DNA from: Candidatus Saccharimonadia bacterium
GTDB taxonomy: Bacteria; Patescibacteriota; Saccharimonadia; UBA4664
Direction: 5' to 3'
DNA length: 64,000 bases
NCBI GenBank assembly: GCA_035544015.1
Contig: DATKIP010000076.1
Span: forward strand, 256,299 to 320,298
In this document: positions 1 through 64,000 of the stretch, one piece after another
Numbering within the stretch: position 1 is the first letter of the stretch
How the letters are laid out: every line of letters starts with the position of its first letter
Position numbers and translations under genes: made by a program
Notes under the pieces: model-generated
Told to the model about the DNA's origin: nothing
Databases searched by the model: none
The model's input: the letters and a program-made list of their open reading frames with translations, nothing else

Positions 1-130
1 TTTGCAGCGCTGCGCTGCCGATGCTGTCAGTTTTTTGCGCACCATCATCGGCATGGGTAATCAGCAAGTAATCATTCAATATCGCCGCCCAAGCGTCAAC
101 GTCACCTCCCGGAACGGGTAATCTTGCCAT
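1..130 (-). CDS. N-terminal fragment (runs off window edge) of a fourth tandem beta-helix/pectate-lyase-fold paralog
   Basis: Reverse translation from 130 gives MARLPVPGGDVDAWAAILNDYLLITHADDG..., matching the conserved N-terminus of the three complete paralogs. GGAGG Shine-Dalgarno a few nt upstream of the ATG. Confidence 0.5.
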   Translation of the reverse strand, partial: MARLPVPGGDVDAWAAILNDYLLITHADDGAQKTDSIGSAALQ

Positions 131-184
131 AATCCCTCCACTTTCTTGTACTAACGACTATCGCGCGTTGGTCTTAACTACCCA

Positions 185-2224
185 TTAAGCCGTTACCGTA
201 TAGTCAAAATTGAGGACCAAACCTGGCAGGAGCGCCGATCGCGTCGAAACCGTAAAGGCACTAGCGCTTCGCGCCGATACGTAGAGATCACCCGAAGTTA
301 CCGAGTGATCGTACAAAATGATGGCCAACGGCGCCGCCGCGTACGGCCGCGAAAACGTCACAGTGGCGATTGTGCCAGGCGCAGTCGGCACGGGTCGGAC
401 GGTAGCCGTAATGTTGCCGGCCACGTCTCGCACCTGTACGCGGGGACTGGCGCTGTTGGCTTGATTGCCGGGCGAAACCCGCGGCGGCGTCCCTACCGCC
501 ACCGGCCGGCCGTTCGAGTCAAAAGCCTGGCCTTGGATGTTGTACGTCTCATCTTGAAATTCCAGCAGGCGGTTAAAGGAAGTGCTCGATGGCCTCACGA
601 CAGCAATACCACGGTCGTCACCGGCCGCCGCCCGCACGAGCATGGCTATACCGGTGAAGGGCGTCGCGTTAATTCCCACATAGCCCTTTGTGCCCTCTAT
701 CTGGAACTTTCCGCCGGCAAATCGCGCTGCTCCCGTAGGCCCTACAATCCGCCACTTTTCCGCCGCATAGCTGTCAGAAAACCCAGCCAGGTCAAGCCCA
801 TTTACCGCATTTAGAGCTGGCCGCGTGCCAGTATTGTCGAGCTTTAGCAGGTCCTTGTGAATAACATTAGAAGTAATCTTAAACACACCCGATGCATCAA
901 GTGGCAAAGTCAGCCCTCGGCTCGCACTTGAGATCGTCACTGAGGACACATCACCAACCGTCGGCTTGCCGCGGTTGATCACCGTACTCGATACAATTAC
1001 ATCTTCGGCTTCAGGCTCTGCAATAACCGCCGCCTCCGTTGGGTCCTCTGCCGGGAAGAACGTATCAAGCTTGTAGTACATATGCGGGCCGCTGCGATAA
1101 ATATGTACCAAAGACCGGGCAATGCTCAGCTCGGCACCCCATTGTATATACACGTCCGTCATAAATACGTGCGAGCCGTGATCCTCGATCGCGTCCAGCG
1201 GTTTTACCAGATCCGGATCCACCGCCATCATGGCGATATAGAGCTGGTTCACAAATACAATTGTGGTCCCCTCCATGATCTGGAAAGCCGGCCCCGCAGC
1301 ATGGCGGCTTTCCATTTTACACGACACCAAAAATATCCCGTTCAACAGATTGGGCGACCCATTAGCTCCGCCGTCGAGCTTTAGAGCGCCATTTCGCCAG
1401 CCTTCCCAGCGGCAGCCCAAAAAATGAATCTGGTTCGTATTATCAACCCCAAAGCCAAATACCCCCGAGGGCATAGTGTTGCGCAAGAGCACGGCCGGGT
1501 CGCTCAGGGAGCCGCACTCCTCCCAGCTGCTGCTGAAAAATCGCGTGTCCCACACCTCCACGAAGTCCATAGAAAGCCCGTCGCAGTTAATGAAGCTCAC
1601 GTCGCGGTACACGAAGTTGTCGGCAAAGATCGATCTCAGCAGCACCCCCGGCTGGTAGTTGCCGCTCAAGGTAATGCTCAGAAGCGAACCGTACTTAATG
1701 TGGCCGTCAAGCGTCGCGGTGCCACTAAACTCAATCAGTGGGTCGGCGCCGCTATGCCGCACGAGTCGTGTACCCCAGCGCGCTTCGCCGGTGATGGTGA
1801 TGCCGTTCTTCTTAACTTTGAGCCCGCGCACAAGATAGGTACCGCGGGGAATATGCACCACACCGCCATTGGCCGCGTAGTTAATAGCAGCCTGTATCGC
1901 AGCGGTATCATCAGCGACACCATCTCCTTTCGCGCCAAAGCTAAGCACGTTGATCTGCAGTCTATCGAGCGGCACCTTCGTCGTATCGCGCAAAACCTCG
2001 CCAACCTTCCGCCAGACGAGTCGCGTATTGTCGTTGGTGAGCACGAGATTTGTGAGCATTTGATCTGCCGGATTTTTAACGTCGAGATCATGAAGCTCTA
2101 CCGAATGAGCCGGAATACTTTCTACGCGCTGCGATCCGTCCGGATTGTGCGATACCAGCAAGTATTCATTTAACACTCCCGCCCAGGCATCAACATCGCC
2201 TCCGGGTATCGGTAATCTGGCCAT
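185..2224 (-). CDS. Right-handed beta-helix protein (pectate-lyase-3 / tailspike-like fold), paralog 1 of the tandem array
   Basis: ORF 185..2260 trimmed to the Met at MARLPIPGGD (AAGGAG upstream). Signature NVLSFGAKGDGVADDTAAIQAAINYA...GGVVHIPRGTY typical of the PF12708-type beta-helix. C-terminal ~60 aa shared with the paralogs. Confidence 0.7.
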   Translation of the reverse strand: MARLPIPGGDVDAWAGVLNEYLLVSHNPDGSQRVESIPAHSVELHDLDVKNPADQMLTNLVLTNDNTRLVWRKVGEVLRDTTKVPLDRLQINVLSFGAKGDGVADDTAAIQAAINYAANGGVVHIPRGTYLVRGLKVKKNGITITGEARWGTRLVRHSGADPLIEFSGTATLDGHIKYGSLLSITLSGNYQPGVLLRSIFADNFVYRDVSFINCDGLSMDFVEVWDTRFFSSSWEECGSLSDPAVLLRNTMPSGVFGFGVDNTNQIHFLGCRWEGWRNGALKLDGGANGSPNLLNGIFLVSCKMESRHAAGPAFQIMEGTTIVFVNQLYIAMMAVDPDLVKPLDAIEDHGSHVFMTDVYIQWGAELSIARSLVHIYRSGPHMYYKLDTFFPAEDPTEAAVIAEPEAEDVIVSSTVINRGKPTVGDVSSVTISSASRGLTLPLDASGVFKITSNVIHKDLLKLDNTGTRPALNAVNGLDLAGFSDSYAAEKWRIVGPTGAARFAGGKFQIEGTKGYVGINATPFTGIAMLVRAAAGDDRGIAVVRPSSTSFNRLLEFQDETYNIQGQAFDSNGRPVAVGTPPRVSPGNQANSASPRVQVRDVAGNITATVRPVPTAPGTIATVTFSRPYAAAPLAIILYDHSVTSGDLYVSARSASAFTVSTRSALLPGLVLNFDYTVTA

Positions 2225-2304
2225 AGTAATGAAATCTCCTTTTGGCTTCATTAATACCAAAGAAGAATGAACTGTTTATTAATTAAGTACCGGTTTCAAT
2301 ATGG

Positions 2305-4317
2305 TTAGGCAACCACGAGATATTCAAAATTGAGCAACGATCCGCCCGCCAGCGCGTTGCGCGTGGACACCGTAAATCCGGCGGTGCTGCGCGCCGACAC
2401 GTACAGATTGGCGGCTACGGCCGAGTGGTCGGTGAGCATAATCGTCAGCGGTGCCACGGCGTACGGCCTCGAAAACGTCACCGTGGCAATGGCGCCGGGC
2501 GCGGTGGGGGAGGGGCGCACCGCGGCCACGATATTGCCCGCCACATCGCGCACCTGCACCCCCGGGTTAGCGTAGCTCACCTGCGCGCCGGGCGTCACGT
2601 GCGGGGGCGTGCCTACCACCACGGGCCGGCCGTTAGAATCAATCGACAAGCCTTGAATAGCGAAGGCCTCGTCCTGAAACTCCAGCAACCGGTTGGTGGC
2701 CGTGCTCGTAGGCCGCACGATGGCCAGACCCCGGTCGCCCTCGACCGCCGCCTTGATGAGCATGGCAATCCCCGTAAACGGCGTAGCATTAATGCCCACG
2801 TAACCTTTGGTGGCCTCAATCTGGAACTTCCCTCCCGCGAACCGCGCCGCGCCCGTAGCCCCGATAATCCGCCATTTTTCAGTCGTGAAGGCATCGGAGT
2901 AGCCCACCACATCCACCGCATTCACTGCTTGCAGCGCCGGCCGGGTGGGGTTATCGTCGATTTTTACCAGGGTATTGCCCGTAGTTTGATCCGTCACCCG
3001 AAACGAGCCCGGATACAGCAGTGGAACGTTAAGGCCGGTCATCGGGCTGCTGCCGAGTACTTGGCTAAAGTTGCCCAGCCCATCGGTGCTGCTATCCGTA
3101 TTTGACCACAGCGTGGTGACCGTCACGTCTACCACCCCGGGCTCCACCCAAATGGTGGCATGCGAAGGAACGCCAGTGGTGTAAAACGTCGTGATTTCCT
3201 GATACATATGGGGAGCGTTGCCGATAATATGTGCCACCGAGCTGGCGATGCCCGGTACATCTCCCCAGTGCACAAACACGTCCGACATAAAGATATGCGA
3301 AGCGTTATCCAGTATCACATCGATGGGCGTGGAGTAGCCTGCGTCAAAGCCGGTAACGGCCACATACAATTGGTTCACAAAGATAACCGTGGAATTTTCC
3401 AGCGCCTGAATGAACGGCCCGGCGGCCACGAGCGTTTCCATTTTGCACGAGACGAAGAAAATACCATTGAGCAATTCCGTGGAGCCACCAAAGGTTCCGT
3501 CCAGCCGGACCGCACCGTTGCGAAAACCCTCCCAGCGGCAGCAAGTGAAGTAGATCTGGTTGGTGTTATCGTCGCTGAAGCCAAACGTACCGGGCTCCGT
3601 GCTATTGCGCAGCAGCGTGCAGGCCTCGGTAGCCGAGCCACAATCTTCCCACGCACACTCGATAAACCGCGTATCCCAGACCTCCACAAAATCGATAGCC
3701 GCTCCCACGCAATGAATGAAATTTATCTGCCCATACAAGCAGGTGTCGGCATAATACGACCGCAGCAATGGCCCGGACATGAAGTTGCCGCTAAGCATGA
3801 TGTTGTTGATGGAGGCGTAGCGGATGTGGCCGATTTTGGTGCCCGATCCGCTAATGGTAATGAGCGGAGCGTTGCCGCTCTTGCGCACAATCCGCGTCGC
3901 CCAGCGGCCATCGCCCAAGATGTTGGTGCCTTTATTGCGCAGGACGAGGCCGGTGACCATATAGACGCCCCGGGGCAAAAAGATGGTGCCGCCGTTGACG
4001 GCCGCATCGATGGCCGATTGGATGGCCGCCGTGTCGTCGGTGGCGCCGTCGCCCTTGGCGCCGTAATTGCTCACATCCAACACCGTATCGGCCCGCCACT
4101 TCAGATTGACTCCGTCGTTCGATAGCACAAAATTGCCGATAGCTTGCCCGGCGGGGTTGATCGTTTTCAGATCCCCCAGCCCCACTGTCGCCGCCGCCAA
4201 CGTGCTCACCGCCTCCGCCCGCGGCGTCCCATCCGGATTGTGCGCCACCAACAAAAAATCATTTAATACTTTAGCCCAAACGTCGTGATCGCCGCCTGGC
4301 TTGGGAAGCCGTGCCAT
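2305..4317 (-). CDS. Right-handed beta-helix protein (pectate-lyase-3 / tailspike-like fold), paralog 2
   Basis: 670 aa ORF with AGGAG SD. Same conserved N-terminus MARLPKPGGDHDVWAKVLNDFLLVAHNPDGT, beta-helix motif NYGAKGDGATDDTAAIQSAIDAA, conserved C-terminal module. Estimated >80% identical to paralog 3. Confidence 0.75.
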   Translation of the reverse strand: MARLPKPGGDHDVWAKVLNDFLLVAHNPDGTPRAEAVSTLAAATVGLGDLKTINPAGQAIGNFVLSNDGVNLKWRADTVLDVSNYGAKGDGATDDTAAIQSAIDAAVNGGTIFLPRGVYMVTGLVLRNKGTNILGDGRWATRIVRKSGNAPLITISGSGTKIGHIRYASINNIMLSGNFMSGPLLRSYYADTCLYGQINFIHCVGAAIDFVEVWDTRFIECAWEDCGSATEACTLLRNSTEPGTFGFSDDNTNQIYFTCCRWEGFRNGAVRLDGTFGGSTELLNGIFFVSCKMETLVAAGPFIQALENSTVIFVNQLYVAVTGFDAGYSTPIDVILDNASHIFMSDVFVHWGDVPGIASSVAHIIGNAPHMYQEITTFYTTGVPSHATIWVEPGVVDVTVTTLWSNTDSSTDGLGNFSQVLGSSPMTGLNVPLLYPGSFRVTDQTTGNTLVKIDDNPTRPALQAVNAVDVVGYSDAFTTEKWRIIGATGAARFAGGKFQIEATKGYVGINATPFTGIAMLIKAAVEGDRGLAIVRPTSTATNRLLEFQDEAFAIQGLSIDSNGRPVVVGTPPHVTPGAQVSYANPGVQVRDVAGNIVAAVRPSPTAPGAIATVTFSRPYAVAPLTIMLTDHSAVAANLYVSARSTAGFTVSTRNALAGGSLLNFEYLVVA

Positions 4318-4337
4318 ATCTATACTCCTATTATTAA

Positions 4338-6350
4338 TTAAGCTGCTACGGTGTAGTCAAAGTTCAGAATCGAGCCTCCGGGTAGGGGTGAGCGTGTCGA
4401 TACTACAAAGCTGCTGCCGCTGCGGGCCGAAACGTACAAGTCCGCGGCAATGGCCGAGTGGTCGTTGATGGCGATAGAGAGCGGAGCAGCGGCGTAAGGC
4501 TTGGAAAAGGTAATCCGCACAATGGTGCCTGGTGCCGTGGGGCTCGGCTTCACGGCCGCCGTGATGTTGCCGGCAATGTCGCGCACCTGATCGCGCGGGT
4601 TGGCGTAGCTCACTTGAGCACCGGCCGTCACCGTCGCCGGAGTGCCCACAGCCACCGGGCGGCCACTGAAGTCGAAGGCCTGCCCCTGGAGCGTGTTGGT
4701 TTCATCCTGAAACTCCAAGAGCCTACCGACCGCCGCACTGGTGGGCCGCACAATCGCCAGCCCCCGGTCGCCGGCCGCCGCGGCTTTCACGAGCATGGCA
4801 ATCCCCGTAAACGGCATAGCATTGATCCCCACATAGCCTTTGGTAGGCTCAATCTGAAACTTCCCGCCCGCAAACCGCGCCCCGCCCGTGGCACCGATAA
4901 TCCGCCATTTTTCGGTGGTGAAGGTGTCGGAGTAGCCGATCAAGTCCACGCCGTTCCCCGCCTGCAGCGCCGGCCGGGTAGTATTCGCATTAACTTTTAT
5001 CAGTGCGCGGTCTGTGACCTGGTCGGTAATCTGAAAGGCGCCCGGATACTCCAGCGGCACGTTCAGGCCGGTCATCGGGCTGCTGCCCACCACTTGGCTG
5101 AAGTCGCCCAAGCCGTCGGTGCTAGTAGGCGCATTCGACCACAGCCTCGTAATCGTCACATCGGAGGCGGCCGTCTCGGTCCAGATTGTAGCGTGCGAAG
5201 GAACGCCGGTGGTATAGAAGGTGGTGACGCTCTGATACATATGCGGCGAGTTGCTCATAATGTGTGCCACCGAGCTCGCGATACCCGGCACATCCCCCCA
5301 GTGCACAAAGATATTCGACATAAAGATATGCGAAGCGTTGTCCTGGATCACGTCAATGGGCGTGGAGTAGCCCGCATCAAAGCCGGTGACAGCCACATAG
5401 AGCTGGTTTACGAATACCACCGTCGTATTATCGGTCGTCTGAATGAAGGGCCCAGCCGCCACAATCGACTCCATCTTGCACGACACAATGAAGACTCCGT
5501 TGAGCATCTCCGTGGAACCGCCAAAGGTCCCGTCCATCCGAATCGCGCCGTTGCGAAAACCCTCCCAGCGGCAAGAGCTAAAGTAAATTTGGTTAGTATT
5601 ATCCCTGCTGAAGCCAAAATTTCCCGGAGCCGTGCTATTGCGCAGTAAGACACAGGCCTCAGTCGCCGAACCGCAGTCTTCCCAGGCGCACTCCAGGAAG
5701 CGCGTATCCCAGACCTCCACAAAGTCGATAGCCCGGCCGACCGTGTGAATGAAATTTATCTGCCCAAATAAACACGTATCAGCATAATACGACTGCACCA
5801 ATGTGCCGGGCATAAAGTTGCCGCTGAGCATGATGTTGTTGATGGACGCATATCGCAAATGCCCAATCTTGCTGCCCGACCCGTTCATCGTAATCAGCGG
5901 AGCGTTGCCGCTGAGCCGCACAATCCGCGTCGCCCAACGGCCGTCGCCGAGGATATTGGTGCCTTTGTTACGCAGGACGAGGCCGGTGACCATATAGACC
6001 CCGCGTGGCAAAAACACCGTGCCGCCGTTGATAGCTGCGTCGATGGCCGATTGGATAGCGGCCGTGTCGTCGTGGATGCCGTCGCCGACGGCGCCATAGT
6101 TCGTCACATCCAGCACCGTCGCGGCCTTCCACTTCAGGTTGATCCCGTCATTCGACAGCACAAAGTTCCCGATCGCCTGTCCCGCCGGATTGCTTGTTTT
6201 CAGATCCGCCAACCCCACCGTAGCCGCGGCCAGCGTGCTCACTGCCTCCGTGCGCGGTGTGCCGTCCGGATTGTGCGCCACCAAGAGAAAATCGTTTAAT
6301 ACTTTGGCCCAAACATCGTGATCGCCGCCTGGCTTGGGAAGCCGTGCCAT
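4338..6350 (-). CDS. Right-handed beta-helix protein (pectate-lyase-3 / tailspike-like fold), paralog 3
   Basis: 670 aa ORF with AGGAG SD, near-duplicate of 2305..4317. Follows the Wzx gene by 3 nt. Confidence 0.75.
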   Translation of the reverse strand: MARLPKPGGDHDVWAKVLNDFLLVAHNPDGTPRTEAVSTLAAATVGLADLKTSNPAGQAIGNFVLSNDGINLKWKAATVLDVTNYGAVGDGIHDDTAAIQSAIDAAINGGTVFLPRGVYMVTGLVLRNKGTNILGDGRWATRIVRLSGNAPLITMNGSGSKIGHLRYASINNIMLSGNFMPGTLVQSYYADTCLFGQINFIHTVGRAIDFVEVWDTRFLECAWEDCGSATEACVLLRNSTAPGNFGFSRDNTNQIYFSSCRWEGFRNGAIRMDGTFGGSTEMLNGVFIVSCKMESIVAAGPFIQTTDNTTVVFVNQLYVAVTGFDAGYSTPIDVIQDNASHIFMSNIFVHWGDVPGIASSVAHIMSNSPHMYQSVTTFYTTGVPSHATIWTETAASDVTITRLWSNAPTSTDGLGDFSQVVGSSPMTGLNVPLEYPGAFQITDQVTDRALIKVNANTTRPALQAGNGVDLIGYSDTFTTEKWRIIGATGGARFAGGKFQIEPTKGYVGINAMPFTGIAMLVKAAAAGDRGLAIVRPTSAAVGRLLEFQDETNTLQGQAFDFSGRPVAVGTPATVTAGAQVSYANPRDQVRDIAGNITAAVKPSPTAPGTIVRITFSKPYAAAPLSIAINDHSAIAADLYVSARSGSSFVVSTRSPLPGGSILNFDYTVAA

Positions 6351-6352
6351 AT

Positions 6353-7633
6353 CTATACTCCTAAGCGTTTATTATTAATTCCCATCAAGCAGAGTCCACC
6401 CACGCCGCACGCCGCCACGTTACCAAGCGCCCAGGCCCAGCCCACCGTCAGGAGTCCCCCGTGGGGCACCCAGAGAAAACTCAAGCCCAAAATCACCCCC
6501 GCGTAGGTCACATTCATCGCTACCACCCCGCGCAGGTTCTTAGTGACCTTGAAGATCGCCCCCAGAGCCGAATACACCGCCACCGGCAGCGCACTGAGGG
6601 CAAAGATTTGCAACAGTGCACCCGCCTGCGCTGCATACGCCCGGCCGAATACCCCCAGCAGCCACCCGCTCAGCGCCGCCACCACGAGCGCCGCCGGCAC
6701 CAGCGTCACGCCGATCATGCGCGCGGCTTTGGTCACATGCGCCCGGATGGCCGTCTCGTCGTGCGAACCTTCCGCAAACACCGACTGCATCGACGCATAG
6801 GCGATGGTGTAGAGCACCCCCGCGATAGTAAAAGCCATGTAGTAGAAGGCCGCCGGCTCCGGACCCAGCTGATGAATAATAATCAGCGGCAAGACGGTCG
6901 GCGGAATCAAATTCAAAACGCTCGAGAAATAAACCGAAACCGAAAATTTCCGTACCACCCGCAGCGCGTCCACATCCAGCCGAGGGGAAAATCGGTAGCC
7001 AAACCGGTGGTACATCCAAGCGACGCTCAAAACCAACCCCAGCAGCTGAGCCAGGCCCGCCAGCACAAAAATCCCCATGGCGCCGCCGTTCACCACTACG
7101 AGGGGTAGCATCACCTTAAACGCGCTAAACGTCGCATTAATCGCAAAAATATATCGAGCTTCTTTGTAAGCCAAAAACACCGCATTGGTCAGCACATTCA
7201 GCGACGTCACGACCGTGAAAAACACAAATCCCACCAGTGCCCAGCCGCTCCCGAGCATCGAAAGCTGGGGCGATATGCGCGGCAACACCAGCGCCAGAGC
7301 TAGGGCCAGCCCGGCGCTCGCGAGGGTCACAATGATAAACCCACTGTTGATGTAGTCATTCTTGTGCTCCGATCGCGGCAAAAAGCGCACAAACGTCGTG
7401 TCAAAGCCCCCCAGCCCCAAAAGCGAAAGCAATCCCGATACCGAAAGCAGCGTCGTTGCCAGCCCCACGGCAGCCGTATCGTGCGTACGAGCCACCACCA
7501 CCCAAAACCCCAGCCCCGCCGCCGCTACCACGAAGGTCGAGAGCATGAGATAGAAAGCATTCACCACTAAGCTGCTGGCACGTAGGGCCTGCAGCCGTAC
7601 CGATATCGGCGTCAGCCAAACCGCCGTCGTCAC
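6353..7633 (-). CDS. Polysaccharide biosynthesis flippase, Wzx-like (MOP superfamily), 12-14 TM
   Basis: 426 aa highly hydrophobic ORF with the multi-TM topology of Wzx/MurJ-type exporters. GTGA overlap with the upstream gene. Sits in a glycosyltransferase operon. Confidence 0.6.
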   Translation of the reverse strand: MTTAVWLTPISVRLQALRASSLVVNAFYLMLSTFVVAAAGLGFWVVVARTHDTAAVGLATTLLSVSGLLSLLGLGGFDTTFVRFLPRSEHKNDYINSGFIIVTLASAGLALALALVLPRISPQLSMLGSGWALVGFVFFTVVTSLNVLTNAVFLAYKEARYIFAINATFSAFKVMLPLVVVNGGAMGIFVLAGLAQLLGLVLSVAWMYHRFGYRFSPRLDVDALRVVRKFSVSVYFSSVLNLIPPTVLPLIIIHQLGPEPAAFYYMAFTIAGVLYTIAYASMQSVFAEGSHDETAIRAHVTKAARMIGVTLVPAALVVAALSGWLLGVFGRAYAAQAGALLQIFALSALPVAVYSALGAIFKVTKNLRGVVAMNVTYAGVILGLSFLWVPHGGLLTVGWAWALGNVAACGVGGLCLMGINNKRLGV

Positions 7634-9957
7634 TGGTACACTCGCGTAGACGAAGTGCTGTAAATTTGGTTTTTAGTCGTATCGTAATAGCCAACCGGGA
7701 AAGTCATTACGAGTGGGCTGCTTTCGTAATACGCATAAAACTTCTGTGACACAATCTGGGCGTAATCCAGATAGACGTAGCTCTTAGGCTTAAGCTGGGA
7801 TGGCAAAATGCCCGTGTGGCCAAAAGGATATTCCGGATCGTGCATAACCGCGCGGTTGAAGTTTGCGGCTCGCACGTCACCCCCCTTCGGGACGTGTGTC
7901 TTGAGCCACACAAATGACTCATAATCCGCCGCCGATGAGTAATACAAGCCAAAATACAGACCCCGATTATTCAGGCTCAGTGACGGACTCGTTCCCCCCA
8001 GCATCTGGGCAAACATGCCCGTAAAAAGAAAAAACAAGCCCACCACCCCTATCGTGGCAATGCTCGTGCGCATCCAGGCACGAAGCGGTCTGTGTAGCTG
8101 AGCCAGCAGGAGCGTGATCGGTAAGACCAGAAAAATAAGCGCCTGCTGAAATGCCCGCAAAACCCCATAATTCACTGATAAAACCGGCAATACCACCATG
8201 AGGGCCAGCAGCACAATACCGGCCATACTCAGGCAAATAAAATCAATCGTAAGTGTGTCGGGCCGTTTCCGAAAGAGCGTATCAATGCCCAGCGCATCCG
8301 GCCGCTTCCGTAGCAAGACATACACCGCGTAGAGCACACCGGCCAAAGCCAGCAGCTGCAGAAATTTGGCAAAATTCTGGCGCAGCGTAGTAATGATCGA
8401 CGGATTCAGGCCCATCGATTGAGCTTTTTTGCCTAGCCACGTCAGCGGCAGGTCGTCGCTCGTAAGCAAAGGCATGGGCTCCGCCGGACCCGCCTCATGT
8501 GCAGCCGCACCACCCTGGGAAGTCTTGATGTAGGTTTGGTACAAATCCACCACCGACTTGCTGCCCGAAAAAACCAGCGCCACGGAGGTATCCGAAGATT
8601 TATTGTCTTCCGTCATCAACTTAGGAATGTTGGCGATCGAACTGCGAATCGTCGTCAGAAGCCCATTCGAGGTAGCGGTAATTTGCGTATACCAGATAAA
8701 CGTCATCAGCAATATCAGCCCCGCGTATAGCGGCGATACCACGCTGCGGGGAGTGCGGTACTGCGGCGACCGGCGCTTCTGCCACCACCCGACCACGTAC
8801 TTGCACACCACCGCCCCCGCAAACAACGCCACAAACATGTAGGCCGTCGAGTAGTGCGACAGCACCGCTCCCAGGGCGCACAGCAAAAACAGCCGCCGAT
8901 ATCTTTTCTTCTGAGTTTTATTCGATATCACGAGCAACGCCAGCGCAAAAAAGAGGTAGGCCACGCCCTGGCGAGTCAACATGGCCGAATCATTCACAAA
9001 CGTGGGGTAGGAAATAAACAGCATGCATCCCGCCAGGGCGCCGAGACGCGACACATATTGCCGCAGCAGCACATACAACACTGCCGGGCAGGCCGCGAAG
9101 ACAATTTGCAAAATAAGCTTAAATACCAACAGGCCCGATACGCCGAGCAGCTTCGCAAACATCTCCGGCAAGATAGTGATGCTCAAGCAAGCGTTGTAGG
9201 GATCGCGGTTGAGGCCAATGTCCCACCGTCCGTTCAGGTGAGCCAGCGTGTATACCCGAAACTCACGCTCAATATCGTGCCCCAAAATATCCCACCCGCG
9301 AAGCGAAGTCATGAGCAATATGCTTAGACCCATCACGAAAATAAACCATGCCAGCAGCCCATCGGGCAGACGTCGCCGCAATACAAACGCATAAACGATC
9401 AAAATGGCCGCGTAGCCCAACGTGGCCTGCGCTACGAGCGCGTCGCCGCCATTATTGAGCCGAATGGCGCCCAAAGCCGCCAGACCCGGAAGCAGCAGCG
9501 TGAGGAACCCAAACATCCATGCCAGGTTCGATACCCCCGCCAGCGACCATCGTCGCAGCTTGGCCGGCTGCGGGTTGGTGAAAACACCCGCCACAATAAT
9601 CGCGGCCGTTACCAGCGTCCAGATGATAGCAATGCCCGGGAGTTCGAGCGGCCGGCTGATGCCGACCATCATCAGGGCTTGGTTCGTCACCAATCCACTC
9701 ACCATCAACACGAGCACGCTGAGGCCAAAACTATACAGCACGCCGGCCGAGATCGTTTTGAGCGTAATGCGCAACGCTCGCAGCAATGCCACCCCCGGCA
9801 GAAATACCAAACTCACAAACAGCCCGACCCGAAGCGGCCACCATCCCGCGCTATCAACGAGCCAAATCAGCACATCCGTAACCAACAGCCAGCCCAAAAG
9901 CTCGGCCGCGGTCTTGTTGGTACTAATCTCCCAGAATTTCTTCATAGAGATCTTCAT
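7630..9957 (-). CDS. Large polytopic membrane protein, candidate GT-C-fold glycosyltransferase or Wzy-like polymerase
   Basis: 775 aa, more than 12 predicted TM helices plus a hydrophilic C-terminal domain. Operon context between glycosyltransferases and the flippase. No specific motif recognised. Confidence 0.4.
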   Translation of the reverse strand: MKISMKKFWEISTNKTAAELLGWLLVTDVLIWLVDSAGWWPLRVGLFVSLVFLPGVALLRALRITLKTISAGVLYSFGLSVLVLMVSGLVTNQALMMVGISRPLELPGIAIIWTLVTAAIIVAGVFTNPQPAKLRRWSLAGVSNLAWMFGFLTLLLPGLAALGAIRLNNGGDALVAQATLGYAAILIVYAFVLRRRLPDGLLAWFIFVMGLSILLMTSLRGWDILGHDIEREFRVYTLAHLNGRWDIGLNRDPYNACLSITILPEMFAKLLGVSGLLVFKLILQIVFAACPAVLYVLLRQYVSRLGALAGCMLFISYPTFVNDSAMLTRQGVAYLFFALALLVISNKTQKKRYRRLFLLCALGAVLSHYSTAYMFVALFAGAVVCKYVVGWWQKRRSPQYRTPRSVVSPLYAGLILLMTFIWYTQITATSNGLLTTIRSSIANIPKLMTEDNKSSDTSVALVFSGSKSVVDLYQTYIKTSQGGAAAHEAGPAEPMPLLTSDDLPLTWLGKKAQSMGLNPSIITTLRQNFAKFLQLLALAGVLYAVYVLLRKRPDALGIDTLFRKRPDTLTIDFICLSMAGIVLLALMVVLPVLSVNYGVLRAFQQALIFLVLPITLLLAQLHRPLRAWMRTSIATIGVVGLFFLFTGMFAQMLGGTSPSLSLNNRGLYFGLYYSSAADYESFVWLKTHVPKGGDVRAANFNRAVMHDPEYPFGHTGILPSQLKPKSYVYLDYAQIVSQKFYAYYESSPLVMTFPVGYYDTTKNQIYSTSSTRVYQ

Positions 9958-11029
9958 ATTCTTTCAAGGTCCGGTTCCATCGCAGCCCCTCCGCCGACGC
10001 GAACCCCCGCGACACCATTTCCGGTAATGAGGAGTAGCGGTCGTAGAATTCATCAATGCCCCGAACCAGACCTGTCGCCGTCGGCTCCACGATAATCCCC
10101 ACCTTTTGGATGTGATCTGCCACCCCGATCACGTCCGTGCCGATAATCGGTATCCGGGCTGCCATCGCCTCAAACAACACGAGAGGCTGGGCCTCGTAGA
10201 GCGAAGGCATGATGAGCGCATCGCACGCTTCATAAAATCGCATCACTTCCTGTCGTTTGAGCCGGCCGTGCACGGTCACATTCCCTAGGCCGTAATCCGC
10301 AATGAAGCCGTCTATCACGGCCCGCTCTTCACCGTCGCCCACGATATCTAAATGCACGCTCCGTTTGGTCTTACGCAGAGCCTCCAGCAGCACCGGAACA
10401 TTTTTTTGTTTACTAAGCCGTCCCACAAACAGGAGGTGCAGGATGTTGGGTGGCTGGGGAGCAAATGGCAAACGCTCCAAAGTAAAGTAAACCTCATCTA
10501 TCCCATTGTGCATCACGCGGGCACGCTTGCAGCCATACGTCCTACGAACCATGCGCAGGGTTTGCTCATTGAGGGTGACCACCATGGCCGCCGACCTCAG
10601 TACGCGTCCCAGTACCAGGCGTTTATAGAGCGGCAGCAAGAGGCCCGCCGGCCCCGAGGGTTCAAAATCAATATGCAACTGAGCGATGTACCGAAAGCGA
10701 CGCAGCTTCGAAACCAGCCATACCATTTCTGGCGTAAAAGCCTGGCCGATATGCAGGTGCACGACGCTACCCGCTCGAGCCGCACGAAAAAGCCCAATGG
10801 GAAACCAAGGCATGATCGGCGCATGCCCAAACACGACGCCGCCAAACCGCGTTACCCGCACGCCGTCTTCCAGGCTCGTGCCTGCCGCGCCTCCGCCCGC
10901 GGTTGAAGTCAGCACATCCACCTGGTGGTCGCGGGCGAGCTGCGTGGCCAAATCATGCACCGCATTTTCTTGCCCACCCAGATGGGGAGGGTAGTACGAG
11001 CTTACCTGAACAATATGCTCCGCCCTCAT
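9923..11029 (-). CDS. Glycosyltransferase family 4 (GT-B fold)
   Basis: 368 aa. N-terminal Glyco_transf_4-like and C-terminal Glycos_transf_1-like halves with the conserved EX7E region (MPSLYEAQPLVLFEAMAARIPII). Confidence 0.7.
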   Translation of the reverse strand: MRAEHIVQVSSYYPPHLGGQENAVHDLATQLARDHQVDVLTSTAGGGAAGTSLEDGVRVTRFGGVVFGHAPIMPWFPIGLFRAARAGSVVHLHIGQAFTPEMVWLVSKLRRFRYIAQLHIDFEPSGPAGLLLPLYKRLVLGRVLRSAAMVVTLNEQTLRMVRRTYGCKRARVMHNGIDEVYFTLERLPFAPQPPNILHLLFVGRLSKQKNVPVLLEALRKTKRSVHLDIVGDGEERAVIDGFIADYGLGNVTVHGRLKRQEVMRFYEACDALIMPSLYEAQPLVLFEAMAARIPIIGTDVIGVADHIQKVGIIVEPTATGLVRGIDEFYDRYSSLPEMVSRGFASAEGLRWNRTLKEYEDLYEEILGD

Positions 11030-11586
11030 ACGACACTCCCGTAGATCGCTTCGGCCGATTGCGCGATCAAAGGCCAGGCGTATTTTTTCGACTCCTCGTA
11101 GCCCTTGGCCGCTACTCGCGAGCTCGATTCATGGTCGGTCATGCACCGTCTCATAGCCTGCATGAGCGAGCGCTCATCGCCCGGCGACACGATATAGGCT
11201 GCCTCGAAATCTGGCGATACCTCGTGCAAAATACCCACCGGCGTTATGATCACCGGCACCGTTGCCGCCCAAGCCTCCAGGAGGGTCAGCGGCGTCGTCT
11301 CGTAGAGCGACGGAAATACGGCCGCATCGGTCCGCGAAAGCATCGTCCTCACCTCGCTCGGGTCCTTACGCCCCACCAAGAGCACCACGTCCTCGACGCG
11401 CAGTTCGCGCGCCAGATCAAGCAGGGCGTCATATTGCGAGCCGTCGCCGATAATTACCACCCGGAACACTCCCGGCAGCTCCCCGATGAGGAGCGCTGCG
11501 GCTCGAATCAGATACTCGCACCCCTTTTGGCGCTCAAGGCGGCCGATCGACAAAAAGGTATAAACCTCCGATTTCACTGACATCAT
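11026..11586 (-). CDS. GT4 glycosyltransferase C-terminal (Glycos_transf_1) domain as a separate ORF
   Basis: 186 aa: ...FPSLYETTPLTLLEAWAATVPVIITPVG..., the donor-binding half only. ATGA overlap with the preceding N-domain ORF. Confidence 0.55.
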   Translation of the reverse strand: MMSVKSEVYTFLSIGRLERQKGCEYLIRAAALLIGELPGVFRVVIIGDGSQYDALLDLARELRVEDVVLLVGRKDPSEVRTMLSRTDAAVFPSLYETTPLTLLEAWAATVPVIITPVGILHEVSPDFEAAYIVSPGDERSLMQAMRRCMTDHESSSRVAAKGYEESKKYAWPLIAQSAEAIYGSVV

Positions 11587-12176
11587 CTTCCCCGCCAGAA
11601 TGCGAGATCCACACCGTTAGGCAGCAGTACGGTTTGGACAAGTCCTGCAGCCTGCAGCTTCGCCACGTCATAACTATTAGGCGCCGTGGCCGAGCGCAGA
11701 TGAGCCGCGCGCGCGAGCCATAGTTCAGATTTTCGACGGAGCGCCGACTGGGTCGCATCGTAGAACGTTACGATATGAAAGGTATGAACCATGGGAATCC
11801 CGTACAACCGGGCCGCAAACGAAACAAAAAAAGCCATATCTATCGAGTGCGTGTGGATCACATCCGGCCGCTCTCTCCGCAAAATACCAAACATCCCCAG
11901 AGATAAAATCACCAGAGACACCAGCCGTTTCGGGGTGATCGAATCAAGGCTGGCCGGAGTATCCTTCATCCCAATCTTGTAGATATGCCGACCCTTAAGT
12001 ATTTCGTTGCAATTTGATGTCACCACCGCTACGTCGTGGCCGGCCGCTTGCTGCTGACGTCGCAAATTGGATACCACTACCGCGTCGCCGCCCAGCGCAT
12101 CGGGATACTTCTTGCAGACATGCAGAATATTCATAGCATGTATGCCTCCACTTGTTTTTTGGCCAGCTGGTTCCAA
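11583..12176 (-). CDS. GT4 glycosyltransferase N-terminal (Glyco_transf_4) domain as a separate ORF
   Basis: 197 aa: MNILHVCKKYPDALGGDAVVVSNL...VHTHS..., the acceptor-binding half only. Stop overlaps the start of the C-domain ORF. Confidence 0.5.
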   Translation of the reverse strand: MEPAGQKTSGGIHAMNILHVCKKYPDALGGDAVVVSNLRRQQQAAGHDVAVVTSNCNEILKGRHIYKIGMKDTPASLDSITPKRLVSLVILSLGMFGILRRERPDVIHTHSIDMAFFVSFAARLYGIPMVHTFHIVTFYDATQSALRRKSELWLARAAHLRSATAPNSYDVAKLQAAGLVQTVLLPNGVDLAFWRGR

Positions 12177-13987
12177 TCGTATTCAGCTACCGGCATCGAG
12201 ATAATCGGCTTACTGGCGAAGGAGATCCAGTACAAAATCGCCTCGCTCAGTGCCCGAGGAGAGAGCACAACCTTGCTCCCATTCAGGCCCTCCTGTATGA
12301 AATGGCGCGCCGCATTGCCGGGGCTATCGATCGTAACGACCGGCGTGCCACACCCTAAGGCCTCGAGCGAGGTAATTCCAAAACCCTCGCGGGTCGACGG
12401 CGAACAAAAAACCCGAGCAGCTTTCATGTAGCCGTACACTTCCGACGCCTCGGGTAGAGAATCCAAGAACGTAATGTTCTTTTCCAGCTTCCGTTTCGTA
12501 ACCTCCTGCTTCAAGCGAGGCTTCTCCAGCCCGTCGCCAATTATCAGGCAAGACACTTCAGGATGGTGTTGCCGAATAATATCCACCGCCGCAATCAGTT
12601 CATCGACGTTTTTGTCTTTCACGAGCCTCCCCACATACAGCGCGTCCACACGAATGGGGCTCGTTCGCACAGCCCTCAGGAGCGAAGCATCAATGCCGGA
12701 GGCCACCAGGTTGACGCGCCGACTGCGCCCGTGAATAGTCTCAAGGAGCTCCTTGGTGTGGGCCGATGCGGCGGTGATGTGGTGAGGCAGGCGAATGCTG
12801 AGCCGTTCAACCCCCGCGGCCACAAATCCACCCATCCCCATGTAGTTGACCCACTCCTGGTAGGTGAGTGCCTCATGCCAGGTAGCCGACAGATTGCGAC
12901 CGCGCAAGGTGCACACAATCCAGGCCGTGAAAATCGGGAAAAACGGCATATGGTCCACATCGAGCACATCAAACTGAACCCGAAAGAGCTTAAAGCACGC
13001 CAAGCCAAACCCTATACCCTCCCGGATCGTCCGGCGGTCCCCATGGTACATCTCGTAATATTTACTCAACGCGTGCAAGTGCACCCCGAATTCCATCCGA
13101 GTCTTAGCGGGTTCATTCCACCAGTGCATGGTATAGATGTGAACGTCATACCCCATGAGCGCCAATCGCTTGGTGATTTCATGCAGGCGCTTTTCTTTTC
13201 CGCCCTTCATATAGGGATAAATCGCATCGCTTACAAATACGATCTTCCGCCCTTCGGGTACCGCCGGGGGGCGCCAGGCCAAGTTCCGCATGAACATGAG
13301 CAGAATACGCGAGCCATCTCTTAGCGGATGCAAATGAGACGCCCCTGCGCGCGGGTGGTAGCTTATCGGAACCGATGCCATCCGATGCCGGAGCCGAGCC
13401 ATTTTGGTGATCATCTCCATCTCGATAGCAAAATCGGTACTTTTAACATGCGGCTCCAGGGCATCGAGTGCCACCTTCTTCCAGGCAAAATATCCCGTGA
13501 GCACATCGGTTACGTTCGCGCCGTACAACACGCGCACAGCGGTCGTGAAGACCCGATTGCCGAACCGGTTAAATCTGCTCATCGCCGTGCTCTGAATCCG
13601 ACCGCCGAGTCTCGAACCCACTACCACATCGCAGAAGTCACTCCGCAATGGCTCTATCACGCGCAGAATTTCCCCAGGGCTATACGTGTCGTCGCCATCG
13701 AGCATCACAACATACTCGGAGTCGGGGGAAACCGTTCGAAATCCGGCTCGCAGGGCATTGCCCTTGCCCTTTTTCGATTCGTGAATCACCGTGGCGCCAG
13801 CTTCTCGCGCAATTTCGGCCGTATTATCAGAAGAGCCATTATCAACGACGAGTATCTCGAGCTGTACGCCATGCCGGGCTAGCTCGTCGAGGGGGAATTT
13901 GGCTATCACATGGCCGATACTGGCCGCCTCGTTATGGCACGGAATCACCACCGCCACTTTGGTAGACTTCGTATCACTTGGTCGCAT
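12131..13987 (-). CDS. Bifunctional glycosyltransferase: N-terminal GT2 (DPM/DPG-synthase-like) fused to C-terminal GT4
   Basis: 618 aa. N-terminus VAVVIPCHNEA...LVVDNGSSDNT...DGDDTY (GT2 DXD). C-terminal half has GT4 motifs (GRLVKDKNVDELI...EGFGITSLEALGCGTPVV). Confidence 0.7.
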   Translation of the reverse strand: MRPSDTKSTKVAVVIPCHNEAASIGHVIAKFPLDELARHGVQLEILVVDNGSSDNTAEIAREAGATVIHESKKGKGNALRAGFRTVSPDSEYVVMLDGDDTYSPGEILRVIEPLRSDFCDVVVGSRLGGRIQSTAMSRFNRFGNRVFTTAVRVLYGANVTDVLTGYFAWKKVALDALEPHVKSTDFAIEMEMITKMARLRHRMASVPISYHPRAGASHLHPLRDGSRILLMFMRNLAWRPPAVPEGRKIVFVSDAIYPYMKGGKEKRLHEITKRLALMGYDVHIYTMHWWNEPAKTRMEFGVHLHALSKYYEMYHGDRRTIREGIGFGLACFKLFRVQFDVLDVDHMPFFPIFTAWIVCTLRGRNLSATWHEALTYQEWVNYMGMGGFVAAGVERLSIRLPHHITAASAHTKELLETIHGRSRRVNLVASGIDASLLRAVRTSPIRVDALYVGRLVKDKNVDELIAAVDIIRQHHPEVSCLIIGDGLEKPRLKQEVTKRKLEKNITFLDSLPEASEVYGYMKAARVFCSPSTREGFGITSLEALGCGTPVVTIDSPGNAARHFIQEGLNGSKVVLSPRALSEAILYWISFASKPIISMPVAEYDWNQLAKKQVEAYML

Positions 13988-14537
13988 GGTGCACCTTGTC
14001 GCTCAAAACGGCACGAGTAGCTTCGACCCAATAATGAATCGATTGCGTTTGCGGGGTGGGACGGCTGTCCCCAAAGGCAATACCCTCATAGCTCAAAGAA
14101 ACCTTGATGAGCGTTCGCTTTCGAGGCGAAGGCACCGCGATAACTTGCTCAGTCACCTTCGATTGCCCGTGCGCCAGCATAATCGACCCACTCCCCAGCG
14201 TCTTCCCGGTCTGCTCGTCTGCCGCCAGAGATGTAAGTTCGTAGCGATACGCTGTCGATCGGTGCTCGAGATTATGCACCGTAAACGCCACGGTTTGCGT
14301 CGAACCGGGCTTCGGCGCAGTCGATAGGCGAAGGTAATCAGCAAAATATAATTCCGTGAATCTTTGAGGGCGAGGCACCAGGTGCCAAGCGTCTGCCTGC
14401 TCCGCCAGCGCCGATCGGCTCAAAAAAACCACGCAGCCCAAACCAAGCAGAACGCCGACGATCAGAAAACCAAAAAATCTTTTAACCAGCTTGGTAATAG
14501 TGAGGCCTCCTCCATTATCGTGTATCCGTAGCTGCAC
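13974..14537 (-). CDS. Membrane-anchored hypothetical protein (first gene of the glycan operon)
   Basis: 187 aa ORF with an N-terminal TM segment (FFGFLIVGVLLGLGCVVFL). Exact start uncertain. Confidence 0.35.
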   Translation of the reverse strand: MQLRIHDNGGGLTITKLVKRFFGFLIVGVLLGLGCVVFLSRSALAEQADAWHLVPRPQRFTELYFADYLRLSTAPKPGSTQTVAFTVHNLEHRSTAYRYELTSLAADEQTGKTLGSGSIMLAHGQSKVTEQVIAVPSPRKRTLIKVSLSYEGIAFGDSRPTPQTQSIHYWVEATRAVLSDKVHHATK

Positions 14538-14632
14538 GTAACAATGTAGAAGAAGGATGTGATGTGAGTATTAACTTGGAGGTCTGGGTAGGCCGCCCCC
14601 CGATCCGGTTTCATAATATCGTCAACAAAAGT

Positions 14633-14641
14633 TGCTATAAT
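14633..14641 (+). promoter_or_regulatory. Candidate extended -10 element (TGCTATAAT) for the GH5-like gene
   Basis: TGnTATAAT about 30 nt upstream of the ATG at 14671, in the divergent intergenic region. Approximate coordinates. Confidence 0.35.
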
Positions 14642-14670
14642 CCCGACAGTTCAGAAAGGACAGTCATGTT

Positions 14671-15852
14671 ATGCGAGCACACGTTCGGTTATTGAAAACC
14701 GGTATGTATTGGGGGCTGATGCTCAGTCTCGTGATCTTTGAGCTCGCCACAGTGCCGCCGGTGCAGGCCGCCACGAGAGACGAAGTCGGTATCGCCACCG
14801 GTGCCACGCTTCTGCGAATGAACGACAAGGACCTCGATAGCCGGCTAGCCGACATTGAAAGGCTGGGAGCCACCTGGATCCGAGTCGACTTCAGCTGGCC
14901 GGCCATTCAACCCGAAGGGCCGACCATCTACCACTGGAAAATGTATGATCGCGTGGTGCGCGTGGCCGGTGTGCACCACCTCAAAATCCTGGCCGTCCTA
15001 GACTACACGGCGCCCTGGGCCGCGGAGCCCCGCTGCGCCACTTTGGTCATCACCAAAGCCGCGGCCCAAAAATGCAACCCCCAAAGCAACGCTGCCTTCG
15101 CCCGATTTGCTCGGACGGCCGCCATTCGATATAAGCACCAGAGCATACGCGCCTGGGAGATCTGGAACGAGCCAAATCTAAGCTCCTATTGGAAAACCGC
15201 CCGCCGCAACAAAACCGTATATTACGACCCACGAGCCTACGCCGCCCTGGCCAATGCCGCCGCGCGCGAAATTCGTCACAACAGCCCGGGCACCCTTGTC
15301 GTCACCGGCGGCCTCGCCCCGATGTTTGAGCCAAAATTTCCCAAAGGCATGCGCCAAAGCGATTTTCTGGCCCAAATGCTCCCGTATCTGAATCCCAAAT
15401 TATTTGATGCCGTAGGTGTCCACCCCTATAGCTGGCCGGTGCCACCCGCCCGGGCCGTCAGCTACAATGCGTTTTACACGGTTGATCAAGGTCGACCCAA
15501 AGACAACCTCCGCACCATCATGGCCAGAGCCGGCTGGGGTAACAAGCAAATTTGGGGCACGGAGTATGGCGCGCCCACAACGGGCGCGCGTGCGGTAGCC
15601 CAGCCGACGAAGCGAAACCGACCCGATCACGTCACTGAAGCGAGCCAAGCCCAAATAGTCAAACAAGGCCTGGATATCTGGTATGACAAGGCCAATGTGG
15701 GACCACTCTTCGTGCATTCCGATTCAGATCAATGGCTACCCACTAGCCACAAGAACGAAGACGGCTTTGGCCTCCGGCGCAGTGACGGCTCAAAAAAGCC
15801 CGCCTATGATGCCTTCCGCACTGTTGCCCAGCAGGTGCAGGGGCGCTACTAG
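14671..15852 (+). CDS. Secreted glycoside hydrolase, GH5-like (TIM-barrel glycanase)
   Basis: 393 aa. N-terminal signal/TM segment, WEIWNEPN (acid/base Glu in NEP) and GTEYG nucleophile motif typical of clan GH-A/GH5. Confidence 0.6.
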   Translation: MRAHVRLLKTGMYWGLMLSLVIFELATVPPVQAATRDEVGIATGATLLRMNDKDLDSRLADIERLGATWIRVDFSWPAIQPEGPTIYHWKMYDRVVRVAGVHHLKILAVLDYTAPWAAEPRCATLVITKAAAQKCNPQSNAAFARFARTAAIRYKHQSIRAWEIWNEPNLSSYWKTARRNKTVYYDPRAYAALANAAAREIRHNSPGTLVVTGGLAPMFEPKFPKGMRQSDFLAQMLPYLNPKLFDAVGVHPYSWPVPPARAVSYNAFYTVDQGRPKDNLRTIMARAGWGNKQIWGTEYGAPTTGARAVAQPTKRNRPDHVTEASQAQIVKQGLDIWYDKANVGPLFVHSDSDQWLPTSHKNEDGFGLRRSDGSKKPAYDAFRTVAQQVQGRY

Positions 15853-15901
15853 TGTCGGCAGCCGCTCCCGAGGACATCATAAATGATTTACAATACAGAC
15901 A

Positions 15902-16936
15902 ATGAAAATCCTCACCGTCGAAACCCTCGCCACGCTCATCGGCCGCCACGGCCTCGATGCCTACCTTACCGACCTCATGCGGGCCCTGGAGCGCGATTTT
16001 GGGCGCTGGGCACAATTCACCCAAATGCCGCGCCCCGCCATGCATGTGCCTGGCGGTGTGCTCGAGCTCATGCCGGTCTGCGACGGCACCTACTACACCT
16101 ATAAATACGTCAACTGCCATCCCAAAAATCCCGAGCTCGGGCTTCAGACCGTGGTCGCCACAGGCCAGCTCTCGCGCATCGATACCGGCTACCCGCTCCT
16201 GTACAGCGAAATGACGCTCCTCACCGCCCTGCGCACCGCCGCCACCTCGGCGCTCGTCACCAACCTGATGGCGCGCCCAGACGCGTCCATCCTAGCCATT
16301 ATCGGCACCGGCGCGCAAAGTGAATTTCAGGTGCAGGCCGCGCAGCTGGTGCGCAATCTTACCAGCGTGCGCTATTTCGACATCGATCCCGCGGCTATGG
16401 ATAAGTTCGAGCGCAACCTGGCCGGGTCGCCGCTGCGGCTGGTGCGTTGCCACAGCGCCGAGGAGGCCACCGCTGGCGCCGACATCGTGACCGTCTGCAC
16501 CGCCTGCAAGGCGCACGTCGACGTCATCAAAAACGATTGGATCAAGCCCGGCGTGCACATCAATGGCCTGGGCGGCGACTGCCCCGGCAAGACCGAGCTG
16601 GAGGCGACCCTACTGCCCCGATGTCGCATCGTAGTAGAGTATTTCGACCAATCGTTTATAGAGGGAGAGATACAGCGATTTAGCCTCCCTGAAGCCAAAA
16701 AAGCCGTACTGGGCGAACTCCACGAGCTCATTACCGGCGCCAAATCCGGCCGCCAACACGATGACGACATCACCTTGTTTGATTCGGTCGGCATCGGCCT
16801 GGAAGATTACTCCGCGCTGCGGCTCACCTACGAACTAACCGAGCGCTATGGACTCGGCGAGGAGCACAATTTCACACCCTCGCTAGCCGATCCCAAGGAT
16901 CTCATGGCCGTTGTGCGCGCCGCCCCAGACGCCTAG
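15902..16936 (+). CDS. Ornithine cyclodeaminase / mu-crystallin family NAD(P)-dependent enzyme
   Basis: 344 aa. Rossmann motif AIIGTGAQS, family-typical length and conserved blocks. Confidence 0.75.
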   Translation: MKILTVETLATLIGRHGLDAYLTDLMRALERDFGRWAQFTQMPRPAMHVPGGVLELMPVCDGTYYTYKYVNCHPKNPELGLQTVVATGQLSRIDTGYPLLYSEMTLLTALRTAATSALVTNLMARPDASILAIIGTGAQSEFQVQAAQLVRNLTSVRYFDIDPAAMDKFERNLAGSPLRLVRCHSAEEATAGADIVTVCTACKAHVDVIKNDWIKPGVHINGLGGDCPGKTELEATLLPRCRIVVEYFDQSFIEGEIQRFSLPEAKKAVLGELHELITGAKSGRQHDDDITLFDSVGIGLEDYSALRLTYELTERYGLGEEHNFTPSLADPKDLMAVVRAAPDA

Positions 16937-17274
16937 TAGCAGGTGGCACTAATAAATCTCTGAACCACGGTTCAATGACCTCAAGCGTCGCCGGCTGATT
17001 GGCGGGAATGACACGCCAAGCTATAGGGGTGAACGGGGATGACCACACTTGGGCAGGGCGCACGCGCAGTCGGGTTGATCAGACCCGGCAGACGGCGCCC
17101 TGCCCAAGGCGGGAGAGTTCGCGGGCGGTTCAGGCTGCAGTCCCTCGCCTTTCGCGAGCATTCGAAGCAAACGCAGACCATGGTAATAAAACTTCTGCCT
17201 TTGGCAAGGGGCTTACGCGCTCTCACGGCCAAGTCGGCCCAAAATGCTCAAATCCGCTCATAATGCTCGTGCTT

Positions 17275-17303
17275 ATTGATCAAAGCGCTTGTAAACGCTA
17301 TAT
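17275..17303 (+). promoter_or_regulatory. Sigma70-like promoter (TTGATC-17nt-TATATT)
   Basis: -35 / 17 nt spacer / -10 about 20 nt upstream of an AAGAAGG SD and the ATG at 17324. Approximate coordinates. Confidence 0.4.
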
Positions 17304-17323
17304 TAAGCCAAGAAGGCGACATT

Positions 17324-17590
17324 ATGGCGAAAAAATTAAAGCCCAAACCCAAACCGAAGCTGCATATTCGAGACTGGCTTATCATTGCGCTGTTTGTTGC
17401 GGTCGGGGCCACGAACATTGTGTGGTACCGCACCACCCAGGGGCTCAACATGAACGCCGAAAATGCTGCTAAAGGCTGGGCCTCCACCCAAACTCAAAAC
17501 GCGAAGCTCCAAATCTGTGTCGATCAGCCCTCCAAGCCGTGTTCACTCTCGAGCGCCCCGCAATCCGGATCATCCGCCACAGCCCACTAA
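17324..17590 (+). CDS. Small membrane protein with a KPKPKPK N-terminus (hypothetical)
   Basis: 88 aa: MAKKLKPKPKPKLHIRDWLIIALFVAVGATNIVWY... Good SD and an upstream promoter. Confidence 0.4.
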   Translation: MAKKLKPKPKPKLHIRDWLIIALFVAVGATNIVWYRTTQGLNMNAENAAKGWASTQTQNAKLQICVDQPSKPCSLSSAPQSGSSATAH

Positions 17591-17627
17591 AAAAGCGTAA
17601 GATGAGCATACATAACGAGGGCAGAGC

Positions 17628-18008
17628 ATGTTTAAAGACACCCACGCATTTAGCGGTTTTTCCGTGGACGATCAAGCGGCGGCCAAAAAGTTTTATAGCG
17701 AAACCCTAGGCATCGAAGTGCAAGAAGATCCCATGGGCCTATCGCTCAAGATAGCCGGCTCAAATCCAATTTTTGTGTACCCCAAAGACGACCACGTACC
17801 CGCCAGCTTCACCATTCTCAATTTCCCCGTCGACGACATCGACACGGCCGTGAAGGCGCTCAAGGCCAAAGGCGTTACGTTTGAACACTACGACGACCTG
17901 ACCGACGACGGCGACATCGCCCGAGGCCTCACCACTGGCCGCGGCCCCGACATTGCCTGGTTCAAGGACCCGGCCGGCAATGTGCTCGCGGTACTACAGC
18001 AAGACTAG
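17628..18008 (+). CDS. VOC-family (glyoxalase/bleomycin-resistance fold) protein
   Basis: 126 aa with GAGGG SD. Conserved VOC-fold blocks: FSVDDQAAAKKFYSETLG, KDPAGNVL. Confidence 0.65.
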   Translation: MFKDTHAFSGFSVDDQAAAKKFYSETLGIEVQEDPMGLSLKIAGSNPIFVYPKDDHVPASFTILNFPVDDIDTAVKALKAKGVTFEHYDDLTDDGDIARGLTTGRGPDIAWFKDPAGNVLAVLQQD

Positions 18009-18023
18009 CGGTCGCGCCTTTCC

Positions 18024-18695
18024 CTACGTGTCATCGACCATATAACCGATCCCATAGGCTGTCTTGATCAGCGGCATCCCAAACGGCCGATCCACCTTAT
18101 CGCGCAGGTGCTTGATGTGTACGTCCACGGTATTATTCCAGCCCTCGGTGCCGGCCTCCCAGACGTGGTCGAGAATCATCGACCTCGTGAGGGCGTGTCC
18201 CTGATTGCTGATCAAATATTCCAAAATATCAAATTCTTTGCGTCGCAATGAAATGATCGTGCCCGAACGCGTCACCTGGCGCCGGGTCACATTCATGGTT
18301 AGGTCGCTGACTTTGATGATTTTTTCCTCATGCATCTCGCTGCTACGCCGCAGCAACGCCGCAATCCGAGCCCTGAGCTCATCACCGTTAAACGGCTTCG
18401 TAAGGAAGTCGTCAGCTCCGCAATTGAGCAATCGCACCGAGGTGGCTGAGTCCTTGCGGACCGTCAATATCAAGATCGGCGCCCCAACATTGGCACTACG
18501 GAGTGCGCGGCACACCTCAAACCCATCCATATCCGGCAGCCCCAAATCGAGCAAAATCAGTCCATACCGAATCAAACGCGCGCGCTCGATGCCCTCGTAC
18601 CCCGTGTCGGCCGAATCGACCACGTAGGTTGGAGCTAGTCTCGATTTCACACTGTCGAAGATAAGCTGATTATCGTCTATCAAGAGAATTTTCAT
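18024..18695 (-). CDS. Two-component response regulator, OmpR/PhoB family (REC + winged-helix)
   Basis: 223 aa. MKILLIDDNQL...LLDLGLPDMDG (phospho-acceptor Asp), C-terminal Trans_reg_C. No histidine kinase adjacent. Confidence 0.8.
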   Translation of the reverse strand: MKILLIDDNQLIFDSVKSRLAPTYVVDSADTGYEGIERARLIRYGLILLDLGLPDMDGFEVCRALRSANVGAPILILTVRKDSATSVRLLNCGADDFLTKPFNGDELRARIAALLRRSSEMHEEKIIKVSDLTMNVTRRQVTRSGTIISLRRKEFDILEYLISNQGHALTRSMILDHVWEAGTEGWNNTVDVHIKHLRDKVDRPFGMPLIKTAYGIGYMVDDT

Positions 18696-19391
18696 GACCG
18701 CCTAGAAATTAAACAAAGTTAACTAGGTATTGATAGAAATTGCATCATGAACATTACAAGGGAAAGATTAAATACGAAGTAATCACTCGACCTCAAAACC
18801 CCCCAGAAGGGCCAACCAGGAATTCCTCACAATCGACTTCTTTACTTCAAAGAGGCATTTAAAATGCTTGGTAGCTATGGTTGCAGAACGATCTGCGGCC
18901 TCGGTCGAATGGCGGTCGCCGCTACCCAAAACTTGCGAGGTCGGCCATCTCGCTCTTTCTGGCTATAGAAAGGTGAACGTTGAGGCCGACTCCACCTTTG
19001 ATAACCGCCGTAGCGGTGGGCCAGTCTCTCGCTCGACGCCCCGCGTGGCGACCCTACGCCCCTAGCCGGACAGCTAAAAAAAGGATAAGAGCGGCGTTTT
19101 TAGCATTATGACCAAAAATCTTCACCGACCCCAGCCGCTCCACTGTTCTGTGGCCGCTCCAACCCCAGTTTTGATCCATGGGAACTCCTCGCAACGCGAC
19201 ATTTGAGCAGGATCTCATCTGATCGGAGCGTCGATGTCGAATATCTGGCAATTGGCAATAGTCAAACTCCCAGAATAAGCCAATTGAGCCGACCACTTTA
19301 GGGCTCTGCTCGTCTCGGTAAAAATGAAAAAACGGAAAAATGAAAAAAGAATTAACCCCGCAATGAATATTCATTTGGTATACTAAGCTTC

Positions 19392-19622
19392 GTGAAAAAA
19401 ATATTACGTGCCTTCAGTTTTACCGTGTTTGTGTTTGGATTCGCCGGCTGGGTCTACATTGCTCAAAATGCCAGCCATCATCCCGAAACCCTACCGCTGC
19501 CCCTCACGCACTTCGCTTCGTTCCCGCGCGAAGACACGTTTGGCGCCGTCTGTTTTGCGGTCTCGTTTGTGGCACTCTTCATCTACATGTATCTGCGCGA
19601 CGACCAGCGCAGTTCGCGATAG
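19392..19622 (+). CDS. Small hydrophobic protein (hypothetical), possibly leaderless
   Basis: 76 aa with a GTG start. TATACT -10-like hexamer ending about 8 nt before the start, no SD. Two TM segments. Confidence 0.3.
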   Translation: MKKILRAFSFTVFVFGFAGWVYIAQNASHHPETLPLPLTHFASFPREDTFGAVCFAVSFVALFIYMYLRDDQRSSR

Positions 19623-19632
19623 CCAGCCGTCG

Positions 19633-20154
19633 CTAAACGAGGGTGGCGGCTAGCATAGCGCAGCCCACCGCCAGCTTCAAGAAGCCGTCGACGATCCAAA
19701 AAGCGTGAAAATCAACCCGTTTAAGCCTCAGCCCAATCAGCGCATTGGCGATACAGATCAATCCTAGTGCGCCCGCAAACGGCCCGTGCGAAAAGGTAAA
19801 AACCAGAAAATGCGCTCCCACCACCACGAGCATCCATAGCCAAAACTCCCGGGAGTCGTGATCCTTGATCGTAAACACCACGTAATTTACCAGGCAAAAC
19901 TCCACCGCAAACCCTATGCCCATGATGATCCAATGCAGTGGTGACGGTGAGCCCAAGCCGGCAAATATCACCTTGGTGATCGAGAGCCCGGCCATCGCCA
20001 GCACCGCCGCCACGGCCCCGCCGATGAGCCAGCCGAGCATCCAGCGCCGCCGGCCAAAGCCGCCGATAATAATCCCCAAGCCTACCAAAATAAACAATAT
20101 CGCCCCGCCCCGCATCAGCGGATAGGTCCGTGCCAAGTCGTGTAAAAATTCCAT
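19633..20154 (-). CDS. Integral membrane protein (hypothetical), co-oriented downstream of the globin gene
   Basis: ORF 19633..20190 trimmed to the internal ATG (MEFLHDLARTYP...). About 5 TM helices. Confidence 0.45.
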   Translation of the reverse strand: MEFLHDLARTYPLMRGGAILFILVGLGIIIGGFGRRRWMLGWLIGGAVAAVLAMAGLSITKVIFAGLGSPSPLHWIIMGIGFAVEFCLVNYVVFTIKDHDSREFWLWMLVVVGAHFLVFTFSHGPFAGALGLICIANALIGLRLKRVDFHAFWIVDGFLKLAVGCAMLAATLV

Positions 20155-20208
20155 AGTCAAAATCTTCTCATGCCGCGCGCCGAAGCACAAATCCGCCCAA
20201 CACTAGCC

Positions 20209-20688
20209 CTACTCGGGTGGTATATATGGCGTTCGTTCCCCCCAGCCCCAGCTCGGCACCGGCGACTCGTCCGGCACCGGAGCCCCGTTCGCAAACACCT
20301 GGTTCATACGAGTGCCCCACTCAAAATAAGCCACGAAGGCCGAACGAAACTCCGCATCGTTGGGCAACTTCTCGATGTCCGCGGCGCGCTGCATGAGCTG
20401 AATCCACCGCACTCGTGCCGCTTCTGGAATCGTGAGTTCCAGGTGCCGCCGAATCATGTGCGGATGGCCCTTCAAGGCCCCGTAGACCTCAGAATATACC
20501 TTAGGACCGCCAAAAACCTCGATAAGCCACAATGCCACATAATGCTTATGCTTCGCCGACATATGCTCAAAAAACGGCCGCAATAGTTCGTCTTGGAGCG
20601 TCAAATCGTAAAACGTCGTCACGAGCCGCTCAAAGGCTTCGGACCCCCCAGCCCATTCGTACAGTGTTGGAATGTGTCGGTCTGCCAT
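20209..20688 (-). CDS. Truncated haemoglobin (2/2 Hb), group II (trHbO-like)
   Basis: 159 aa: MADRHIPTLYEWAGGSEAFERLVTTFYD...RPFF...HKHYVALWL... Typical trHb N-terminus and length. Confidence 0.7.
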   Translation of the reverse strand: MADRHIPTLYEWAGGSEAFERLVTTFYDLTLQDELLRPFFEHMSAKHKHYVALWLIEVFGGPKVYSEVYGALKGHPHMIRRHLELTIPEAARVRWIQLMQRAADIEKLPNDAEFRSAFVAYFEWGTRMNQVFANGAPVPDESPVPSWGWGERTPYIPPE

Positions 20689-20831
20689 GGTGTCACCATT
20701 TGGTTACCCGCCGATTATAGGTAGCCGCCGATGGGCTGACAAGGTGCGCGCCCCAAAAGACTATCCAGCGGCCGCCGATTTCGACAATTGCCGCCGATGA
20801 GTCCATCCACTATGATGACGTCGGAGGAGCC

Positions 20832-21263
20832 ATGCTCGACTGGAAAATACTCGCTGTCACGACGCCGCTCTTATTCGTCAGCTATCAGGCTTTGTCAAAA
20901 TTGCTGCCCAAGGACATCTCAGCCTTTTTGATCAACGCCTATGCCTCCCTCGTAGGCCTCGTCGTCATGCTGCTGCTCTTTTTTCTGACGTCGCCGAACA
21001 AATCTCTGCAACTTCCGCCCAAATATCTCTCGATCGCCGTCGGCATCGGGCTGTTCATTAGCTTTGGAAACTTCGGCATCATCAAGGCCTACAGTCTCGG
21101 CGCACCCCAGTCTGCCTTCACGCCGTTGTTCTATATCGCCCTCATCATTTATGGAACGCTTTTTGGCTGGCTCATTTGGCACGAGAAGCTCACCTTGCTG
21201 CAGATCGCCGGTATACTGCTCGCCTGCATTGGTATTTACATGGCCGCCCATTTTAAGAAGTAA
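20832..21263 (+). CDS. EamA/DMT-superfamily small membrane transporter (4 TM)
   Basis: 143 aa hydrophobic ORF with the EamA-like half-transporter pattern. Confidence 0.45.
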   Translation: MLDWKILAVTTPLLFVSYQALSKLLPKDISAFLINAYASLVGLVVMLLLFFLTSPNKSLQLPPKYLSIAVGIGLFISFGNFGIIKAYSLGAPQSAFTPLFYIALIIYGTLFGWLIWHEKLTLLQIAGILLACIGIYMAAHFKK

Positions 21264-21331
21264 AATTGAGTTACTTTACAAAGTAAAGTAATCCTCGTAC
21301 ATTTGAAATACTAAAAACGAGAGCGGAGGGC

Positions 21332-21898
21332 ATGATGCTCAAGATTCAGATTATCCTCGGGAGCACACGCCCCGGCCGGACCGGTGAGGCGGTGGCCCGA
21401 TGGGCCTACGAAATGGGTCAAAAACGGACCGATTTTGAAGTCGAACTGGTCGACGTCCAGGACTATGATCTACCCTTACTCGACGAACCGGTGCCGCCCT
21501 CGGTCGCCGATCAGTACACCAAAGAGCACACCAAACGCTGGTCTCAAAAAATCGCCGAAGCCGACGGCTACGTCATCGTCACCGGCGAGTACAATCACGG
21601 CATTCCTGGCGCGCTCAAAAACGCTATTGATTTCCTCTCGCGCGAGTGGCGTGACAAATCGGTTGGGTTCGTGAGCTATGGCTCATCATCGGGCGGCGCC
21701 CGGGCCGTGGAGCATCTGCGCGGCGTCGTCAGCGAGCTTCAGTTGGCCGATGTCCGCGAGCAACTGATGCTCTTTTTGCGATCTGATTTTGAAAATATGA
21801 AAGACTTTCAACCCACCTCGCATCACGAGGCCCAACTCAACAAAATCTTCGACCAAGTCGTTCGCTGGGCCGGCGCCCTGAAGACCCTGCGCAACTAA
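21332..21898 (+). CDS. NADPH-dependent FMN reductase family flavoprotein
   Basis: 188 aa. N-terminal IILGSTRPGRTGE motif and flavodoxin-like fold blocks. Confidence 0.7.
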   Translation: MMLKIQIILGSTRPGRTGEAVARWAYEMGQKRTDFEVELVDVQDYDLPLLDEPVPPSVADQYTKEHTKRWSQKIAEADGYVIVTGEYNHGIPGALKNAIDFLSREWRDKSVGFVSYGSSSGGARAVEHLRGVVSELQLADVREQLMLFLRSDFENMKDFQPTSHHEAQLNKIFDQVVRWAGALKTLRN

Positions 21899-21954
21899 AA
21901 AACTCTCCTCGGGCCGATGCGGTACAATAAGCACAAACGAGGACGCCACGCTGT

Positions 21955-23421
21955 ATGCCGAACAATACCGAACCCAAGGCCGATATCGCCGTCATGGGCC
22001 TAGCCGTCATGGGCCAAAACCTTATTCTCAACATGAACGACCACGGCTTTACCGTCGTGGCGTTCAACCGCACGCTGAGCAAAATCGACGATTTTTTGGC
22101 CGGTCCCGCTAAAGGCACGCGGGTAGTGGGCGCGCACTCGGTGGCCGAAATGGTCTCACTCCTCAAGCGGCCACGTCGCGTGATGCTCATGGTGAAGGCC
22201 GGCGCGCCCGTGGACGAGGCCATCGAGCAATTGCTACCACACCTCGAAGCTGGCGACATCATCATCGATGGCGGCAACTCGCTCTTTACCGACACCGCCC
22301 GCCGCGTGGAGTACGCTCAGTCCAAGGGGCTGCTGTATGTGGGGGCCGGGGTTTCGGGCGGCGAGGAGGGCGCGCGGCGCGGGCCGTCCATTATGCCCGG
22401 CGGCACCCCGGCCGCGTGGCCCGAGGTTAAGGAGATCTTTCAGGCTATCGCGGCCAAGGTCGAAGACGGCACCCCTTGCTGCGACTGGGTGGGGGAGGGC
22501 GGCGCCGGCCACTACGTGAAGATGGTGCACAACGGCATCGAGTACGGCGACATGCAGCTCATCGCCGAAGCCTATCAGCTGTTGCGCGACCGGCTCGGCC
22601 TGAGCGCCGATGCCATGGCCAAAATCTTTGCCGCGTGGAACAAAACCGAGCTCGATAGCTACCTCATCCAGATCACCGCCGAAATCCTCGCTTTCAAAGA
22701 CTCCGACGGCTCGCCGCTGGTCGACCACATCCTCGACGCCGCCGGCCAAAAGGGCACCGGCAAGTGGACGGTGATTGATTCGGCGCAGCTAGGTACTCCG
22801 GTGACACTCATCGCCGAGGCCGTGTTCGCGCGCTGCCTCTCGGCTCTCAAGGACGAGCGCGTCGCGGCGGCCGGCCGGCTCAAAGGCCCCGCCGTGCCCC
22901 CGCCGGCCGACCAGGCGGCCTACCTCGAGCAGGCTCGCCAGGCGCTCTACGCCGCCAAAATCGTCAGTTACACCCAGGGCTACATGCTGATGCGCGCGGC
23001 CGCCGCTGAGTACGGCTGGAATCTAAACTACGGTGGCATCGCCCTCATGTGGCGCGGCGGCTGCATCATCCGCAGCCGTTTCCTGGGCGACATCAAGGCC
23101 GCCTACGACGCCGACCCCCAGCTCACCAACCTGCTGCTAACGCCGTTCTTTGCCGCCGCCATCGAGGCGGCCGGGCCGGCGTGGCGCGCCACGGTCGCCG
23201 ACGCCGTGACCGCCGGCGTGCCCGTACCCGCCATGAGCACCGCGCTCGCTTTTTACGACGGCTACCGCACAGCTAATCTGCCCGCCAACCTGATCCAAGC
23301 TCAGCGCGACTACTTTGGCGCACACACCTTTGAGCGCACCGACCGGCCACGGGGCGAGTTCTCGCACGCCGACTGGACCGGTCACGGCGGCGATACGAGC
23401 TCAAGCGCCTACCAGGTGTAG
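21955..23421 (+). CDS. gnd: 6-phosphogluconate dehydrogenase (decarboxylating)
   Basis: 488 aa. ADIAVMGLAVMGQNLILN NAD(P)-binding motif and conserved blocks throughout. Full-length match to Gnd. Confidence 0.9.
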   Translation: MPNNTEPKADIAVMGLAVMGQNLILNMNDHGFTVVAFNRTLSKIDDFLAGPAKGTRVVGAHSVAEMVSLLKRPRRVMLMVKAGAPVDEAIEQLLPHLEAGDIIIDGGNSLFTDTARRVEYAQSKGLLYVGAGVSGGEEGARRGPSIMPGGTPAAWPEVKEIFQAIAAKVEDGTPCCDWVGEGGAGHYVKMVHNGIEYGDMQLIAEAYQLLRDRLGLSADAMAKIFAAWNKTELDSYLIQITAEILAFKDSDGSPLVDHILDAAGQKGTGKWTVIDSAQLGTPVTLIAEAVFARCLSALKDERVAAAGRLKGPAVPPPADQAAYLEQARQALYAAKIVSYTQGYMLMRAAAAEYGWNLNYGGIALMWRGGCIIRSRFLGDIKAAYDADPQLTNLLLTPFFAAAIEAAGPAWRATVADAVTAGVPVPAMSTALAFYDGYRTANLPANLIQAQRDYFGAHTFERTDRPRGEFSHADWTGHGGDTSSSAYQV

Positions 23422-23434
23422 CCGCTCTCGGGCC

Positions 23435-23752
23435 TCACACCTTATCGTCAATTTCGTCAGCGTAATCTTCGGCTGCGTGCCGCCATTCGCCAAACACCGG
23501 CAGTCGCACGGTCGGGACTTCGCCGGCCACGTCTACCAAGCTAATGTCGCGCGCACCATTGCCCTCGAGTATGCGCCGCACTATCGCAACGACCTCGTCG
23601 CGCACCCGCAGCCCCACGGCAATACCATCCACGCGCCGCGTTTGTTCCGGACTGTAGCCATAATCACGCAACTGGGCCAGTGCTCGGTCCGCCTGTCCCA
23701 CATCGCCAAATATTCCCAACATCATTGCTGCCATCCAACCCTCCTGACCCAT
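23435..23752 (-). CDS. Hypothetical protein
   Basis: 105 aa ORF downstream of a long hairpin. No recognised domain. Confidence 0.3.
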   Translation of the reverse strand: MGQEGWMAAMMLGIFGDVGQADRALAQLRDYGYSPEQTRRVDGIAVGLRVRDEVVAIVRRILEGNGARDISLVDVAGEVPTVRLPVFGEWRHAAEDYADEIDDKV

Positions 23753-23855
23753 TACGAAGTAGCGCCATCGTAATCGTCCCGCCGCCCGGTTGTTATGTGC
23801 ATTCCCCCAGCATAAGCGTTTTCAACCCACAAAACCCCCGCCTTCAAGCAGCGCG

Positions 23856-23954
23856 CCGCAGGCAATGGTCTGTCCGCAGCCTCAGCGCCGGACAAGAAAG
23901 AGGATAGAATTTAAACGAAGGAAAGCGTTCGCTGAGCCAGGACAGACCATTGCC
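23856..23954. other. Long extended hairpin (15-bp perfect outer stem, nested inner stem, ~40-nt AT-rich loop)
   Basis: GGCAATGGTCTGTCC ... GGACAGACCATTGCC with nested CCTCAGCG/CGCTGAG, between two minus-strand genes. Approximate coordinates. Confidence 0.45.
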
Positions 23955-23968
23955 GGAGGAGCCAAAGA

Positions 23969-24283
23969 TTAGGCGTCAAAATCCTCAACGTCAGTAACTT
24001 CTTCCTTAGCCACCAAAATCGTTACACCCGCGGCCCCATTGGGCGCGCGGGTGTAGACGATGTAGAGGGACGATTCATAAATCGCCACAATCTCGTACCG
24101 GTGATTTTGATTTTCGAGCTGCCCCACCGTAGCGGTGCAAACTTTTTTGTCGTGCACATACCGCAGGCTCGCAATGCGACGGTCGGTGATGGGCCAGCGC
24201 AACTGCTCCTTGAGCAAGTCGCGGGTCTGCCCATACACCGTCTCGGCCTCATGAGGCCTGGCCTGCGGTACGAAAAATTTCAC
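23969..24283 (-). CDS. Hypothetical protein
   Basis: 104 aa ORF 7 nt downstream of the RRM gene, same strand. Confidence 0.35.
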   Translation of the reverse strand: MKFFVPQARPHEAETVYGQTRDLLKEQLRWPITDRRIASLRYVHDKKVCTATVGQLENQNHRYEIVAIYESSLYIVYTRAPNGAAGVTILVAKEEVTDVEDFDA

Positions 24284-24289
24284 GACTGC

Positions 24290-24586
24290 TTAGTAGCGGC
24301 TGCCGCGCGAAGAGCTGGGGTTGCTGCTGCGCTCGGTCATTGGCTTGGCGACGTTCACGACGATCGCGCGGCCACCAAGTTCTTTACCGGCCAGCTGAGC
24401 GATCGCGTTCTGAGCCTCTTCGTCGGTGCTCATTTCTACGAAGCCGAAGCCCTTTGAGCGGTTCATGTCGCGGTCAATGATGACCTTGGCCGACACTACC
24501 GTACCGGCAGTGGCAAAAAGCTCAGCGAGCTCTTCGTCAGTTACGCTGTATCCAAGCGATCCTACAAACAATTTATTAGCAGACAT
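24290..24586 (-). CDS. RNA-binding protein with a single RRM domain (glycine-rich RBP type)
   Basis: ORF trimmed to MSANKLFVGSLGYSV (RNP2), KGFGFVEM (RNP1). AAGGAGA SD upstream of the ATG at 24586. Confidence 0.75.
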   Translation of the reverse strand: MSANKLFVGSLGYSVTDEELAELFATAGTVVSAKVIIDRDMNRSKGFGFVEMSTDEEAQNAIAQLAGKELGGRAIVVNVAKPMTERSSNPSSSRGSRY

Positions 24587-24842
24587 ATCATCTCCTTGAT
24601 GAGCCCCATAATAGTGATGGTTCTGGAATGAGATGATGCAGACCGCGTGGGGAACACAGCGAAACAAAATCGACAAGCGAGGTGCTTGTTTCTAGATCAA
24701 TGCAATTATACTACATTCCCGGCCATATGTGAACCTGCCGACCGAAGAGAAGCGAACACCGTCCAGGTTGCTCTCAGGAAAGCCTCACATAATCAGTTTA
24801 TATTATATAGTGAATAAGCATGTGACCCTGAGGGATGTAGCC

Positions 24843-25331
24843 GTGGATACCCCGAAACCGAGGAACAACCAGAAGCTAGCCGCCGTCTTTGGCCTGGTGG
24901 TAATAGTAGCTGCGATAGGAGCGGGGGTGGCCTTTTTGGCACCAAAATCAGACGGCCAAGTCATCGGCGGCGCCACCTCGCCCACGCCCACCGCTACGGC
25001 TGACGCCACCCCGACCGCAGCCACCACCAGCGCCGCCTACAAAGACGGCACCTACACAGCCAACGGCAGCTACGACTCGCCCGGCGGCCTCGAAACCGTT
25101 CACCTTAGCGTCACCCTCGTCAGCGGCTTGGTGAGCGATTCGAACGCCACCACCACCGGCAACAATCCCACCGGCCGGCTGTATCAGGGCAAATTCCTCG
25201 GCGGCTACAAGGGCCTCGTGGTGGGTCGCAATGTCGACTCCATCAAACTCTCGCGTGTCTCGGGTTCGTCACTAACGTCCGGTGGCTTTAATGATGCCCT
25301 CGCCAAGATCAAGACCCAAGCCAAGGCCTAA
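24843..25331 (+). CDS. Membrane-anchored FMN-binding domain protein (FMN_bind, likely ApbE substrate)
   Basis: Start chosen at the GTG preceded by an AGGGA SD (alternative GTG at 24822). N-terminal TM helix, C-terminal FMN_bind-like domain with candidate flavinylation motif SRVSGSSLTSGGF. Immediately upstream of apbE. Confidence 0.5.
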   Translation: MDTPKPRNNQKLAAVFGLVVIVAAIGAGVAFLAPKSDGQVIGGATSPTPTATADATPTAATTSAAYKDGTYTANGSYDSPGGLETVHLSVTLVSGLVSDSNATTTGNNPTGRLYQGKFLGGYKGLVVGRNVDSIKLSRVSGSSLTSGGFNDALAKIKTQAKA

Positions 25332-26241
25332 CGTCGCGGGCCCAGCCACCCGCCAATGGCAATTTGACGCCATCGGCACGCGCTGGTCCGTTGAGGCCCT
25401 GCAGGTGGTGCCGCCGGCCGTTTGGGCTCGGGCCCGTCGCGCCGTCGCTGGGCGCATTGAGCAGTTCGATCGCGATTACTCGCGGTTTCGGGCCGATTCG
25501 CTCGTATCGGCAATGGCCCGCACCGCCGGCCGCTACCAGCTGCCGCCCGACGCGCAGCCGCTATTTGATCTGTACCGCGAGCTCTACGACCTCACCGCCG
25601 GCGCCGTCACGCCGCTCGTGGGCGGGCTGCTGGCCGCCGCCGGGTACGACGCCGCCTACAGCCTGCGCCCCGGCACCCTCACACCCCCGCCGGCCTGGCC
25701 CGGCACGTTGCGCTACGAATTTCCGCACCTCACCCTGGCCCGCCCCGTCTCCCTCGACCTGGGCGCCGCCGGCAAAGGCTACCTGGTAGATCTGGTGGCC
25801 GGCGTGCTGCGGACCCACGGCATCACGGCCTATTGCGTCGACGCCGGCGGCGACATGGCCCACCAGGGCGCGCTCGAGGCGGATCCCCTGGCCGTCGGGC
25901 TCGAGCACCCCGCCGACGCCGGTCAAGTCATCGGCGTGGCGCAGCTGCGCAACCAAAGCCTCTGCGGCTCGGCTGGCAACCGGCGAGCGTGGGCGGGCCT
26001 CAATCACATCATCGATCCGCATACACGGACATCACCCACCCACCTTCGCGCGGTCTGGGCGGTAGCCGACACCACCCTGCTCGCTGATGCCCTCACCACG
26101 GCGCTTTATTTTGTGCCCCCGCCGATACTGGCGGCTCATTATGTCTTTGAATACGCTCTCGTCTACGAAGATTTCTCGCTCGAGCACTCCGCCGATTTCC
26201 CCGCCGCCTTTTTTACCACCCCTGCAATCAGTGCTCTATAA
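25282..26241 (+). CDS. apbE: FAD:protein FMN transferase (ApbE family)
   Basis: FDAIGTRWSV N-terminal motif, GAAGKGYLVD and VDAGGDM conserved blocks. Start uncertain; overlaps the upstream gene. Confidence 0.75.
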   Translation: MALMMPSPRSRPKPRPNVAGPATRQWQFDAIGTRWSVEALQVVPPAVWARARRAVAGRIEQFDRDYSRFRADSLVSAMARTAGRYQLPPDAQPLFDLYRELYDLTAGAVTPLVGGLLAAAGYDAAYSLRPGTLTPPPAWPGTLRYEFPHLTLARPVSLDLGAAGKGYLVDLVAGVLRTHGITAYCVDAGGDMAHQGALEADPLAVGLEHPADAGQVIGVAQLRNQSLCGSAGNRRAWAGLNHIIDPHTRTSPTHLRAVWAVADTTLLADALTTALYFVPPPILAAHYVFEYALVYEDFSLEHSADFPAAFFTTPAISAL

Positions 26242-26248
26242 TGAACCA

Positions 26249-26902
26249 ATGCATATTCGCGCCGCCATCATAGACTTCGACAAAACGCTTACCACTGCCG
26301 ATATGTCCGATCTGTTGGCCGAAACCGTCGGCAAAAAGGCCGAAAGCCAACAGCTCAACCAACTGTTCCAAAACGGAAAACTTCGGGGTCTCAACGGGCT
26401 GGTTCAGCGCGTCAATTTTCTGACCGGGTTGTCGATAGACCAGCTCGAAGCCTTTGCCGAGCAGCATGATTGTTTGCGCCCCGGCGCCGTGGCGCTGTTT
26501 GAATATTTTCGTCGTCATCATATCGTCACCATCATTGCTTCGGGCAGCACCGTGCCGTTCCTCGAAATCTACCAACGCCGACTCGGCGCCGATTACGTGG
26601 TGGGCAGCCGCCCGGCCATGAACGGCGCCATCATGGGATCGGTCACCGAAGCCGATTACTCCGGTCCCGACTTCAAGGTTCGAGACTGCCGAGTGATCCT
26701 GGAGCGCCTGCATATCCCGGCCGAGAATGTGGTCGCCATCGGCGACTCCATGGCCGATCAGGGAATTTTCGAATTCGCGGCCTGCAGCATCGCCATCGAT
26801 CCCCACCCCGGCATCGTGGCCTACGCCGATCATGTCATCGCCCACGATCTGACCCGCGCCCTACCGATTCTCGACCGCCTCAGCGGACGGGCCGCCGCAT
26901 GA
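26249..26902 (+). CDS. HAD-superfamily hydrolase (phosphoserine-phosphatase-like subfamily)
   Basis: ORF trimmed to MHIRAAIIDFDKTLT (motif I DxDxT). Motif IV GDSMADQG present. Confidence 0.6.
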   Translation: MHIRAAIIDFDKTLTTADMSDLLAETVGKKAESQQLNQLFQNGKLRGLNGLVQRVNFLTGLSIDQLEAFAEQHDCLRPGAVALFEYFRRHHIVTIIASGSTVPFLEIYQRRLGADYVVGSRPAMNGAIMGSVTEADYSGPDFKVRDCRVILERLHIPAENVVAIGDSMADQGIFEFAACSIAIDPHPGIVAYADHVIAHDLTRALPILDRLSGRAAA

Positions 26903-27474
26903 TCAGTCTGCGGACTGCCGCCGTTTGGGCCACCGGAGCTGCCATGACGCTGGCCTCGGCCTGGCCGCTGGCAGCGAGCGCTCATGTCGTGAAGTCCGAC
27001 GGCCAAATCACCGCGCTGCTCCACGTTAATCCCTACGATGAGCCGTTTACCGGCCGGCCGGCCAACCTCGTGTTTTCGGTGACCGACGCTAGCAGTCGGT
27101 TTGCCGCCGCCGATTGCGACTGCCACCTCACCGTCGAGCGCGACGGCCACCGCCTCACCGATCAAACCCTCGCCGCCAAAACTTCCGAATACGGCCCGCG
27201 AGCATTCGTAGTGCCGTACACGTTCGGCGCCTCCGCCGTCTATACCATCCGCCTCGCCGGCCGGCCACGGGCGGCCCCGTTTCAGGCCTTTGCGCTTAGC
27301 TACATTGTCCGCGTCGGCCCCCCGCCAACCTCGGGCGCCGCTGGCCTCAATCCCTACGTCGCCGGCTTCGTCGTGCTCATGGTGATCGCGGCGGCCGGTC
27401 TGGCCGTTGCGGGGGTGCAGCTGAGTCGCCAGCCGCGATCCGCTAAACAACCAAAGGAGATACACCGTGCGTAA
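26899..27474 (+). CDS. Secreted, C-terminally membrane-anchored protein with a mature N-terminal His (candidate CopC-like copper-binding fold)
   Basis: Signal peptide ...ASA|HVVKSDG... Internal CDCH. C-terminal TM helix. ATGA-type overlap with the next gene. Confidence 0.35.
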   Translation: MISLRTAAVWATGAAMTLASAWPLAASAHVVKSDGQITALLHVNPYDEPFTGRPANLVFSVTDASSRFAAADCDCHLTVERDGHRLTDQTLAAKTSEYGPRAFVVPYTFGASAVYTIRLAGRPRAAPFQAFALSYIVRVGPPPTSGAAGLNPYVAGFVVLMVIAAAGLAVAGVQLSRQPRSAKQPKEIHRA

Positions 27475-28060
27475 ACCGTTACTGCCCATCATTATCACCA
27501 TTTTTGCCAGTCTCGTACCCCTGAGCGCATCGGCCCACGTGGTCGTTGGGCCTGCCCAAGTCGGCGTGGGCGCGCTCCAAGCCTTTAGCGTGGGCGTGCC
27601 CAACGAGCGCGACTCGGCCACCGTCGCGTTGCGCCTGGTAATACCCGGCGGCCTCGCCTCTGTCAGGCCCAACGTCAAGCCCGGCTGGACCATCGCCATG
27701 GCCAAAACCGGTTCCGGCGACGATGCCCGCGTCACTGAGATCACCTGGACCGGCGGCCAGATCCCGCCCGACCAGCGCGACGAGTTTGCTTTGAGCGCTC
27801 AAGCTCCAGCCCAGCCCACGTCGCTCACCTGGAAGGCCTACCAAACCTACGCCGACGGCACCGTCGTATCATGGGACCAGGCCCCCGATGGCAAAGGCGA
27901 TGAGCATATCAAGCCATACTCGGTCACCAAGGTGATCGACGACCTCGCTACCGGTCCCACCACCCCCGCCACGTCCGCCGCCATGGCGCAAACCGCCCTC
28001 GTGATCGCCAGCCTAGCGCTGCTCGTAGCCGCCGCCGGATTTGTACGCCGCCGCCGTTAG
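27467..28060 (+). CDS. YcnI-like (DUF1775) extracytoplasmic copper-binding protein, C-terminally anchored
   Basis: Signal peptide ...SASA|HVVVGPAQV... with the mature N-terminal His typical of YcnI. Conserved VPNER, PGW, ITWTGG, WDQ blocks. C-terminal TM followed by an RRRR anchor. Confidence 0.55.
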   Translation: MRKPLLPIIITIFASLVPLSASAHVVVGPAQVGVGALQAFSVGVPNERDSATVALRLVIPGGLASVRPNVKPGWTIAMAKTGSGDDARVTEITWTGGQIPPDQRDEFALSAQAPAQPTSLTWKAYQTYADGTVVSWDQAPDGKGDEHIKPYSVTKVIDDLATGPTTPATSAAMAQTALVIASLALLVAAAGFVRRRR

Positions 28061-28132
28061 GCCTCTGTAATTCTCCTCAAAAATCACTATACTAATTAAA
28101 GTAATATCCCGAATAACCAGCGAGGAGGCACC

Positions 28133-29074
28133 ATGAAAGCAGCTCAGGCCGTTAAATATGGCGGTCAGGAAGCCGTAAAAACCGACCCAAACGCCCCGCG
28201 GCCAACCATTACGGCCGATCAAGTGTTGGTGGAGGTGTACGCCGCCGGCGTCAACCCATTTGACTTCAAAGTTCGCGAAGGCCAGGTACGCCAGATGGCC
28301 GAGCTCACCTTCCCCGCTACCCTGGGCGGTGATCTGGCCGGCGTGGTGGCTGAAGTAGGGGAGAACGTTCAGGGCCTCACACCCGGCACCGCTGTCTACG
28401 GACAGGCCGGCGCCCTCAGCGGCCACGGCTCGTTTGCCGAATACGCACCCGTAGCGTCAGGCTCGCTCGCCCCCAAACCCGCCAATCTCGACTTCATCCA
28501 GGCCGCCGCCCTCCCGCTCGCGGCCGTCAGCGCGTATCAAGCGCTCGTTGAGGTAGCCGGGCTCGCCGGGGGCCAAACCGTTCTGATCCACGGCGGCGCC
28601 GGCGGTATCGGCAGCCTGGCCATCCAGATCGCCGCCCACCTCGGTGCCCGTGTCACCGCCACCGCCGCCGGTGCGCACAAGGATTACGTGCTGAGCCTCG
28701 GCGCCAACACCGCGCTCGACTACCAAGCCGAGCCCCTTACCGCCCAGTCCGGCCGCTACGACGTCGTGTTCGACACCGTCGGCGACGACGTTTACGAGCA
28801 ATCCTTTGCCGTCATCAAACCCGGCGGCATCGTCGTCACCATGAGTGCCCGCCCCAACGAGGCGCTGGCCGCCGAGCACCACGCCCGCACCGCCGGCATG
28901 CACACCCAAGTGACCGCCGAGCGCCTAGCCGCCGTCACCAAGCTGGTAGAGGCCGGCGTCCTCGCTCCCCATGTCGACAAGGTCTTTCCGCTCGACGAGG
29001 CCGCCGCCGCCCTCGACTACCTCCAGCACGGCCGACCCAAGGGCAAGGTCGTGATCGCGGTCAAGCCTTCTTAG
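28133..29074 (+). CDS. Zinc-type alcohol dehydrogenase-like NADPH:quinone oxidoreductase (MDR superfamily)
   Basis: 313 aa with AGGAGG SD. GroES-like N-terminal domain and Rossmann GGAGGIGSLAIQIA. Confidence 0.75.
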   Translation: MKAAQAVKYGGQEAVKTDPNAPRPTITADQVLVEVYAAGVNPFDFKVREGQVRQMAELTFPATLGGDLAGVVAEVGENVQGLTPGTAVYGQAGALSGHGSFAEYAPVASGSLAPKPANLDFIQAAALPLAAVSAYQALVEVAGLAGGQTVLIHGGAGGIGSLAIQIAAHLGARVTATAAGAHKDYVLSLGANTALDYQAEPLTAQSGRYDVVFDTVGDDVYEQSFAVIKPGGIVVTMSARPNEALAAEHHARTAGMHTQVTAERLAAVTKLVEAGVLAPHVDKVFPLDEAAAALDYLQHGRPKGKVVIAVKPS

Positions 29075-29375
29075 CCGGCAGACTATCCGCCGTTTCGCGA
29101 ATCAACCTCGCCATCCACGCCGCATCGTCCCAGTAATCTTCGGGCACCCGAATCGAAGGCTTAGCCCCGGGATAGGCCGGGTAGTCATACGACTCGTCCA
29201 GATACGGACGGCTCGCGGAAGTGATCTTTACGTACAGCTGATCGTCGCAAATGAGCGCCACCACCTTGTCGTCGCAGTACAGCGCATATTCCCCAAACAT
29301 GGCTCGTGTGCGAATGTTGCCCGCGCCCGCGGTTTGTTCCGCCAAAAATTCTACCGTGCGTTTATCGGTCGCCAT
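29061..29375 (-). CDS. TfoX N-terminal-domain-like protein
   Basis: 104 aa: ...IRTRAMFGEYALYCDDKVVALICDDQLYVK..., characteristic TfoX_N block. Confidence 0.45.
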   Translation of the reverse strand: MATDKRTVEFLAEQTAGAGNIRTRAMFGEYALYCDDKVVALICDDQLYVKITSASRPYLDESYDYPAYPGAKPSIRVPEDYWDDAAWMARLIRETADSLPAKKA

Positions 29376-29390
29376 CGCGTTACGTCCTAA

Positions 29391-30992
29391 TTACCGCAGC
29401 ACGTCGTCACGCTTATCGCGCAAAAACGCATTCCACTGCTCAATAATCCGCAGCAGCGTCTTAAACGGTGTCTCGATAATAATGTCCAAAATCGCCGTAA
29501 AAATATTAATCCGGCTATAGCGTTCGGCCAGCCATTGCCCCGTGCGAATGAACGGCGTCAGCAAAAAATCGCTAAAACTCGTGAGCAGCCCGGCCTCCTC
29601 CTCGATCACCGCGTACTCCCGCACCGAATACGAGATGCGGTAGGCAAAAAAGCTAACGGTCGACAAAAACACAAAGAAAATAATCCCGCTCACGATATTA
29701 AACCCGGCCAGACGCAGCAAGTACGAAATCCCGGCCAGCGTCGCTAGTGAGGTCACACCGTAAACAAAACTAAAGGCCTGCCGCGTCATCGAGCGCCGGC
29801 CTCGAGTACGCAGCGAGTACACCAGCGGTTGGTCCGATTCGTAAACAATGCGCTTGAGATCGCTCAAAATCTTGGTCGTATTGCGCTGGCCCGGAATTTT
29901 AATACCAAAGCCCACCATCGCCATATAAAACGGCGGGAAAGCCAAATTTATCGCCAACGGCACGTAGCTAATGGCCCCGTACACAAACATCTCATACGGC
30001 ACTTCCACGAGAATCCCCAACACCATTTTGGTCACAAACAAAAAGATAACGGCTTGAATCACGCTCCGCCGCAGCCGGCCCGACACCACTTGGTATTGTT
30101 GCTCGGCCACGCTGCGGGCTTTTTCCATCAGCACGGTCGGGGTAGTCGCCAGCTGCTCCAATCCTTCGGTGCTGGTTTTGATAATCTCGCGCAATATCAG
30201 ATACGGCGCGATGTGCCGCCGCACCAGGCGGAACATTTTGTGGGGCCGCGTACCTCCCGTTTGCTCGGCCAGCTGCGCATTGAGCTCGGCAAAATGCCCG
30301 GCCGCAGCCGCCAGCTGCTCGTCGTCTTCGAGCCAGCGCGGGAACGCCCGCGAAAACACGCCGTACCGAATCGTCGCGATATCAGATTTGAGCAGGGCCT
30401 TGTGCGCGGCCGCATAGAGCGCCAGCTGGTCTTCCTTGGCCACATCCGCATGTCGAATGAACGACGCGTAAGTGAACTCCACAATCGCCGCCTCGCTGGG
30501 GCTGGGCAGCAAGGCGCGCTCCAGTTCCACCGAGAGCAGCTGCACGATGGCCGCCGCCACCGCCTCTTCGTCGGCCCCGCCCTGGCTCAGCGCCCCTTGC
30601 TGTAAGGCGGCGTAGCGTCCCACCAGGTAATCCAAGTAAGCCACTTCGTCGTCCGTGACCGTGTCGTTGTGCAGGTAGCGCGTTTTGGTGAGCTCACTTA
30701 CGAGCTCAAACCCCAGGCCGTCAGTGTCGGCCGACTTGAGCTCGCGCAGCAAAAACCGCTCGATCGCCCCGCGCACAAACAGGTGCTGCTCGCGATATTC
30801 CACGGCGTTGCGGATTTGTTCATAAAAAAAATGCGCCCCGGCCGTAATTTCGGGCACATGAATTTTGACACCACTCCACGTCGGCCGCGACCGATGGCGC
30901 AGCAGCTGCACGAGGCCCTGCATGAGGGGTGAAAGTTTCGGAGCCGTCTCGGTAGGAGTGGTCTGGGCCTGGCTCTCAAGCGGATTTCGCAT
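29391..30992 (-). CDS. Hypothetical protein with an N-terminal soluble domain and C-terminal multi-TM region
   Basis: Real 3-prime part of the 939-aa ORF 29391..32210. Trimmed to the Met at MRNPLESQ because upstream codons are antisense to pgi. Possible later start at MQGLVQ. Confidence 0.4.
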
Positions 30993-31025
30993 ACAACAAT
31001 TATACCAAACATGTACAATCGAACC

Positions 31026-32606
31026 ATGAAACTCACCAATCTGCCCGAATGGAAGTCCCTCGAGCAACATCACGTTACCGTCAAAGATATGCACCTGCGC
31101 GAATTGTTTGCCGCTAGCCCCGGCCGGGCCGAGGTACTCAGCCTCGAAGTCGGCGACATTTTCGCCGACTATTCCAAAAACCGGCTCACGGTCACCACGC
31201 TTGAACTGCTCGTGGATTTGGCGCGCGCGGCCGGCGTGGAGCGCCTGCGCGACGACATGTTCGCCGGCGTCCCCATCAATACCACCGAGAATCGCGCCGT
31301 GCTCCACACAGCCCTGCGCCGCCCCGCCTCGGCCGGCCCACTCGTGGTAGACGGCGCCGATGTGATGCCCGCCGTTCACGAGGTGCTCGACCGCATGGGC
31401 GCCTTTGCCGAAGCCGTGCGCTCCGGCGAGTGGCGCGGCCACACGGACAAGCGCATCACCACCGTCATCAACATCGGCATCGGCGGCTCCGACCTCGGCC
31501 CGGTAATGGCCTATGAGGCCCTGCGCTTCTACGCACAGCGCGATCTCACGGTGAAATTCGTCTCCAACATCGACGCCACCCACCTCGTAGAAGCCACCCG
31601 CGGCCTCGACCCAGCCGAAACACTCTTTATCATCGCGTCCAAAACCTTCACCACGGACGAAACCATGACCAACGCGGCATCGGCCCGCGAGTGGCTGCTG
31701 GCCGCCCTCCACGACGAAGCCGCCGTGGCCAAGCACTTTGTGGCCGTATCCACCAACGCCGAAGCGGTGACCGCCTTCGGCATAGACCCGGCCAACATGT
31801 TTGGCTTTTGGGATTGGGTCGGCGGCCGGTACTCGCTCACTTCGGCCATCGGCCTGTCGCTCATGGTCGCCATCGGCCGCGACCACTTCGCCGATCTGCT
31901 CGCCGGCTTCCACGCCATGGACAGGCACTTCCGCACCGCCCCGCTCGAGCACAACCTGCCCGTCACCCTGGCCCTCATCGGCCTCTGGTACACCAATTTC
32001 TTCCATGCCGAAACCGAAGCCATCCTCCCCTACGACCAATACCTCAGCCGTTTCCCAGCTTATTTTCAGCAAGGCAACATGGAATCCAACGGCAAGTCCG
32101 TCACCAAGGCCGGCGAACCAGTCGATTACGCCACCGGCCCGGTTGTCTGGGGCGAGCCCGGCACCAACGGCCAGCACGCCTTTTACCAGCTCATCCACCA
32201 AGGCACGCACCTCGTCCCCGCCGATTTTATTGGCTTCACCAAGCCACTAAACCCACTCGGCCAACACCACCCCAAGCTCATGGCCAACCTCCTGGCCCAA
32301 ACCGAAGCCCTCGCCTTCGGCAAAGCCTCGGATGAGCCCCACCGCAATTTCCCCGGCAACCACCCCACCAACACCCTCCTCGTCACCCAGCTCACCCCCC
32401 ACACCCTCGGCCAGCTCATCGCCCTCTACGAGCACAAAATTTTCGTCCAAGGCGCCATCTGGCAAATCGATTCCTTCGACCAATGGGGCGTCGAGCTCGG
32501 CAAAGTCCTGGCCAAAACCATTTACACTGACCTGCAAGCCGGTCACCCTTCCGAGCACGACAGCTCCACCGCGCAACTCATCGAGCGCTACCTTCACGGC
32601 CGCTAA
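31026..32606 (+). CDS. pgi: Glucose-6-phosphate isomerase
   Basis: Full-length match to bacterial Pgi ([28 protein letters not shown] blocks). Start at MKLTNLPEW (alternative ATG at 31011). Confidence 0.9.
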
Positions 32607-32617
32607 CCACGCTACAT

Positions 32618-32645
32618 TTGCAAAAAATTATTTCCCCCTTATAAT
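32618..32645 (+). promoter_or_regulatory. Sigma70-like promoter TTGCAA-16nt-TATAAT
   Basis: Near-consensus hexamers downstream of pgi, about 60 nt upstream of the small ORF at 32709. Approximate coordinates. Confidence 0.45.
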
Positions 32646-32708
32646 CCATACCGGCCGGATGGTCCGGCAGTGGTTTGGTCGCTCTGTAGAGCAGATAAGG
32701 GCACATAG

Positions 32709-32933
32709 ATGAATACTCTGTTCAGTAGGCCGGGCAGCACCTCGCGCACAAGCGGCCGCAACCGGCCGTCCTTGTGGTTTGTCCTCCTGTGTGTTGGGAT
32801 CGTGCTGGCCGCCCTCGCGTGGCGGAGCTCCTCGGCCGGTCCCCCGTCCAATTCTCGGCCCGGTCGGCCCGCCGTTCACTCAACCGTCGTCCACCACCCG
32901 CCGACGACACCAGCGCACACCCCGAACCACTAG
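32709..32933 (+). CDS. Small membrane protein (hypothetical)
   Basis: 74 aa with one TM helix (LWFVLLCVGIVLAALAW), preceded by a strong promoter-like element. Pro/Ser-rich tail lowers confidence. Confidence 0.3.
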   Translation: MNTLFSRPGSTSRTSGRNRPSLWFVLLCVGIVLAALAWRSSSAGPPSNSRPGRPAVHSTVVHHPPTTPAHTPNH

Positions 32934-33024
32934 CACCACCTCCGGCACCCGTCGGGATGAGGCCACACGGCCACATCCCGACGGCCAGCCCCTCGTCATG
33001 CACTCAGCAAAGTTCTTCTATACT

Positions 33025-33531
33025 ATGATCATGCCATCCCTTCGCATTCAAGTCGAAACAACCCCTTCGCCCGCCATTCAGGCCAAAGTAGCAGCATTTC
33101 TCACCGGCCATTGGGGCAGCACATCTATCGTATCCAAAGGCCGACTTCATAACGCCTCCACGCTGCCGCGCGTGGCTGCGCTCACTGATCAAGACGAACT
33201 GGCTGGCCTAGCCACCTTCAGTATCGATACATCAGCCCACGCCTGCGAAATTGTCTCGCTCAACGCCGACCCACCTGGCACCGGCTTGGGCGCCAGCCTC
33301 ATCACGGCCGTAGAATCCGCCGCCAAAGCCGCGGGCTGTCACAAAACCTGGCTCATCACCACCAACTCCAATCCCGAAGCCGCCGCGTTCTACACTAAAC
33401 ACGGGTACCGGCTCGTCGCCGTACACCTCGACGCGCTTACGCAGTCGCGCCGGCTCAAACCCCAGATCCCCCTCCAAGACGATCGCGGCATCCCCCTGCT
33501 CGACGAATGGGAATTCGAAAAATCTCTCTAG
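33025..33531 (+). CDS. GNAT-family N-acetyltransferase
   Basis: ORF 32779..33531 trimmed to MIMPSLRIQ. Acetyl-CoA binding motif A-like region (GTGLGASLITAVE) and C-terminal FYTKHGYRLV. Confidence 0.65.
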   Translation: MIMPSLRIQVETTPSPAIQAKVAAFLTGHWGSTSIVSKGRLHNASTLPRVAALTDQDELAGLATFSIDTSAHACEIVSLNADPPGTGLGASLITAVESAAKAAGCHKTWLITTNSNPEAAAFYTKHGYRLVAVHLDALTQSRRLKPQIPLQDDRGIPLLDEWEFEKSL

Positions 33532-33557
33532 TACGCCGTTCGTAGCGCAGACTCGCC

Positions 33558-33593
33558 AAAAAATGACACAAAGTGTCAAAAATTCCCCATGCA
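33558..33593. repeat. Copy 1 of a conserved AT-rich palindromic element (AAAAAATGACA-N5-TGTCAAAAAT + TCCCCATGC)
   Basis: Near-identical to the elements at about 44195 and 60455. Lies between the convergent GNAT and S8 protease genes. Approximate coordinates. Confidence 0.6.
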
Positions 33594-33681
33594 CAGAGCA
33601 CTACTCAACCATCGCTGAGGTTTACACGCCCGCCGAACCCCACATGATCACCAAGCTTTCTCGGAGCTAATCCCTATCGCC

Positions 33682-36054
33682 CTACTCCGGCAGCAACGCA
33701 AATGTCTCACTAGCGCTAGCCGGCGCTGTGCAAAGCCCCGAGACCAGGCTGCCCGTTAAGCTAATGTGATACAGCCCCAGCTGCTTATAGGTGTGGCTGC
33801 CATAAGTCGCCACCTTATCAGTAGCACTGCCCGGCAGGGTATAATCGCTCGCCGTCCCGTCGCCCCACACCGCGTGCACACCATAGGTGCAGTCCGACGT
33901 GTCGCCGCGATACGTCGCCTGCACCGTCACCGTCGGATCAGTACTCTCGCATTGCGTCAGATGCCCGCCGCCAAACACGCACGGCACTGAGCTGGGTGGA
34001 AAGCAGCGCACCGCTTCCGGCGCGCTAATTACATGGAAGCTCTGCCCAGGCACCGGCTTGCCGTACGTATTAGCGGCGTTCACAATGCACTGCCGCACCT
34101 CCCCAGCCGACATGTCTGGATGCTTCGCCAGCACCAGGCCCGCCAGTCCGCTCACAAACGGCGCGGCCAAAGACGTTCCCGATGCGGTCGTATATTGCGG
34201 TCCGCAATTGGTAATGACCACAAAACACGTTGTGCCGGACGTGGTGTAAATGTCCTTCCCCGGCGCCGCCACGGTGATGAGCGAACCAAAGTCCGATCCG
34301 CCCTGTTTCCCCAAGAACGACTCATCCCACAGGCCACCCGTCTGGTCGATGGCCGCCACCGCCATTGTATTGTCTGGATAGTCCCGCACGATGCTGGCCG
34401 GCGCCGAGTATTTAACATCGCGGCATTCATTGCCTGCCGCAAACACCCACAGCACGTCCTTGCCGGTGAGCTTGGCCCACTCAATGCCGTACTTAAAGAT
34501 ACCGTCGTACAAGCGCGCATCCTGCTCGGTCTGAGCGTTGCCCGGCTTCGTGCAGTCATTATTATCAATCCACTGCAGACTCATATTCACCACCTGCATG
34601 TCATCGTTGGCCGCGGCTTGCATCATTTCCACCGCCCGGATCGCGCTGCGCCGGCTGTCTTGCTCATTGGCCTCTCCATGGGTAAAGCCCACCGAGTAGT
34701 TGGAGAGCGCACAACGCCAGTTCATCCCGGCAATGCCCTTGCCATTGTTGCCGCTGGCACAGATCGGCCCCGCCACCATGCTGCCGTGGATTGCGTCGGT
34801 GATGGCATTCGTCTCCGATCGATAGCCCTTGGTCGCCACGATGTTGCCCACCAAATCCTCATGCTTCGAATTAAACCGCGCATCGATCACCCCCATGCGC
34901 ACATTCGGACTGCCCGTAGTAATGTCCCAGGCACTCGGCGCCTTAATGTACTCCCAGCTCCAATTGTTGCCGGCCGGGTGAGCCTCATCCCAGGAGTTAA
35001 ATTTGGGGTCATCGGGAATCGCCGCCTCAGCTGCCGACACCGGGTCTGGCGACGCCAACTGCACATCGGCAAGCCCAGCCACCTGCCCGCGGATTGCCTC
35101 CAGCTGATCCAAGCTCGCTACCTGGTAGCGTAGCTGATACAAGTGCAGGCTCGGCACCGACCCCATGATCACCGCGTGCGTCTGCGAGGCAATGTCCTTG
35201 ATGCGCTGGTCGGCGTTGACCAGCCCGAGGCCTAGCCCCACGATGAGCTCATCCTTGGCCACATCCACGCCCCGTAGCGATGCGATGCGCGCCTCCGACG
35301 GCAGGGCGCTGGTGGACGGGACCACGTTGCTGGTCGCCACCCGGGCCGTCACCTTCATGCTCGCGCGCGCCATCACCCGCCCGTCCGACCGCACCTCGAT
35401 CGTGCCCGTGTACTTGCCGCCCGACCGTTTGTCCGGCACTGTCACCGTGGCCGGCAGCACGTACGCCACGCCAGCCGCAATGTCCGTCAGCCCGTCGGCC
35501 TCTACCGCCACCAGCTTCGCGAGCTCGCCTGTCGCCCTCAGGCTCACCTTGCTCAATGCCACCTTCGATGTCAGCGTCAGTTCCAGGCTCGTGTCCGTCC
35601 CCGCCAGCCCCTCCACTGCGATCGGGTCAGGAGCCCAAACCACCCGGTCCGGCAACGTCACGATCACAGCGCGAGAACGGGCCACCTCATGGTTATGGCT
35701 GCTATAAATCTTGGCCTCAATCTTCAGCCTCTGGGTGTGCATATCGTTATAAAACGGCGCCAAGGGCACTGTCACCGTGGTCGTGCTCGCCGTGGCCGGG
35801 GGCACCATCTGCACCTGGCGCGTCGATCCGTTCACGATCACCTCCACCGCCGTTACCGGCTTGCCCGTTCGCCCAGAGGCGTAGTCGGCTCGGACCTTCA
35901 CATAATCCTTAGCATCATCAATGCTAGCCACCACCGCCACCTTGGCCGGTTGCCCGCCGTCCCCAAACCCCGGCCACAAATTCGCCGCCCCCGCTGACGC
36001 CGGCAGTGCTGCCACCAATAACAATCCAAAAAAAGATAGAAGTTTATATCGCAT
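33682..36054 (-). CDS. Secreted subtilisin-like serine protease (peptidase S8) with a long N-terminal region and a Cys-rich C-terminal extension
   Basis: ORF trimmed to MRYKLLSFFGLLLVAALPASAGA (signal peptide, GAAGG SD). Catalytic triad blocks GVIDARF (Asp), HGSMVAG (His), GTSLAAPFVSG (Ser). Confidence 0.8.
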   Translation of the reverse strand: MRYKLLSFFGLLLVAALPASAGAANLWPGFGDGGQPAKVAVVASIDDAKDYVKVRADYASGRTGKPVTAVEVIVNGSTRQVQMVPPATASTTTVTVPLAPFYNDMHTQRLKIEAKIYSSHNHEVARSRAVIVTLPDRVVWAPDPIAVEGLAGTDTSLELTLTSKVALSKVSLRATGELAKLVAVEADGLTDIAAGVAYVLPATVTVPDKRSGGKYTGTIEVRSDGRVMARASMKVTARVATSNVVPSTSALPSEARIASLRGVDVAKDELIVGLGLGLVNADQRIKDIASQTHAVIMGSVPSLHLYQLRYQVASLDQLEAIRGQVAGLADVQLASPDPVSAAEAAIPDDPKFNSWDEAHPAGNNWSWEYIKAPSAWDITTGSPNVRMGVIDARFNSKHEDLVGNIVATKGYRSETNAITDAIHGSMVAGPICASGNNGKGIAGMNWRCALSNYSVGFTHGEANEQDSRRSAIRAVEMMQAAANDDMQVVNMSLQWIDNNDCTKPGNAQTEQDARLYDGIFKYGIEWAKLTGKDVLWVFAAGNECRDVKYSAPASIVRDYPDNTMAVAAIDQTGGLWDESFLGKQGGSDFGSLITVAAPGKDIYTTSGTTCFVVITNCGPQYTTASGTSLAAPFVSGLAGLVLAKHPDMSAGEVRQCIVNAANTYGKPVPGQSFHVISAPEAVRCFPPSSVPCVFGGGHLTQCESTDPTVTVQATYRGDTSDCTYGVHAVWGDGTASDYTLPGSATDKVATYGSHTYKQLGLYHISLTGSLVSGLCTAPASASETFALLPE

Positions 36055-36136
36055 GCCTTCTATGATAATAAACAGCCCATCGCCCTGGCAACGACTTCTT
36101 GTGCTAAAGTGCAAGCATTACAAAAGCGAGGGCATC

Positions 36137-36226
36137 ATGGGTAAAGGCAAAGATAAAGGCACCAAAAGCAACCGGGAGGCCAAAAAGCCCAAGGGACCCA
36201 AGAAAGAAAAGAAGCCCAAAGTTTAA
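36137..36226 (+). CDS. Very small lysine-rich basic protein (hypothetical)
   Basis: 29 aa: MGKGKDKGTKSNREAKKPKGPKKEKKPKV. GAGGG SD about 6 nt upstream. Followed by a long hairpin. Confidence 0.25.
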   Translation: MGKGKDKGTKSNREAKKPKGPKKEKKPKV

Positions 36227-36245
36227 TCAAGCGGGGTAGGCGAAA

Positions 36246-36337
36246 GGAAAAGCCCCAACCCGCCGGCAACGCCCGACAACCACTGCATCGTTAAACGTAG
36301 AAGGTAGAGTTCGTTGACAAGGGTTGGGGCTTTTCCT
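36246..36337. terminator. Long extended hairpin (16-bp perfect outer stem GGAAAAGCCCCAACCC / GGGTTGGGGCTTTTCC, ~60-nt interior with nested pairing)
   Basis: Between the small basic ORF (+) and the purL 3-prime end (-). Could serve as a bidirectional terminator or be a structured RNA. Approximate coordinates. Confidence 0.4.
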
Positions 36338-36358
36338 GCAGCAAAAACAGTGCGCTTA

Positions 36359-39300
36359 CTAATCCTCGCGCTCGCACCAAGCGCGCGCATTCTGAAACAT
36401 CCGCAGCCACGGACTCGCCTCAAACCCCTGCCATTCCGTCGGCAGCCACGGCCACTGCCATAGCGCATTGGCCATGCGCTCCGGGTGCGGCATCATGGCC
36501 AGATGGCGGCCGTCGGGTGAGCACAGCGCCGTGATGCCTTCGGGGCTGCCGTTGGGGTTAAACGGATAGGCCGTGGTCGGCCCGCCGTCGGGCTCCACAA
36601 AGCGCAGGGGCGCCAAATTGCCCGCACGAATATCGCGCAGCACCTCCGGCGTCGGCACGTGCAGCCGGCCTTCGCCGTGCGCCACCCATACCCCGAGCCG
36701 CGAGCCCTCCATGCCAGCGAGCATGATCGCCGGGCTCGGTCCAATCTCTACCGTTGCCAGCCGCGACTCAAACCGGCCCGACGCGTTCTGCACAAACCGC
36801 GGCTTCTCGTCGTCCGGCAGCTGCGCAAACGGCGCCCAACCCAACAGTGCCATGAGCTGCGCCCCGTTGCATACGCCGAGCGAAAACGTGTCGGTGCGGG
36901 CATAAAAGCTCGCAAACTGATCCGCCAGGACCGGGTTAAATCGAATGACTCCGGCCGAACCCTTACCCGCGTCGAGCACGTCGCCAAAGGAAAACCCACC
37001 CGGAAACGCCACGCCGCGAAATTGCTCCAACCCCACGCTGCCCGTTAGCAAATCGCTCATGGTAACGTCCCAGGCCTCAAAACCGGCCGCCACAAACGCC
37101 GCCGCCATCTCGCGGTCGCCGTTGGTGCCGGCTTCGCGCAGCACCGCCACCTTGGGCGCCGCCAATCCCGGCCCAATAACGGTCGCCGCGGAGGGCGAGA
37201 CCGGCTTAAAGGTCAAATGCCAGCGCGGATTCACGCGCGGCGCGGCCATCACCGCCGCCTCATCGGCCACCAGTTTGGGGTTGGCCTGGAGCGCGTCGAG
37301 TCGGCTACTAGTGGCTTCCCAGAGCCCGCGCAGCTCGTGCAGCGGTACATCGACCAGCGCGTGGCCGCCGGCGCTCACGCGCACCGGAGCGCCCGCCTCG
37401 CCCACGCGCCCCACCGTGGTGTGCGCTACGCCGTCGCTGTCGAGCTCAGCCCGCACTGCCTCGGCCGCGGCCGGCGCCACTTCGAGCAGCACGCCCAGTT
37501 CTTCGCAAAACAGTGCCGCCAGCGGCTCCTCCGCACCCGGCAGCTCAAGCTCCAGGCCCAGGTTACCCGCCAGTGCCATCTCGATAGCCGTCACCACCAA
37601 GCCGCCGTCGCTGCGGTCGTGGAGCGCGCGCACGCGACCGCGCCGAATCAGCCCCTGCACGCTCACAAACGCTTGCCCCAGCACGGCCGGGTCATCGAGG
37701 TCGGGCGCCTCGTCGCCGATTTGCCCGTAGGCCTGCGCCAGCGCCGAGCCACCCAGCCGTGTGTGCCCGCCGCTCAAATCTACCAATATCAAAACATTGC
37801 CCGCACCCTTAAAATCGGGCGTGATTTTTTGGCGTACGTCCGGCATCACCGCATACGGCGCTACCACCAGCTGCCCCGGCGCCTTCACCATACCCCCTGG
37901 GGTTTGAGCGGCCATCGAGAGGCTGTCCTTGCCACCGTCCACCGCCATCCCCAGCGCGGTCATGGTGTCGCTCATGGCGACCGCCGCTTCATAGAGCCGC
38001 GCGCCCTCGCCCTCGAGCTTGGCCGGCCACATCCAGTTGGCGCTGGCCCGCACATCGCCCAGGTCCGAAATCCGCGCGCCCATCAGGTTGGTAATCGCCT
38101 CGCCCACCGTCATGCGGCCCTGCGCGCCCGGCGAGACCAGCCCAATGAGCGGCCGCTCGCCCTGGCTCACCACGGTACCGCTGTTGCCAAAGAGGCTATG
38201 CGCCACCACGCCGTAATCCGCCAGCGGGGTCTCGAGCGGTCCCACCCCTTGCTGCTGCGCGACGAGCCCGGTCACGCTCCGGTCAACCTTGCGCGTCAGC
38301 CAGCTTTTGGAGCCCACGCTCACCAGCCGCAGTACCCGCTCGAGCGCCTGGCGCACCGTCAGGTCGGCGGGCAACTTCAGCGGCCGCAGCACTGGCGGCT
38401 GCGTGGTGAGCTCCACCGTTTTGGCCACCGAGTCACCCAAGACAGCCTCAAGCGGCAGGTTTACCGGCGTCGTATCGTCGGTCGCATCGTGCACCACCAG
38501 CTGCCCATCACCGGTGATTTCGCCCACCACTGCCACCGGCGCTTTCTCGCGCGCGCAAATTGCCTCAAACCGCGCCAAATCCTCGGGCCGCAGTAGCAGC
38601 GCATCGCGCTCCTGCGATTCATTGCCCCAGATTTCCAGCACCGACAGCGTGGCGTCGCCCACCGGAATCGCGCGTAGCTCGATACGCCCGCCCACGGGGT
38701 TGGCAATCTCCGGCAGGGCATTCGAATCGCCGCCGGCGCCTAAATCGTGCGCCGACACAATCGGGTTACTCGCGCCCAGCTCCACGCAGGTGCGAATCAC
38801 GCGCCCCAGCCGCTGCTCCATCTCGGGGTCGCCGCGTTGCACCGCATTAAAATCGAGGGCCGCCGAGTTGTCACCGCTCATGAGCGAGCTGGCCGCACCT
38901 CCGCCCATGCCGATCCGGTACGCCGGGCCACCCACCTGCACGATGAGCATTCTTGGCTCGGGAAGGCCTTTTTCGGCATGATTCGCATCAAGCATACCCA
39001 CGCCCTCGCTGTACATCACCGGCTTAAACCATGCCCGGTAGCCGCCCGGCGTGGTTTGGCCGAACGTCCGCACGTGTCCCAAGAGCACCGGCTCGCCAAA
39101 GCAGTTACCGTAATCCGAGGCGCCATTCGAAGCCTCGATCAGAATGTCGAGCGGCGAAGCCAAATTCTCCGGATGCGCCACGCCGTCTTTCTCCCAGGGC
39201 AGTTCGTAGCCGGGAATGTGCAAATTCCCCACGCTGTAGCCCACCCCGCTCGCCACCACTAGGCCACCCCGCCCCACCGCCTGATTGTCGCGAATCCGCC

Positions 39301-40246
39301 CGCCGGTACCCGTGGCCGCGCCCGGGTACGGCGCAATACCCGTCGGGAAGTTGTGGGTTTCGGCCGTGAGCGTGGGATGATACGTGCGGTCGTCGATCAC
39401 AAATCGACTCGCCTCACCCGGCCGGCCTGGCGCCATCACATGCACCCGCCGACCCTCGATAGCCGAACTATCGTCGTGAAATGCGATCACCGAATTATTC
39501 GGGTTGGCCCGCCACGGCGCCTTCACGATCTTCATGAGGCTCGTATCGAGCGGCCGGCCGTCAAGCACCAAGCTACCCCGAAAAAACCCGTGCCGCGCGT
39601 GCTCATTATTGGCTTGGCCAAGGGAAAATATCTCAACATCCGTCGGGTCACGCTGCAACCGATTTACGAATAATTCCGCGTAACTGGCCATATCCTGCTC
39701 ATCCATAGCCAGCCCAAATTCCTGGTTGGCCCGGCGCAGCGCCTCGATACCGTCGCGCAGTACCGGCACGGTGCGCACCGGCTCCGGCGCCCCGCTCACC
39801 GCCAGCGTGGCCGGCGCCTCATGGTACGGCTGCTGGGTCATGCGGTCGGCCAGCGCCGCCTCGAGCTGGCCGCGCTCATCCGGCCCCAGCCGCTTCGAAA
39901 ATCCCAGCCGCCGTGCCCGCTCAATCCGGATCACGCTGTCAAGCCCCACCGCTCGGCAAATCTGGCGCGCGGTACTCGCCCACGGCGTCTCAAAGTTCAG
40001 TCGCGGTCCGATCTCGATCACGCTCGGATGCTCGGTCAAAAAAGACGCCTCGCGCGTCCCCCAAGGGTCAAATGTCTCGCCGAGCAGCCACTGGAGCTGC
40101 CCAATTTCGCCTTCGCTGAGCTGCCGCGCCGTCTCCACGTAATACACCCACTCGGCCTGTACTGACCGCGGCGCCGCGATTCCAGCCGCTTCCAGTTGGC
40201 TCAATTCACGCGCCCGCAGTTTGTCTCGGCGATGAAACTTGTACAC
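36359..40246 (-). CDS. purL: Phosphoribosylformylglycinamidine synthase, single-chain large form
   Basis: 1295 aa, collinear with E. coli-type PurL including the C-terminal glutaminase domain (GVCNGAQLMALLG, MMPHPER). Confidence 0.9.
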   Translation of the reverse strand: MYKFHRRDKLRARELSQLEAAGIAAPRSVQAEWVYYVETARQLSEGEIGQLQWLLGETFDPWGTREASFLTEHPSVIEIGPRLNFETPWASTARQICRAVGLDSVIRIERARRLGFSKRLGPDERGQLEAALADRMTQQPYHEAPATLAVSGAPEPVRTVPVLRDGIEALRRANQEFGLAMDEQDMASYAELFVNRLQRDPTDVEIFSLGQANNEHARHGFFRGSLVLDGRPLDTSLMKIVKAPWRANPNNSVIAFHDDSSAIEGRRVHVMAPGRPGEASRFVIDDRTYHPTLTAETHNFPTGIAPYPGAATGTGGRIRDNQAVGRGGLVVASGVGYSVGNLHIPGYELPWEKDGVAHPENLASPLDILIEASNGASDYGNCFGEPVLLGHVRTFGQTTPGGYRAWFKPVMYSEGVGMLDANHAEKGLPEPRMLIVQVGGPAYRIGMGGGAASSLMSGDNSAALDFNAVQRGDPEMEQRLGRVIRTCVELGASNPIVSAHDLGAGGDSNALPEIANPVGGRIELRAIPVGDATLSVLEIWGNESQERDALLLRPEDLARFEAICAREKAPVAVVGEITGDGQLVVHDATDDTTPVNLPLEAVLGDSVAKTVELTTQPPVLRPLKLPADLTVRQALERVLRLVSVGSKSWLTRKVDRSVTGLVAQQQGVGPLETPLADYGVVAHSLFGNSGTVVSQGERPLIGLVSPGAQGRMTVGEAITNLMGARISDLGDVRASANWMWPAKLEGEGARLYEAAVAMSDTMTALGMAVDGGKDSLSMAAQTPGGMVKAPGQLVVAPYAVMPDVRQKITPDFKGAGNVLILVDLSGGHTRLGGSALAQAYGQIGDEAPDLDDPAVLGQAFVSVQGLIRRGRVRALHDRSDGGLVVTAIEMALAGNLGLELELPGAEEPLAALFCEELGVLLEVAPAAAEAVRAELDSDGVAHTTVGRVGEAGAPVRVSAGGHALVDVPLHELRGLWEATSSRLDALQANPKLVADEAAVMAAPRVNPRWHLTFKPVSPSAATVIGPGLAAPKVAVLREAGTNGDREMAAAFVAAGFEAWDVTMSDLLTGSVGLEQFRGVAFPGGFSFGDVLDAGKGSAGVIRFNPVLADQFASFYARTDTFSLGVCNGAQLMALLGWAPFAQLPDDEKPRFVQNASGRFESRLATVEIGPSPAIMLAGMEGSRLGVWVAHGEGRLHVPTPEVLRDIRAGNLAPLRFVEPDGGPTTAYPFNPNGSPEGITALCSPDGRHLAMMPHPERMANALWQWPWLPTEWQGFEASPWLRMFQNARAWCERED

Positions 40247-40358
40247 CCATACTCCCCATCATTTAGCCGTATCTTGGTTTATCCGCCGGGCTTCGTCAAT
40301 CCTTACTTTGATCTGGTGTCGATAACCGCTAAACTTATGAAGTAATGTTGCGGAACAA

Positions 40359-40925
40359 ATGACCAAACTCGCCGTGATGGTGTCGGGCGTGGGCTCGATA
40401 CTCGAGGCTATACTCGAATCCGGCCTCCAGGTATCGTTGGTAGTGGCCGACCGCCAGTGTCGCGGGCTCAAATTGGCGGCCGATGCCGGGATTCCGGTCG
40501 AGCTCGTCGAACGTAGCAACTACGGCCATAGCTTCGACCGCCTGGCCTATTCACACCGCCTCGCCGGCGTGCTCAAAGCCCACCACATCGATCTTGTCGC
40601 CATGGCCGGCTTCATGACCGTCCTCGATAAGCCGATTTTTGACCATTACGAAGGCAAAATCCTCAACACCCACCCCTCGCTTCTGCCGGCCTTTGCAGGC
40701 GAACGAGCGGTGCAAAATGCCCTCGATTACGGCGTCAAATTGACCGGCTGCACCATCCACATCGCCACCATCAAGCTCGATGACGGCCCCATTTTGGCCC
40801 AGGAAGCCGTGCCGGTATTGGCCGGCGACACGGCCGAATCGCTCCAGGAGCGCATCAAGCAAGTGGAGCGCCGGCTGTATCCCGAAACTATCCGCCACCT
40901 AATCACGAAAGCGAGCCCCGTATGA
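40359..40925 (+). CDS. purN: Phosphoribosylglycinamide formyltransferase
   Basis: 188 aa: LAVMVSGVGSILEAIL, N-10-formyl-THF binding block NTHPSLLPAFAG, HxxD. Confidence 0.85.
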   Translation: MTKLAVMVSGVGSILEAILESGLQVSLVVADRQCRGLKLAADAGIPVELVERSNYGHSFDRLAYSHRLAGVLKAHHIDLVAMAGFMTVLDKPIFDHYEGKILNTHPSLLPAFAGERAVQNALDYGVKLTGCTIHIATIKLDDGPILAQEAVPVLAGDTAESLQERIKQVERRLYPETIRHLITKASPV

Positions 40926-42025
40926 GTAAACCCGGCCTCAAATACGCCGACACCGGCGTTGATTATAGCGCCCTCGACCCCTTTAAGCGCCTCGCCCAGA
41001 CGGCGGCCGCCCAGACCGCCGGCAATGCCCAGCGCCTCGGTTTCACCGAGCTATCATCGAGTCGCGGCGAGAGCGCCTACCTCATTGAGGCCGCCGACCA
41101 CTTCATCGCTCATGTCGAGGAGGGTCTCGGCACCAAAAACCTCGTGGCCGACGCCGTGCATGAGCTCACCGGCCGCCAGTATTATGACGCCATCGCCCAA
41201 GACACCGTCGCCATGATCGTCAATGACATGATCACGCTCGGCGCGCTGCCGGTCTCGGTGGCCATGCACGCCGGCGTCGGCGACACACGCTGGTTTGCCG
41301 ACGAGGCCCGCGCCGCCAGCCTCGTGGCCGGCTGGAAGCACGCCTGCGACCTGGCGCGCGCCGTGTGGGGCGGCGGCGAGTCGCCCGGGCTCACCGGCGT
41401 GGTGGAGCCCCACGCCGTGGTGCTGGCCGGATCGGCCGTGGGCGTCATCAAGCCCAAAGACCGCCTCATCACCGGCAACATCGCCGCCGGCGATGCCATC
41501 GTGATGTTTGCCAGCACCGGCATCCACGCCAACGGCCTGTCGCTGGCCCGCAAAATCGCCCAGTCCACCGGCTACGACGCCACCTTGAGCGACGGCCGCA
41601 CCTACGGCGAGGCGCTCCTCGATCCCACGCATATCTATGTCCCCGTTATCGAGGACGTGCAGGAGGCGGGCATCAAACTCCATTACGCCGTCAACATTAC
41701 CGGCCACGGCTGGCGCAAGCTCATGCGCGCCGTCGAGCCGTTTGTGTACGAAATCGACACCATCCCCGAGCCGCAGCCGGTCTTCACCTTCATGCAGGAG
41801 CACGGCCCGGTCGACGACGCCGAAGCCTACGGCAACTTCAATATGGGCGCCGGTTTCGCCGTGTACGCTCGCCCCGAAGACGTCGCTCGCATCATCGAAG
41901 TCGCCGCCAGCCATAGCATCAAGGCGTGGCTAGCGGGAACTATCCGCAAAGACGCAGATCAGAAAAAGGTCGTCATCAAGCCAAAAAACCTAACGTACGA
42001 AGGAGACTCACTCGGTGTCCGCTAA
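40922..42025 (+). CDS. purM: Phosphoribosylformylglycinamidine cyclo-ligase (AIR synthase)
   Basis: 367 aa. YADTGVDYSALD N-terminus, AIRS and AIRS_C domain blocks. 4-nt overlap with purN. Confidence 0.9.
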   Translation: MSKPGLKYADTGVDYSALDPFKRLAQTAAAQTAGNAQRLGFTELSSSRGESAYLIEAADHFIAHVEEGLGTKNLVADAVHELTGRQYYDAIAQDTVAMIVNDMITLGALPVSVAMHAGVGDTRWFADEARAASLVAGWKHACDLARAVWGGGESPGLTGVVEPHAVVLAGSAVGVIKPKDRLITGNIAAGDAIVMFASTGIHANGLSLARKIAQSTGYDATLSDGRTYGEALLDPTHIYVPVIEDVQEAGIKLHYAVNITGHGWRKLMRAVEPFVYEIDTIPEPQPVFTFMQEHGPVDDAEAYGNFNMGAGFAVYARPEDVARIIEVAASHSIKAWLAGTIRKDADQKKVVIKPKNLTYEGDSLGVR

Positions 42026-43454
42026 CCGCCCCCTCATCCCCAATGTCCTAGCCGACCGCTACGCGTCCGTTCCCATGCTCGAATTATGGACCGACGAAGC
42101 CCGCGTGGTGCGCGAACGCCGGTTTTGGCTGAGCGTGCTGCGTTCACAAATCAAGCACGGCCACGATGCGCCTGCCGGAGCCGTGGCCGACTATGAGAAG
42201 GTGATCGACCAGGTCGACCTCGCCTCCATTCGCCGCCGCGAGCTGCGGCTCCACCACGACGTAATGGCGCGTATCGAGGAATTCAACGCTCTCGCCGGCC
42301 ACGAGCTCGTCCACGTGGGCCTCACCTCGCGCGACGTCACCGAAAACACCGAGCAGGCGGCTATTCGCGACTCACTCACCCTGATGCATGGCCGGCTAGT
42401 GGGCACCCTGGCCCGCCTCGACCGCCTCGCCCGCGAGTATCGCGACCTGCCCGTGGCCGGCCGCAGCCACAACGTGCCGGCGCAGGTCACCACGCTCGGC
42501 AAACGTTTCGCCACCGCCGGCGAGGAGTTACTCCTGGGCATTGAGGCGCTCGAGGATTTGCAGGCGCGGTACCCGCTGCGCGGCATTAAGGGCCCCATGG
42601 GCACGGCCGCCGACCAGCTGCAGGTGCTCGGCGGCGACCCGGCCGCCGTCGGCGCCCTCGAGGCCGACATCGCCGCCGAGCTCGGTTTCGAGCATGTCTT
42701 CGGCAGCGTCGGCCAAGTGTACCCGCGCTCGCTCGATCTGGCCGCGGTCGACGCACTCATCCGCGCGCTAGCGCCGCTCTCAAGCCTCGCCACCACCATC
42801 CGCCTCATGGCCGGCAACGGCCAAGCCACCGAAGGCTTTGCCAAGGGCCAGGCCGGTTCCAGCGCCATGCCGCACAAAATGAACGCCCGCTCCTGCGAGC
42901 GCGTCCACGGCCTCTACGCTGTGCTCGGCGGCAGTCACGCGCAGCTAGCGGCCATCACCGGCGACCAATGGTACGAAGGCGACGTCACCTGCTCGGTGGT
43001 GCGCCGGGTCGCTCTGCCCAATGCCTTCTTCGCAGCCGACGGCCTGGTGCAGACCATGCTCGCCGTACTCGATTCGTTTGGCGCCTACCCGGCCGTCATC
43101 ACGGCCGAGCTCACTACCTACCTACCGTTCCTAGCCAGCTCCAAAATCCTCATGGCCGCAGTCGCGGGGGGTGTCGGCCGCGAAACCGCCCACGCCGCCA
43201 TCAAGGAGCACGCCACGGCCGTGGCCAAGGCCATGCGCGAATCCGGCGCCACCACCAACAACCTCGTCGACCGCCTCGCCGCCGACGACCGCCTCGGCCT
43301 CACCGCCGCCGAGCTCACCAGCCTCATCCACGCCGAGCCGCTCAGCTTCGCCGGCCTGGCCCGCGAGCAAGTCGACACCTTCCACGCCCGCGCCGCCACC
43401 GTCCTCGAAGCCCACCCCGAAGCCGCCAAATATGTACCGGAAGCAGTACTTTAG
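42015..43454 (+). CDS. purB: Adenylosuccinate lyase
   Basis: 479 aa, fumarate-lyase family with the signature region GSSAMPHKMN. Overlaps the purM stop. Confidence 0.9.
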   Translation: MSANRPLIPNVLADRYASVPMLELWTDEARVVRERRFWLSVLRSQIKHGHDAPAGAVADYEKVIDQVDLASIRRRELRLHHDVMARIEEFNALAGHELVHVGLTSRDVTENTEQAAIRDSLTLMHGRLVGTLARLDRLAREYRDLPVAGRSHNVPAQVTTLGKRFATAGEELLLGIEALEDLQARYPLRGIKGPMGTAADQLQVLGGDPAAVGALEADIAAELGFEHVFGSVGQVYPRSLDLAAVDALIRALAPLSSLATTIRLMAGNGQATEGFAKGQAGSSAMPHKMNARSCERVHGLYAVLGGSHAQLAAITGDQWYEGDVTCSVVRRVALPNAFFAADGLVQTMLAVLDSFGAYPAVITAELTTYLPFLASSKILMAAVAGGVGRETAHAAIKEHATAVAKAMRESGATTNNLVDRLAADDRLGLTAAELTSLIHAEPLSFAGLAREQVDTFHARAATVLEAHPEAAKYVPEAVL

Positions 43455-43521
43455 CGAACCATCACGCTAGGGTATAGCGGGGTTGTCCTGTTTTGTAATA
43501 CCTCTAGTGCTGCAACAGTAG

Positions 43522-44160
43522 TTACTCTATAAAACCAGCAGCCTTTGCCTCTGCTTCCAGCCGTAGCGTCTGTGCAGTGATAGTCTCATACAACCTAGCG
43601 TCAACTGTCTTCGCAAAAGGCAAATAGAAATTCTTCGTTTCATCGAGGTAGATCGTGACCAGCTCTTTACCAAATGTCATTGCCCAGTGGAGATTATCAA
43701 TCCTATCTAAAAGCTTAATAATTTTTGCTTCGTGTGGTGCAGATTGAAGGTTTTTAAAATACGCTCCATTGACTCTCTGGCGCTTCTGAGTTTCGGAAAA
43801 TTGCCCTGCTACGCTTGGCTTAGAAAGCGACATAACAATTTCGCAGATGTGGCTTCCAAAAATACTTCTTAGTTCGGCTTTGGTAAAACTGGCGTCATCT
43901 TCGATGCAATCATGCAGCAAAGCACTGGCAACAAACTCTTCTGTCACCTCGTTTGCTAGAAAATTAATAGTTAAGGTGGTGACGGGGTAAATATGCTCAG
44001 TAAGGTAGGGTTGTCCATCTTCTCGGAGTTGACCGGTGTGCGATTTAATTGCTTGTTCGAGGGCACGCTCAATAAGCGCGGTGAGACCAACTGCGGACCG
44101 ATCGATACGGTTTCTGAGCTCGGCTTCTGTAACACTCTCAGGGATTTGCATTATCTGCAT
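43522..44160 (-). CDS. HD-domain small alarmone hydrolase, (p)ppGpp pyrophosphohydrolase-like (RelA/SpoT HD domain only)
   Basis: ORF trimmed to MQIMQIPESV. Blocks HTGQLREDGQPYLTEHIYPV, ALLHDCIEDD, IIKLLDRIDNLHW match the SpoT/Mesh1 hydrolase domain. Lies in a low-GC island. Confidence 0.6.
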   Translation of the reverse strand: MQIMQIPESVTEAELRNRIDRSAVGLTALIERALEQAIKSHTGQLREDGQPYLTEHIYPVTTLTINFLANEVTEEFVASALLHDCIEDDASFTKAELRSIFGSHICEIVMSLSKPSVAGQFSETQKRQRVNGAYFKNLQSAPHEAKIIKLLDRIDNLHWAMTFGKELVTIYLDETKNFYLPFAKTVDARLYETITAQTLRLEAEAKAAGFIE

Positions 44161-44194
44161 AATAACAGGTTCGAAAGTGATTCCTTGGTTGGGC

Positions 44195-44229
44195 AAAAAA
44201 TGACAAAAATTGTCAAAAATTCCCCATGC
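44195..44229. repeat. Copy 2 of the conserved AT-rich palindromic element (AAAAAATGACAAAAATTGTCAAAAATTCCCCATGC)
   Basis: About 35 nt upstream of the HD-domain gene start and about 12 nt downstream of the PRTase-domain stop. Approximate coordinates. Confidence 0.6.
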
Positions 44230-44240
44230 GACACGCCGGA

Positions 44241-44642
44241 CTATACATTCTCCCAAAAAAAGTGAGGCGGATTTCCGTCGCACGTCTCACCCACGAAGTC
44301 CGGCAGAAGACCACCATTCGAAGCAATTAAGACGCAACTTTTTGCCATACCTCCGCGCTCCCGAACCAGAGCAACCGCCTTGCGCGTGAGCAGCCCGCGC
44401 TTACTCGCGTCATCCACTACTAGTACCCGACGTCCCGTGCAATCGCCCAACGTTGCCAACTCATCGAGATGATAGTCGCCAGTATCGTCCTTGTAGACGG
44501 GCAGACCAATCACGTTCCGGCTACGTATGCCCAGCCGCTTAGCAAGGACGGCCGCCGTCGGAAACCCACCCGTGCTGAGTCCAATGATCGTATCAGGCGC
44601 AAACCCCTCGGCCTCAATTTTGGCAACGACGAGCTCAATAAA
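44241..44642 (-). pseudogene. Gpt-like (xanthine-guanine) phosphoribosyltransferase domain with no start codon of its own, in frame with the upstream hydrolase across a single TAG
   Basis: 133 codons: FIELVVAKIEAEGFAPDTIIGLSTGGFPTAAVLAKRLGIRSRNVIGLPVY...RVLVVDDASKRG..., collinear with E. coli Gpt residues ~13-150. No ATG/GTG/TTG between the TAG (44643-44645) and the conserved core. Same reading frame as 44643..45575. Confidence 0.5.
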
Positions 44643-45575
44643 CTATTTCCCCTTGAGCCAATCTATAATGTCTTGGATTGCTGCCCTGCCCATTTTAGTT
44701 GGGCTTGATGTAAAGCCATGGGCAGCTTCGGGGTAAACTCGTAAATCCACTTCATTGCCGGCCGCTGAAAGCCTAGCAGCCATAGCAAAGCTATCTTCCA
44801 TCAAGATATCTGCCGTACCCACTATTATCAACGCCGGCGGTAAGCCTTTTAAATCGCCATAAAGTGGTGATATATCAGATTGTGTTTTGTCGACAATCTT
44901 TCCAGCATATGCCTGAATAAAATACTCGTCAGCATATAGCCTCCCACCTGGTGTTTGACCGCTCAAATCATATGCACCAAATTGTAAAACTGCACCAACA
45001 AATCGGGCTAAAAGCTTGTCATCACGCAGCCGAAGCAAAGTAGTCATCGCCAATGTTGCGCCTGCTGAAGAACCGCCGATTATAAGGCGTGCTGTTCCAA
45101 ACAATTGCTCAGCTTGCTCAGTCAACCAATGGGCCACAGTAGCACAGTCATCGGGAGCAGCAGGCCAAGGGTCTTCGGGTGCTAGTCGGTACTCAACGCT
45201 TATTACCGCCACTTCTAAAGCATCTGCAAGATAAGCATTTTGTACATCGTTTCTCGCAGCCTCGTTGAGGTAAAAGCCCCCGCCGGGAATATTGAGGTAT
45301 ACACCTTGCGCCTTACCTTTCTTCGGCTGAATTATCCGTACAGGAACTTCTCTGCCATATGCTTCAACAATTGCTTCAGTAATGTTACGGTCTGTTAGCG
45401 TGTCGGATGGTTTACGGGCATCTCGAGCCTCCTGTAGCCCATCAGGAGTAGTCAAATCAGGCTGCTTTTTATTGGGCTTAGCGGCTTTCCTAGCTTCGTA
45501 GAACTGCTTGCTCTCATCTGCAAGAGATTTCATTTCAGGGTCAATAAGCTGGTTTAGTCCGATTTGCATACTCAC
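44643..45575 (-). CDS. Alpha/beta-hydrolase fold-3 esterase/lipase (HSL/Aes-like)
   Basis: 310 aa. HGGG-type oxyanion motif (NIPGGGF), nucleophile elbow GGSSAG, C-terminal His region. Low GC relative to its surroundings. Confidence 0.7.
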   Translation of the reverse strand: MSMQIGLNQLIDPEMKSLADESKQFYEARKAAKPNKKQPDLTTPDGLQEARDARKPSDTLTDRNITEAIVEAYGREVPVRIIQPKKGKAQGVYLNIPGGGFYLNEAARNDVQNAYLADALEVAVISVEYRLAPEDPWPAAPDDCATVAHWLTEQAEQLFGTARLIIGGSSAGATLAMTTLLRLRDDKLLARFVGAVLQFGAYDLSGQTPGGRLYADEYFIQAYAGKIVDKTQSDISPLYGDLKGLPPALIIVGTADILMEDSFAMAARLSAAGNEVDLRVYPEAAHGFTSSPTKMGRAAIQDIIDWLKGK

Positions 45576-45693
45576 TTATTATACTGTGGTTTGGCTTCTG
45601 ATTGATTAACCATCCCTGCCCGATTGCCCAGGTACCGCTTGTGTCGCCGTTGGGTTAAAATAATCTAGAAAGCTAGTGAAGGAGCCACAAACC

Positions 45694-46176
45694 ATGACCC
45701 TCGTACACATCGTTCTCGGCAGCGCCAGCGACCTCGAAGCCGTCAAGGCCGCCGGCATGACCCAAACCCTAGACACCATCGGCATCTCCAGCGCCGTATC
45801 CGTTTGCAGCGCCCACCGTAACCTCGAAGAGCTCGGTACCTTTGCCACCGAAGCCGTCCAAAACGGCGCCCAAGTCTTCATCGGGGTCGCCGGCATGGCC
45901 ACGGCGCTTCCAGGTGCGCTCGCCGGCCTCACCACCATGGCCAAGCCCATCATTGGCGTGCCCCTCGACGAGCACGGCATCGACTCGTGTATCTACATGC
46001 CGCCGGGTGTGCCCGTGCTCACCGCCGGCGTGGGCAAATCCGGGCTCAAAAACGCCGCCATCGCCACGGCCCAAATTCTCGCCGTAAACGACCCCGCCAT
46101 CACCGAAGGCCTAGCCACATTCCTCGCCGCCTCCAAAAAGCAGCCGCAATTCGACATTAAAGAAGGGAGCAAATAA
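45694..46176 (+). CDS. purE: N5-carboxyaminoimidazole ribonucleotide mutase / AIR carboxylase catalytic subunit
   Basis: ORF trimmed to MTLVHIVLGSASDL (AAGGAG SD 9 nt upstream). PurE blocks GSASDL, AHR, GVAGMA. Confidence 0.85.
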   Translation: MTLVHIVLGSASDLEAVKAAGMTQTLDTIGISSAVSVCSAHRNLEELGTFATEAVQNGAQVFIGVAGMATALPGALAGLTTMAKPIIGVPLDEHGIDSCIYMPPGVPVLTAGVGKSGLKNAAIATAQILAVNDPAITEGLATFLAASKKQPQFDIKEGSK

Positions 46177-47018
46177 TGGCAGACGCGCAAGTCAAACTGG
46201 CCGAAGGCAAAACCAAAGTCATCTGGGACGCCGGCGACGGCAAAGTCACGATTGAATCCAAAGACGACATCACCGCCGGAGACGGCGCCAAGCACGATAT
46301 GCTCGAAGGCAAAGCCATCACCGCCAACCAGACCACTTCAAACGTTTTTGCCCTTCTCAAAGCCAAAGGTCTGGCCACCCATTTCATTGAACGCACCGCC
46401 GACCGCGCCTTCAAAGCCCGCTCAGCTAAGATGATCCCGCTCGAGCTCGTCGCCCGCCGCATCGCCACCGGTTCGTATCTCAAGCGCCGGCCGGACGTAA
46501 AGGAAGGCACCATTTTCGGCGATCTCGTGGTGGAATTCTTTGAAAAAGACGACCCCAACCACGATCCTCTGGTGATTTTCGACTTCGTCACCGGGCGCTT
46601 GTTGCGTTATACCGCCAGCAAGCCCCTGGGCGAAGGCTTTATGAACGAACAGCCCCTGGCCGAAACCATATTTAAAGACCTCGACGCCCCCCAAATCCTT
46701 ACCCTGGTGGAGCTCACCAAGCAGGCTTTTGAAGTTCTCGAAGCCGCCTGGGCCGAGCAGGAGGTAACCCTCGTGGACCTCAAAATAGAGGCCGGCCGCG
46801 ACGCCGAAACCGACGAATTATTCATCGCCGACGTGGTCGATAACGACTCCTGGCGCATCTGGCCCGGCGGCGACAAGTCCCAAATGAAAGACAAGCAAGT
46901 TTACCGCAACCTCGCCGGCGTGGACGATCCCGCCGCCAAGGCCAAAGAGCTCGGTAAAATCAAACAAAATTACACCTGGGTGGCCGAAGCCACTGAAAAA
47001 TTCAGCCAGGGCGAATAA
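46176..47018 (+). CDS. purC: Phosphoribosylaminoimidazole-succinocarboxamide synthase (long form)
   Basis: 280 aa. SAICAR synthetase blocks (EGKTKVIW, IPLELVARR, VDLKIE). TAATG overlap with purE. Confidence 0.85.
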   Translation: MADAQVKLAEGKTKVIWDAGDGKVTIESKDDITAGDGAKHDMLEGKAITANQTTSNVFALLKAKGLATHFIERTADRAFKARSAKMIPLELVARRIATGSYLKRRPDVKEGTIFGDLVVEFFEKDDPNHDPLVIFDFVTGRLLRYTASKPLGEGFMNEQPLAETIFKDLDAPQILTLVELTKQAFEVLEAAWAEQEVTLVDLKIEAGRDAETDELFIADVVDNDSWRIWPGGDKSQMKDKQVYRNLAGVDDPAAKAKELGKIKQNYTWVAEATEKFSQGE

Positions 47019-47019
47019 T

Positions 47020-48624
47020 TTGAAATCACGCACCGCCCTCATCTCCGTCTACGACAAAACAGGCATTGCCGACTTTGCCAAGACCCTTACCGAACTCGGG
47101 TGGCAAATTTACTCATCGGGCGGCACCGCCAAGGCGCTCACTGCCGCCGGCGTGCCCGTCACTGACGTAGCCGAGCTCGTAGGCGGAGAGGCGATTCTCG
47201 GCCACCGGGTGGTCACGCTCTCGCGCGAAATCCACGCCGGCCTACTCGCCCGCGACACGCCCGAAGACCGCGCCGAGCTCGAACGCCTCAGGGTGCCGTA
47301 CATCGACCTCGTATGTGTCGATCTCTACCCGCTCTCGGGCGAAATCGCCAAACCCGGCTCCACGCCCGAATCCGTCATCGAGCAAACCGACATCGGCGGC
47401 CCCACCATGCTGCGCTCCGCCGCCAAGGGCCGCCGCATCGTCATCGCCCGACCCCAGCAGCGCACCGAAGTACTCAAATGGCTCCAGGCCGGCGAACCCG
47501 ACGCCGCCACCTTCCGCACCCGCCTCGCCGCCGCGGCCGAAGCCGTAGTCGCCGACTATGCGCTCACTTCGGCCCGCTACACCTCCCGTGGCCTCCACGA
47601 CGGCCTCGTGGGCACCCAAGTCCTAGCCGCCAAATACGGCGAAAACGCCTGGCAAACCCCGGCCGGCCTCCATACCACGGATTCAAACGATCCGCTCGCC
47701 CTCGACCGCTTCGAGCTCGTCGCCGGCGCCGCCCCCAGCTACAACAACCTGGCCGAGCTCGACCGTCATCTCCAAACCATCACCCACATCGCCGCCGGTT
47801 TCGAGCAAAACTTCGGCCGCGTCCCGGCTATCGCCCTCGGCACCAAGCACGGCAACCCCTGCGGCGCCGCCGCGGCCGAAACGCCCGCCGACGCCATCAA
47901 AGCCATGGTCACCGGCGACACCCGCGCCATCTTCGGCGGGCTCGTCAGCACCAACTTCGAAATCGACGAAGCCCTCGCCGAGCTCCTCCTCACTCACTGC
48001 CAACCTGCCGGCCGCCGCCTCCTCGACGCCGTCATCGCGCCATCATTCACGCCCGAAGCCATCGCGCACCTCAGTCGCAAAGGCGACAAATGCCGCTTCC
48101 TCGCCAACCCCGAGCTCGCCAAAATCGGCAAAAATTCCCTCAACTCAGCCCCGCACCTCCGCCCCGTCCGCGGCGGCTTCCTGCGCCAACCCGGTTACAC
48201 ATTCATCCTCGACCTCAAGGATCCCAACCTCACCACCACCGGCACCCTCTCAGGCGACCAAGCCAAAGACCTCATCCTGGCTTGGGCCGTCGGCAGCACC
48301 TCCAACTCCAACACCATCACCCTGGTCAAATCCGGCCAACTCATTGGCAACGGCGTCGGCCAGCAAGACCGTGTGAGCTGCTGCGAGCTCGCGGTCAAAC
48401 GCGCCACCGACGGCCAGCACGACATCACCGGCGCCGTCGCTTACTCCGACAGCTTCTTCCCGTTCCCCGACGGCCCCCAGGTGCTCATCGACGCGGGCAT
48501 CTCAGCTATCTGGTCCACCACCGGCTCCGTCCGCGACCACGAAACCACCGAACTCTGCGCGAAGCACCACGTTGCCCTCTACCAACTCCCCGACACCCAG
48601 GCCCGCGGCTTCTTCGGACACTAA
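47020..48624 (+). CDS. purH: Bifunctional AICAR transformylase / IMP cyclohydrolase
   Basis: 534 aa with a TTG start. ALISVYDKTG N-terminus (MGS-like IMPCH domain) and the C-terminal AICARFT domain. Confidence 0.9.
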   Translation: MKSRTALISVYDKTGIADFAKTLTELGWQIYSSGGTAKALTAAGVPVTDVAELVGGEAILGHRVVTLSREIHAGLLARDTPEDRAELERLRVPYIDLVCVDLYPLSGEIAKPGSTPESVIEQTDIGGPTMLRSAAKGRRIVIARPQQRTEVLKWLQAGEPDAATFRTRLAAAAEAVVADYALTSARYTSRGLHDGLVGTQVLAAKYGENAWQTPAGLHTTDSNDPLALDRFELVAGAAPSYNNLAELDRHLQTITHIAAGFEQNFGRVPAIALGTKHGNPCGAAAAETPADAIKAMVTGDTRAIFGGLVSTNFEIDEALAELLLTHCQPAGRRLLDAVIAPSFTPEAIAHLSRKGDKCRFLANPELAKIGKNSLNSAPHLRPVRGGFLRQPGYTFILDLKDPNLTTTGTLSGDQAKDLILAWAVGSTSNSNTITLVKSGQLIGNGVGQQDRVSCCELAVKRATDGQHDITGAVAYSDSFFPFPDGPQVLIDAGISAIWSTTGSVRDHETTELCAKHHVALYQLPDTQARGFFGH

Positions 48625-48642
48625 CATTACCAAAAATAAAAA

Positions 48643-48696
48643 CCCCCTAAAGGGGCTCCCGGCGCCCGCCTCCGCTCGTGGCGGAAGGCGGGCGCC
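48643..48696. terminator. Bidirectional intrinsic terminator between purH (+) and the membrane-protein gene (-)
   Basis: CCCCTAAAGGGG mini-hairpin plus GC-rich hairpin GGCGCCCGCCTCCGC-tcgtg-GCGGAAGGCGGGCGCC. T-tract on the minus-strand side. Approximate coordinates. Confidence 0.6.
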
Positions 48697-48707
48697 GCAG
48701 GGTGCGT

Positions 48708-49418
48708 TCAGAACGCGATGTACAGGAACGTCACAAACAGCGTGAGCCCGAGGATGACGAGCATCCCCGTCAGCACCAGCGCGCGCTTGAGAAACTGCGC
48801 GATGGCGCTGCGGTCGTGCACGAGCTTGTAGAGCACGAGAAGCCGGTCTTTCGGATCGACCTTCTTGCCGATCCACTCGGTAGGTTCGTCGTAGTTGGTC
48901 CACAGGGCCTTGGGCGGCGGCATCGCGCATCGGGTGAGGATCGCCACTGCCAGGGTTACCCCCGTGATCGCCGTGAGCGCCAGGTGCACCGCGAGCCTTG
49001 GCGGGTGCGGGGTGAAGACGAACATGATGCCGATCAGAGCATCCAGCCCCGACACGGCGGCGAAGCCCATCTTCGCAAAGTCCCGCATCTCATCGAGCGT
49101 CTTACTGCGATCCTTGATGAGCTCGGTGAACTCATTGGCGAGCTCTGCCTCGACGCGCGCTCGGCTGCGAGCCGGCGAAACGCGGCCGCGCCGAATCCTC
49201 TGCAGTAGGTTCCAGCGTCCTTGCGGAGCCGACTCCTTCTGCCGCTTCGCGATGAGTTTGTCGAGCCGCCGCTTGATCTCCGTGTCGCTGATGATCGGGC
49301 TTTTGCCCAGCAGGACCATGCGGAAAATCTGCGGCCATCGGTTTTGGTGCCACCATGGCTTGCGCTTCTTCTGCTGGACTGGCTGCACCGGCGTCGTTGC
49401 CACGAGCGTCTTTGCCAT
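48708..49418 (-). CDS. Hypothetical membrane protein (N-terminal basic region, 3-4 C-terminal TM helices)
   Basis: 236 aa ORF, terminated by the hairpin at ~48643-48696. Confidence 0.4.
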   Translation of the reverse strand: MAKTLVATTPVQPVQQKKRKPWWHQNRWPQIFRMVLLGKSPIISDTEIKRRLDKLIAKRQKESAPQGRWNLLQRIRRGRVSPARSRARVEAELANEFTELIKDRSKTLDEMRDFAKMGFAAVSGLDALIGIMFVFTPHPPRLAVHLALTAITGVTLAVAILTRCAMPPPKALWTNYDEPTEWIGKKVDPKDRLLVLYKLVHDRSAIAQFLKRALVLTGMLVILGLTLFVTFLYIAF

Positions 49419-49559
49419 GCTCCGACCTCTATTCGTGTATGATGAACGTCCCTCGAGGCAATACTATAAACTAATTTTATAATTTGGCAATAGCCATGTC
49501 TGCTGAGAATTTATTTGCGCCCTCCTAAGCGATTTATCAGCTACCCGTGACATGCTAGG

Positions 49560-49574
49560 GTCGTTCAACGATTG
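49560..49574. promoter_or_regulatory. Perfect palindrome GTTCAACGATTGAAC immediately upstream of the SD of the secreted-protein gene
   Basis: 6-3-6 inverted repeat about 10 nt upstream of GAAGGGGAG and the ATG at 49591. Candidate operator. Approximate coordinates. Confidence 0.35.
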
Positions 49575-49590
49575 AACAGAAGGGGAGTAT

Positions 49591-50121
49591 ATGAACATTC
49601 CATCCAAGAAAATCATCATTCCAATGGCTGCGGTCGCTATCTTTAGCGCCGGAGCTTACGGAGTAACCCAAGTCTCGGCCGCCAGCGACTCAGCCAATCC
49701 GCAGACCTCGCTCGTCCAGAAAATCGCCGACACGTTCCATCTCGATAAAACCAAAGTCCAGGCCGTGTTTGATCAAAACCGCCAGGACAACCAGGCCAAT
49801 CACGAAACCAATTACGAGGCGCGCCTCACGCAGGCCGTCACCGACGGTAAGCTCACGAGTGCTCAAAAAGACCTCGTGCTGGCCGAGCACAAAAAGCTTC
49901 AGGGCGAAATGGACGCCGCTATGAGCGACGACACTTCAACCTCCAAGACTGACCGCCGCACCGCCATGCAAAAAATCCGCAGCGAAACCCGAGACTGGGC
50001 CAAAGCCAACCACATTGACGCCAAATGGCTCATCGGCCCTGGCCGTATACGCGGTGGTCACAGGGGTCCCGGCGGCGGCATGCCCGGCGGCGCCGACAGC
50101 CCTGCCGACACCCAAAGCTAG
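49591..50121 (+). CDS. Secreted protein with LTxxQ-like motifs (possible CpxP/Spy-like periplasmic protein) and a Gly-rich tail
   Basis: 176 aa. Signal peptide MNIPSKKIIIPMAAVAIFSAGAYG, motifs KLTSAQKDL and KTKVQAVF, C-terminal GGHRGPGGGMPGG. Confidence 0.45.
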   Translation: MNIPSKKIIIPMAAVAIFSAGAYGVTQVSAASDSANPQTSLVQKIADTFHLDKTKVQAVFDQNRQDNQANHETNYEARLTQAVTDGKLTSAQKDLVLAEHKKLQGEMDAAMSDDTSTSKTDRRTAMQKIRSETRDWAKANHIDAKWLIGPGRIRGGHRGPGGGMPGGADSPADTQS

Positions 50122-50972
50122 CGCTCCAGGCTCCGCCAGGCCTCCGGCAGATACGCGATCACATCCGAGGCCACCATTCCGGCCTCGGTTTTCGCTGTTC
50201 GCGCGCTGTCGCCGGCTAGCCCGTGCAGGTACACGCCGGCCTCGGCAGCCTGCGCCGCGTCCACGCCCTGCGCCAGCAACCCGGCAATGATGCCGGTCAA
50301 TACGTCGCCCGTGCCCGCCGTCGCTAGCCCCGGGTTGCCCGTGGTATTTTCGCGCACCGTACCATCGGGCCGGGCGATGAGGCTATGGTGGCCTTTGAGC
50401 ACCACGATGAGTCCGGAGCGCTGCGCAAAGTCCGCCACCGCTCGCTTAATTTCATTCCGAGCAGCGGGCAATGTGCTGTCGGTCAACTTTTCGTACTCAC
50501 CCGTGTGCGGTGTCGCGATGATGCCGGGGCTCGCTCGCGCTAGTTCACCCAGCGCCGAAATATGGCCTCGGTAGGCCAAAAGGCCGCCGGCATCGAGCAC
50601 CACCGGCACGCGCACCACCGGCACCAGCGCGCGGCACAGCGGCGCCGCCTCAGCGCGCAGGCCTGGGCCCACCACCACGGCCGTCACGCGCCGCGCGGCC
50701 GCAAACTCGGCCGCCGTCCGCGCCGTCTCAGCCGGGTCCGCCGGCAGCGTCAGCGTCATGATCTCGCGCACCCGGCGCTCCAGCCTGTCGGTTACATGAG
50801 CCGCCGCCGCAATCGTCACCAGCCCCGCGCCCGCCCGCAGCGCGGCCTCGCCGGCGAGCAGCGGCGCACCCACCATCCCCGGGGACCCGCCTACCACCAG
50901 TACATGGCCAAAATCGTATTTGTTGACCCCGGTGGGCCGGTGTAGGAGCCGTCGCACAAGTTCATCATTCAT
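50118..50972 (-). CDS. ADP-dependent (S)-NAD(P)H-hydrate dehydratase (YjeF C-terminal / Nnr2 domain)
   Basis: ORF trimmed to MNDELVRRLL. Blocks HVLVVGGSPGMVGAPLLAG, TPHTGEYEKL, GNPGLATAGTGDVLTG. Confidence 0.7.
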   Translation of the reverse strand: MNDELVRRLLHRPTGVNKYDFGHVLVVGGSPGMVGAPLLAGEAALRAGAGLVTIAAAAHVTDRLERRVREIMTLTLPADPAETARTAAEFAAARRVTAVVVGPGLRAEAAPLCRALVPVVRVPVVLDAGGLLAYRGHISALGELARASPGIIATPHTGEYEKLTDSTLPAARNEIKRAVADFAQRSGLIVVLKGHHSLIARPDGTVRENTTGNPGLATAGTGDVLTGIIAGLLAQGVDAAQAAEAGVYLHGLAGDSARTAKTEAGMVASDVIAYLPEAWRSLER

Positions 50973-51075
50973 ACTTCCATCATAAACCCATACCCAGCAC
51001 GACCCCCAAAAAAAAGCAGCGGTGGCCCTCCCGGCGACATAGCACGGGGAGGGCCACCACATCGGTGACCAGGAC

Positions 51076-51681
51076 TCAGGTATCGAGAAAAGCGTCGAAC
51101 GCCTCCCGCCTGACGGACAGATCCGGAACCTGTGGATCCGGCTCCGTTTTCCAGGTAGTGCCCGACCAACTCCAGGCTAAGAGATTACCCGGTAAGGTGA
51201 GCTTCACCGCGCCACTTGGCATCTTCAGCAGAAGCCGCCGGTTGCCGGAGAAGACGACCATCCAGTCGTTGCCGGGACCATCCCGCTGGGCGAAGGAACT
51301 TGGCACGTCCGCCGGATTTGCCTTGCCGGAATGCACCGGCACTACCGCGTACACGCCTTTCTGGCCCTTCAGGCTGGCGAAGCAGTAGTCGGTCTGACCG
51401 CGGCAGCTCTGCGGCAGGTTGGTCGGCTTCAGCGCCTTCAGCTGCTGTCCGCAGACTTTGGCGGCGAAATTCGCCACCGTCTCCCCGCGTGGGGCGGTGG
51501 TGGTGGGTTGGCCACACTCGACGGGCGCACTGGACCCCTTGCCGCTACCGATCTGGGGAAGGTTCTGGAAAAGCAGCCACGCGACCAAGGCCACAACTGC
51601 TGCCGGCGCCCCCAACCCCACTATGAGGCCCCTGAGCGAGCTGCCGAGCCCGTTACCGATAGAGCCATCTGGATTGGTCAT
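51076..51681 (-). CDS. Membrane-anchored Cys-containing extracytoplasmic protein, paralog A (unknown function)
   Basis: Real 3-prime part of the 565-aa ORF that is otherwise antisense to purA. Start at MTNPDGS with GGAAGAA SD. TM anchor LIVGLGAPAAVVALVAWLLF. Paralogous to 53602..54270 (YAVVPV/FAVVPA, WSWSGTTW/WRWSGTAW, REAFDAFL/RNDFDVFF). Confidence 0.5.
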   Translation of the reverse strand: MTNPDGSIGNGLGSSLRGLIVGLGAPAAVVALVAWLLFQNLPQIGSGKGSSAPVECGQPTTTAPRGETVANFAAKVCGQQLKALKPTNLPQSCRGQTDYCFASLKGQKGVYAVVPVHSGKANPADVPSSFAQRDGPGNDWMVVFSGNRRLLLKMPSGAVKLTLPGNLLAWSWSGTTWKTEPDPQVPDLSVRREAFDAFLDT

Positions 51682-51807
51682 AGTTCTTCCAGCCTCTCTG
51701 GATAGACGCATAGGACAAAGCTTATTATCCAAATATATAAACCATTTGTCAATCATCGCCCGCCCGCCGGCCCGGCGCAGTCGCCATATCTGGCCCGCCC
51801 CTGTACA

Positions 51808-53097
51808 ATGAAAATAATGAAACATTCCGAAGTCATAGCGGTTATCGGTGGTCAGTGGGGTGATGAGGGCAAGGGCAAGATCGTCGATTATCTTGCCACT
51901 ACCGCCGACGTCGTCATTCGCTCTCAAGGCGGCGATAATGCCGGCCACACCGTTATCAACGACCATGGCAAATTTGGTCTCCACCTCGTACCGGCCGGCA
52001 TTTTTAACCCCCGCACCCTCAACATCATCGGCGCCGGCGTAGCGCTCAATCCCAAAACGCTCATGAAAGAAATTGCCGAGCTCACGCAGCGCGGCGTGTC
52101 GTTCGACAATCTCGTCATTAGTCCCAAATCCCACTTGGCCTTCGAGTACCACCGGTTCATCGACTCGCACCAAGAAGCCGCCCGCGGCGCCAAGCGCATC
52201 GACACCACCAAGCGCGGCATCGGCCCCACCTACATGGACAAGGCCGAACGCATCGGCTTGCACGCTCGCATGCTGCTCTACCCCGACCGCCTGCTGGCCG
52301 AACTCGACGATATTTTGGCTTCCAAAAGGGCCAAACTCGGCGTCGACAACGAGGTGCTCCACGCCGACTACTACGCCGAATTTGTACACGAGGCCGCGGC
52401 CACGCTCAGGCCGTTTATTCGCGACACCGAGGTCCTCGTAGAGGAGCACCTGCACAAGGGCAGCCGTTTTGTGCTCGAAGGCGCCCATGGCACACTGCTC
52501 GACCTCGACCACGGCACCTACCCGATGGTCACCGCTTCCAACTCCACCGCCGGCGGGTTGCTCGTGGGCGCCGGCATGCCACCGCTCGCACTCACCAAGG
52601 TTATTGGCATCTTCAAGGCCTACCAAACCCGCGTGGGCGCCGGCGGCATGCCCACCGAGCTGCACGACGACCTCGCCACCACCATTCGCGAGCGCGGCCA
52701 AGAATTCGGCACCACCACCGGCCGCCCCCGCCGCATCGGCTACTTCGACGGCGTAGCCGCCCGCTACGCCCACCGCCTCAACGGCTTCACCGACATCGCG
52801 CTCACCAAAGTCGATACGTTGGCGGATCTCGGCGAGCTCAAAATCGCCACCGGCTACGAAGATGCCGCCGGCGCTGCCAGCCAGTTCCAGACCGAGGCCG
52901 ATCTATTGGCCAATTGCCATGCCCGCTACCAAACCTTTCCCGGCTGGACCACCGCCGATCTCGCAGGGGTCACTTCCTATGATGCCCTCCCCGAAAGCCT
53001 CAAAGCCTACTGCGCGGCCATCACCGCCACAATGCCCGGTGCCCGGTTGAGCTTTGTGGGGGTTGGCCGGTCTCGCGAACAGCTCATTCGGCTCTAA
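51808..53097 (+). CDS. purA: Adenylosuccinate synthetase
   Basis: 429 aa. GGQWGDEGKGKIVD P-loop, GIGPTY, and TTGRPRR blocks. Start may instead be the ATG at 51817, immediately after a TACAAT -10-like hexamer (leaderless). Confidence 0.9.
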   Translation: MKIMKHSEVIAVIGGQWGDEGKGKIVDYLATTADVVIRSQGGDNAGHTVINDHGKFGLHLVPAGIFNPRTLNIIGAGVALNPKTLMKEIAELTQRGVSFDNLVISPKSHLAFEYHRFIDSHQEAARGAKRIDTTKRGIGPTYMDKAERIGLHARMLLYPDRLLAELDDILASKRAKLGVDNEVLHADYYAEFVHEAAATLRPFIRDTEVLVEEHLHKGSRFVLEGAHGTLLDLDHGTYPMVTASNSTAGGLLVGAGMPPLALTKVIGIFKAYQTRVGAGGMPTELHDDLATTIRERGQEFGTTTGRPRRIGYFDGVAARYAHRLNGFTDIALTKVDTLADLGELKIATGYEDAAGAASQFQTEADLLANCHARYQTFPGWTTADLAGVTSYDALPESLKAYCAAITATMPGARLSFVGVGRSREQLIRL

Positions 53098-53117
53098 AAT
53101 ATGTCATAATACCGGTT

Positions 53118-53540
53118 ATGAAATCTACCTTCCAACATTGGTTCAGACGCAATCGGCTGTCGGTCATTCTACCCGCGGTCGGGCTCGTAATAGCTGCTGT
53201 GTTGATCGCCGTCACGTACCGTCCCCCCGAACCCCGGGTAATCACCGGCCGTCCGCCGGCTTCAACCCCCGCCGGCCAGCAGACCATAACCGTGGTCGGC
53301 CAGTCGCTCTGCCTGCCGCACACCAACACCACCGGTCCCCAGACCGACGAATGCGCCTACGGGCTCAAAGACGACACGGGCGTATACTACGCGCTGCACG
53401 ACACCACTACTGGCAGTTCGCTCATCAGCAAAGCCGGTTTTGGCAAGCGCGTCCGCGTCACCGGCACCTACAAAGCTCAGACCAGCGCCACCTATCCCAT
53501 TATCGGTATCATCACCCTGACCGCCGTCGAACCCGAGTGA
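53118..53540 (+). CDS. Small membrane-anchored extracytoplasmic protein (hypothetical)
   Basis: 140 aa, N-terminal TM (LSVILPAVGLVIAAVLIAV), two Cys. CATAAT hexamer about 7 nt before the ATG (possible leaderless transcript). Confidence 0.4.
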   Translation: MKSTFQHWFRRNRLSVILPAVGLVIAAVLIAVTYRPPEPRVITGRPPASTPAGQQTITVVGQSLCLPHTNTTGPQTDECAYGLKDDTGVYYALHDTTTGSSLISKAGFGKRVRVTGTYKAQTSATYPIIGIITLTAVEPE

Positions 53541-53560
53541 CTTACTCAGCGCAAGGTCCT

Positions 53561-53589
53561 GGCGGCCCTCCCGTGACAGGAGGGCCGCC
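53561..53589. terminator. Bidirectional hairpin terminator GGCGGCCCTCC-cgtgaca-GGAGGGCCGCC
   Basis: Perfect 11-bp GC-rich stem between convergent genes 53118..53540 (+) and 53602..54270 (-). Approximate coordinates. Confidence 0.55.
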
Positions 53590-53601
53590 CCACAAGCAGC
53601 C

Positions 53602-54270
53602 TCAGGTGATCTGGCGGAAGAACACGTCGAAGTCATTCCGCACAGTAGTGACCCCCTGAAGCTTCGGGGGTGAGCTCGGGACCCACGCCGTGCCGCTCCA
53701 TCGCCAGACCCGGATCGTTCCCGGGGTAAGTGGCGCCCTTCCGGATGGTGCCCTCACGAGGTAACTTGTCGTCCCGAGGGCTACGATCCAGTCGACGGTA
53801 CCGATGCGTTGCACAAAATACTGCGGCACGACCGTCAGATCGACTCTCGTAGCGTTCGCTGGTACTACCGCGAAGACCGCCTTGAATCCCGTCATGTCCG
53901 GGAAGCAGTAGGTCGTCGCGGGGGCAAGCGTGCCGTCCCCCAGGGTCACGCAGCTGTTTCGCAGCTTGCGCCCCGGATTCGTCCGCGGCGTTACCGCTAG
54001 CTTCGCCCGGGGCGTGCCGCAGTAGCGCGTAGCCACATCACCCACGAGAGCTGGTGCATGCACCGTGGCCTTGCCACAGGTGATAGCCGAGTTTTGGTCG
54101 CTGCCTCCTCGGTTCAGTGCCGCGTAAGTGCTGGCGAGCAGTAGCACAACGACCAGTACGACTCTGGAGCGCCTTCCACGGCTGGCCCTCCTTGCAGCCC
54201 TTGGCCGGGTCCAGTCGAAATCTGGGTCGTCTCCAAAGTGGAAGCGAACGCGACCACCATCGTCACCCAT
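53602..54270 (-). CDS. Membrane-anchored Cys-containing extracytoplasmic protein, paralog B (unknown function)
   Basis: ORF trimmed to the second Met (AAGGAG SD). Arg-rich N-terminus, TM anchor, C-terminal domain paralogous to 51076..51681. Confidence 0.5.
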   Translation of the reverse strand: MGDDGGRVRFHFGDDPDFDWTRPRAARRASRGRRSRVVLVVVLLLASTYAALNRGGSDQNSAITCGKATVHAPALVGDVATRYCGTPRAKLAVTPRTNPGRKLRNSCVTLGDGTLAPATTYCFPDMTGFKAVFAVVPANATRVDLTVVPQYFVQRIGTVDWIVALGTTSYLVRAPSGRAPLTPGTIRVWRWSGTAWVPSSPPKLQGVTTVRNDFDVFFRQIT

Positions 54271-54369
54271 GCCATCTCCTTGCGCGTGCGCGGATTGGAC
54301 ATCCAACATCGTACTACAGCCATCCGCCTGCCTCTAGCCAGACAGTTCGCCACGGATTATGCTTATGGT

Positions 54370-56028
54370 ATGAATATCAAAGACGACCTTTCGCGTCTCA
54401 TCAGCGGCGAACTCGAAGACGCGCCCGCCACGCTCGAAACCTATTCCCACGACGCCAGCCTCTTTGAGGTCAAGCCGCAGCTCGTGGTCTACCCCAAAGA
54501 CTCAGCCGACGTCAGAGCCCTCGTTAAATACGCCAAAGAGCACAAAACTAAACTCGCCAACCTCTCGCTCACCGCCCGCAGCGCCGGCACCGACATGTCC
54601 GGCGGCGCGGTCAACGACTCCATCATCGCCGACTTCAACCGCCACTTTACGGCTATCACCGAAATTACGCCCACCGAAGGCCACGCCCAGCCCGGCGTGT
54701 TTTACCGCGACTTCGAAAAAGCCACCTTCGAGCACGGCGCGCTCATGCCCAGCTATCCGGCCAGCCGCGATCTCTGCACCATCGGCGGCATGGTCAACAA
54801 CAACTCCGGCGGCGAAAAATCCCTCGAATTCGGCAAAACCGAGAATTTCGTCAAGCAGCTCAAGGTCGTGCTGGCCGACGGCAACGAATACACCATCGGC
54901 CCGCTCACTCGGGCCCAGCTCGACGTCAAAATGCAGCTAAGCACCTTCGAAGGCGAGATCTATCGCAAAACCTTCGCGCTGGTCGACAAGCATTACGACG
55001 CCATCAAAGCCGCCAAGCCGCACGTCACCAAGAACTCCACCGGCTACAATCTCTGGGACGTCTGGGACCGCGACACCGGCATCTTCGACCTCACCAAACT
55101 CATCGTCGGCGCTCAGGGCACGCTCGGTTTCACCACCGATATCAAATTCCGGCTCGTGCCGCACCGCCCCCACTCCGGGGTGCTCGTGGTCTTCTTGCGT
55201 GACATCGACCGCCTCGGCGAGCTCATCAATGTGGTAATGAAACACCACCCCGCCACCTTCGAATCGTTCGACGACGTCACGCTCATGCTCTCGATCAAAT
55301 TCATGCCGTATTTTCTCCAAATGCTCGGTCTAAAAAAGTTTATTCATCTCATTATTGGCCTCATTCCCGAGGGCTTTTTGCTGCTGCGCGGCATTCCCAA
55401 GCTCATCTTAATGATCGAATTCAACGGCGAAACGGCCGATGAGGTACGCGAAAAAGTGAAGGCCCTCGACAAAGAGCTCTTTACCAAGCGTGCCGTGTAC
55501 GAAATCGAAGGAACCGAAGAAGACCCTACCGAGTCCCAAGCCGAAAAATTCTGGGTAATGCGCCGCCAAAGCTTCCAGATCTTGCGCAAAAAAGTCAAAG
55601 ACAAGCACACAGCGCCGTTCATCGATGACCTTGTGGTAAACCCCGAATACCTACCGGAATTTCTGCCCCAAATGCGCAAAATCATCAAAAAATACCATCT
55701 CTTTGCCACCATCGCCGGCCACATGGGCGACGGCAACTTCCACATCATCCCCCTCATGAAAATCGAAGACCCCAAGGAGCTCGCCAAACTCCGCCCCGCC
55801 ATGACCGAAACCAACGAACTCGTTCTCAAATACCACGGCGTGCTCTCGGGCGAACACAACGACGGCATGATCCGCGGCCCCTGGCTCCAGCGCAGCTACG
55901 GCGATGAAGTGTATGGCTACTTCAAAGAGGTCAAGAATATTTTCGACCCTCAAGGCATCTTCAACCCGCACAAAAAAGCCGACGCCGATTGGGAGTGGAC
56001 CATGAGCCACATTCGACAGAGCTTTTAA
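54370..56028 (+). CDS. FAD-linked oxidase (FAD_binding_4 + FAD-oxidase_C; GlcD / D-lactate dehydrogenase family)
   Basis: ORF trimmed to MNIKDDL. FAD-binding PCMH domain blocks (RSAGTDMSGGAV) and C-terminal domain with GEHNDGMIRG. Confidence 0.8.
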   Translation: MNIKDDLSRLISGELEDAPATLETYSHDASLFEVKPQLVVYPKDSADVRALVKYAKEHKTKLANLSLTARSAGTDMSGGAVNDSIIADFNRHFTAITEITPTEGHAQPGVFYRDFEKATFEHGALMPSYPASRDLCTIGGMVNNNSGGEKSLEFGKTENFVKQLKVVLADGNEYTIGPLTRAQLDVKMQLSTFEGEIYRKTFALVDKHYDAIKAAKPHVTKNSTGYNLWDVWDRDTGIFDLTKLIVGAQGTLGFTTDIKFRLVPHRPHSGVLVVFLRDIDRLGELINVVMKHHPATFESFDDVTLMLSIKFMPYFLQMLGLKKFIHLIIGLIPEGFLLLRGIPKLILMIEFNGETADEVREKVKALDKELFTKRAVYEIEGTEEDPTESQAEKFWVMRRQSFQILRKKVKDKHTAPFIDDLVVNPEYLPEFLPQMRKIIKKYHLFATIAGHMGDGNFHIIPLMKIEDPKELAKLRPAMTETNELVLKYHGVLSGEHNDGMIRGPWLQRSYGDEVYGYFKEVKNIFDPQGIFNPHKKADADWEWTMSHIRQSF

Positions 56029-56052
56029 CTATCCGGCCCCACTACTTCCTCC

Positions 56053-56095
56053 AAATTACCTCCCAAAAAGGTACTACCCAAAAGGGAGGTAATTT
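56053..56095. terminator. Bidirectional hairpin AAATTACCTCCC-N19-GGGAGGTAATTT between convergent genes
   Basis: Perfect 12-bp inverted repeat between the FAD oxidase (+) and helicase (-) stops. Approximate coordinates. Confidence 0.5.
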
Positions 56096-56112
56096 CGCGA
56101 TAGCTCCATATG

Positions 56113-57663
56113 CTAGGAATCTTGGCCGCCCTTCTCGGCCACCACGCGCAAAATTCCCGCCCCGTACGTCTCCACCTTCTTCGCGCCAAATCCCGGCACT
56201 CGCAGCAGCTCCTGCTCGCTGGCCGGCTTGCGTGCCGCCAGCTCCGCCAACGTCTTGTCGTGCGCGATGATGTACGCCGGCATGCCCAGCTCCCGTGCCT
56301 GCTCAGCCCGCCACGCCCGCAGCGCCTCAAACAGCCCCGGGTCGGCCGCCGTCGCCATCACATCTTTCACCTCGTCGGGCTTCCAGGCCGCAATCTGAGT
56401 CGCAAACTCGGTCCGCGCCCGCTCGCTGGCGGTCCGCAAATCCGCGTCGATCTGCTTCGCCAGCGGGCTCACCCGCAGCGCCATGCCGTTGAGGCCGTCG
56501 AGCCGCAAATGCTCCAGGCTGCGTACCCGCGACAGCGCCACGTACCCCATGCCCTCAACAAACGCCCGACTCAAATCAATCCGCGCCGCATCCAGCGTCA
56601 TGCCCTGGCTTTTGTGCACCGTAATCGCCCACGCCAGCCGCAGCGGCAGCTGCTCCAGGCTGGCCCGCCGTTTGTCGCCGTCCATGAGCTCCCAGGTTTC
56701 CGGTCGCACCGTCAGTGTCCGCCCCGACACGAGCTCCACCACCGGATAATCCATGCGCTCTTCAAAACCCACCACCGTGCCCAGCGACCCATTCGCAAAC
56801 GACCGGTCCTGCGCATTCTTAATGAACATCACCCGCGCCGCCAATTTGAGCTCCAGTATCGCCGGCGCCAGGCACGACCGTTGCAGCTGCTCCACGTAAT
56901 TTTTGCCCCCGTGCGTCCCCATGTCGTAGCGGTGCACCTCGCCCGCCAGGCCGCGCAGCTCGGCCGCGTTCACGCTGTCCACATCCACATTCACCGTCAG
57001 TAGCCGTGTCTGCTCGGCGGCCGCGTCGTGGCTGCCGTCGCGCGCCCGCAACGTATCGAGCTGTCCGCGTGTGAGCACGCCGGCCCGGATCCCGTTCAAA
57101 ATGGCCGTGTACGCCTCGTCTTCAGTTTGCCGATATTGTTTTTCCAGATAGCACACCGCAAACCCGGCCCGCTGCCACGCCTCCGACAAAATCACAAATC
57201 CGCCCTCCCGACCATCGCGCCGATTCACCGGCGGCAACTGGAAAAAGTCCCCACACAAAATCACCTGCAACCCCCCGAACGGCGCCTCGCTTTCGCGCAC
57301 CGTCCGCAGCGCCTCATCCACCATATCCAGCCGAAAATCGTGCAGCATACTAATCTCGTCGATCACAAGCACGTCCGCCCGCCGCATCAAATCCTGCCGC
57401 GACTGCGCCAATTTGCCCGCCATGTGCCGGTCAAAATAATCATGCACCCCAATGCCCGACCACGCGTGAATCGTGGTGCCGTGCAAATGCGTCGCCGCCA
57501 GCCCCGTGGTCGCCGTCACCGCCACGCTCAATCCTCGCCGCTTGGCGCGCCGAATAAACTCGTTGAGCACATACGTCTTGCCCGTACCCGCCGCGCCCGT
57601 CAGCAGCGCCGATTGCCCAGACTCCAAAATCGCCAACGCCTCACTCTGTGTCATGAGCACCAT
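56113..57663 (-). CDS. PIF1/RecD-like ATP-dependent DNA helicase (AAA_30 + UvrD_C_2) with a C-terminal helix-hairpin-helix-like tail
   Basis: 516 aa. Walker A LTGAAGTGKT, Walker B VLVIDEISM, helicase motifs through ITVHKSQGMT. C-terminal ~70 aa with PGFGAKK. Confidence 0.75.
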   Translation of the reverse strand: MVLMTQSEALAILESGQSALLTGAAGTGKTYVLNEFIRRAKRRGLSVAVTATTGLAATHLHGTTIHAWSGIGVHDYFDRHMAGKLAQSRQDLMRRADVLVIDEISMLHDFRLDMVDEALRTVRESEAPFGGLQVILCGDFFQLPPVNRRDGREGGFVILSEAWQRAGFAVCYLEKQYRQTEDEAYTAILNGIRAGVLTRGQLDTLRARDGSHDAAAEQTRLLTVNVDVDSVNAAELRGLAGEVHRYDMGTHGGKNYVEQLQRSCLAPAILELKLAARVMFIKNAQDRSFANGSLGTVVGFEERMDYPVVELVSGRTLTVRPETWELMDGDKRRASLEQLPLRLAWAITVHKSQGMTLDAARIDLSRAFVEGMGYVALSRVRSLEHLRLDGLNGMALRVSPLAKQIDADLRTASERARTEFATQIAAWKPDEVKDVMATAADPGLFEALRAWRAEQARELGMPAYIIAHDKTLAELAARKPASEQELLRVPGFGAKKVETYGAGILRVVAEKGGQDS

Positions 57664-57716
57664 TGTAGCACGCTAGTTCGGCTTTTGTTCACATACAATG
57701 CGAGTATAATACCCTC

Positions 57717-58187
57717 ATGAACATCATCGCTCTCGTCATCGATTTCTCGCGAGTCCTCATTTTCACCAAAACCGCCGACGTGGCGAGCCTCAACCGCCAC
57801 CACGCCGAGCTCGAAGCGACGCCCGGCTACCGGGTAGGGGAGCATTTTTACCTCAACATCGAGCTGCTCGAGTACCTTCGTGGGCTGTCAGCCTACGTGC
57901 CGACCTACCTCTTCACGAGCGGCGGCCTTCACGCCCTGCCCGAGTTTGCGCCGGCACTCGAAGGCATTTTTCGCGACATCATCACCACCGACGAAATCGG
58001 CTACGGCAAAACCAAACCCGAAGCCTACCTCGCCCTAGCTTACCGTCTGAGCTACACGCCGAGTCAGATTCTCTTCATCGACGACAGCCCGGCCAACATC
58101 CAAGCTGCCAAAACCGCCGGCTTCGTCGCCGTCCAATACCAGTCAAACGCGGCCACCATCAAATTGCTCGACAGCGCCCGACGCTGA
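57717..58187 (+). CDS. HAD-like hydrolase (short, subfamily IA-like)
   Basis: 156 aa. C-terminal motif FIDDSPANIQAAKTAGF. N-terminal DxD motif not clearly present, so function uncertain. Confidence 0.45.
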   Translation: MNIIALVIDFSRVLIFTKTADVASLNRHHAELEATPGYRVGEHFYLNIELLEYLRGLSAYVPTYLFTSGGLHALPEFAPALEGIFRDIITTDEIGYGKTKPEAYLALAYRLSYTPSQILFIDDSPANIQAAKTAGFVAVQYQSNAATIKLLDSARR

Positions 58188-58284
58188 AATTGACAGAATG
58201 AGGTCAAAAAGTTATAATATGCCTCGGTTCAACCCCGAACATTGAGTACTCACATACCTATCCGTTCTAGCGAAAGGTCATGCC

Positions 58285-59073
58285 ATGATCGACGCTCGTC
58301 GTACCACCCCACCCGTCCCCGCCGCCATGATGCGGCACCTCGTGCTCACCCCCGACCAGATGCAGTGGGAATTCCCCTGCAGCATCATCCTGGTTGTTGC
58401 CAGCGGTGGCGCCCACGAGGTTCGTTTGAGCCTCTACGCCCCCGGGCTCAAGCACGAGGCCAGTCTGCGCCAGACGGTCGCCGACAAGCTCGGCAACCTC
58501 ATCCTGGGCCTCAACCCGGAGTGGGTCTACGAGGTGAAGCTGGAAGGCGTCGAGGTCGTCGTCGCGATCGACAACCCCGCCTTCCTCGGGGACGAGACCA
58601 TCGACCTCATCCTGGGCCCGGTAGTCCTCATCCTCCGGGCCCTCGCCATCTGCGAGGGCCGGCCGCTGTTCACGGTCCGCAACCACCAGCGGCTCGTGCC
58701 GGTGGACTGCGGTGTCGGCAACGACTACAAGGTCCCCACCTTCGAGCTCAAGCTCCCGCTGGAGATCGAGCTCGCCGGCGCCCAGGACGACCTCACCAAG
58801 GTCGCTAAGCGGTGCCCGGGCGCCGTGGCCCTCGACACCCTGGTCCTGGGCGGGGCCCGCAAGCTCGTGGTCACGTTCGACGCCATGAAGCCTCGCCCGT
58901 CCGAGCAGGACCTGCGGCGCCTGGTCGTGAGCTTGCTCGCCAGCATCGCCGAGAAGGCCAGCACGCAACACCCCAACCTGGTGCTCCAGCCGGCCCGCCC
59001 CTACACCGTCGAGATCGACGACGGCGGCCCCAGCCGTTTCGACGAGCGCCAGATGTTCGGCCAGGAGTTCTGA
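58285..59073 (+). CDS. Hypothetical protein (possibly tandem YbjN-like domains)
   Basis: 262 aa, very high GC, GAAAGG SD. Followed by a strong intrinsic terminator. Domain assignment is weak. Confidence 0.45.
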   Translation: MIDARRTTPPVPAAMMRHLVLTPDQMQWEFPCSIILVVASGGAHEVRLSLYAPGLKHEASLRQTVADKLGNLILGLNPEWVYEVKLEGVEVVVAIDNPAFLGDETIDLILGPVVLILRALAICEGRPLFTVRNHQRLVPVDCGVGNDYKVPTFELKLPLEIELAGAQDDLTKVAKRCPGAVALDTLVLGGARKLVVTFDAMKPRPSEQDLRRLVVSLLASIAEKASTQHPNLVLQPARPYTVEIDDGGPSRFDERQMFGQEF

Positions 59074-59079
59074 ACCACC

Positions 59080-59127
59080 CCGTCCCGGCGCCGCGACCCT
59101 TCGCGGCGCCGGGACGGTTTTGCGTTT
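59080..59127 (+). terminator. Rho-independent terminator (16-bp GC stem CCGTCCCGGCGCCGCG/CGCGGCGCCGGGACGG + TTTTGCGTTT)
   Basis: Perfect GC-rich hairpin followed by a T-tract, immediately after the stop at 59073. Approximate coordinates. Confidence 0.7.
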
Positions 59128-59153
59128 AGAGCAATTAAGTATATATTCCTAAG

Positions 59154-59777
59154 ATGAAAGCCATCATCTTTGATTTTGACGGAACGATTGCCGATAGCTT
59201 CGATATGTTTATAGAAGTGATGATGGTGCTGTTACGGCGCACACAACCACTAACGGCAGCCCAAATCGAAGACCTGCGCCAATCCTCCACCCGAGAGGTT
59301 ATTAAAAAGCTCGGCATCAAACCCTGGCAGATACCACGACTCATGCTGAAGGGACGACGTGAAATGAGCGCCAGAATGGAGCGGGTGCAGGCCTTCGATG
59401 GCCTCCCGGAGGCTCTTCGGGAGCTATCGTCGCAATACTCCCTGTATATTCTCAGTACCAATAGTGAAGAAAACATTGCTACCTTCCTGAAGAAATATCA
59501 GCTAGGTAATAATATCGACCGGATTTATGGCAATATCGGCTTAATGGGTAAGGCCAAGGGTCTGAAAAAATTACCCCAACAAGCGTCGCTCGATAGAGCC
59601 GACTGTGTCTACGTAGGGGACGAAACTCGCGACATCGAAGCCGCGCGCCAGGCCGGCATGAGCTGCATTGCCGTTGGGTGGGGCTATAACGGCGCAGAGG
59701 CGTTGCGGTCTTTTGCGCCGGACGCCCTGGCCGAAACACCTGGAGCGCTGCTCGAAATTATTCGGGGATTGAAATGA
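59154..59777 (+). CDS. HAD-superfamily phosphatase (phosphoglycolate-phosphatase-like, subfamily IA)
   Basis: 207 aa. Motif I IIFDFDGTIADS, motif II STNS, motif III K, motif IV YVGDETRDIEAARQAG. Confidence 0.7.
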   Translation: MKAIIFDFDGTIADSFDMFIEVMMVLLRRTQPLTAAQIEDLRQSSTREVIKKLGIKPWQIPRLMLKGRREMSARMERVQAFDGLPEALRELSSQYSLYILSTNSEENIATFLKKYQLGNNIDRIYGNIGLMGKAKGLKKLPQQASLDRADCVYVGDETRDIEAARQAGMSCIAVGWGYNGAEALRSFAPDALAETPGALLEIIRGLK

Positions 59778-60385
59778 CCACACCCGCCCAAATCGCCGCC
59801 GCCGAGGCCGAGCTCCAGCGGCTCGATCCAGTGCTCGGCGCCGTCATCGCCACGCAGGCCCCGCTCAACCGCCTCCGCGCAGGCGCCTATTTCGGCAACC
59901 TCGTTCGCTCCATTGTGAGCCAGCAAATCTCCGTGGCCGCCTCCGCCTCCATCCTCGCCCGCATCCAAGCCGCCACCGACCTCGACCCCGCCCGAGTCAT
60001 CGCGATGAGTCCCGACGACCTCCGCGCGCTCGGCCTCTCGCGCTCCAAAGCCGGCTACATCCACGACCTCGCCGAGCACTTTGTGCGCGACGCCGCCGTC
60101 TTCGACCACCTTGACCAGCTGCCCGACGAAGCCGTAATAGACGAACTCGTGGGCGTCAAAGGCATCGGCGTCTGGACCGCCCAAATGTTCCTCATGTTCA
60201 CCCTCGGCCGTCTCGACGTCTTCGCCCCCGACGACGTCGGCCTCCAGCGCGCCATCGTCCGCCTCTACGGCCTCGCCGCCGTCCCACCCCGCGCCGAGCT
60301 CGACCGCCTCGCCGACGCCTGGCGGCCGTATCGCACGGTGGCGTCTTGGCATTTGTGGGAGTCGCTGCGCAATACGCCGGCGTGA
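59774..60385 (+). CDS. DNA-3-methyladenine glycosylase II-like HhH-GPD base-excision repair protein
   Basis: 203 aa. HhH motif LVGVKGIGVWTAQMFLMF followed by the catalytic Asp region (PDDVGLQRAI). 4-nt overlap with the upstream HAD gene. Confidence 0.75.
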   Translation: MTTPAQIAAAEAELQRLDPVLGAVIATQAPLNRLRAGAYFGNLVRSIVSQQISVAASASILARIQAATDLDPARVIAMSPDDLRALGLSRSKAGYIHDLAEHFVRDAAVFDHLDQLPDEAVIDELVGVKGIGVWTAQMFLMFTLGRLDVFAPDDVGLQRAIVRLYGLAAVPPRAELDRLADAWRPYRTVASWHLWESLRNTPA

Positions 60386-60454
60386 CCCCCAAACCTGAGT
60401 TTCAAAACTTCCGGAATTTTCCTCGCCCCGACGAGCCCATTCGCATGCATAGGG

Positions 60455-60484
60455 AAAAAATGACAAAAAATGTCAAAAATCACC
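60455..60484. repeat. Copy 3 of the conserved AT-rich palindromic element (AAAAAATGACAAAAAATGTCAAAAAT)
   Basis: About 70 nt downstream of the AlkA-like gene and about 130 nt upstream of the gene starting at 60615. Followed by an AT-rich promoter-like stretch. Approximate coordinates. Confidence 0.6.
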
Positions 60485-60614
60485 GAGCCATCCGAAGTGA
60501 GGCTGGGGTTTTGAGACTCAGGGTCCCCAAAACTTGCTTTATTTCATAGTATATTATATACTATGTATTAGTAATTTGCCCTACGAATTACCACCACCCC
60601 GATCAAGGAGTGTC

Positions 60615-61007
60615 ATGAGTACCGTTAGCGACAGCATTGCGGCAGCGAACGCGGCCCAGGAGGTTAGCTCCCAAGAGGCCCTCCTCGCCGACGCCCGCCA
60701 AACGGCCGAGCATCTCAAGAAGGTGCAGAACGAGGTCGCGCGCGCCGGAAGGCCTTGCCAGGTCGACGGCATCCCCGGCGAGCCCGTGGTGGTCTGGAGT
60801 CTCCTCGACTCCGACCTCATGGCTCACGCCACCGGTCTCACGGAAGATGGCATACTGGTCCGGTCGTATCTGAGGTCGACCATCGCAGGTTGGCTCACCG
60901 GCCGCGACACCTGGTCACCCTACCGCGTCCTCGACGTGACAACCCTGCCCTCCGAGGAGCGCATCGCGCTCCATACCCAACTCCAGCGGATCCGCGACCA
61001 CCACTAA
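60615..61007 (+). CDS. Hypothetical protein
   Basis: ORF 60534..61007 trimmed to MSTVSD, preceded by an AAGGAG SD. 131 aa, no recognised domain. Confidence 0.45.
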   Translation: MSTVSDSIAAANAAQEVSSQEALLADARQTAEHLKKVQNEVARAGRPCQVDGIPGEPVVVWSLLDSDLMAHATGLTEDGILVRSYLRSTIAGWLTGRDTWSPYRVLDVTTLPSEERIALHTQLQRIRDHH

Positions 61008-61039
61008 CTACCCGCCCACCGATCGCGCCCTTCCTTTTT

Positions 61040-61089
61040 CAGCCACAAAAGGATAGGCCCCCGACCGCAGCGGCCGGCGGGGGCCTATC
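61040..61089. terminator. Hairpin GATAGGCCCCCG-N14-CGGGGGCCTATC with a flanking T-tract on the minus-strand side
   Basis: Perfect 12-bp stem between convergent genes. CCTTTTG follows the stem on the minus strand, serving the 61134..61421 gene. Approximate coordinates. Confidence 0.5.
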
Positions 61090-61133
61090 TGTCAGTCGAG
61101 GGCATGAATGGGCCGTTGAACTTCGCCGATCGG

Positions 61134-61421
61134 CTACTCCACTAGAGTACCCAGCCAGGCACAAAAGTTCAAAAACCACAGCTTGGGTCGGGCCCAGATG
61201 GGCACCATCAGGTTCATGATGGTCAAGGCGCCGGGCGTTTCGGGGTTGGCTTCAACGAATGTTGTTGCCGCCTGCCTCAGGCGAGAGTAGCTCAGGCGCC
61301 GGCCGGCGGTGGCGTCCAGCAGCGGCGCTAAATCAGCATCGGGGCCGACCACCAGGCCGACGCAACGGCGCATCCATCGTGCGCTCAGCGTCTTCACCGT
61401 TGCGGGCCTCGCCATGATCAT
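61134..61421 (-). CDS. Hypothetical protein
   Basis: 95 aa ORF ending at a hairpin terminator. No domain recognised. Confidence 0.3.
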   Translation of the reverse strand: MIMARPATVKTLSARWMRRCVGLVVGPDADLAPLLDATAGRRLSYSRLRQAATTFVEANPETPGALTIMNLMVPIWARPKLWFLNFCAWLGTLVE

Positions 61422-61451
61422 TACCTCACGTCCTCTCGGGGTGCGATCGTG

Positions 61452-61745
61452 TCAGTCTGAGTGCGGCAATCCCAATTTGTCACGGAGCTCCCAGGATGGG
61501 AGTGCGTGGTCGATCCGGACTCCGGTCGCGTCGGGATTGACCGCCACGCCATAAGACTCGCGGTCCGACGGCCAGTCACGGTGTCGCACGAGCCAGTGGG
61601 TCGGGCAGGGCTCAGAGCCGGATCGGTAGCCCGGCGGGTAGTCGCGAGTGACCTCCACCACGTTCATGCCCGCAGGGGGCGTGGACATGTGGTTGGCAAG
61701 CAGAACCTTGACGTCTTCTGCCTTGACGCCTTCTGCGCCGATCAT
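61452..61745 (-). CDS. Hypothetical protein
   Basis: 97 aa ORF 30 nt upstream of the previous one. Divergent from the ECF sigma gene. Confidence 0.3.
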   Translation of the reverse strand: MIGAEGVKAEDVKVLLANHMSTPPAGMNVVEVTRDYPPGYRSGSEPCPTHWLVRHRDWPSDRESYGVAVNPDATGVRIDHALPSWELRDKLGLPHSD

Positions 61746-61773
61746 AGCTGCCTCCAGAGGCGTAGCTGGACGT

Positions 61774-61815
61774 GAACCGCGCTACGATACCATCGTTTAC
61801 ATAGAATGTAAATCT
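61774..61815 (+). promoter_or_regulatory. ECF-sigma-type promoter (GAACC-N15-CGTT) overlapped by the palindrome TTTACAT-aga-ATGTAAA
   Basis: -35 GAACC and -10 CGTT with 15-nt spacing about 65 nt upstream of the ECF sigma gene. Probably autoregulatory. The inverted repeat overlaps and follows the -10. Approximate coordinates. Confidence 0.5.
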
Positions 61816-61864
61816 CACGATCCGCCAGCATTATATGATAAACCCGTAACCTTTCGCCACCCCC

Positions 61865-62398
61865 ATGCATATACCAAGTATGAAACAGAACGAACCAGAG
61901 CTCATCGCTCACATATTGGACGGCGACGAAGAGGCCTACGGGGCGCTCATCGACCGTTACAAAGAAGGATTGTACCGTCACTGTTTCCGACTCATGCGCG
62001 ACGAGGATGAAGCCGAAGATGTCGCTCACGAAGCGTTCATCGAAGCCTTTGTCCATCTCGACCGCTACGACTCTCGGTTCCGCTTCAGCACCTGGCTCTA
62101 CAAAATCGCCACCAACCTGGCCCTCATGCGCCTGCGCAAGCGCCGCGATGTCCGCCTGGACGACGACGAGCTCGAGCGAGTAGTGAGCGATCTCCCCGGC
62201 GCCGAAGACCTGGCCTTCTACCAGCAACTCCACGACGCCGTCGGCGCTCTGCCTCTGCAATACCGCACCGTGGTCTCCATGCACTACTGGCAGGGCAAAA
62301 CCTACCGCGAGATCGCTCTCCATATGGGCACCTCGGTCGGCTCAGTGAAGGGCTGGATGAGCCGCGCCAAAAAACAACTAAAGGAGGTGCTCTCATGA
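61865..62398 (+). CDS. RNA polymerase sigma factor, ECF (sigma-70 regions 2 and 4)
   Basis: 177 aa. Region 2 (YRHCFRLMRDEDEAEDVAHEAFIEAF...FSTWLYKIATN) and region 4 (YREIALHMGTSVGSVKGWMSRAKKQL). Confidence 0.85.
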   Translation: MHIPSMKQNEPELIAHILDGDEEAYGALIDRYKEGLYRHCFRLMRDEDEAEDVAHEAFIEAFVHLDRYDSRFRFSTWLYKIATNLALMRLRKRRDVRLDDDELERVVSDLPGAEDLAFYQQLHDAVGALPLQYRTVVSMHYWQGKTYREIALHMGTSVGSVKGWMSRAKKQLKEVLS

Positions 62399-63237
62399 GC
62401 CATCACAACACCCGCACGGCGCCGCTCTCGGAGCCCCGCCGCCCCCTCCGCGCCGACTTTACCGCCCGCATCGTGCGCCACGCCATTACCGCCAAGCGGC
62501 GGGCCGTCTCCAAGCAACAACTCCTAACCTTCTTAAAGGAACCCCTCTCCATGAAATCCGTAACATTCCTCCGCACCGCCCCAGGCGCCGTGCTAGCCTT
62601 GGCCATCATCGCCACCGGCACCACCGGAGCCTACGCGCTGAATAACTGGTTTAACGGCGATGTTACCGTTAAGCAAACCGCCTCGGTTTTCTCGGTCGAT
62701 CTCTCGCAATGCAAGGGCAGCCTGCCTCCAGGCGTCGACAGTCCCGACCGCAGCCACGTGCAGTTTAAGATCTTGGACGACCCGCACATTTCCGCAGACC
62801 AGCTCCAGCATCAACTGCTGGCCGAGTGCGAGTACGACGCCGTGGTGGATTTCTACCGCCAAAACCATGCTACCGCAGCTGCCGATACGCACATCGGCAC
62901 CATCAAGTCGATCGACGGAAGCACGGTCACGTTCGACTACCCCTGGGGCGGTCAGCTAAACCAAAAATCCCTCGCTCTCACCGCCGGCACCACCTTCTAC
63001 CGCCAGGGTAACGCCGTGTCCGCCCAAGACCTACATGCCGGCGATCATGTCGTCTTCGTCACTGCCAGCCCCGGCTACGTCCAAGAGGGGACCGACCCCC
63101 TGGCCGGTGCGAGCGAGGTCATGAGCGTCTTCAAAACTCAGTCCGACCCCGCCGACGCTCCCGATTCCACCAAAAAAGGCTTCTACGACGACAACCACAT
63201 CATGCCGCTGGACCTGTACAACCAGATCCACAAATAG
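62395..63237 (+). CDS. Putative anti-sigma factor (single-pass membrane protein with an extracytoplasmic domain)
   Basis: ATGA overlap with the sigma gene. N-terminal cytoplasmic segment, one TM (AVLALAIIATGTTGAYAL), about 200 aa outside the membrane. Confidence 0.5.
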   Translation: MSHHNTRTAPLSEPRRPLRADFTARIVRHAITAKRRAVSKQQLLTFLKEPLSMKSVTFLRTAPGAVLALAIIATGTTGAYALNNWFNGDVTVKQTASVFSVDLSQCKGSLPPGVDSPDRSHVQFKILDDPHISADQLQHQLLAECEYDAVVDFYRQNHATAAADTHIGTIKSIDGSTVTFDYPWGGQLNQKSLALTAGTTFYRQGNAVSAQDLHAGDHVVFVTASPGYVQEGTDPLAGASEVMSVFKTQSDPADAPDSTKKGFYDDNHIMPLDLYNQIHK

Positions 63238-63359
63238 CCAGTTCCCTGCTACCCAAAAAAACAGAAAGCCCCATCCGGGAGACTCTCCGCCGCGCGAGCG
63301 CAGACTTCGAGTTCCCGGATGGGGGCACCTCCTTGTCGAAGGGATGAGGGGACGTTCAC

Positions 63360-63908
63360 TTACACGAAACGGCTGAGGACGCCGCTAGCCCCCAGAAGCA
63401 ACACCAGGGCGACGCCGCAAGCGAGCGCTCGGGCTCGACTCATGACCGAGGGGTCCTGCCAGGCGTCAGGGTCCCTCGGCCTCATGATTCGCCAAGCGGC
63501 GATGATGACAAGTGCCGCGAGGACGGGCCGTACTACTATGGTGGGAAGGTGGGCATGTGCCGCCACCGTGCCGAAACCGTAGACGGCGGCGACGCAAACG
63601 GCCGCAGCCATGAGCGCACCGTCGCGCTCATTCAAGCCATCGCAGACGGCCGTTAGCGCCCTGTCGCCGTCCGACCGCCCGAACGGGATGAGGTTGAAGG
63701 CACCTACCGCCAGGTTCATCCCGGCAAAGAGCTTGCCGTTGGCATCGCCCGCATGGCCGGCCTGCCACGCCAATCCGCCTATCGCGAGCCCGAAGCTCGT
63801 GAGCGAACCCGAGAAAAACAGCACAAACTGCTCCCAGTCGGACCGGTACTCAATCCGTTCCGGGTCGAGAGGCACGGTAACAGCCCCAAAGCCGGCGAAA
63901 TAGATCAC
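63360..63908 (-). CDS. Peptidase M50 (site-2 protease) family membrane protein; annotated start probably too short
   Basis: Conserved LDG-type motif FNLIPFGRSDGDRAL. In-frame codons upstream of the GTG at 63908 encode AIAHELAHWLAYRWIG (HExxH), but an in-frame TGA lies 8 codons further upstream with no canonical start between them. Confidence 0.55.
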   Translation of the reverse strand: MIYFAGFGAVTVPLDPERIEYRSDWEQFVLFFSGSLTSFGLAIGGLAWQAGHAGDANGKLFAGMNLAVGAFNLIPFGRSDGDRALTAVCDGLNERDGALMAAAVCVAAVYGFGTVAAHAHLPTIVVRPVLAALVIIAAWRIMRPRDPDAWQDPSVMSRARALACGVALVLLLGASGVLSRFV

Positions 63909-64000
63909 CGCCCGGGAGCCGATCCAGCGGTAGGCCAGCCAATGAGCCAGCTCATGAGCTATAGCCCTCTCAAAACAAAACCGTCATAAACCATATTTAA

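What the first reader, a model, noticed from the sequence alone, without database searches (positions are those of the whole stretch)
1..6350. Four tandem paralogous tailspike-like beta-helix proteins at the 3-prime end of a cell-surface glycan biosynthesis operon
Three complete genes (679, 670, 670 aa) and the N-terminus of a fourth, all on the minus strand, encode proteins with the PF12708-type right-handed beta-helix signature (YGAKGDGxTDDTAAIQxAI...GGTxFxPRG) seen in phage tailspike depolymerases and polysaccharide lyases/hydrolases. Each has its own AGGAG SD. They follow, at 3 to 45 nt spacing and 4-nt overlaps, a Wzx flippase, a GT-C/Wzy-like membrane protein and five glycosyltransferase ORFs. 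The whole block 1..14537 therefore looks like one transcription unit. Paralogs 2 and 3 are near-duplicates, while paralog 1 and the partial one are more diverged, indicating ongoing duplication and diversification. A fourfold array of putative glycan-cleaving or glycan-binding beta-helix proteins embedded in the producing operon is unusual. It suggests chain-length control or remodelling of a surface polysaccharide, or glycan-recognising surface proteins.
Basis: partly seen in the sequence, partly recalled or inferred. Interest (0 to 1): 0.75.

Follow-up and report, generated by a model that had tools for sequence, protein, structure and literature searches.

The report
Tandem tailspike-like proteins beside glycan operon
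A soil Saccharimonadia (candidate-phyla-radiation) bacterium carries four tandem copies of a phage-tailspike-like sugar-binding or sugar-cutting protein right after a surface-sugar assembly operon; the layout recurs in related genomes and resembles a known biofilm-trimming enzyme (WceF), but here it is multi-copy and lacks any normal export signal.

Summary
Three complete minus-strand genes (4338-6350, 2305-4317, 185-2224) and the first 43 codons of a fourth (1-130; 680 aa on the parent contig) encode paralogous ~670-aa proteins. Each has a Pfam PF12708 cap, a confidently predicted right-handed beta-helix and a C-terminal beta-sandwich. The closest solved structure is Geobacillus phage E2 ORF18, followed by phage tailspikes. 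The window is from a Candidatus Saccharimonadia MAG. The same layout recurs in five further deeply diverged relatives: DUF1616-like protein, glycosyltransferases, a GT-C-fold membrane transferase, a Wzx-type flippase, then 2-4 beta-helix paralogs, then a convergent pyruvyl transferase and exosortase. A sixth related locus keeps the array and the pyruvyl transferase/exosortase side but not the GT operon. Paralogs fall into lineages older than these genomes, with some later duplications; the closest pair has dN/dS of about 0.13. The closest known analogue is Pantoea WceF, a tailspike-like glycosidase in an exopolysaccharide cluster. Differences: multiple copies, no Sec or Tat signal, and a conserved ~33-aa N-terminal 'MARLP' module. 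That module is shared with many Saccharimonadales fibre-like proteins and a few Streptomyces phage proteins. GH28 and AlgE catalytic motifs are absent. Function is inferred, not shown. I rate it a new variant of a known kind, of moderate interest.

The parts
4338..6350 (-). Beta-helix paralog A (670 aa), first of the array, B-type lineage
   Evidence: ORF; PF12708 E 2.3e-16; 80% identical to paralog B; starts 2 nt after the flippase stop with a TAGGAGT Shine-Dalgarno
2305..4317 (-). Beta-helix paralog B (670 aa), the protein modelled
   Evidence: ORF; PF12708 E 3.4e-17; AF2 model; Foldseek top hit 7chu phage GVE2 ORF18 at 5e-12, then tailspikes and AlgE4; identical to NCBI 'glycosyl hydrolase family 28-related protein', Candidatus Saccharimonadia MAG
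4219..4317 (-). MARLP N-terminal module of paralog B (residues 1-33); the same module starts all four paralogs
   Evidence: Invariant M1 R3 L4 P5 P7 D10 W14 L18 N19 L22 D29 G30 across diverse carriers; shared with other CPR proteins and Streptomyces phage proteins; no Pfam, PHROG or PDB relative
3058..4077 (-). Right-handed beta-helix of paralog B (residues ~81-420); the family's most conserved helix stretch is 221-300
   Evidence: pLDDT about 90; entropy profile; invariant E212, D215, E224, D250, R261, E263, K292, E294; motifs shared with 7chu and with Tat-signal proteins of Streptomyces and Kitasatospora
2308..2937 (-). Conserved C-terminal region of paralog B (residues 461-670): a 461-570 segment not foldable as a monomer, plus a 573-670 beta-sandwich
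   Evidence: Lowest entropy in the family; pLDDT about 30 for 458-570 and about 80 for 573-670; weak Gp53-like_C hit at E 0.052; the last ~100 aa recur at the C-terminus of other beta-helix or fibre-like proteins
185..2224 (-). Beta-helix paralog C (679 aa), C-type lineage found in most related arrays
   Evidence: ORF; PF12708 E 3.6e-16; 55-57% identical to A and B; clusters with L89_1, L4_1, L5_1 and L87_1
1..130 (-). First 43 codons of paralog D (680 aa on the parent contig), last gene of the array
   Evidence: complete gene at L001 14188-16230 with PF12708
6353..7633 (-). MOP-family (Wzx-type) flippase, 426 aa
   Evidence: PF13440 at 1.5e-10 and PF01943; about 10 TM-like windows
7630..9957 (-). 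DUF2206 membrane protein with a GT-C glycosyltransferase fold (771-775 aa)
   Evidence: PF09971 and PF13231; AF2 pTM 0.77; Foldseek top hits AftA, DPY19, STT3 and AglB, with PglB and ArnT further down
9923..11029 (-). GT4 glycosyltransferase (368 aa)
11026..12134 (-). GT4 glycosyltransferase split into two ORFs overlapping by 4 nt (N-domain 11583-12134, C-domain 11026-11586)
   Evidence: the joined halves (369 aa) align at 62-63% to intact 367-369 aa orthologs
12131..13987 (-). Bifunctional GT2-GT4 glycosyltransferase (618 aa)
13974..14537 (-). DUF1616-like single-TM protein (187 aa), first gene of the string
   Evidence: PF07760 below threshold at 4.2e-05; one N-terminal TM-like segment; same position in L004, L005 and L089

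Best explanation
The four genes encode a family, seen here almost only in soil Saccharimonadia, of tailspike-like proteins that are probably trimeric. Each has an N-terminal ~33-aa MARLP module, a right-handed beta-helix with an invariant set of charged residues, a conserved segment that likely folds only in an oligomer, and a C-terminal lectin-like beta-sandwich. They are expressed together with, and act on, the envelope glycan made by the neighbouring genes. In that pathway, cytoplasmic GT2/GT4 enzymes would build a lipid-linked oligosaccharide, a Wzx-type flippase would move it outward, and a GT-C transferase would attach it to an acceptor. A pyruvyl transferase encoded next door would modify it. 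The beta-helix proteins would bind and cleave or trim this glycan, as Pantoea WceF does for stewartan. Several non-redundant paralog types are kept per genome. Shown here: fold, family distribution, synteny, purifying selection, lack of a signal peptide. Inferred: glycanase activity, own glycan as substrate, trimer state, extracellular location, co-transcription.
For: Fold: PF12708; PHROG tailspike/tail-fibre families; profile match to phage GVE2 ORF18 at E 8e-22 over residues 60-293 with shared EVWDT and DNxNxxxFxxCxxE motifs; AF2 helix pLDDT about 90; Foldseek hits to tailspikes, AlgE4, RbmB and polygalacturonases. Enzyme-like conservation: residues 221-300 are among the least variable, and E212, D215, E224, D250, R261, E263, K292 and E294 are invariant in 37 members, including the three paralogs complete in the window; the core motifs also read through in the fourth. 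Functional link to the glycan locus: the same gene order appears in L004, L005/L006, L087 and L089, whose other operon proteins are only 52-69% identical to each other and to the window. The first paralog starts within about 0-10 nt of the flippase stop in each. By manual comparison of contig lengths, DUF2206 and beta-helix hits share most long contigs. All paralogs are retained under constraint: dN/dS 0.13 for A versus B, and orthogroups are shared across genomes. Precedent: WceF is a Tat-exported trimeric tailspike-like stewartan hydrolase encoded in the stewartan cluster, its knockout lengthens chains, and that cluster also holds a pyruvate transferase (PMC7949094). Actinobacterial homologs of the helix core (35-36% identity) carry Tat signals, so this helix family works outside the cell elsewhere.
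Against: No Sec, Tat or lipoprotein signal and no TM segment, whereas the neighbouring exosortase substrates have clear signals. Export is therefore unexplained. One conserved glycan pathway does not obviously need 2-4 divergent enzymes. Solo copies exist away from the operon (L003, L088), and in L090 the array is separated from the GT operon. The operon has no Wzy polymerase or chain-length regulator, and no recognisable priming transferase. It looks more like an oligosaccharide-transfer pathway than a long-polymer pathway, so 'chain-length control' may not apply. GH28 and AlgE catalytic motifs are absent, and sequence similarity to WceF is marginal (E 0.015, cap region only). No activity data exist.
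Confidence: 0.4

Rival explanations
1. Host-directed spikes. The proteins are surface-displayed, phage-derived receptor-binding or depolymerase proteins. The epibiotic Saccharimonadia cell would use them to recognise and locally digest surface polysaccharides of its (probably actinobacterial) host. Different paralog types would widen host or glycan range. The conserved termini would dock all types onto the same cell-surface partner, and the glycan locus would be co-expressed because it builds the surface they sit on.
For: The architecture is that of a phage receptor-binding protein: an N-terminal module, a beta-helix and a C-terminal lectin-like domain. The MARLP module occurs in Streptomyces phage proteins, including a collagen-repeat fibre. 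It also occurs in many Saccharimonadales mini-proteins that, by my own recollection of such motifs, look phage-fibre-like. The nearest non-CPR relatives of the helix core are in Streptomyces, Kitasatospora, Embleya and Nonomuraea. Multiple retained paralog types, variable copy number and shuffled order resemble receptor-binding-protein repertoires. The most variable segment is residues 381-460, while both termini are conserved. Solo copies outside the operon exist.
Against: The putative catalytic core is the most conserved part, and B-type orthologs are 79-85% identical across genomes whose DUF2206 proteins are only 54-63% identical. That conservation is not what an arms-race receptor binder would show. 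Tight, conserved linkage to the glycan operon is not required by this model. No export route is known. The host of this lineage is unknown, and that Saccharibacteria live on Actinobacteria is background knowledge, not tested here.
Confidence: 0.25
2. Structural surface glycoproteins. The beta-helix proteins are the acceptor substrates of the GT-C transferase, or otherwise the protein component of a spike or S-layer-like coat. The operon would encode a protein-glycosylation pathway together with its targets.
For: The large membrane protein has a GT-C fold whose best structural matches include oligosaccharyltransferases (STT3, AglB, PglB) and protein mannosyltransferase relatives. The operon has a flippase but no Wzy or Wzz, as in en-bloc glycosylation pathways. 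DUF1616 and DUF2206 are described in Pfam only as uncharacterised (predicted membrane) proteins; that they are chiefly archaeal families is my recollection. The targets are encoded directly downstream in six genomes.
Against: N-X-S/T sequons are not enriched and none is conserved in 70% or more of members. There is no signal peptide, so the proteins would not reach the GT-C active face by Sec. The invariant acidic/basic set in the helix suggests an active or binding site rather than a passive scaffold. AftA, a cell-wall arabinosyltransferase, is an equally good GT-C match.
Confidence: 0.12
3. Intracellular or membrane-face enzymes. Because they lack export signals, the proteins stay in the cytoplasm and modify or edit the lipid-linked oligosaccharide, or a nucleotide-sugar-derived polymer, before flipping.
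For: No signal peptide or TM segment. The first paralog follows the flippase gene within a few nucleotides, and all are tightly spaced.
Against: To my knowledge, characterised right-handed beta-helix glycan enzymes are almost all extracytoplasmic, and every solved-structure match here is a secreted enzyme or a virion protein. Actinobacterial homologs carry Tat signals. The C-terminal lectin-like domain and the fibre-type N-terminal module are typical of extracellular fibres.
Confidence: 0.1
4. Phage-derived cargo. The genes are remnants or components of a prophage or phage-like particle and sit next to the glycan operon by chance.
For: Best PDB and PHROG matches are phage tail proteins. The MARLP module is found in Streptomyces phages.
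Against: No other phage genes lie nearby. The position is conserved between the same cellular genes in genomes that differ by about 35-45% in protein sequence. Purifying selection acts on the pair tested. Only 4-6 records in a 50,697-record phage collection match, and only over the N-terminal third.
Confidence: 0.05

Closest known systems
Pantoea stewartii WceF (tailspike-like stewartan hydrolase encoded in the stewartan exopolysaccharide cluster; PDB 6TGF; PMC7949094)
   Same: A bacterial, not phage, protein of ~700 aa with an N-terminal phage-type domain, a right-handed beta-helix and C-terminal beta-sandwich domains. It is encoded inside a surface-glycan biosynthesis cluster that also contains a pyruvyl transferase gene.
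   Different: WceF is a single copy and has a Tat signal. Its N-terminal domain resembles the P22 head-binding domain, and its cluster is a Wzx/Wzy/Wzc pathway in a diderm. Here there are 2-4 paralogs and no signal peptide. The N-terminal module is the unrelated MARLP module, a GT-C transferase replaces Wzy/Wzc, and the organism is a CPR bacterium (which I take to be monoderm). Sequence similarity is marginal (E 0.015).
Geobacillus virus E2 ORF18 (PDB 7CHU, 'putative pectin lyase') and phage tailspike depolymerases (Sf6, CBA120 TSP3, phiAB6 and others)
   Same: Closest solved relative by sequence profile (E 8e-22) and by fold (E 5e-12), with shared helix motifs. The overall tailspike domain order is the same.
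   Different: Those proteins are encoded in phage genomes as virion proteins. Here the genes are chromosomal, syntenic with cellular envelope genes across divergent genomes, and present as arrays.
Azotobacter vinelandii AlgE1-7 mannuronan C5-epimerases
   Same: A multi-paralog set (partly clustered in the genome, from my own knowledge) of signal-less right-handed beta-helix enzymes that modify the cell's own exopolysaccharide. The AlgE4 A-module is the second-best fold match.
   Different: The catalytic YG(F/I)DPH(D/E) motif is absent from all 37 family members examined. There are no RTX-type R-modules, and no type I secretion genes were seen in the locus.
Tat-signal beta-helix proteins of Streptomyces, Kitasatospora, Embleya and Nonomuraea (uncharacterised)
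   Same: 35-36% identity across the helix core (residues ~80-377), with the same EFWD, DNxNQIHFxGCRxE and CKxE motifs.
   Different: They are ~420-460 aa and carry a twin-arginine signal in place of the MARLP module. They lack the conserved C-terminal 200 aa, are single genes, and are not in a comparable operon.

Membership tests
Pectate-lyase-like right-handed beta-helix superfamily (Pfam PF12708 type) | Match to the PF12708 HMM above the gathering score | tested here: met
   60-63 bits against a cutoff of 27 for all three complete paralogs and for the fourth on the contig. Only the N-terminal cap region aligns.
Pectate-lyase-like right-handed beta-helix superfamily (Pfam PF12708 type) | Right-handed parallel beta-helix fold | tested here: met
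   AF2 pLDDT about 90 over residues 80-420. There are 126 PDB matches at E<=0.001; the 50 listed are nearly all beta-helix enzymes or tailspikes. BFVD matches agree.
Glycoside hydrolase family 28 (the name NCBI gives: 'GH28-related') | Match to the Glyco_hydro_28 HMM and the conserved NTD / (G/Q)DD / (G/S)HG / RIK catalytic motifs | tested here: not met
   No PF00295 hit at E<=0.01. The motifs occur only sporadically, in 4-8 of 37 members and at non-equivalent positions. NCBIfam rhamnogalacturonidase hits score 25-35 bits against cutoffs of 500-650.
AlgE-type mannuronan C5-epimerase | Catalytic YG(F/I)DPH(D/E) motif | tested here: not met
   Found in 0 of 37 family members.
WceF-like exopolysaccharide-cluster tailspike-like glycosidase | Encoded within the biosynthesis cluster of a surface glycan | tested here: met
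   Last genes of the GT / GT-C / flippase string in the window and in five other loci.
WceF-like exopolysaccharide-cluster tailspike-like glycosidase | N-terminal Tat (or Sec) signal for export | tested here: not met
   No hydrophobic N-terminal segment and no twin-arginine motif; positive controls were detected.
WceF-like exopolysaccharide-cluster tailspike-like glycosidase | Homotrimer of beta-helices with intertwined C-terminal domains | not testable with these tools
   Only monomer prediction is available. The highly conserved residues 458-570 fold poorly as a monomer (pLDDT about 30), which is compatible with, but does not show, an intertwined oligomer.
WceF-like exopolysaccharide-cluster tailspike-like glycosidase | Hydrolysis of the cognate polysaccharide | not testable with these tools
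   Needs biochemistry.
WceF-like exopolysaccharide-cluster tailspike-like glycosidase | Sequence homology to WceF | tested here: inconclusive
   6tgf matched at E 0.015, covering residues 71-220 only.
Virion-borne phage tailspike / depolymerase | Encoded in a phage genome or prophage among structural genes | tested here: not met
   The flanks are cellular envelope genes with conserved synteny and no phage genes. The phage database gives only 4-6 partial matches.
Wzx/Wzy-dependent polysaccharide pathway (for the upstream operon) | Wzx flippase, Wzy polymerase, a Wzz/Wzc chain-length regulator and a priming phosphoglycosyl transferase | tested here: not met
   A Wzx-type flippase is present. The large membrane protein has a GT-C fold (AftA, DPY19, STT3, AglB), not a Wzy fold. 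No Wzz/Wzc or priming-transferase Pfam family was found in the string. The rest of the genome was not searched.

The most novel reading that the evidence does not exclude
Soil Saccharimonadia have domesticated phage receptor-binding proteins into a multi-type set of cell-surface spikes. The spikes would be exported or assembled through a previously undescribed N-terminal 'MARLP' module rather than through Sec or Tat. They would be anchored through their conserved C-terminal region to the pyruvylated glycan made by the adjacent operon, and used to recognise and digest surface polysaccharides of actinobacterial hosts. This would amount to a phage-like host-attachment apparatus in an epibiotic bacterium.
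Probability: 0.15. Interest if true: 0.85.

Novelty: new variant of a known kind. Interest (0 to 1): 0.55.

Why it matters
How candidate-phyla-radiation epibionts build their surface and recognise hosts is largely unknown, and these organisms are mostly uncultured. This locus offers a concrete, conserved and testable module. It combines a glycan-assembly operon using a GT-C transferase, a pyruvyl transferase, an exosortase with its substrates, and 2-4 tailspike-like proteins. If the proteins trim the cell's own glycan, WceF-type biology extends to a CPR lineage, with the added puzzle of several paralogs. If they face the host, they would be candidate host-range determinants. The MARLP N-terminal module heads many unrelated Saccharimonadales proteins that lack classical signals. 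It may mark an undescribed assembly or export route.

Tried and rejected
- Pfam and PHROG scans of the isolated N-terminal (1-82) and C-terminal (458-670) parts gave nothing significant; the only hit was Gp53-like_C at E 0.052.
- A profile of the MARLP module against PDB sequences gave no relative.
- The sigma-70 promoter and intrinsic-terminator scan over 1-15000 matched shuffle expectations, so it says nothing about transcription units.
- Rfam and tRNA scans of the window were empty.
- A full-text search for the PDB code 7CHU was uninformative; the entry was identified through Foldseek instead.
- Literature searches found nothing relevant for Saccharibacteria with tailspike, beta-helix or exosortase, or for DUF2206. 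The search for Saccharibacteria with S-layer and glycosyltransferase returned two papers that appeared unrelated from their titles and abstracts and were not read.
- The N-glycosylation sequon test found no enrichment and no conserved sequon.
- GH28 and AlgE assignments were rejected on motif checks.
- An exact-sequence lookup of the 679-aa paralog failed, probably because the gene caller used a different start. The locus was recovered through paralog B.
- The last homolog search, with the N-terminal profile, returned almost only proteins of 150 aa or less. It therefore shows breadth of the module but not its full range of architectures.

Full report
**1. Observation**

On the minus strand the window holds three complete ORFs: 4338-6350 (670 aa, here paralog A), 2305-4317 (670 aa, B) and 185-2224 (679 aa from the MARLP start, C). 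A fourth gene (D) begins at ATG 130.

Paralog B is identical to an NCBI protein named 'glycosyl hydrolase family 28-related protein' from a Candidatus Saccharimonadia MAG. The parent contig is ena:ERZ27251635:k141_318506, 320,396 bp. On it, paralog D is complete (680 aa) and is the last gene of the array, followed by convergent genes.

Each start has a Shine-Dalgarno-like motif. The upstream gaps are 2, 20, 80 and 54 nt.

PHROG hits at the same stretch are tail spike or tail fibre families.

**2. Fold**

An AlphaFold2 model of paralog B, built on 37 family sequences, gives these regions:
- A right-handed beta-helix at residues ~80-420, pLDDT about 90.
- A weakly predicted N-terminus, residues 1-80.
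- An unpredictable segment at residues 458-570, pLDDT about 30.
- A C-terminal beta-sandwich at residues 573-670, pLDDT about 80.

The family profile matches Geobacillus virus E2 ORF18 (7chu) at E 8e-22 over residues 60-293, with shared EVWDT and DNxNxxxFxxCxxE motifs. Foldseek ranks 7chu first. It then lists the AlgE4 epimerase, CBA120 TSP3, Sf6, phiAB6 and other tailspikes, RbmB and polygalacturonases. Viral predicted structures give the same picture.

GH28 catalytic motifs and the AlgE YG(F/I)DPH(D/E) motif are not conserved, so the NCBI name is only a superfamily-level label. The family has its own invariant charged set: E212, D215, E224, D250, R261, E263, K292 and E294. These lie in the least variable part of the helix, residues 221-300. 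I infer that they sit on consecutive rungs, from the DSSP strand pattern. This fits an active or binding groove, but no coordinates were available to check the geometry.

**3. Termini**

The last ~100 residues give a sub-threshold Gp53-like_C hit. In an exhaustive HMMER search they recur at the C-terminus of 58 representative proteins. Most of those examined are other beta-helix or phage-fibre-like proteins, and one has a weak H-type lectin hit.

Residues 461-620 are the most conserved part of the whole protein, yet residues 458-570 do not fold as a monomer. I take this as a hint of an intertwined oligomeric domain, as in WceF and tailspikes. This is inference.

The first ~33 residues have the pattern M(A/V/P)RLPxPGxDxxxW(G/A)xxLNx(Y/F)Lxx.HNxDG. 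They form a module that always starts at Met1. It has no Pfam, PHROG or PDB relative. It heads:
- other beta-helix proteins in Saccharimonadia, Levyibacteriota and an unclassified MAG, of 501-847 aa;
- 153- and 184-aa ORFs;
- many ~100-150 aa Saccharimonadales proteins with motifs I recall as phage-fibre-like;
- proteins of a few ~113-116 kb Streptomyces phages, namely GiJojo gp34 and a collagen-repeat protein of BRock.

None of the four paralogs has a Sec or Tat signal or a TM segment. The neighbouring exosortase substrates and a Streptomyces homolog scored as positive controls. Actinobacterial homologs of the helix core (35-36% identity) carry twin-arginine signals.

**4. Context**

Upstream, with 4-nt overlaps, lie the following genes:
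- A MOP/Wzx flippase.
- A 771-775 aa DUF2206 protein.
- A GT4.
- A GT4 split into two ORFs.
- A GT2-GT4 fusion.
- A single-TM DUF1616-like protein.

A model of the DUF2206 protein (pTM 0.77) matches GT-C enzymes: AftA, DPY19, STT3, AglB, PglB and ArnT. It is therefore a GT-C transferase, not a Wzy polymerase. No Wzz/Wzc or priming transferase is present in the string.

Downstream of the array, outside the window, are several convergent genes. They include a CsaB/WcaK-like pyruvyl transferase and five or six tandem ~150-aa proteins. Each of these has a Sec signal and a (V/I)PEYGWLGG-TM-RRR C-terminal sorting signal. An exosortase-family gene follows.

The layout [DUF1616-like, GTs, GT-C, flippase, 2-4 beta-helix genes, convergent pyruvyl transferase, exosortase, two-component system] recurs in L004, L005/L006, L087 and L089. 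The shared operon proteins of the genomes compared (the window, L004, L005 and L087) are only 52-69% identical. In L090 a two-gene array keeps the pyruvyl transferase/exosortase side but is detached from the GT operon. Solo copies occur in L003 and L088.

By manual comparison of contig lengths, most long contigs that carry a family member also carry a DUF2206 ortholog.

**5. Evolution of the array**

Pairwise identity between paralogs:

| Pair | Protein identity |
|---|---|
| A vs B | 80% (77% in DNA) |
| A or B vs C | 55-57% |
| D vs the others | 57-59% |

For A versus B, pS is about 0.55 and dN/dS about 0.13, so both copies are old and constrained.

A neighbour-joining tree of 20 array members from eight loci gives these groups:
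- A B-type clade: window A and B, L89_2, L90_2 and the L003 solo copy.
- A C-type clade present in most genomes.
- A D-type pair.
- A clade specific to L005 and L087.

Several paralog types therefore predate these genomes. Copy number (1-4) and order vary, which indicates birth-and-death evolution rather than a single recent burst.

B-type orthologs are 79-85% identical across genomes whose DUF2206 proteins are 54-63% identical. This points either to strong constraint or to exchange between lineages.

**6. Interpretation**

The best-supported reading, at about 0.4, is a WceF-like role. In this view the tailspike-like proteins are probably trimeric glycan binders or cleavers, co-expressed with and acting on the envelope glycan made by the locus.

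The main difficulties are the missing export signal, the need for several types, and the fact that the operon resembles an oligosaccharide-transfer pathway more than a long-polymer pathway.

The rivals are:
- Host-directed spikes or depolymerases, about 0.25. This is attractive because of the phage-type termini, the actinobacterial and Streptomyces-phage relatives, and the repertoire-like variation.
- Glycoprotein or structural coat components, about 0.12. No sequon signal was found.
- Cytoplasmic editing enzymes, about 0.1.
- Phage remnants, about 0.05. The conserved cellular synteny contradicts this.

**7. Novelty**

The held literature has no paper linking Saccharibacteria with tailspike or beta-helix proteins, exosortase or DUF2206. 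The concept of a tailspike-like glycosidase inside an exopolysaccharide cluster is known from WceF (PMC7949094). New here are the multi-type tandem arrays, the CPR setting, the GT-C-based operon, the lack of a classical signal and the MARLP module.

Verdict: a real, conserved feature; a new variant of a known kind; interest 0.55.

Noticed in passing
window 4219-4317, 6252-6350, 2126-2224, 32-130 (minus strand); also L003 ~1984, L088 ~5900, L015, L017, L018: A ~33-aa N-terminal 'MARLP' module, always at Met1, heads many otherwise unrelated Saccharimonadales/CPR proteins. These include ~100-aa mini-proteins with motifs I recall as phage-fibre-like, and 500-850 aa beta-helix proteins. A few Streptomyces phage proteins carry it too. 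It has no Pfam, PHROG or PDB relative, and none of the carriers examined has a Sec or Tat signal. It may be an assembly, anchoring or non-classical export module.
   Followed up: partly
L001 18038-21903 (parent contig, just beyond window position 1): Five or six tandem ~150-aa paralogs lie next to an exosortase-family gene (TIGR04178 signature; best sub-threshold match is exosortase E, VPEID-CTERM). Each has a Sec signal, a CarboxypepD_reg-like domain and a C-terminal (V/I)PEYGWLGG-TM-RRR sorting signal. An exosortase with at least one small neighbouring ORF also follows the array in L004, L005, L087, L089 and L090. No paper in the held library mentions both Saccharibacteria and exosortase.
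   Followed up: partly
window 11026-12134 (minus strand): The middle GT4 glycosyltransferase is split at its inter-domain boundary into two ORFs overlapping by 4 nt (ATGA). Orthologs in L004, L005, L087 and L089 are intact (367-369 aa). This could be a frameshift, an assembly error or a genuinely split gene.
   Followed up: partly
window 7630-9957 (minus strand): The DUF2206 protein models as a GT-C glycosyltransferase (AftA, DPY19, STT3 and AglB as top fold matches). The operon lacks Wzy, Wzz/Wzc and a recognisable priming transferase. It therefore resembles an en-bloc oligosaccharide-transfer pathway rather than a classical Wzy-dependent polysaccharide pathway.
   Followed up: yes
L090 7856-14244: In one relative, a two-gene beta-helix array keeps the convergent pyruvyl transferase/exosortase side but is not preceded by the GT / GT-C / flippase operon, which lies elsewhere on the same contig. 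The array can therefore have its own promoter.
   Followed up: partly
window 2305-6350 versus P0002, P0007, P0009 and P0014: B-type paralogs are 79-85% identical across genomes whose neighbouring DUF2206 proteins are only 54-63% identical. This suggests unusually strong constraint or horizontal exchange of this paralog type.
   Followed up: partly
window 36359-40246, 42015-43454, 47020-48624: Large PurL (FGAR amidotransferase), adenylosuccinate-lyase-like and PurH genes are present. From background knowledge, de novo purine synthesis genes are unusual for CPR/Saccharibacteria. This fits the ~1.1-1.5 Mb contigs seen for relatives of this lineage.
   Followed up: no
window 14671-15852 (+): A GH5 (cellulase-family) gene is transcribed divergently from the start of the glycan operon, sharing the 133-nt intergenic region 14538-14670.
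   Followed up: no
window 29391-32210 (-), 51076-52773 (-), 33682-36114 (-): Two large ORFs (939 and 565 aa) have no Pfam match. An 810-aa protein carries an S8 subtilase domain only in its C-terminal half.
   Followed up: no

Follow-up and report, generated by a model that had tools for sequence, protein, structure and literature searches.

The five genes at positions 24843–28060 of the window (the whole 64-kb stretch of DNA that was analysed) are best explained as a lineage-specific composite operon, in which a gene for a predicted cytoplasmic HAD-IB phosphatase (g3) lies between two independently conserved gene pairs; we put the probability of this reading at about one half. The first pair encodes a membrane-anchored protein distantly related to FMN-binding domains (g1) and an ApbE-family FAD:protein FMN transferase (g2). 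The second pair encodes a predicted secreted beta-sandwich protein of an undescribed family (g4) and a YcnI-like DUF1775 protein (g5). Each pair is conserved in other loci separately from the other.

All five open reading frames are intact and lie on the + strand: g1 (24843–25331, 162 aa), g2 (25282–26241), g3 (26249–26902, 217 aa), g4 (26899–27474) and g5 (27467–28060). Both g1 and g5 begin with GTG and are preceded by good ribosome-binding sites (GAGGGA and AAGGAG, respectively), and g2 has another possible start at the ATG at 25291. The initial annotation described five co-oriented, overlapping genes. Their place and orientation hold, and overlaps were found for g1/g2 (41–50 nt), g3/g4 (4 nt) and g4/g5 (8 nt), but g2 and g3 are separated by 7 nt if the HAD protein begins at the Met nearest its DxDxT motif; independent gene callers also gave 217 aa for g3. 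The same gene order was observed in independent assemblies (Logan SRR8863102 and ENA ERZ27251635), indicating that the locus is not an assembly chimera. The five-gene arrangement recurred in three assemblies of the species, and the proteins were 99–100% identical between separate samples. Because short gene overlaps are common throughout the window, overlap alone is weak evidence of shared function. A promoter-like site upstream of g1 (CTCACA-16-TATAGT, 24784–24811, + strand) is a match in a consensus scan rather than evidence of function. A second site (TTACCA-18-TATAAT, 26213–26242, + strand) extends across the ApbE stop codon, 6 nt 5' of the HAD ATG. Judged from the scan and the sequence, this candidate internal promoter could give rise to a leaderless g3–g5 transcript. 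Neither CopC nor CopD labels were found within ±10 kb of the locus, in agreement with the earlier statement that the cluster contains no CopD-type importer.

The g1 product is predicted to contain an N-terminal transmembrane (TM) helix (residues ~10–34) joined by a Thr/Pro/Ala-rich linker to a domain comprising residues 66–162. It had been annotated as an FMN_bind protein with a flavinylation-like motif. The g1 protein itself gave no Pfam or NCBIfam match at E ≤ 0.1 and did not reach the PF04205 threshold, but PF04205 was matched weakly by 10 of 23 family members (best E-value 3e-4), and the family profile identified the solved FMN-binding domain 8p2a (E = 0.008), with VSGSSLTS aligned on VSGATYTS. 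The AF2 model of the domain had a pLDDT above 90, and Foldseek matched it to 8p2a (target-normalised TM-score 0.67, E = 0.02) and to 3o6u, with IscU-like folds scoring similarly. The family contains more than 1,600 proteins and carries the JGI name 'FMN-binding domain'. Thus the membrane anchor and the family-level relationship stand, while a direct Pfam assignment for the window protein does not. By sequence, g1 is probably an NqrC/RnfG-like membrane-anchored protein and a distant FMN_bind relative below threshold-level membership. Its putative flavinylation motif, S140-G-S-S143 (nt 25260–25271, + strand), is part of the segment S-R-V-S-G-S-S (residues 137–143). Compared with the flavinylation consensus D-x-x-[S/T]-G-A-[S/T] (PMC12052999), this segment retains the acceptor Ser within an intact [S/T]-G-x-[S/T] core, but has Ser at the Asp and Ala positions. 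All family members share G141 and S143, and one relative (P0010) has SGAS.

The ApbE identity of g2 was confirmed by a match to PF02424 (E = 1e-37, 130 bits against a cut-off of 25.6) that covered 247 of 266 profile positions. The enzyme had also been taken to act outside the cytoplasm, which the sequence does not bear out: no signal peptide, TM segment or hydrophobic 15-mer above 1.8 was found in g2, and its reading frame opens only ~10 codons ahead of the start of homology. Judging by hydrophobicity and by how far the protein could extend at its N-terminus, an export signal or TM segment was also missing from 79 of 80 homologous ApbE open reading frames.

We retrieved 80 genome loci containing g1, and the related g1–ApbE loci from Saccharibacteria/CPR and Micrococcaceae numbered 77. 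ApbE directly followed g1 in essentially all of the 80 loci, and the third gene encoded a ~510-aa fusion of an NqrB/RnfD-like domain with an NAD_binding_1 (FNR) domain in 71/77. HAD, g4 and DUF1775/YcnI genes were found within 10 kb in none of the g1–ApbE loci. The g1–ApbE pair is the flavoprotein half of the published 'NQR/RNF-like' system, predicted for clusters of Actinobacteria and CPR (section 13 of Meheust et al. 2021, eLife; PMC8238504), with which it shares genes, order and taxa, g1 consisting of an N-terminal TM helix and an FMN-binding domain in both. The window differs in having HAD–g4–YcnI where the NqrB/RnfD-like–NAD-binding (PF00175) fusion follows ApbE, in the SGSS of g1 instead of an SGA[S/T] motif, in a g1 protein undetected by Pfam FMN_bind, and in an ApbE subfamily without an export signal. 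A tblastn search identified no homologue of the NqrB/RnfD-like–FNR fusion in the window.

The g3 protein is a HAD-IB (SerB-like) phosphatase, as initially annotated at the level of a HAD phosphatase: it matched PF12710 (E = 2e-17) and exceeded the TIGR01488 cut-off (68.3 bits against 45), and a DFDKT motif starts at residue 9. Its score with the SerB equivalog model TIGR00338 (66.7) was well below the cut-off of 144. It has no export signal and is predicted from its sequence to be cytoplasmic. The HAD gene accompanied neither g1–ApbE nor g4–YcnI in the other loci examined.

Sequence prediction for g4 gave a signal peptide cut at ASA|H29 and a C-terminal TM helix (residues ~149–176), confirming the description of this protein as secreted and C-terminally anchored with a mature N-terminal His. 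Six residues are conserved in 225–226 of 226 family members: His29 (nt 26983–26985), His42 (27022–27024), Asp47 (27037–27039), Asp63 (27085–27087), Cys73 (27115–27117) and Cys75 (27121–27123). Of the CDCH motif previously pointed out, the C-x-C is conserved in all 226 members and the His is not. The CopC-like character proposed for g4 does not extend to family membership. No Pfam or NCBIfam model matched g4 at E ≤ 0.1, and a 54-sequence family profile found nothing among PDB sequences at E ≤ 10, not even CopC, which rules out CopC (PF04234) by sequence. The family comprises 1,589 representative clusters and has no Pfam model, and g4 defines this large undescribed family of secreted, TM-anchored beta-sandwich proteins.

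In the AF2 model of g4 (pLDDT 90), His29 and His42 lie opposite each other over the first beta-hairpin. The nearest folds were periplasmic copper-binding beta-sandwiches, with H. pylori CrdA (9ll2) closest, followed by PmoD (6cpd), P19/FetP and CopC (5icu); the matches also included the iron/copper proteins P19/FetP/Tp34, along with numerous generic Ig-like domains of comparable Z. The N-terminal His and the His/Asp ligand set resemble the CopC Cu(II) site. A second cluster of conserved residues lies at the opposite end of the sandwich, an arrangement reminiscent of those CopC variants in which a Cu(II) site and a Cu(I) site occur together. In contrast to CrdA, PmoD, CopC and P19, to which it has no detectable sequence homology, g4 has different ligand positions, Cys-x-Cys instead of Met-rich loops at the second site, and a C-terminal membrane anchor. 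We infer that g4 binds metal and has this two-site geometry.

The annotation of g5 as a YcnI-like DUF1775 protein with a mature N-terminal His and a C-terminal anchor was fully supported. It matched PF07987 (E = 3e-27, 96 bits against a cut-off of 25), and a phmmer alignment with B. subtilis YcnI (7me6, E = 1e-12; 7mek also aligned) began at the mature His that follows cleavage at ASA|H24. A hydrophobic segment at residues ~178–195 corresponds to the TM anchor. The Cu(II) ligands of the BsYcnI mono-histidine brace, His27/Glu50/Trp137 (PMC8424229), are all kept as His24, Glu47 and Trp136; the His–Glu spacing of 23 residues is the same, and the Trp residues align. In B. subtilis, ycnKJI-dependent copper acquisition involves YcnI and the CopC–CopD–YtkA protein YcnJ (PMC8424229, PMC12362106). 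Just as YcnI is paired with a CopC domain, g5 of the same architecture is paired with a second membrane-tethered, N-terminal-His beta-sandwich. However, the window has no CopC, CopD or YcnK, and g4 is unrelated to CopC by sequence and has an invariant CxC. The Bacillus system also lacks a ferric-reductase-domain protein, to which g4–YcnI is linked in other genomes.

That link was evident in the g4 neighbourhoods, for which 80 metagenome loci plus locus L001 were retrieved. DUF1775/YcnI was directly 3' of g4 in 47 of 62 loci, and a PF01794 ferric-reductase-domain membrane protein, in many cases carrying two fused extracytoplasmic domains with HxHP motifs, was directly upstream in 33 of 40, lending unexpected support to a tie between g4–YcnI and an extracytoplasmic electron source. 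In L001 and L139/L140 the pair is flanked by copper genes, namely those for CopA, CsoR, HMA and cupredoxin. The closest g4 relatives stand behind a YibE/F membrane protein and away from flavin genes. No PF01794 protein is encoded in the window, and g1, ApbE and HAD genes occurred in none of the g4 loci.

The initial annotation had linked the flavinylation module functionally to the copper proteins. The comparative data argue against this link: FMN_bind–ApbE was not found beside YcnI or g4 outside the species (80 g1 loci, 80 g4 loci and L001), an outcome that the annotation itself had named as refuting, g1–ApbE represents a known system whose membrane subunit is missing here, the ApbE lacks an export signal, a cytoplasmic HAD phosphatase separates the pairs, and g4 falls outside the CopC family. 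The composite operon that we favour would instead contain two modules, independent of each other, that are transcribed together and work side by side. In the first, Ser143 in the SGSS motif would receive FMN from ApbE, and the g1 protein in nearly all relatives would be fed by the NqrB/RnfD-like membrane domain and its fused FNR-type NAD(P)H-binding domain. In the second, g4 and YcnI would form a cell-surface copper-capture pair, both exported, cut to a bare N-terminal His and held by a C-terminal membrane helix. YcnI would bind Cu(II) through its His/Glu/Trp site; g4 may bind Cu(II) at His29/His42/Asp47 at one end of the sandwich and, at Cys73-x-Cys75/Asp63 at the other, either hold Cu(I) or cycle between dithiol and disulfide. 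In most other genomes this pair would be served by the di-haem ferric-reductase-domain membrane protein. The partners of both modules would be encoded elsewhere or lost, 'elsewhere' being an assumption since the window covers only 64 kb of the genome.

Some features fit the composite reading less well. The 4- and 8-nt overlaps, the 7-nt ApbE–HAD gap and the recurrence in three assemblies fit a selected, co-expressed unit, the joint loss of both membrane electron conduits would be neatly explained by one module having come to serve the other, and the putative SGSS motif lacks the consensus Asp and Ala (PMC12052999). A possible but doubtful alternative is a flavin-driven cupric reductase, in which flavinylated g1 has taken the place of the ferric-reductase-domain haem protein in this lineage and donates electrons to g4–YcnI. 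An NqrB–FNR protein encoded elsewhere would pass electrons from NAD(P)H through the membrane to the FMN of g1, which would reduce Cu(II) at the His sites of g4/YcnI, and Cu(I) would pass to the g4 CxC and then to an importer. The tight co-oriented packing repeated in independent assemblies is consistent with this scheme. In addition, g4–YcnI is usually found with a transmembrane electron-transfer protein (33/40 loci) that is missing here, so the pair plausibly needs a reductant. NQR/RNF-like systems have no assigned terminal acceptor, with metal assimilation suggested for some (PMC8238504), flavinylation clusters with a secreted CXC protein have a precedent in DUF4266 of DsbD systems, and the literature acknowledges that the site of Cu(II) reduction in YcnI/CopCD-type uptake is unsettled (PMC12362106). 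However, co-occurrence was zero in the 80 g1 loci and in the g4 loci, the window offers no transmembrane conduit for g1, and the cytoplasmic HAD gene and possible internal promoter lie between the pairs. The nearest g4 relatives behind YibE/F likewise have no adjacent flavin genes. Moreover, because ApbE has no export signal, extracytoplasmic flavinylation of g1 itself is unexplained. The same difference separates the window from the flavin-based extracellular electron transfer of Listeria, in which FmnB is an exported lipoprotein. As with PplA, a Gram-positive-type surface protein with ApbE-attached FMN could reduce extracellular metal ions, but the NDH-2, EetA/B and quinone components are absent here and the acceptor would be protein-bound copper.

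It is improbable that g4 is instead a surface protein for thiol redox chemistry or for another metal (Ni, Zn, Fe) and simply accompanies YcnI. Under this reading the CxC of g4 would form a disulfide, redox-active or structural, on which DsbB/thioredoxin-type partners act, and its N-terminal His site would bind a metal other than copper. N-terminal-His families identified by signal-strapping do bind nickel and other metals beyond copper (PMC12537917), ferric-reductase-domain proteins also take part in iron reduction and MsrP-type repair, and the fold matches of g4 extend to iron/copper and generic Ig-like proteins. Furthermore, g4 adjoins DsbB in L172/L173, and thioredoxin, DsbA and thioredoxin reductase genes are nearby in L001/L171. 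Against this, YcnI, the constant partner, is an experimentally established Cu(II) protein (PMC8424229), copper genes stand beside the pair in several loci, and CopC-type Cu(II) sites use His/His/Asp together with the N-terminal amine as ligands. Least probable of all are decaying remnants, two extracytoplasmic halves orphaned in a streamlined genome when rearrangement or deletion took the NqrB–FNR and ferric-reductase genes: both usual membrane partners are missing from the locus and the window, and the arrangement is unique to the species among the g1 and g4 loci examined, but five intact reading frames with good ribosome-binding sites, the retention of all invariant family residues, with VSGSSLT in g1, His29/His42/Asp47/Cys73/Cys75 in g4 and His/Glu/Trp in YcnI, and the near identity across separate samples, which suggests purifying selection, argue against decay.

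The most interesting lead is the ferric-reductase–g4–YcnI cluster found outside the window. The literature searched contained no bacterial ferric-reductase-domain protein tied to YcnI or copper. PF01794 is the domain of MsrQ/YedZ-type proteins and of the eukaryotic FRE/STEAP ferric/cupric reductases, and by this analogy PF01794–g4–YcnI clusters may handle metals reductively on the cell surface, much as happens in eukaryotic Cu/Fe uptake.

Five + strand open reading frames occupy positions 24843-28060 and encode, in order, a protein with a putative FMN-binding domain (g1), ApbE (g2), a HAD-IB phosphatase (g3), a secreted protein with an N-terminal His (g4) and a YcnI/DUF1775 protein (g5). A promoter-like site lies upstream of g1, whose GTG start codon at 24843 (+) has GAGGGA as its ribosome-binding site; AAGGAG lies ahead of the GTG start codon of g5 at 27467 (+). 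For the HAD gene the most plausible start is the ATG at 26249 (+), which places the DFDKT motif at residue 9 and on which other gene callers agree. With these starts, g1 and g2 overlap by 41-50 nt, g3 and g4 by 4 nt, and g4 and g5 by 8 nt, while g2 and g3 are separated by 7 nt. The same gene order was found in Logan assembly SRR8863102 and in the ENA assemblies ERZ27251635, with proteins that were 99-100% identical, indicating that the five-gene arrangement is not an assembly artefact. The top matches of g1, ApbE and g4 were from Candidatus Saccharibacteria/Saccharimonadales MAGs, pointing to a G+C-rich organism of this group as the probable host.

Direct family scans of g1 itself gave no Pfam or NCBIfam match. 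More than 1,600 proteins make up the family to which g1 belongs, and FMN_bind was matched weakly by 10 of 23 members sampled. A profile of this family reached the solved FMN-binding domain 8p2a, with the invariant VSGSSLTS segment aligned on VSGATYTS, and a confident AF2 model of g1 also retrieved 8p2a. The g1 motif, S-R-V-S-G-S-S, retains the [S/T]-G-x-[S/T] core and lacks the Asp and Ala of the consensus D-x-x-[S/T]-G-A-[S/T]; changing Asp to Ala or Ala to Val at those positions lowers flavinylation without abolishing it (PMC12052999). PF04205 largely misses this g1-type FMN-binding family, which occurs in Saccharibacteria and Micrococcaceae, so the number of flavinylation substrates in CPR bacteria may be underestimated wherever a survey depends on Pfam FMN_bind.

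The assignment of g2 as ApbE is solid (PF02424, E = 1e-37). Like 79 of 80 homologous ORFs, this ApbE has neither a signal peptide nor a TM segment, and its reading frame opens only ~10 codons ahead of the start of homology. The absence extends to the ApbE subfamily that accompanies the g1 family (ApbE genes of the g1-ApbE loci L004-L083). Its substrate g1, unlike ApbE, has an N-terminal membrane anchor followed by a Ser/Thr/Pro-rich linker. Cytoplasmic activity is known for ApbE proteins that lack a signal peptide (PMC12052999). Because the enzyme has no export signal, flavinylation of the externally exposed g1 domain is a topological puzzle. A substrate family that escapes Pfam, together with a signal-less ApbE, may help to explain the apparent under-representation of flavinylation in CPR bacteria.

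A scan for g1 that took one genome per species yielded 80 loci, which belong to Saccharibacteria/CPR, Micrococcaceae and Microbacteriaceae. ApbE came directly after g1 in essentially every locus. Where enough downstream sequence was available (77 loci), the next gene encoded a protein of ~510 aa combining an NqrB/RnfD-like membrane domain with a C-terminal NAD_binding_1 domain (NqrB-FNR fusion) in 71. This arrangement corresponds to the 'NQR/RNF-like system' of Meheust et al., found mainly in Actinobacteria and CPR, which is predicted to carry electrons one way from NAD(P)H to an FMN-binding domain (PMC8238504). The six loci without the NqrB-FNR gene contained DoxX-like or unrelated genes and no copper genes; in two of these six, ApbE is followed by the gene for a small protein (133-138 aa) with four TM segments, judged DoxX-like by eye (L017, 11253-11666; L021, 5439-5837). 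Homologues of the HAD, g4 and DUF1775 genes were absent within 10 kb of g1-ApbE in all 80 loci, and no homologue of the NqrB-FNR fusion was found across the 64-kb window. The closest g1 relatives (L164, L166 and L175) retain gnd-g1-ApbE synteny, and their contigs stop at ApbE. The g1-ApbE pair belongs to a system already described, though only as a prediction, and this system is incomplete in the window. A truncated-haemoglobin-type globin gene (Bac_globin; 20209-20688, - strand) and an NADPH-dependent FMN reductase gene (FMN_red; 21332-21898, + strand) sit a short distance upstream of gnd and the g1 operon, and an FMN_red gene is likewise found near g1-ApbE on the related contig L175.

The g3 product is a HAD protein (PF12710) that scored above the cut-off of TIGR01488 and below that of the SerB equivalog model. 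The g5 product is a solid DUF1775 protein (PF07987, E = 3e-27) that aligned to B. subtilis YcnI (7me6) exactly from the mature His. His24, Glu47 (23 residues on) and Trp136 are retained; these His, Glu and Trp residues make up the Cu(II) mono-histidine brace of YcnI, an already characterised copper protein (PMC8424229).

No Pfam, NCBIfam or PDB sequence relative of g4 was identified. A word-index search with g4 alone returned only 4 relatives, a false impression of rarity that was corrected by an exhaustive profile search, which recovered 1,589 representative clusters (50% identity) at E <= 1e-3. In an alignment of 226 members, His42, Pro45, Asp47, Cys73 and Cys75 were present in every sequence, His29 and Asp63 in 225 each, and Ala28, which occupies the -1 position of the signal-peptidase site, in 222. 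The initial annotation had pointed to a 'CDCH' motif in g4, the final His of which proved not to be conserved among the 226 members. In the AF2 model (pLDDT 90), a beta-sandwich of eight strands precedes a TM helix. The first hairpin has His29 at the beginning of strand 1 and His42 at the end of strand 2, which should make these two residues cross-strand neighbours; Asp47 is in the next loop. From strand order only, we infer that Asp63, Cys73 and Cys75 would be located opposite the His29/His42/Asp47 end, giving a two-site geometry. Overall, g4 appears to be a copper-chaperone-like beta-sandwich outside the CopC family. Membership in CopC was ruled out on sequence, and g4 also differs from all four families of the signal-strapping study (DUF4198, DUF6702 and Ang-1/2).

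The neighbourhoods of g4 were compared in 80 metagenome loci, obtained with an 8-sequence g4 alignment as seed, and in the related locus L001. Of the 62 loci in which the sequence downstream of g4 was long enough, 47 had a DUF1775 gene following g4 on the same strand. Forty loci had room for a gene directly upstream, and in 33 of them this gene encoded a PF01794 (Ferric_reduct) membrane protein scoring above the gathering score; in 17 this protein was fused to two extracytoplasmic HxHP-motif domains, and in 16 the membrane domain was alone. The domains often fused to it carry MHLIxVDxxLxYFxHIHP-type motifs. An H...CC motif was present in some loci, either on an added small TM protein or in a C-terminal extension of g4. 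Other genes in g4 loci encode DsbB, thioredoxin and thioredoxin reductase (DsbA in L171), CopA, CsoR, HMA and cupredoxin proteins. In CPR metagenomes the resulting three-to-four-gene cluster has the order PF01794 protein, g4, optional small TM protein (H..CC) and DUF1775/YcnI, as in L169 (5338-8235), L171 (5495-8631), L001 (8423-11623) and many of the g4 loci L084-L163. This cluster may be a cupric reductase/chaperone system and appears to be undescribed. In the closest g4 relatives a YibE/F-family membrane protein is encoded directly upstream of g4, with no flavin genes (L003, 2-1087; L174, 1-675), and in L103 a YibE/F-family gene (7196-8479) is upstream of the ferric-reductase gene. The YibE/F protein could serve g4-YcnI as a permease component. 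Homologues of neither the ferric reductase nor YibE/F were found in the window, and g1, ApbE and HAD genes were absent near g4 in 82 loci.

The most likely explanation for the five-gene locus, to which we assign a probability of about 0.5, is a composite operon in which g1-ApbE and g4-YcnI work side by side as two modules. Each pair is conserved alone with its own membrane partner, and their junction, with the cytoplasmic HAD protein between them, was seen only in the species of the window. This reading is also favored by a near-consensus promoter-like site, TTACCA-18-TATAAT (in the segment 26213-26249), which lies before the HAD gene, overlaps the ApbE stop codon and has a -10 element ending 6 nt before the HAD ATG, and by the finding that short overlaps are common among neighbouring genes elsewhere in the window. 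The promoter-like site suggests that HAD-g4-YcnI may be expressed from a leaderless internal transcript. Flavin-driven Cu(II) reduction, the model of the initial annotation, is attractive but less probable. In its favor, g4-YcnI is elsewhere accompanied by a transmembrane electron donor that is absent in the window, and no natural acceptor has been assigned to NQR/RNF-like systems. However, it failed the co-occurrence test set by the initial annotation, g1-ApbE being beside g4 or YcnI in 0 of 80 g1 loci and 0 of 82 g4 loci, and the model has neither a conduit to reduce g1 nor a route to flavinylate it outside the cell.

A broader proposal, which we regard as speculative and more doubtful still, is that g4 represents a new, large, CPR-centred family of surface copper-handling proteins. 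On one beta-sandwich, the N-terminal His would provide a Cu(II) site and the CxC a Cu(I)/redox site, and g4 and YcnI would jointly constitute the acceptor end of a pathway for reductive copper uptake in bacteria. In most lineages a ferric-reductase-domain haem protein would supply the electrons, and in the lineage of the window an ApbE-flavinylated NqrC-like protein would do so. If true, this would be the first flavin-dependent cupric reductase system, and it would provide direct evidence of Cu(II) reduction outside the cytoplasm in YcnI-type copper import. It is improbable that g4 handles another metal or participates in thiol redox chemistry. Least probable is that the two halves are orphaned remnants, as their motifs are intact and fully conserved.

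We conclude that the five-gene arrangement is a species-specific variant assembled from known kinds of parts and, being species-specific, constitutes modest evidence for a new system. The apparent novelty lies in the g4 family and in the ferric-reductase-g4-YcnI cluster, the latter located outside the window. The literature searched contained no link between flavinylation or ApbE and DUF1775, YcnI or copper, nor between DUF1775 and ferric reductase or Saccharibacteria. Work on B. subtilis YcnI/YcnJ explicitly left open both the means by which bacteria obtain copper and the place of Cu(II) reduction during uptake (PMC12362106), and the cluster bears on where this reduction occurs. The g4 family is a second, undescribed YcnI partner family, with neither a Pfam model nor a solved structure. 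In CPR bacteria the genes of the g4-YcnI pair habitually follow one for a ferric-reductase-type membrane protein, and the set of three is a concrete candidate that could be tested as a bacterial cupric reductase/chaperone relay.

Several other features of the window were recorded. A de novo purine biosynthesis gene set extends from 36359 to 48624 and encodes FGAR amidotransferase (1,295 aa), a formyltransferase, an AIR synthase-like protein, adenylosuccinate lyase, SAICAR synthetase and AICARFT/IMPCHase. This set would be unusual if the host is indeed of Saccharibacteria type, as de novo purine biosynthesis is absent from many CPR bacteria. Three tandem paralogues on the - strand (185-6350), whose products are 670-691 aa long and contain a pectate-lyase-like (Pect-lyase_RHGA_epim) domain, are followed by a polysaccharide-synthesis and glycosyltransferase cluster (6353-13987). 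GC skew was negative in all 2-kb bins of 1-64000, with the cumulative skew dropping steadily to -4.2, indicating a single replichore, free of any switch, for the entire window. A 939-aa ORF on the - strand (29391-32210) overlaps the phosphoglucose isomerase gene (31011-32606, + strand); it has no Pfam match, ends at 533 aa according to other gene callers, and is probably a high-G+C artefact.

Follow-up and report, generated by a model that had tools for sequence, protein, structure and literature searches.

The short A+T-rich palindrome that occurs three times in a 64,000-nucleotide stretch of Candidatus Saccharimonadia DNA (the whole of which is referred to below as the window) marks, in our judgement and with slightly better than even confidence, one small family of dispersed repeats that is non-coding and restricted to its lineage, and in which a MITE and core-only forms would share a curved palindromic module. 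This reading draws on the anatomy of copy 3, on a recurrence that is not due to chance, on the different contexts in which homologous elements lie, on the direct duplications that flank them, and on the curvature predicted for the core. The features are collected in Table 1.

Table 1. Coordinates of the three copies and of the parts of the copy 3 element (positions in the window)
Feature	Position	Strand	Remarks
Copy 1, core-only unit CAAAAAATGACACAAAGTGTCAAAAATTCCCCATGC	33557..33592, core 33558-33583	+	no arms, no terminal inverted repeats
Copy 2, core-only 36-nt unit	44194..44229, core 44195-44220	+	inside low-GC stretch
Left flanking direct repeat CCCCAAA, probable target-site duplication	60387..60393	+	shared-flank test
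Copy 3, full-length MITE-like element, imperfect long palindrome	60394..60522	+	nhmmer match 60393-60521, E=1e-41
Left terminal inverted repeat CCTGAGTTTCAAAAC	60394..60408	+	15 nt, 93% complementary
Core of copy 3, A6-TGACA-A5-TGTCA-A5T	60455..60480	+	three A-tracts, at intervals of 11 and 10 bp
Right terminal inverted repeat GTTTTGAGACTCAGG	60508..60522	+	15 nt, partner of left repeat
Right flanking direct repeat CCCCAAA	60525..60531	+	GT between right inverted repeat and duplication

Recurrence of the core

The sequence AAAAAATGACA-N5-TGTCAAAAAT has exactly three matches in the window (at 33558, 44195 and 60455), all on the plus strand, where 0 would be expected by chance. Written as the 26-nt pattern AAAAAATGACANNNNNTGTCAAAAAT, it is present in all three copies with 0 mismatches over its 21 specified positions, and a search of the window that allowed up to 3 mismatches gave no additional match. 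The pattern was also absent from 100 dinucleotide-preserving shuffles (0 matches), which rules out chance occurrence of the three cores and bears out the original prediction of three copies at these positions. The bare palindrome TGACA-N5-TGTCA is absent from the rest of the window even when 1 mismatch is tolerated.

That two of the copies have further sequence in common on the 3' side, as had also been proposed, proved correct: copies 1 and 2 form a common 36-nt unit, CAAAAAATGACA..TGTCAAAAATTCCCCATGC, with 34/36 identity (repeat family D12). Both differences fall inside N5, leaving 31/31 identity outside it, and N5 is the only place at which the three window copies vary. The N5 of copy 1 (CAAAG) and that of a homologous metagenome locus described below (L019, CTTTG) are reverse complements, and the palindrome thereby becomes TGACAC-N3-GTGTCA in both. 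The invariance of the core itself among the metagenome loci is an ascertainment effect, the exact pattern having been the search query.

Two details of the earlier description need adjustment. It had presented the core as a palindrome with A-tracts in a genome of >60% GC; the TGACA/TGTCA inverted repeat is indeed present, but the flanking A-tracts lie on the same strand and are therefore in-phase direct tracts outside the inverted repeat. The GC figure was slightly generous, given that the GC content of the window is 59.8%.

Anatomy of copy 3

Copy 3 sits within a larger element of 129 bp and 48% GC, a setting that the original prediction missed, as it did the helical phasing of the A-tracts. 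The ends of the element read CCTGAGTYTCRAAAC...GTTTYGARACTCAGG; the terminal inverted repeats carry 1 mismatch in 15 nt and extend to 18 pairs if G.T is allowed, and they are found also in a homologous metagenome element (L014/L018). The 129 bp fold into a single long, imperfect hairpin whose apex is the core, and the gene caller placed no ORF within them. The element lies between the gene for an HhH-GPD glycosylase (plus strand, stop at 60385) and a gene for a 130-aa protein (60615-61007), so that reading the context upholds the earlier placement of this copy upstream of an AT-rich stretch and the gene at 60615.

MITEs are defined as AT-rich, intergenic elements of <500 bp that have inverted repeats of 4-30 bp and flanking direct repeats and give rise to transcripts with stable stem-loops (PMC10969869). 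Copy 3 falls below about 500 bp and lacks coding capacity, its inverted repeats are within the 4-30 bp range, and direct repeats flank it. By anatomy it is thus a bona fide-looking MITE, a name we give it because of its inverted repeats, the 7-bp duplications, the lack of an ORF, and a homology to other elements that stops at the repeats.

The region downstream of copy 3 has features of its own. The AT-rich stretch upstream of the 130-aa gene is promoter-like (TTGCTT-17-TATACT, by eye) and contains a perfect 21-nt palindrome, CATAGTATATTATATACTATG (10+1+10), at 60545-60565, which looks like a separate putative operator, possibly autoregulatory. The 130-aa protein itself has no Pfam or NCBIfam match. 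Further on, at 61865-63237, a gene for an ECF sigma factor (177 aa) shares 4 nt with a 280-aa gene that lacks a family match and whose product is a probable anti-sigma partner; this pair lies 1.3 kb downstream of copy 3, and we found no link between it and the repeat.

Homologous elements in other genomes

Scanning the JGI metagenomes with the core plus YMCC yielded three high-GC contigs that are homologous to copy 3 beyond the core. In the alignment of copy 3 to L014+L018 and to L019 the homology starts at ACCTGAG and stops at CTCAGG, and the flanks are unrelated. The element occupies three loci in three different contexts and in at least 2 organisms: between the HhH-GPD gene and gene 60615 in the window, beside AMMECR1/LigB in L019, and at EamA-ribE-ribD in L018/L038, the host of which is also labelled Candidatus Saccharimonadia. 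Between copies the arms are 71-86% identical, and the element is found in both orientations with respect to its neighbouring genes. The L019 copy is truncated, its right inverted repeat being missing, and two metagenome contigs from sister samples break off inside the element, a behaviour typical of repeats.

Each of the two complete elements has a 7-bp direct repeat on its two sides, CCCCAAA for the one in the window and TTGGGCG for the L014+L018 element, the left and right flanks of the latter coming from two sister-sample contigs that were joined in this analysis. The duplications sit 0-2 nt from the inverted repeats, an offset of 1-2 nt being a point against the transposon reading, and the chance of finding at least 7 shared nucleotides in 10-nt flanks was 0.0023 per element, as estimated from 200,000 random placements in the window. 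Beside one end the sequence is in every case CCCAA-like (CCCCAAA, CGCCCAA and CCCCAAAAA), which suggests a target preference.

Of the three possibilities raised by the original prediction (an operator, a weak minus-strand terminator, or a small dispersed repeat), the dispersed repeat is the one supported, with copy 3 as a 129-bp element that has inverted repeats, a 7-bp duplication, homologues in unrelated contexts and a position at a synteny break point; the terminator is weakly supported. A second repeat family in the window (D13, CAAAATTTCCCGGA) was considered as a relative of the left arm and rejected: its copies are intragenic, some of them in paralogous genes, and their count is not above chance.

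The documentation of the family as multi-copy is weak, since about 72 kb of this genome holds one full-length element and there are three loci overall. The window contains neither a transposase gene nor a second pair of the inverted repeats that we could find, and a search for a parent IS with matching ends gave none. An empty site was sought through homologues of PurB, HhH-GPD and EamA; the relatives examined offered no orthologous junction, because the neighbouring genes differ in every one of them, and the contigs that carry the same HhH-GPD protein all have the same neighbours.

Copies 1 and 2

Copies 1 and 2 are shorter. In a search with an nhmmer profile of the full element, copy 1 aligned at model positions 58-92 only and copy 2 at positions 54-93 only, and profiles built from the arms found nothing within 200 nt on either side of these copies. 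The surroundings of copy 1 contain no inverted repeat beyond GGGAATT/AATTCCC, and near neither copy is there a credible pair of terminal inverted repeats, so that the arms and repeats that define a MITE are lacking here. Partial MITE copies without inverted repeats have been described (PMC10969869), and copies 1 and 2 would be at most core-only derivatives of the full element.

The boundaries of the two copies are identical (C-A6 ... CCCCATGC). Together with the perfect identity outside N5, these boundaries make the 36-nt unit look more like a discrete functional entity than like a longer element that has decayed at random. We infer that the 36-nt form is most likely either a derivative that has no mobility or a free-standing copy of the putative protein-binding module.

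The genomic positions given for these copies in the original prediction were accurate. Copy 1 lies between the convergent ends of a GNAT gene (plus strand, stop at 33531) and a subtilase gene (minus strand, stop at 33682). Copy 2 follows, at a distance of 11 nt, the stop of a purF-like C-terminal phosphoribosyltransferase remnant of 90 aa (minus strand). It is also upstream, by 35 nt, of the in-frame ATG (44160, minus strand) of an HD_4/SpoT-N-terminal-like gene, the (p)ppGpp-hydrolase-like gene of the earlier description.

The neighbourhood of copy 2 is itself of some interest. The 90-aa ORF (44241-44513, minus strand) matches the C-terminal part of phosphoribosyltransferases only weakly (among them purF, positions 331-380 of 432, E about 3e-3) and is probably a gene remnant within the purine cluster. 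Between purB and purE, at 43522-45575, lie the HD_4/SpoT-like hydrolase gene and an alpha/beta-hydrolase gene, where relatives carry other genes or none, which makes it likely that this segment was acquired recently; copy 2 is flanked by two low-GC genes, the HD gene with a GC content of 0.45 and the esterase gene with 0.47, vs 0.68 in purB. In the ENA gene calls the 212-aa HD gene is absent and is replaced by a 52-aa piece and by an opposite-strand 90-aa ORF that overlaps copy 2. We considered copies 1 and 2 as att sites bounding an island and rejected this, because the interval between them holds purL-purN-purM-purB, which is syntenic in relatives.

The purine genes at 36359-53097 form a seemingly complete de novo set (purL, purN, purM, purB, purE, purC, purH, purA). 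Saccharimonadia are generally described as being without nucleotide biosynthesis, and the set is therefore unusual. Outside its own clade, the PurB of the window is nearest to actinobacterial proteins, with 62-65% identity.

Predicted curvature of the core

The TGACA half-sites are 10 bp apart centre to centre, about one helical turn, and the A-tracts recur every 11 and 10 bp. Since the half-sites sit within A-tracts that are phased at about 10.5 bp, the DNA of the core should be intrinsically curved. We computed curvature across the window with the Bolshoy-Trifonov wedge model, in degrees per about 30 bp. With predicted values of 40.1 and 37.7 degrees, respectively, copies 2 and 3 rank 1 and 2 in the window, for which the mean is 9.2 degrees and the 99.9th percentile 33.3; copy 1 reaches 27.2 degrees, at the 99.3rd percentile. 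A Leishmania kDNA-like phased A-tract control sequence gave 42 degrees in the same model. From these ranks and the palindrome, the core would be a palindromic recognition site in intrinsically bent DNA, a candidate protein-binding and bending module that may be likened to the IHF site of Correia elements.

By eye, the core can be set against the IHF consensus, which we take to be WATCAANNNNTTR with an upstream A-tract, as A6-N10-TGTCAA-N4-TCC/CAC; WATCAA is then matched at 5/6 positions, TTR is unmatched, and the spacing exceeds that of lambda H' by 2 nt, so that the likeness to an IHF site is one of resemblance only. CtsR boxes, sigma-54 -24/-12 elements, and hix/gix, dif and attC core sites were compared in the same way, by eye, and none is in register with the core.

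Distribution

The DNA of relatives that we searched amounts to about 140 kb of distinct sequence, made up of about 135 kb from relatives with proteins 72-84% identical to PurB, HhH-GPD or EamA (L021-L037 and L039) and the other 10.8 kb of L038. In this DNA we found neither the core nor the arms nor the inverted repeats, and from the relatives (70-84% protein identity) the accessory genes beside the copies are likewise absent. In L021, PGI directly abuts purL, and purB is followed by purE; the gene after HhH-GPD is a different one in every relative. Because the relatives are without the adjacent accessory genes, each of the three copies marks a break in synteny, with accessory or low-GC genes beside it. 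For the HhH-GPD protein, TM7/Saccharimonadales provide the closest homologues, and NCBI labels the proteins of the contig Candidatus Saccharimonadia. The window forms the final 64 kb of this 320-kb metagenome contig (ENA ERZ27251635 k141_318506), of which a further 7.7 kb upstream contains no copy. That segment and the start of the window (185-6350; L040 7968-16230) hold four tandem paralogues of about 670-690 aa with a pectate-lyase-like domain (PF12708) and near-identical N-termini (MARLPKPGGD...), which lie in a polysaccharide/glycosyltransferase cluster beside an exosortase-like gene.

Among species-representative genomes the exact core gave 11 single matches, 10/11 of them in genomes of 27-46% GC, and we read these as chance; matches in a Planctomycetota MAG (L006) and in Pseudomonas were inspected and dismissed. 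Viral contigs gave 5 core matches, all in contigs of 33-44% GC and none of them related, and 0 matches either to the 3' extension of the core-only units or to the inverted-repeat pattern. With blastn the 129-bp element had no match in PLSDB plasmids or INPHARED phages. Rfam gave 0 matches at the gathering score over the whole window and, at E<=10, nothing but chance snoRNA matches in the three copy regions; no tRNA was found.

Two of these by-products deserve a brief description. A viral contig (L028, 9140-9290, with two sites about 115 bp apart) and the Planctomycetota MAG (L006, 1145-1170) have AAAATGACACAATGTGTCAAAAA in common with similar flanks, and also TGACACAATGTGTCA; this common site is possibly a phage operator, and no repressor-like ORF was seen beside either. 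In another viral contig (IMGVR_UViG_3300006916_000401, 33% GC; L029, about 7780-7930), a dense array of TGTCAAAAA/TGACATAAA with a 10-11-bp period looks like origin iterons. It has the same design of half-site and A-tract as the core, but its origin is unrelated.

Alternative functions

The inverted TGACA half-sites with their 10-bp spacing, in which only the spacer varies, are what one might expect of an operator for a dimeric regulator, and if they were one, the HD gene and gene 60615 would belong to a three-site regulon and the MITE would merely carry the site. The sharp, identical 36-nt boundaries of copies 1 and 2 fit such a role, as does the promoter-proximal position of copy 2, one site of the three. 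On the other hand, copy 1 sits between two convergent stop codons, and copy 3 has about 135 nt between it and the ATG downstream, and lies beyond the separate promoter-like stretch with its own 21-nt palindrome. Unlike what a regulon would leave, the window holds no degenerate sites, whether at 3 mismatches or by profile search, no HTH regulator gene was identified beside any copy, and the asymmetry of the A-tract flanks is unusual for a symmetric dimer. We regard an operator as unlikely. It would be more doubtful still that the minus strand of the core, a stem-loop followed by U6, terminates transcription weakly as an intrinsic terminator or forms the 3'-end hairpin of an mRNA. The U6 tract is present on the minus strand of all copies, a simple scan flagged the minus strand of copy 1 (TGACACTTTGTGTCA+TTTTTT), and in 4/5 independent loci a minus-strand gene (the subtilase, the purF remnant, EamA and the L019 ORF) ends just before the element. 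That orientation bias is not significant, however, the scan left copies 2 and 3 unflagged, copy 3 has the wrong orientation for the gene upstream of it and follows no minus-strand gene, and the core stem alone, with 5-6 bp and 2-3 G-C pairs, is worth about -6 kcal/mol; nor would termination explain the conserved upstream A/T tract or the 3' extension TTCCCCATGC. A sigma-70 promoter was rejected for either strand: the minus strand has TTGACA, but no copy has a -10 hexamer at 16-19 nt, and a promoter scan placed none that overlaps any of the three copies.

Another possibility is that the 129-nt element acts as a folded plus strand, either as a small structured RNA or as a single-stranded DNA site of the attC or IS200/IS605 type at cassette junctions. 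For the two complete elements, the consensus fold is more stable on the plus than on the minus strand (-41.5 vs -22.1 kcal/mol), the 18-bp closing stem has five mismatches, every one of them G.U on the plus strand where it would be A.C on the minus strand, copy 3 alone reaches -46.9 kcal/mol on the plus strand (z=-3.8, vs -1.3 on the minus strand), and all copies lie at junctions of variable genes. Yet the comparison involves only two complete sequences, and C>T on one strand accounts for four of the five changes, so that the asymmetry could reflect either selection on a single-stranded plus form (RNA or ssDNA) or, with n=2 sequences, a C>T mutational bias. The variable orientation of the element relative to its neighbours argues against a simple co-transcribed RNA role, and the element has no promoter and no Rfam match. 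The core sites of attC are RYYYAAC/GTTRRRY, and the ends of the element are unlike these; the 7-bp duplications, moreover, point to cut-and-paste or copy-paste transposition of double-stranded DNA. As with the terminator, we give this possibility little credence. Most speculative of all is a composite of these ideas, to which we assign a very low probability: the 26-bp curved palindrome would be the recognition or bending module for an accessory factor of a Saccharimonadia recombinase or transposase, or for a nucleoid protein, the preservation of pairing on the plus strand specifically would mean that the 129-nt element is processed as a folded single strand in the manner of attC or IS200/IS605 ends, and the sites would mark junctions for the exchange of accessory cassettes (GNAT/subtilase, the HD hydrolase, gene 60615) in the genome of an episymbiont.

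Relation to known repeats

A close parallel to the dispersed repeat that we favour is the Correia/NEMIS family of Neisseria, likewise a non-coding intergenic element of ~100-200 bp with terminal inverted repeats, the transcript of which folds into a long hairpin. The flanking duplication of Correia elements is TA, compared with 7 bp here, their inverted repeats are about 26 nt rather than 15 nt, and they number >100 copies, whereas very few were seen here; there is no sequence similarity to the copy 3 element, and core-only 36-nt copies are not among the described features of the family. Both have an internal bending site, which in copy 3 would be the curved palindromic core predicted here and in Correia is an IHF site, described as bona fide (PMC10969869). 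The central IHF site of Correia elements may serve to bring their two ends together.

ERIC sequences are imperfect palindromes of roughly 127 bp that are intergenic, co-transcribed and found in either orientation, and QMITE2 has inverted repeats and direct repeats of 7-9 bp (PMC10969869). Copy 3 resembles ERIC/IRU and the QMITE-type MITEs in size, palindromic layout, flanking direct repeats and a position just past stop codons; it differs from them in sequence and in host phylum (here Patescibacteria/Saccharimonadia), and they are without a central module of phased A-tracts. Copies 1 and 2 invite comparison instead with REP/BIME units, which are extragenic palindromes of 20-40 nt located after genes, some with an IHF motif (RIB/RIP). 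REPs have G+C-rich stems, a GTAG/CGTC tag, hundreds of copies and a RAYT transposase (PMC3733652), unlike copies 1 and 2, in which the stem is A+T-rich and the tag is absent, and of which two were seen. In physical terms the core resembles the bend of the Leishmania kinetoplast minicircle, with A5-6 tracts every 10-11 bp and a predicted curvature of 40/38 vs 42 degrees for the kDNA-like test sequence, a physical analogy only that implies no homology and no shared function. In the literature we found no MITE described in Saccharibacteria and nothing on TGACA-N5-TGTCA.

Proposed mechanism and significance

In the model that we propose for the repeat family, the form represented by copy 3 would be a 129-bp MITE moved by a transposase that is presumably encoded elsewhere, and its insertion beside a CCCAA-type target would create the 7-bp target-site duplication. 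The core would serve as an architectural site, its inverted TGACA half-sites presented on one face of the helix within the phased A-tracts and, in the full element, held at the apex of the long palindrome. A bend at the core, whether intrinsic, brought about by the binding of a dimer or of an HU/IHF-type protein, or both, could then juxtapose the inverted repeats of an element that is shorter than the persistence length. Neighbouring genes might be affected as a side effect, either by curved DNA upstream of their promoters or by the weak hairpin and U-tract on the minus strand. Mobility, a protein partner and the descent of the core-only form from the full element are the steps of this scheme that would go beyond the anatomy described above.

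The repeat is of an ordinary bacterial kind, in a little-studied soil Saccharimonadia (TM7) lineage, and the understanding of transposition and gene regulation would be unchanged by it unless a protein turns out to target the core specifically. If our reading is correct, it documents a MITE family in Saccharimonadia (CPR/Patescibacteria) and provides a clean natural case of a mini-transposon centred on intrinsically bent DNA. For these organisms, the element would serve as a marker of variable, recently rearranged loci and would be a cause of contig breaks in their MAGs.
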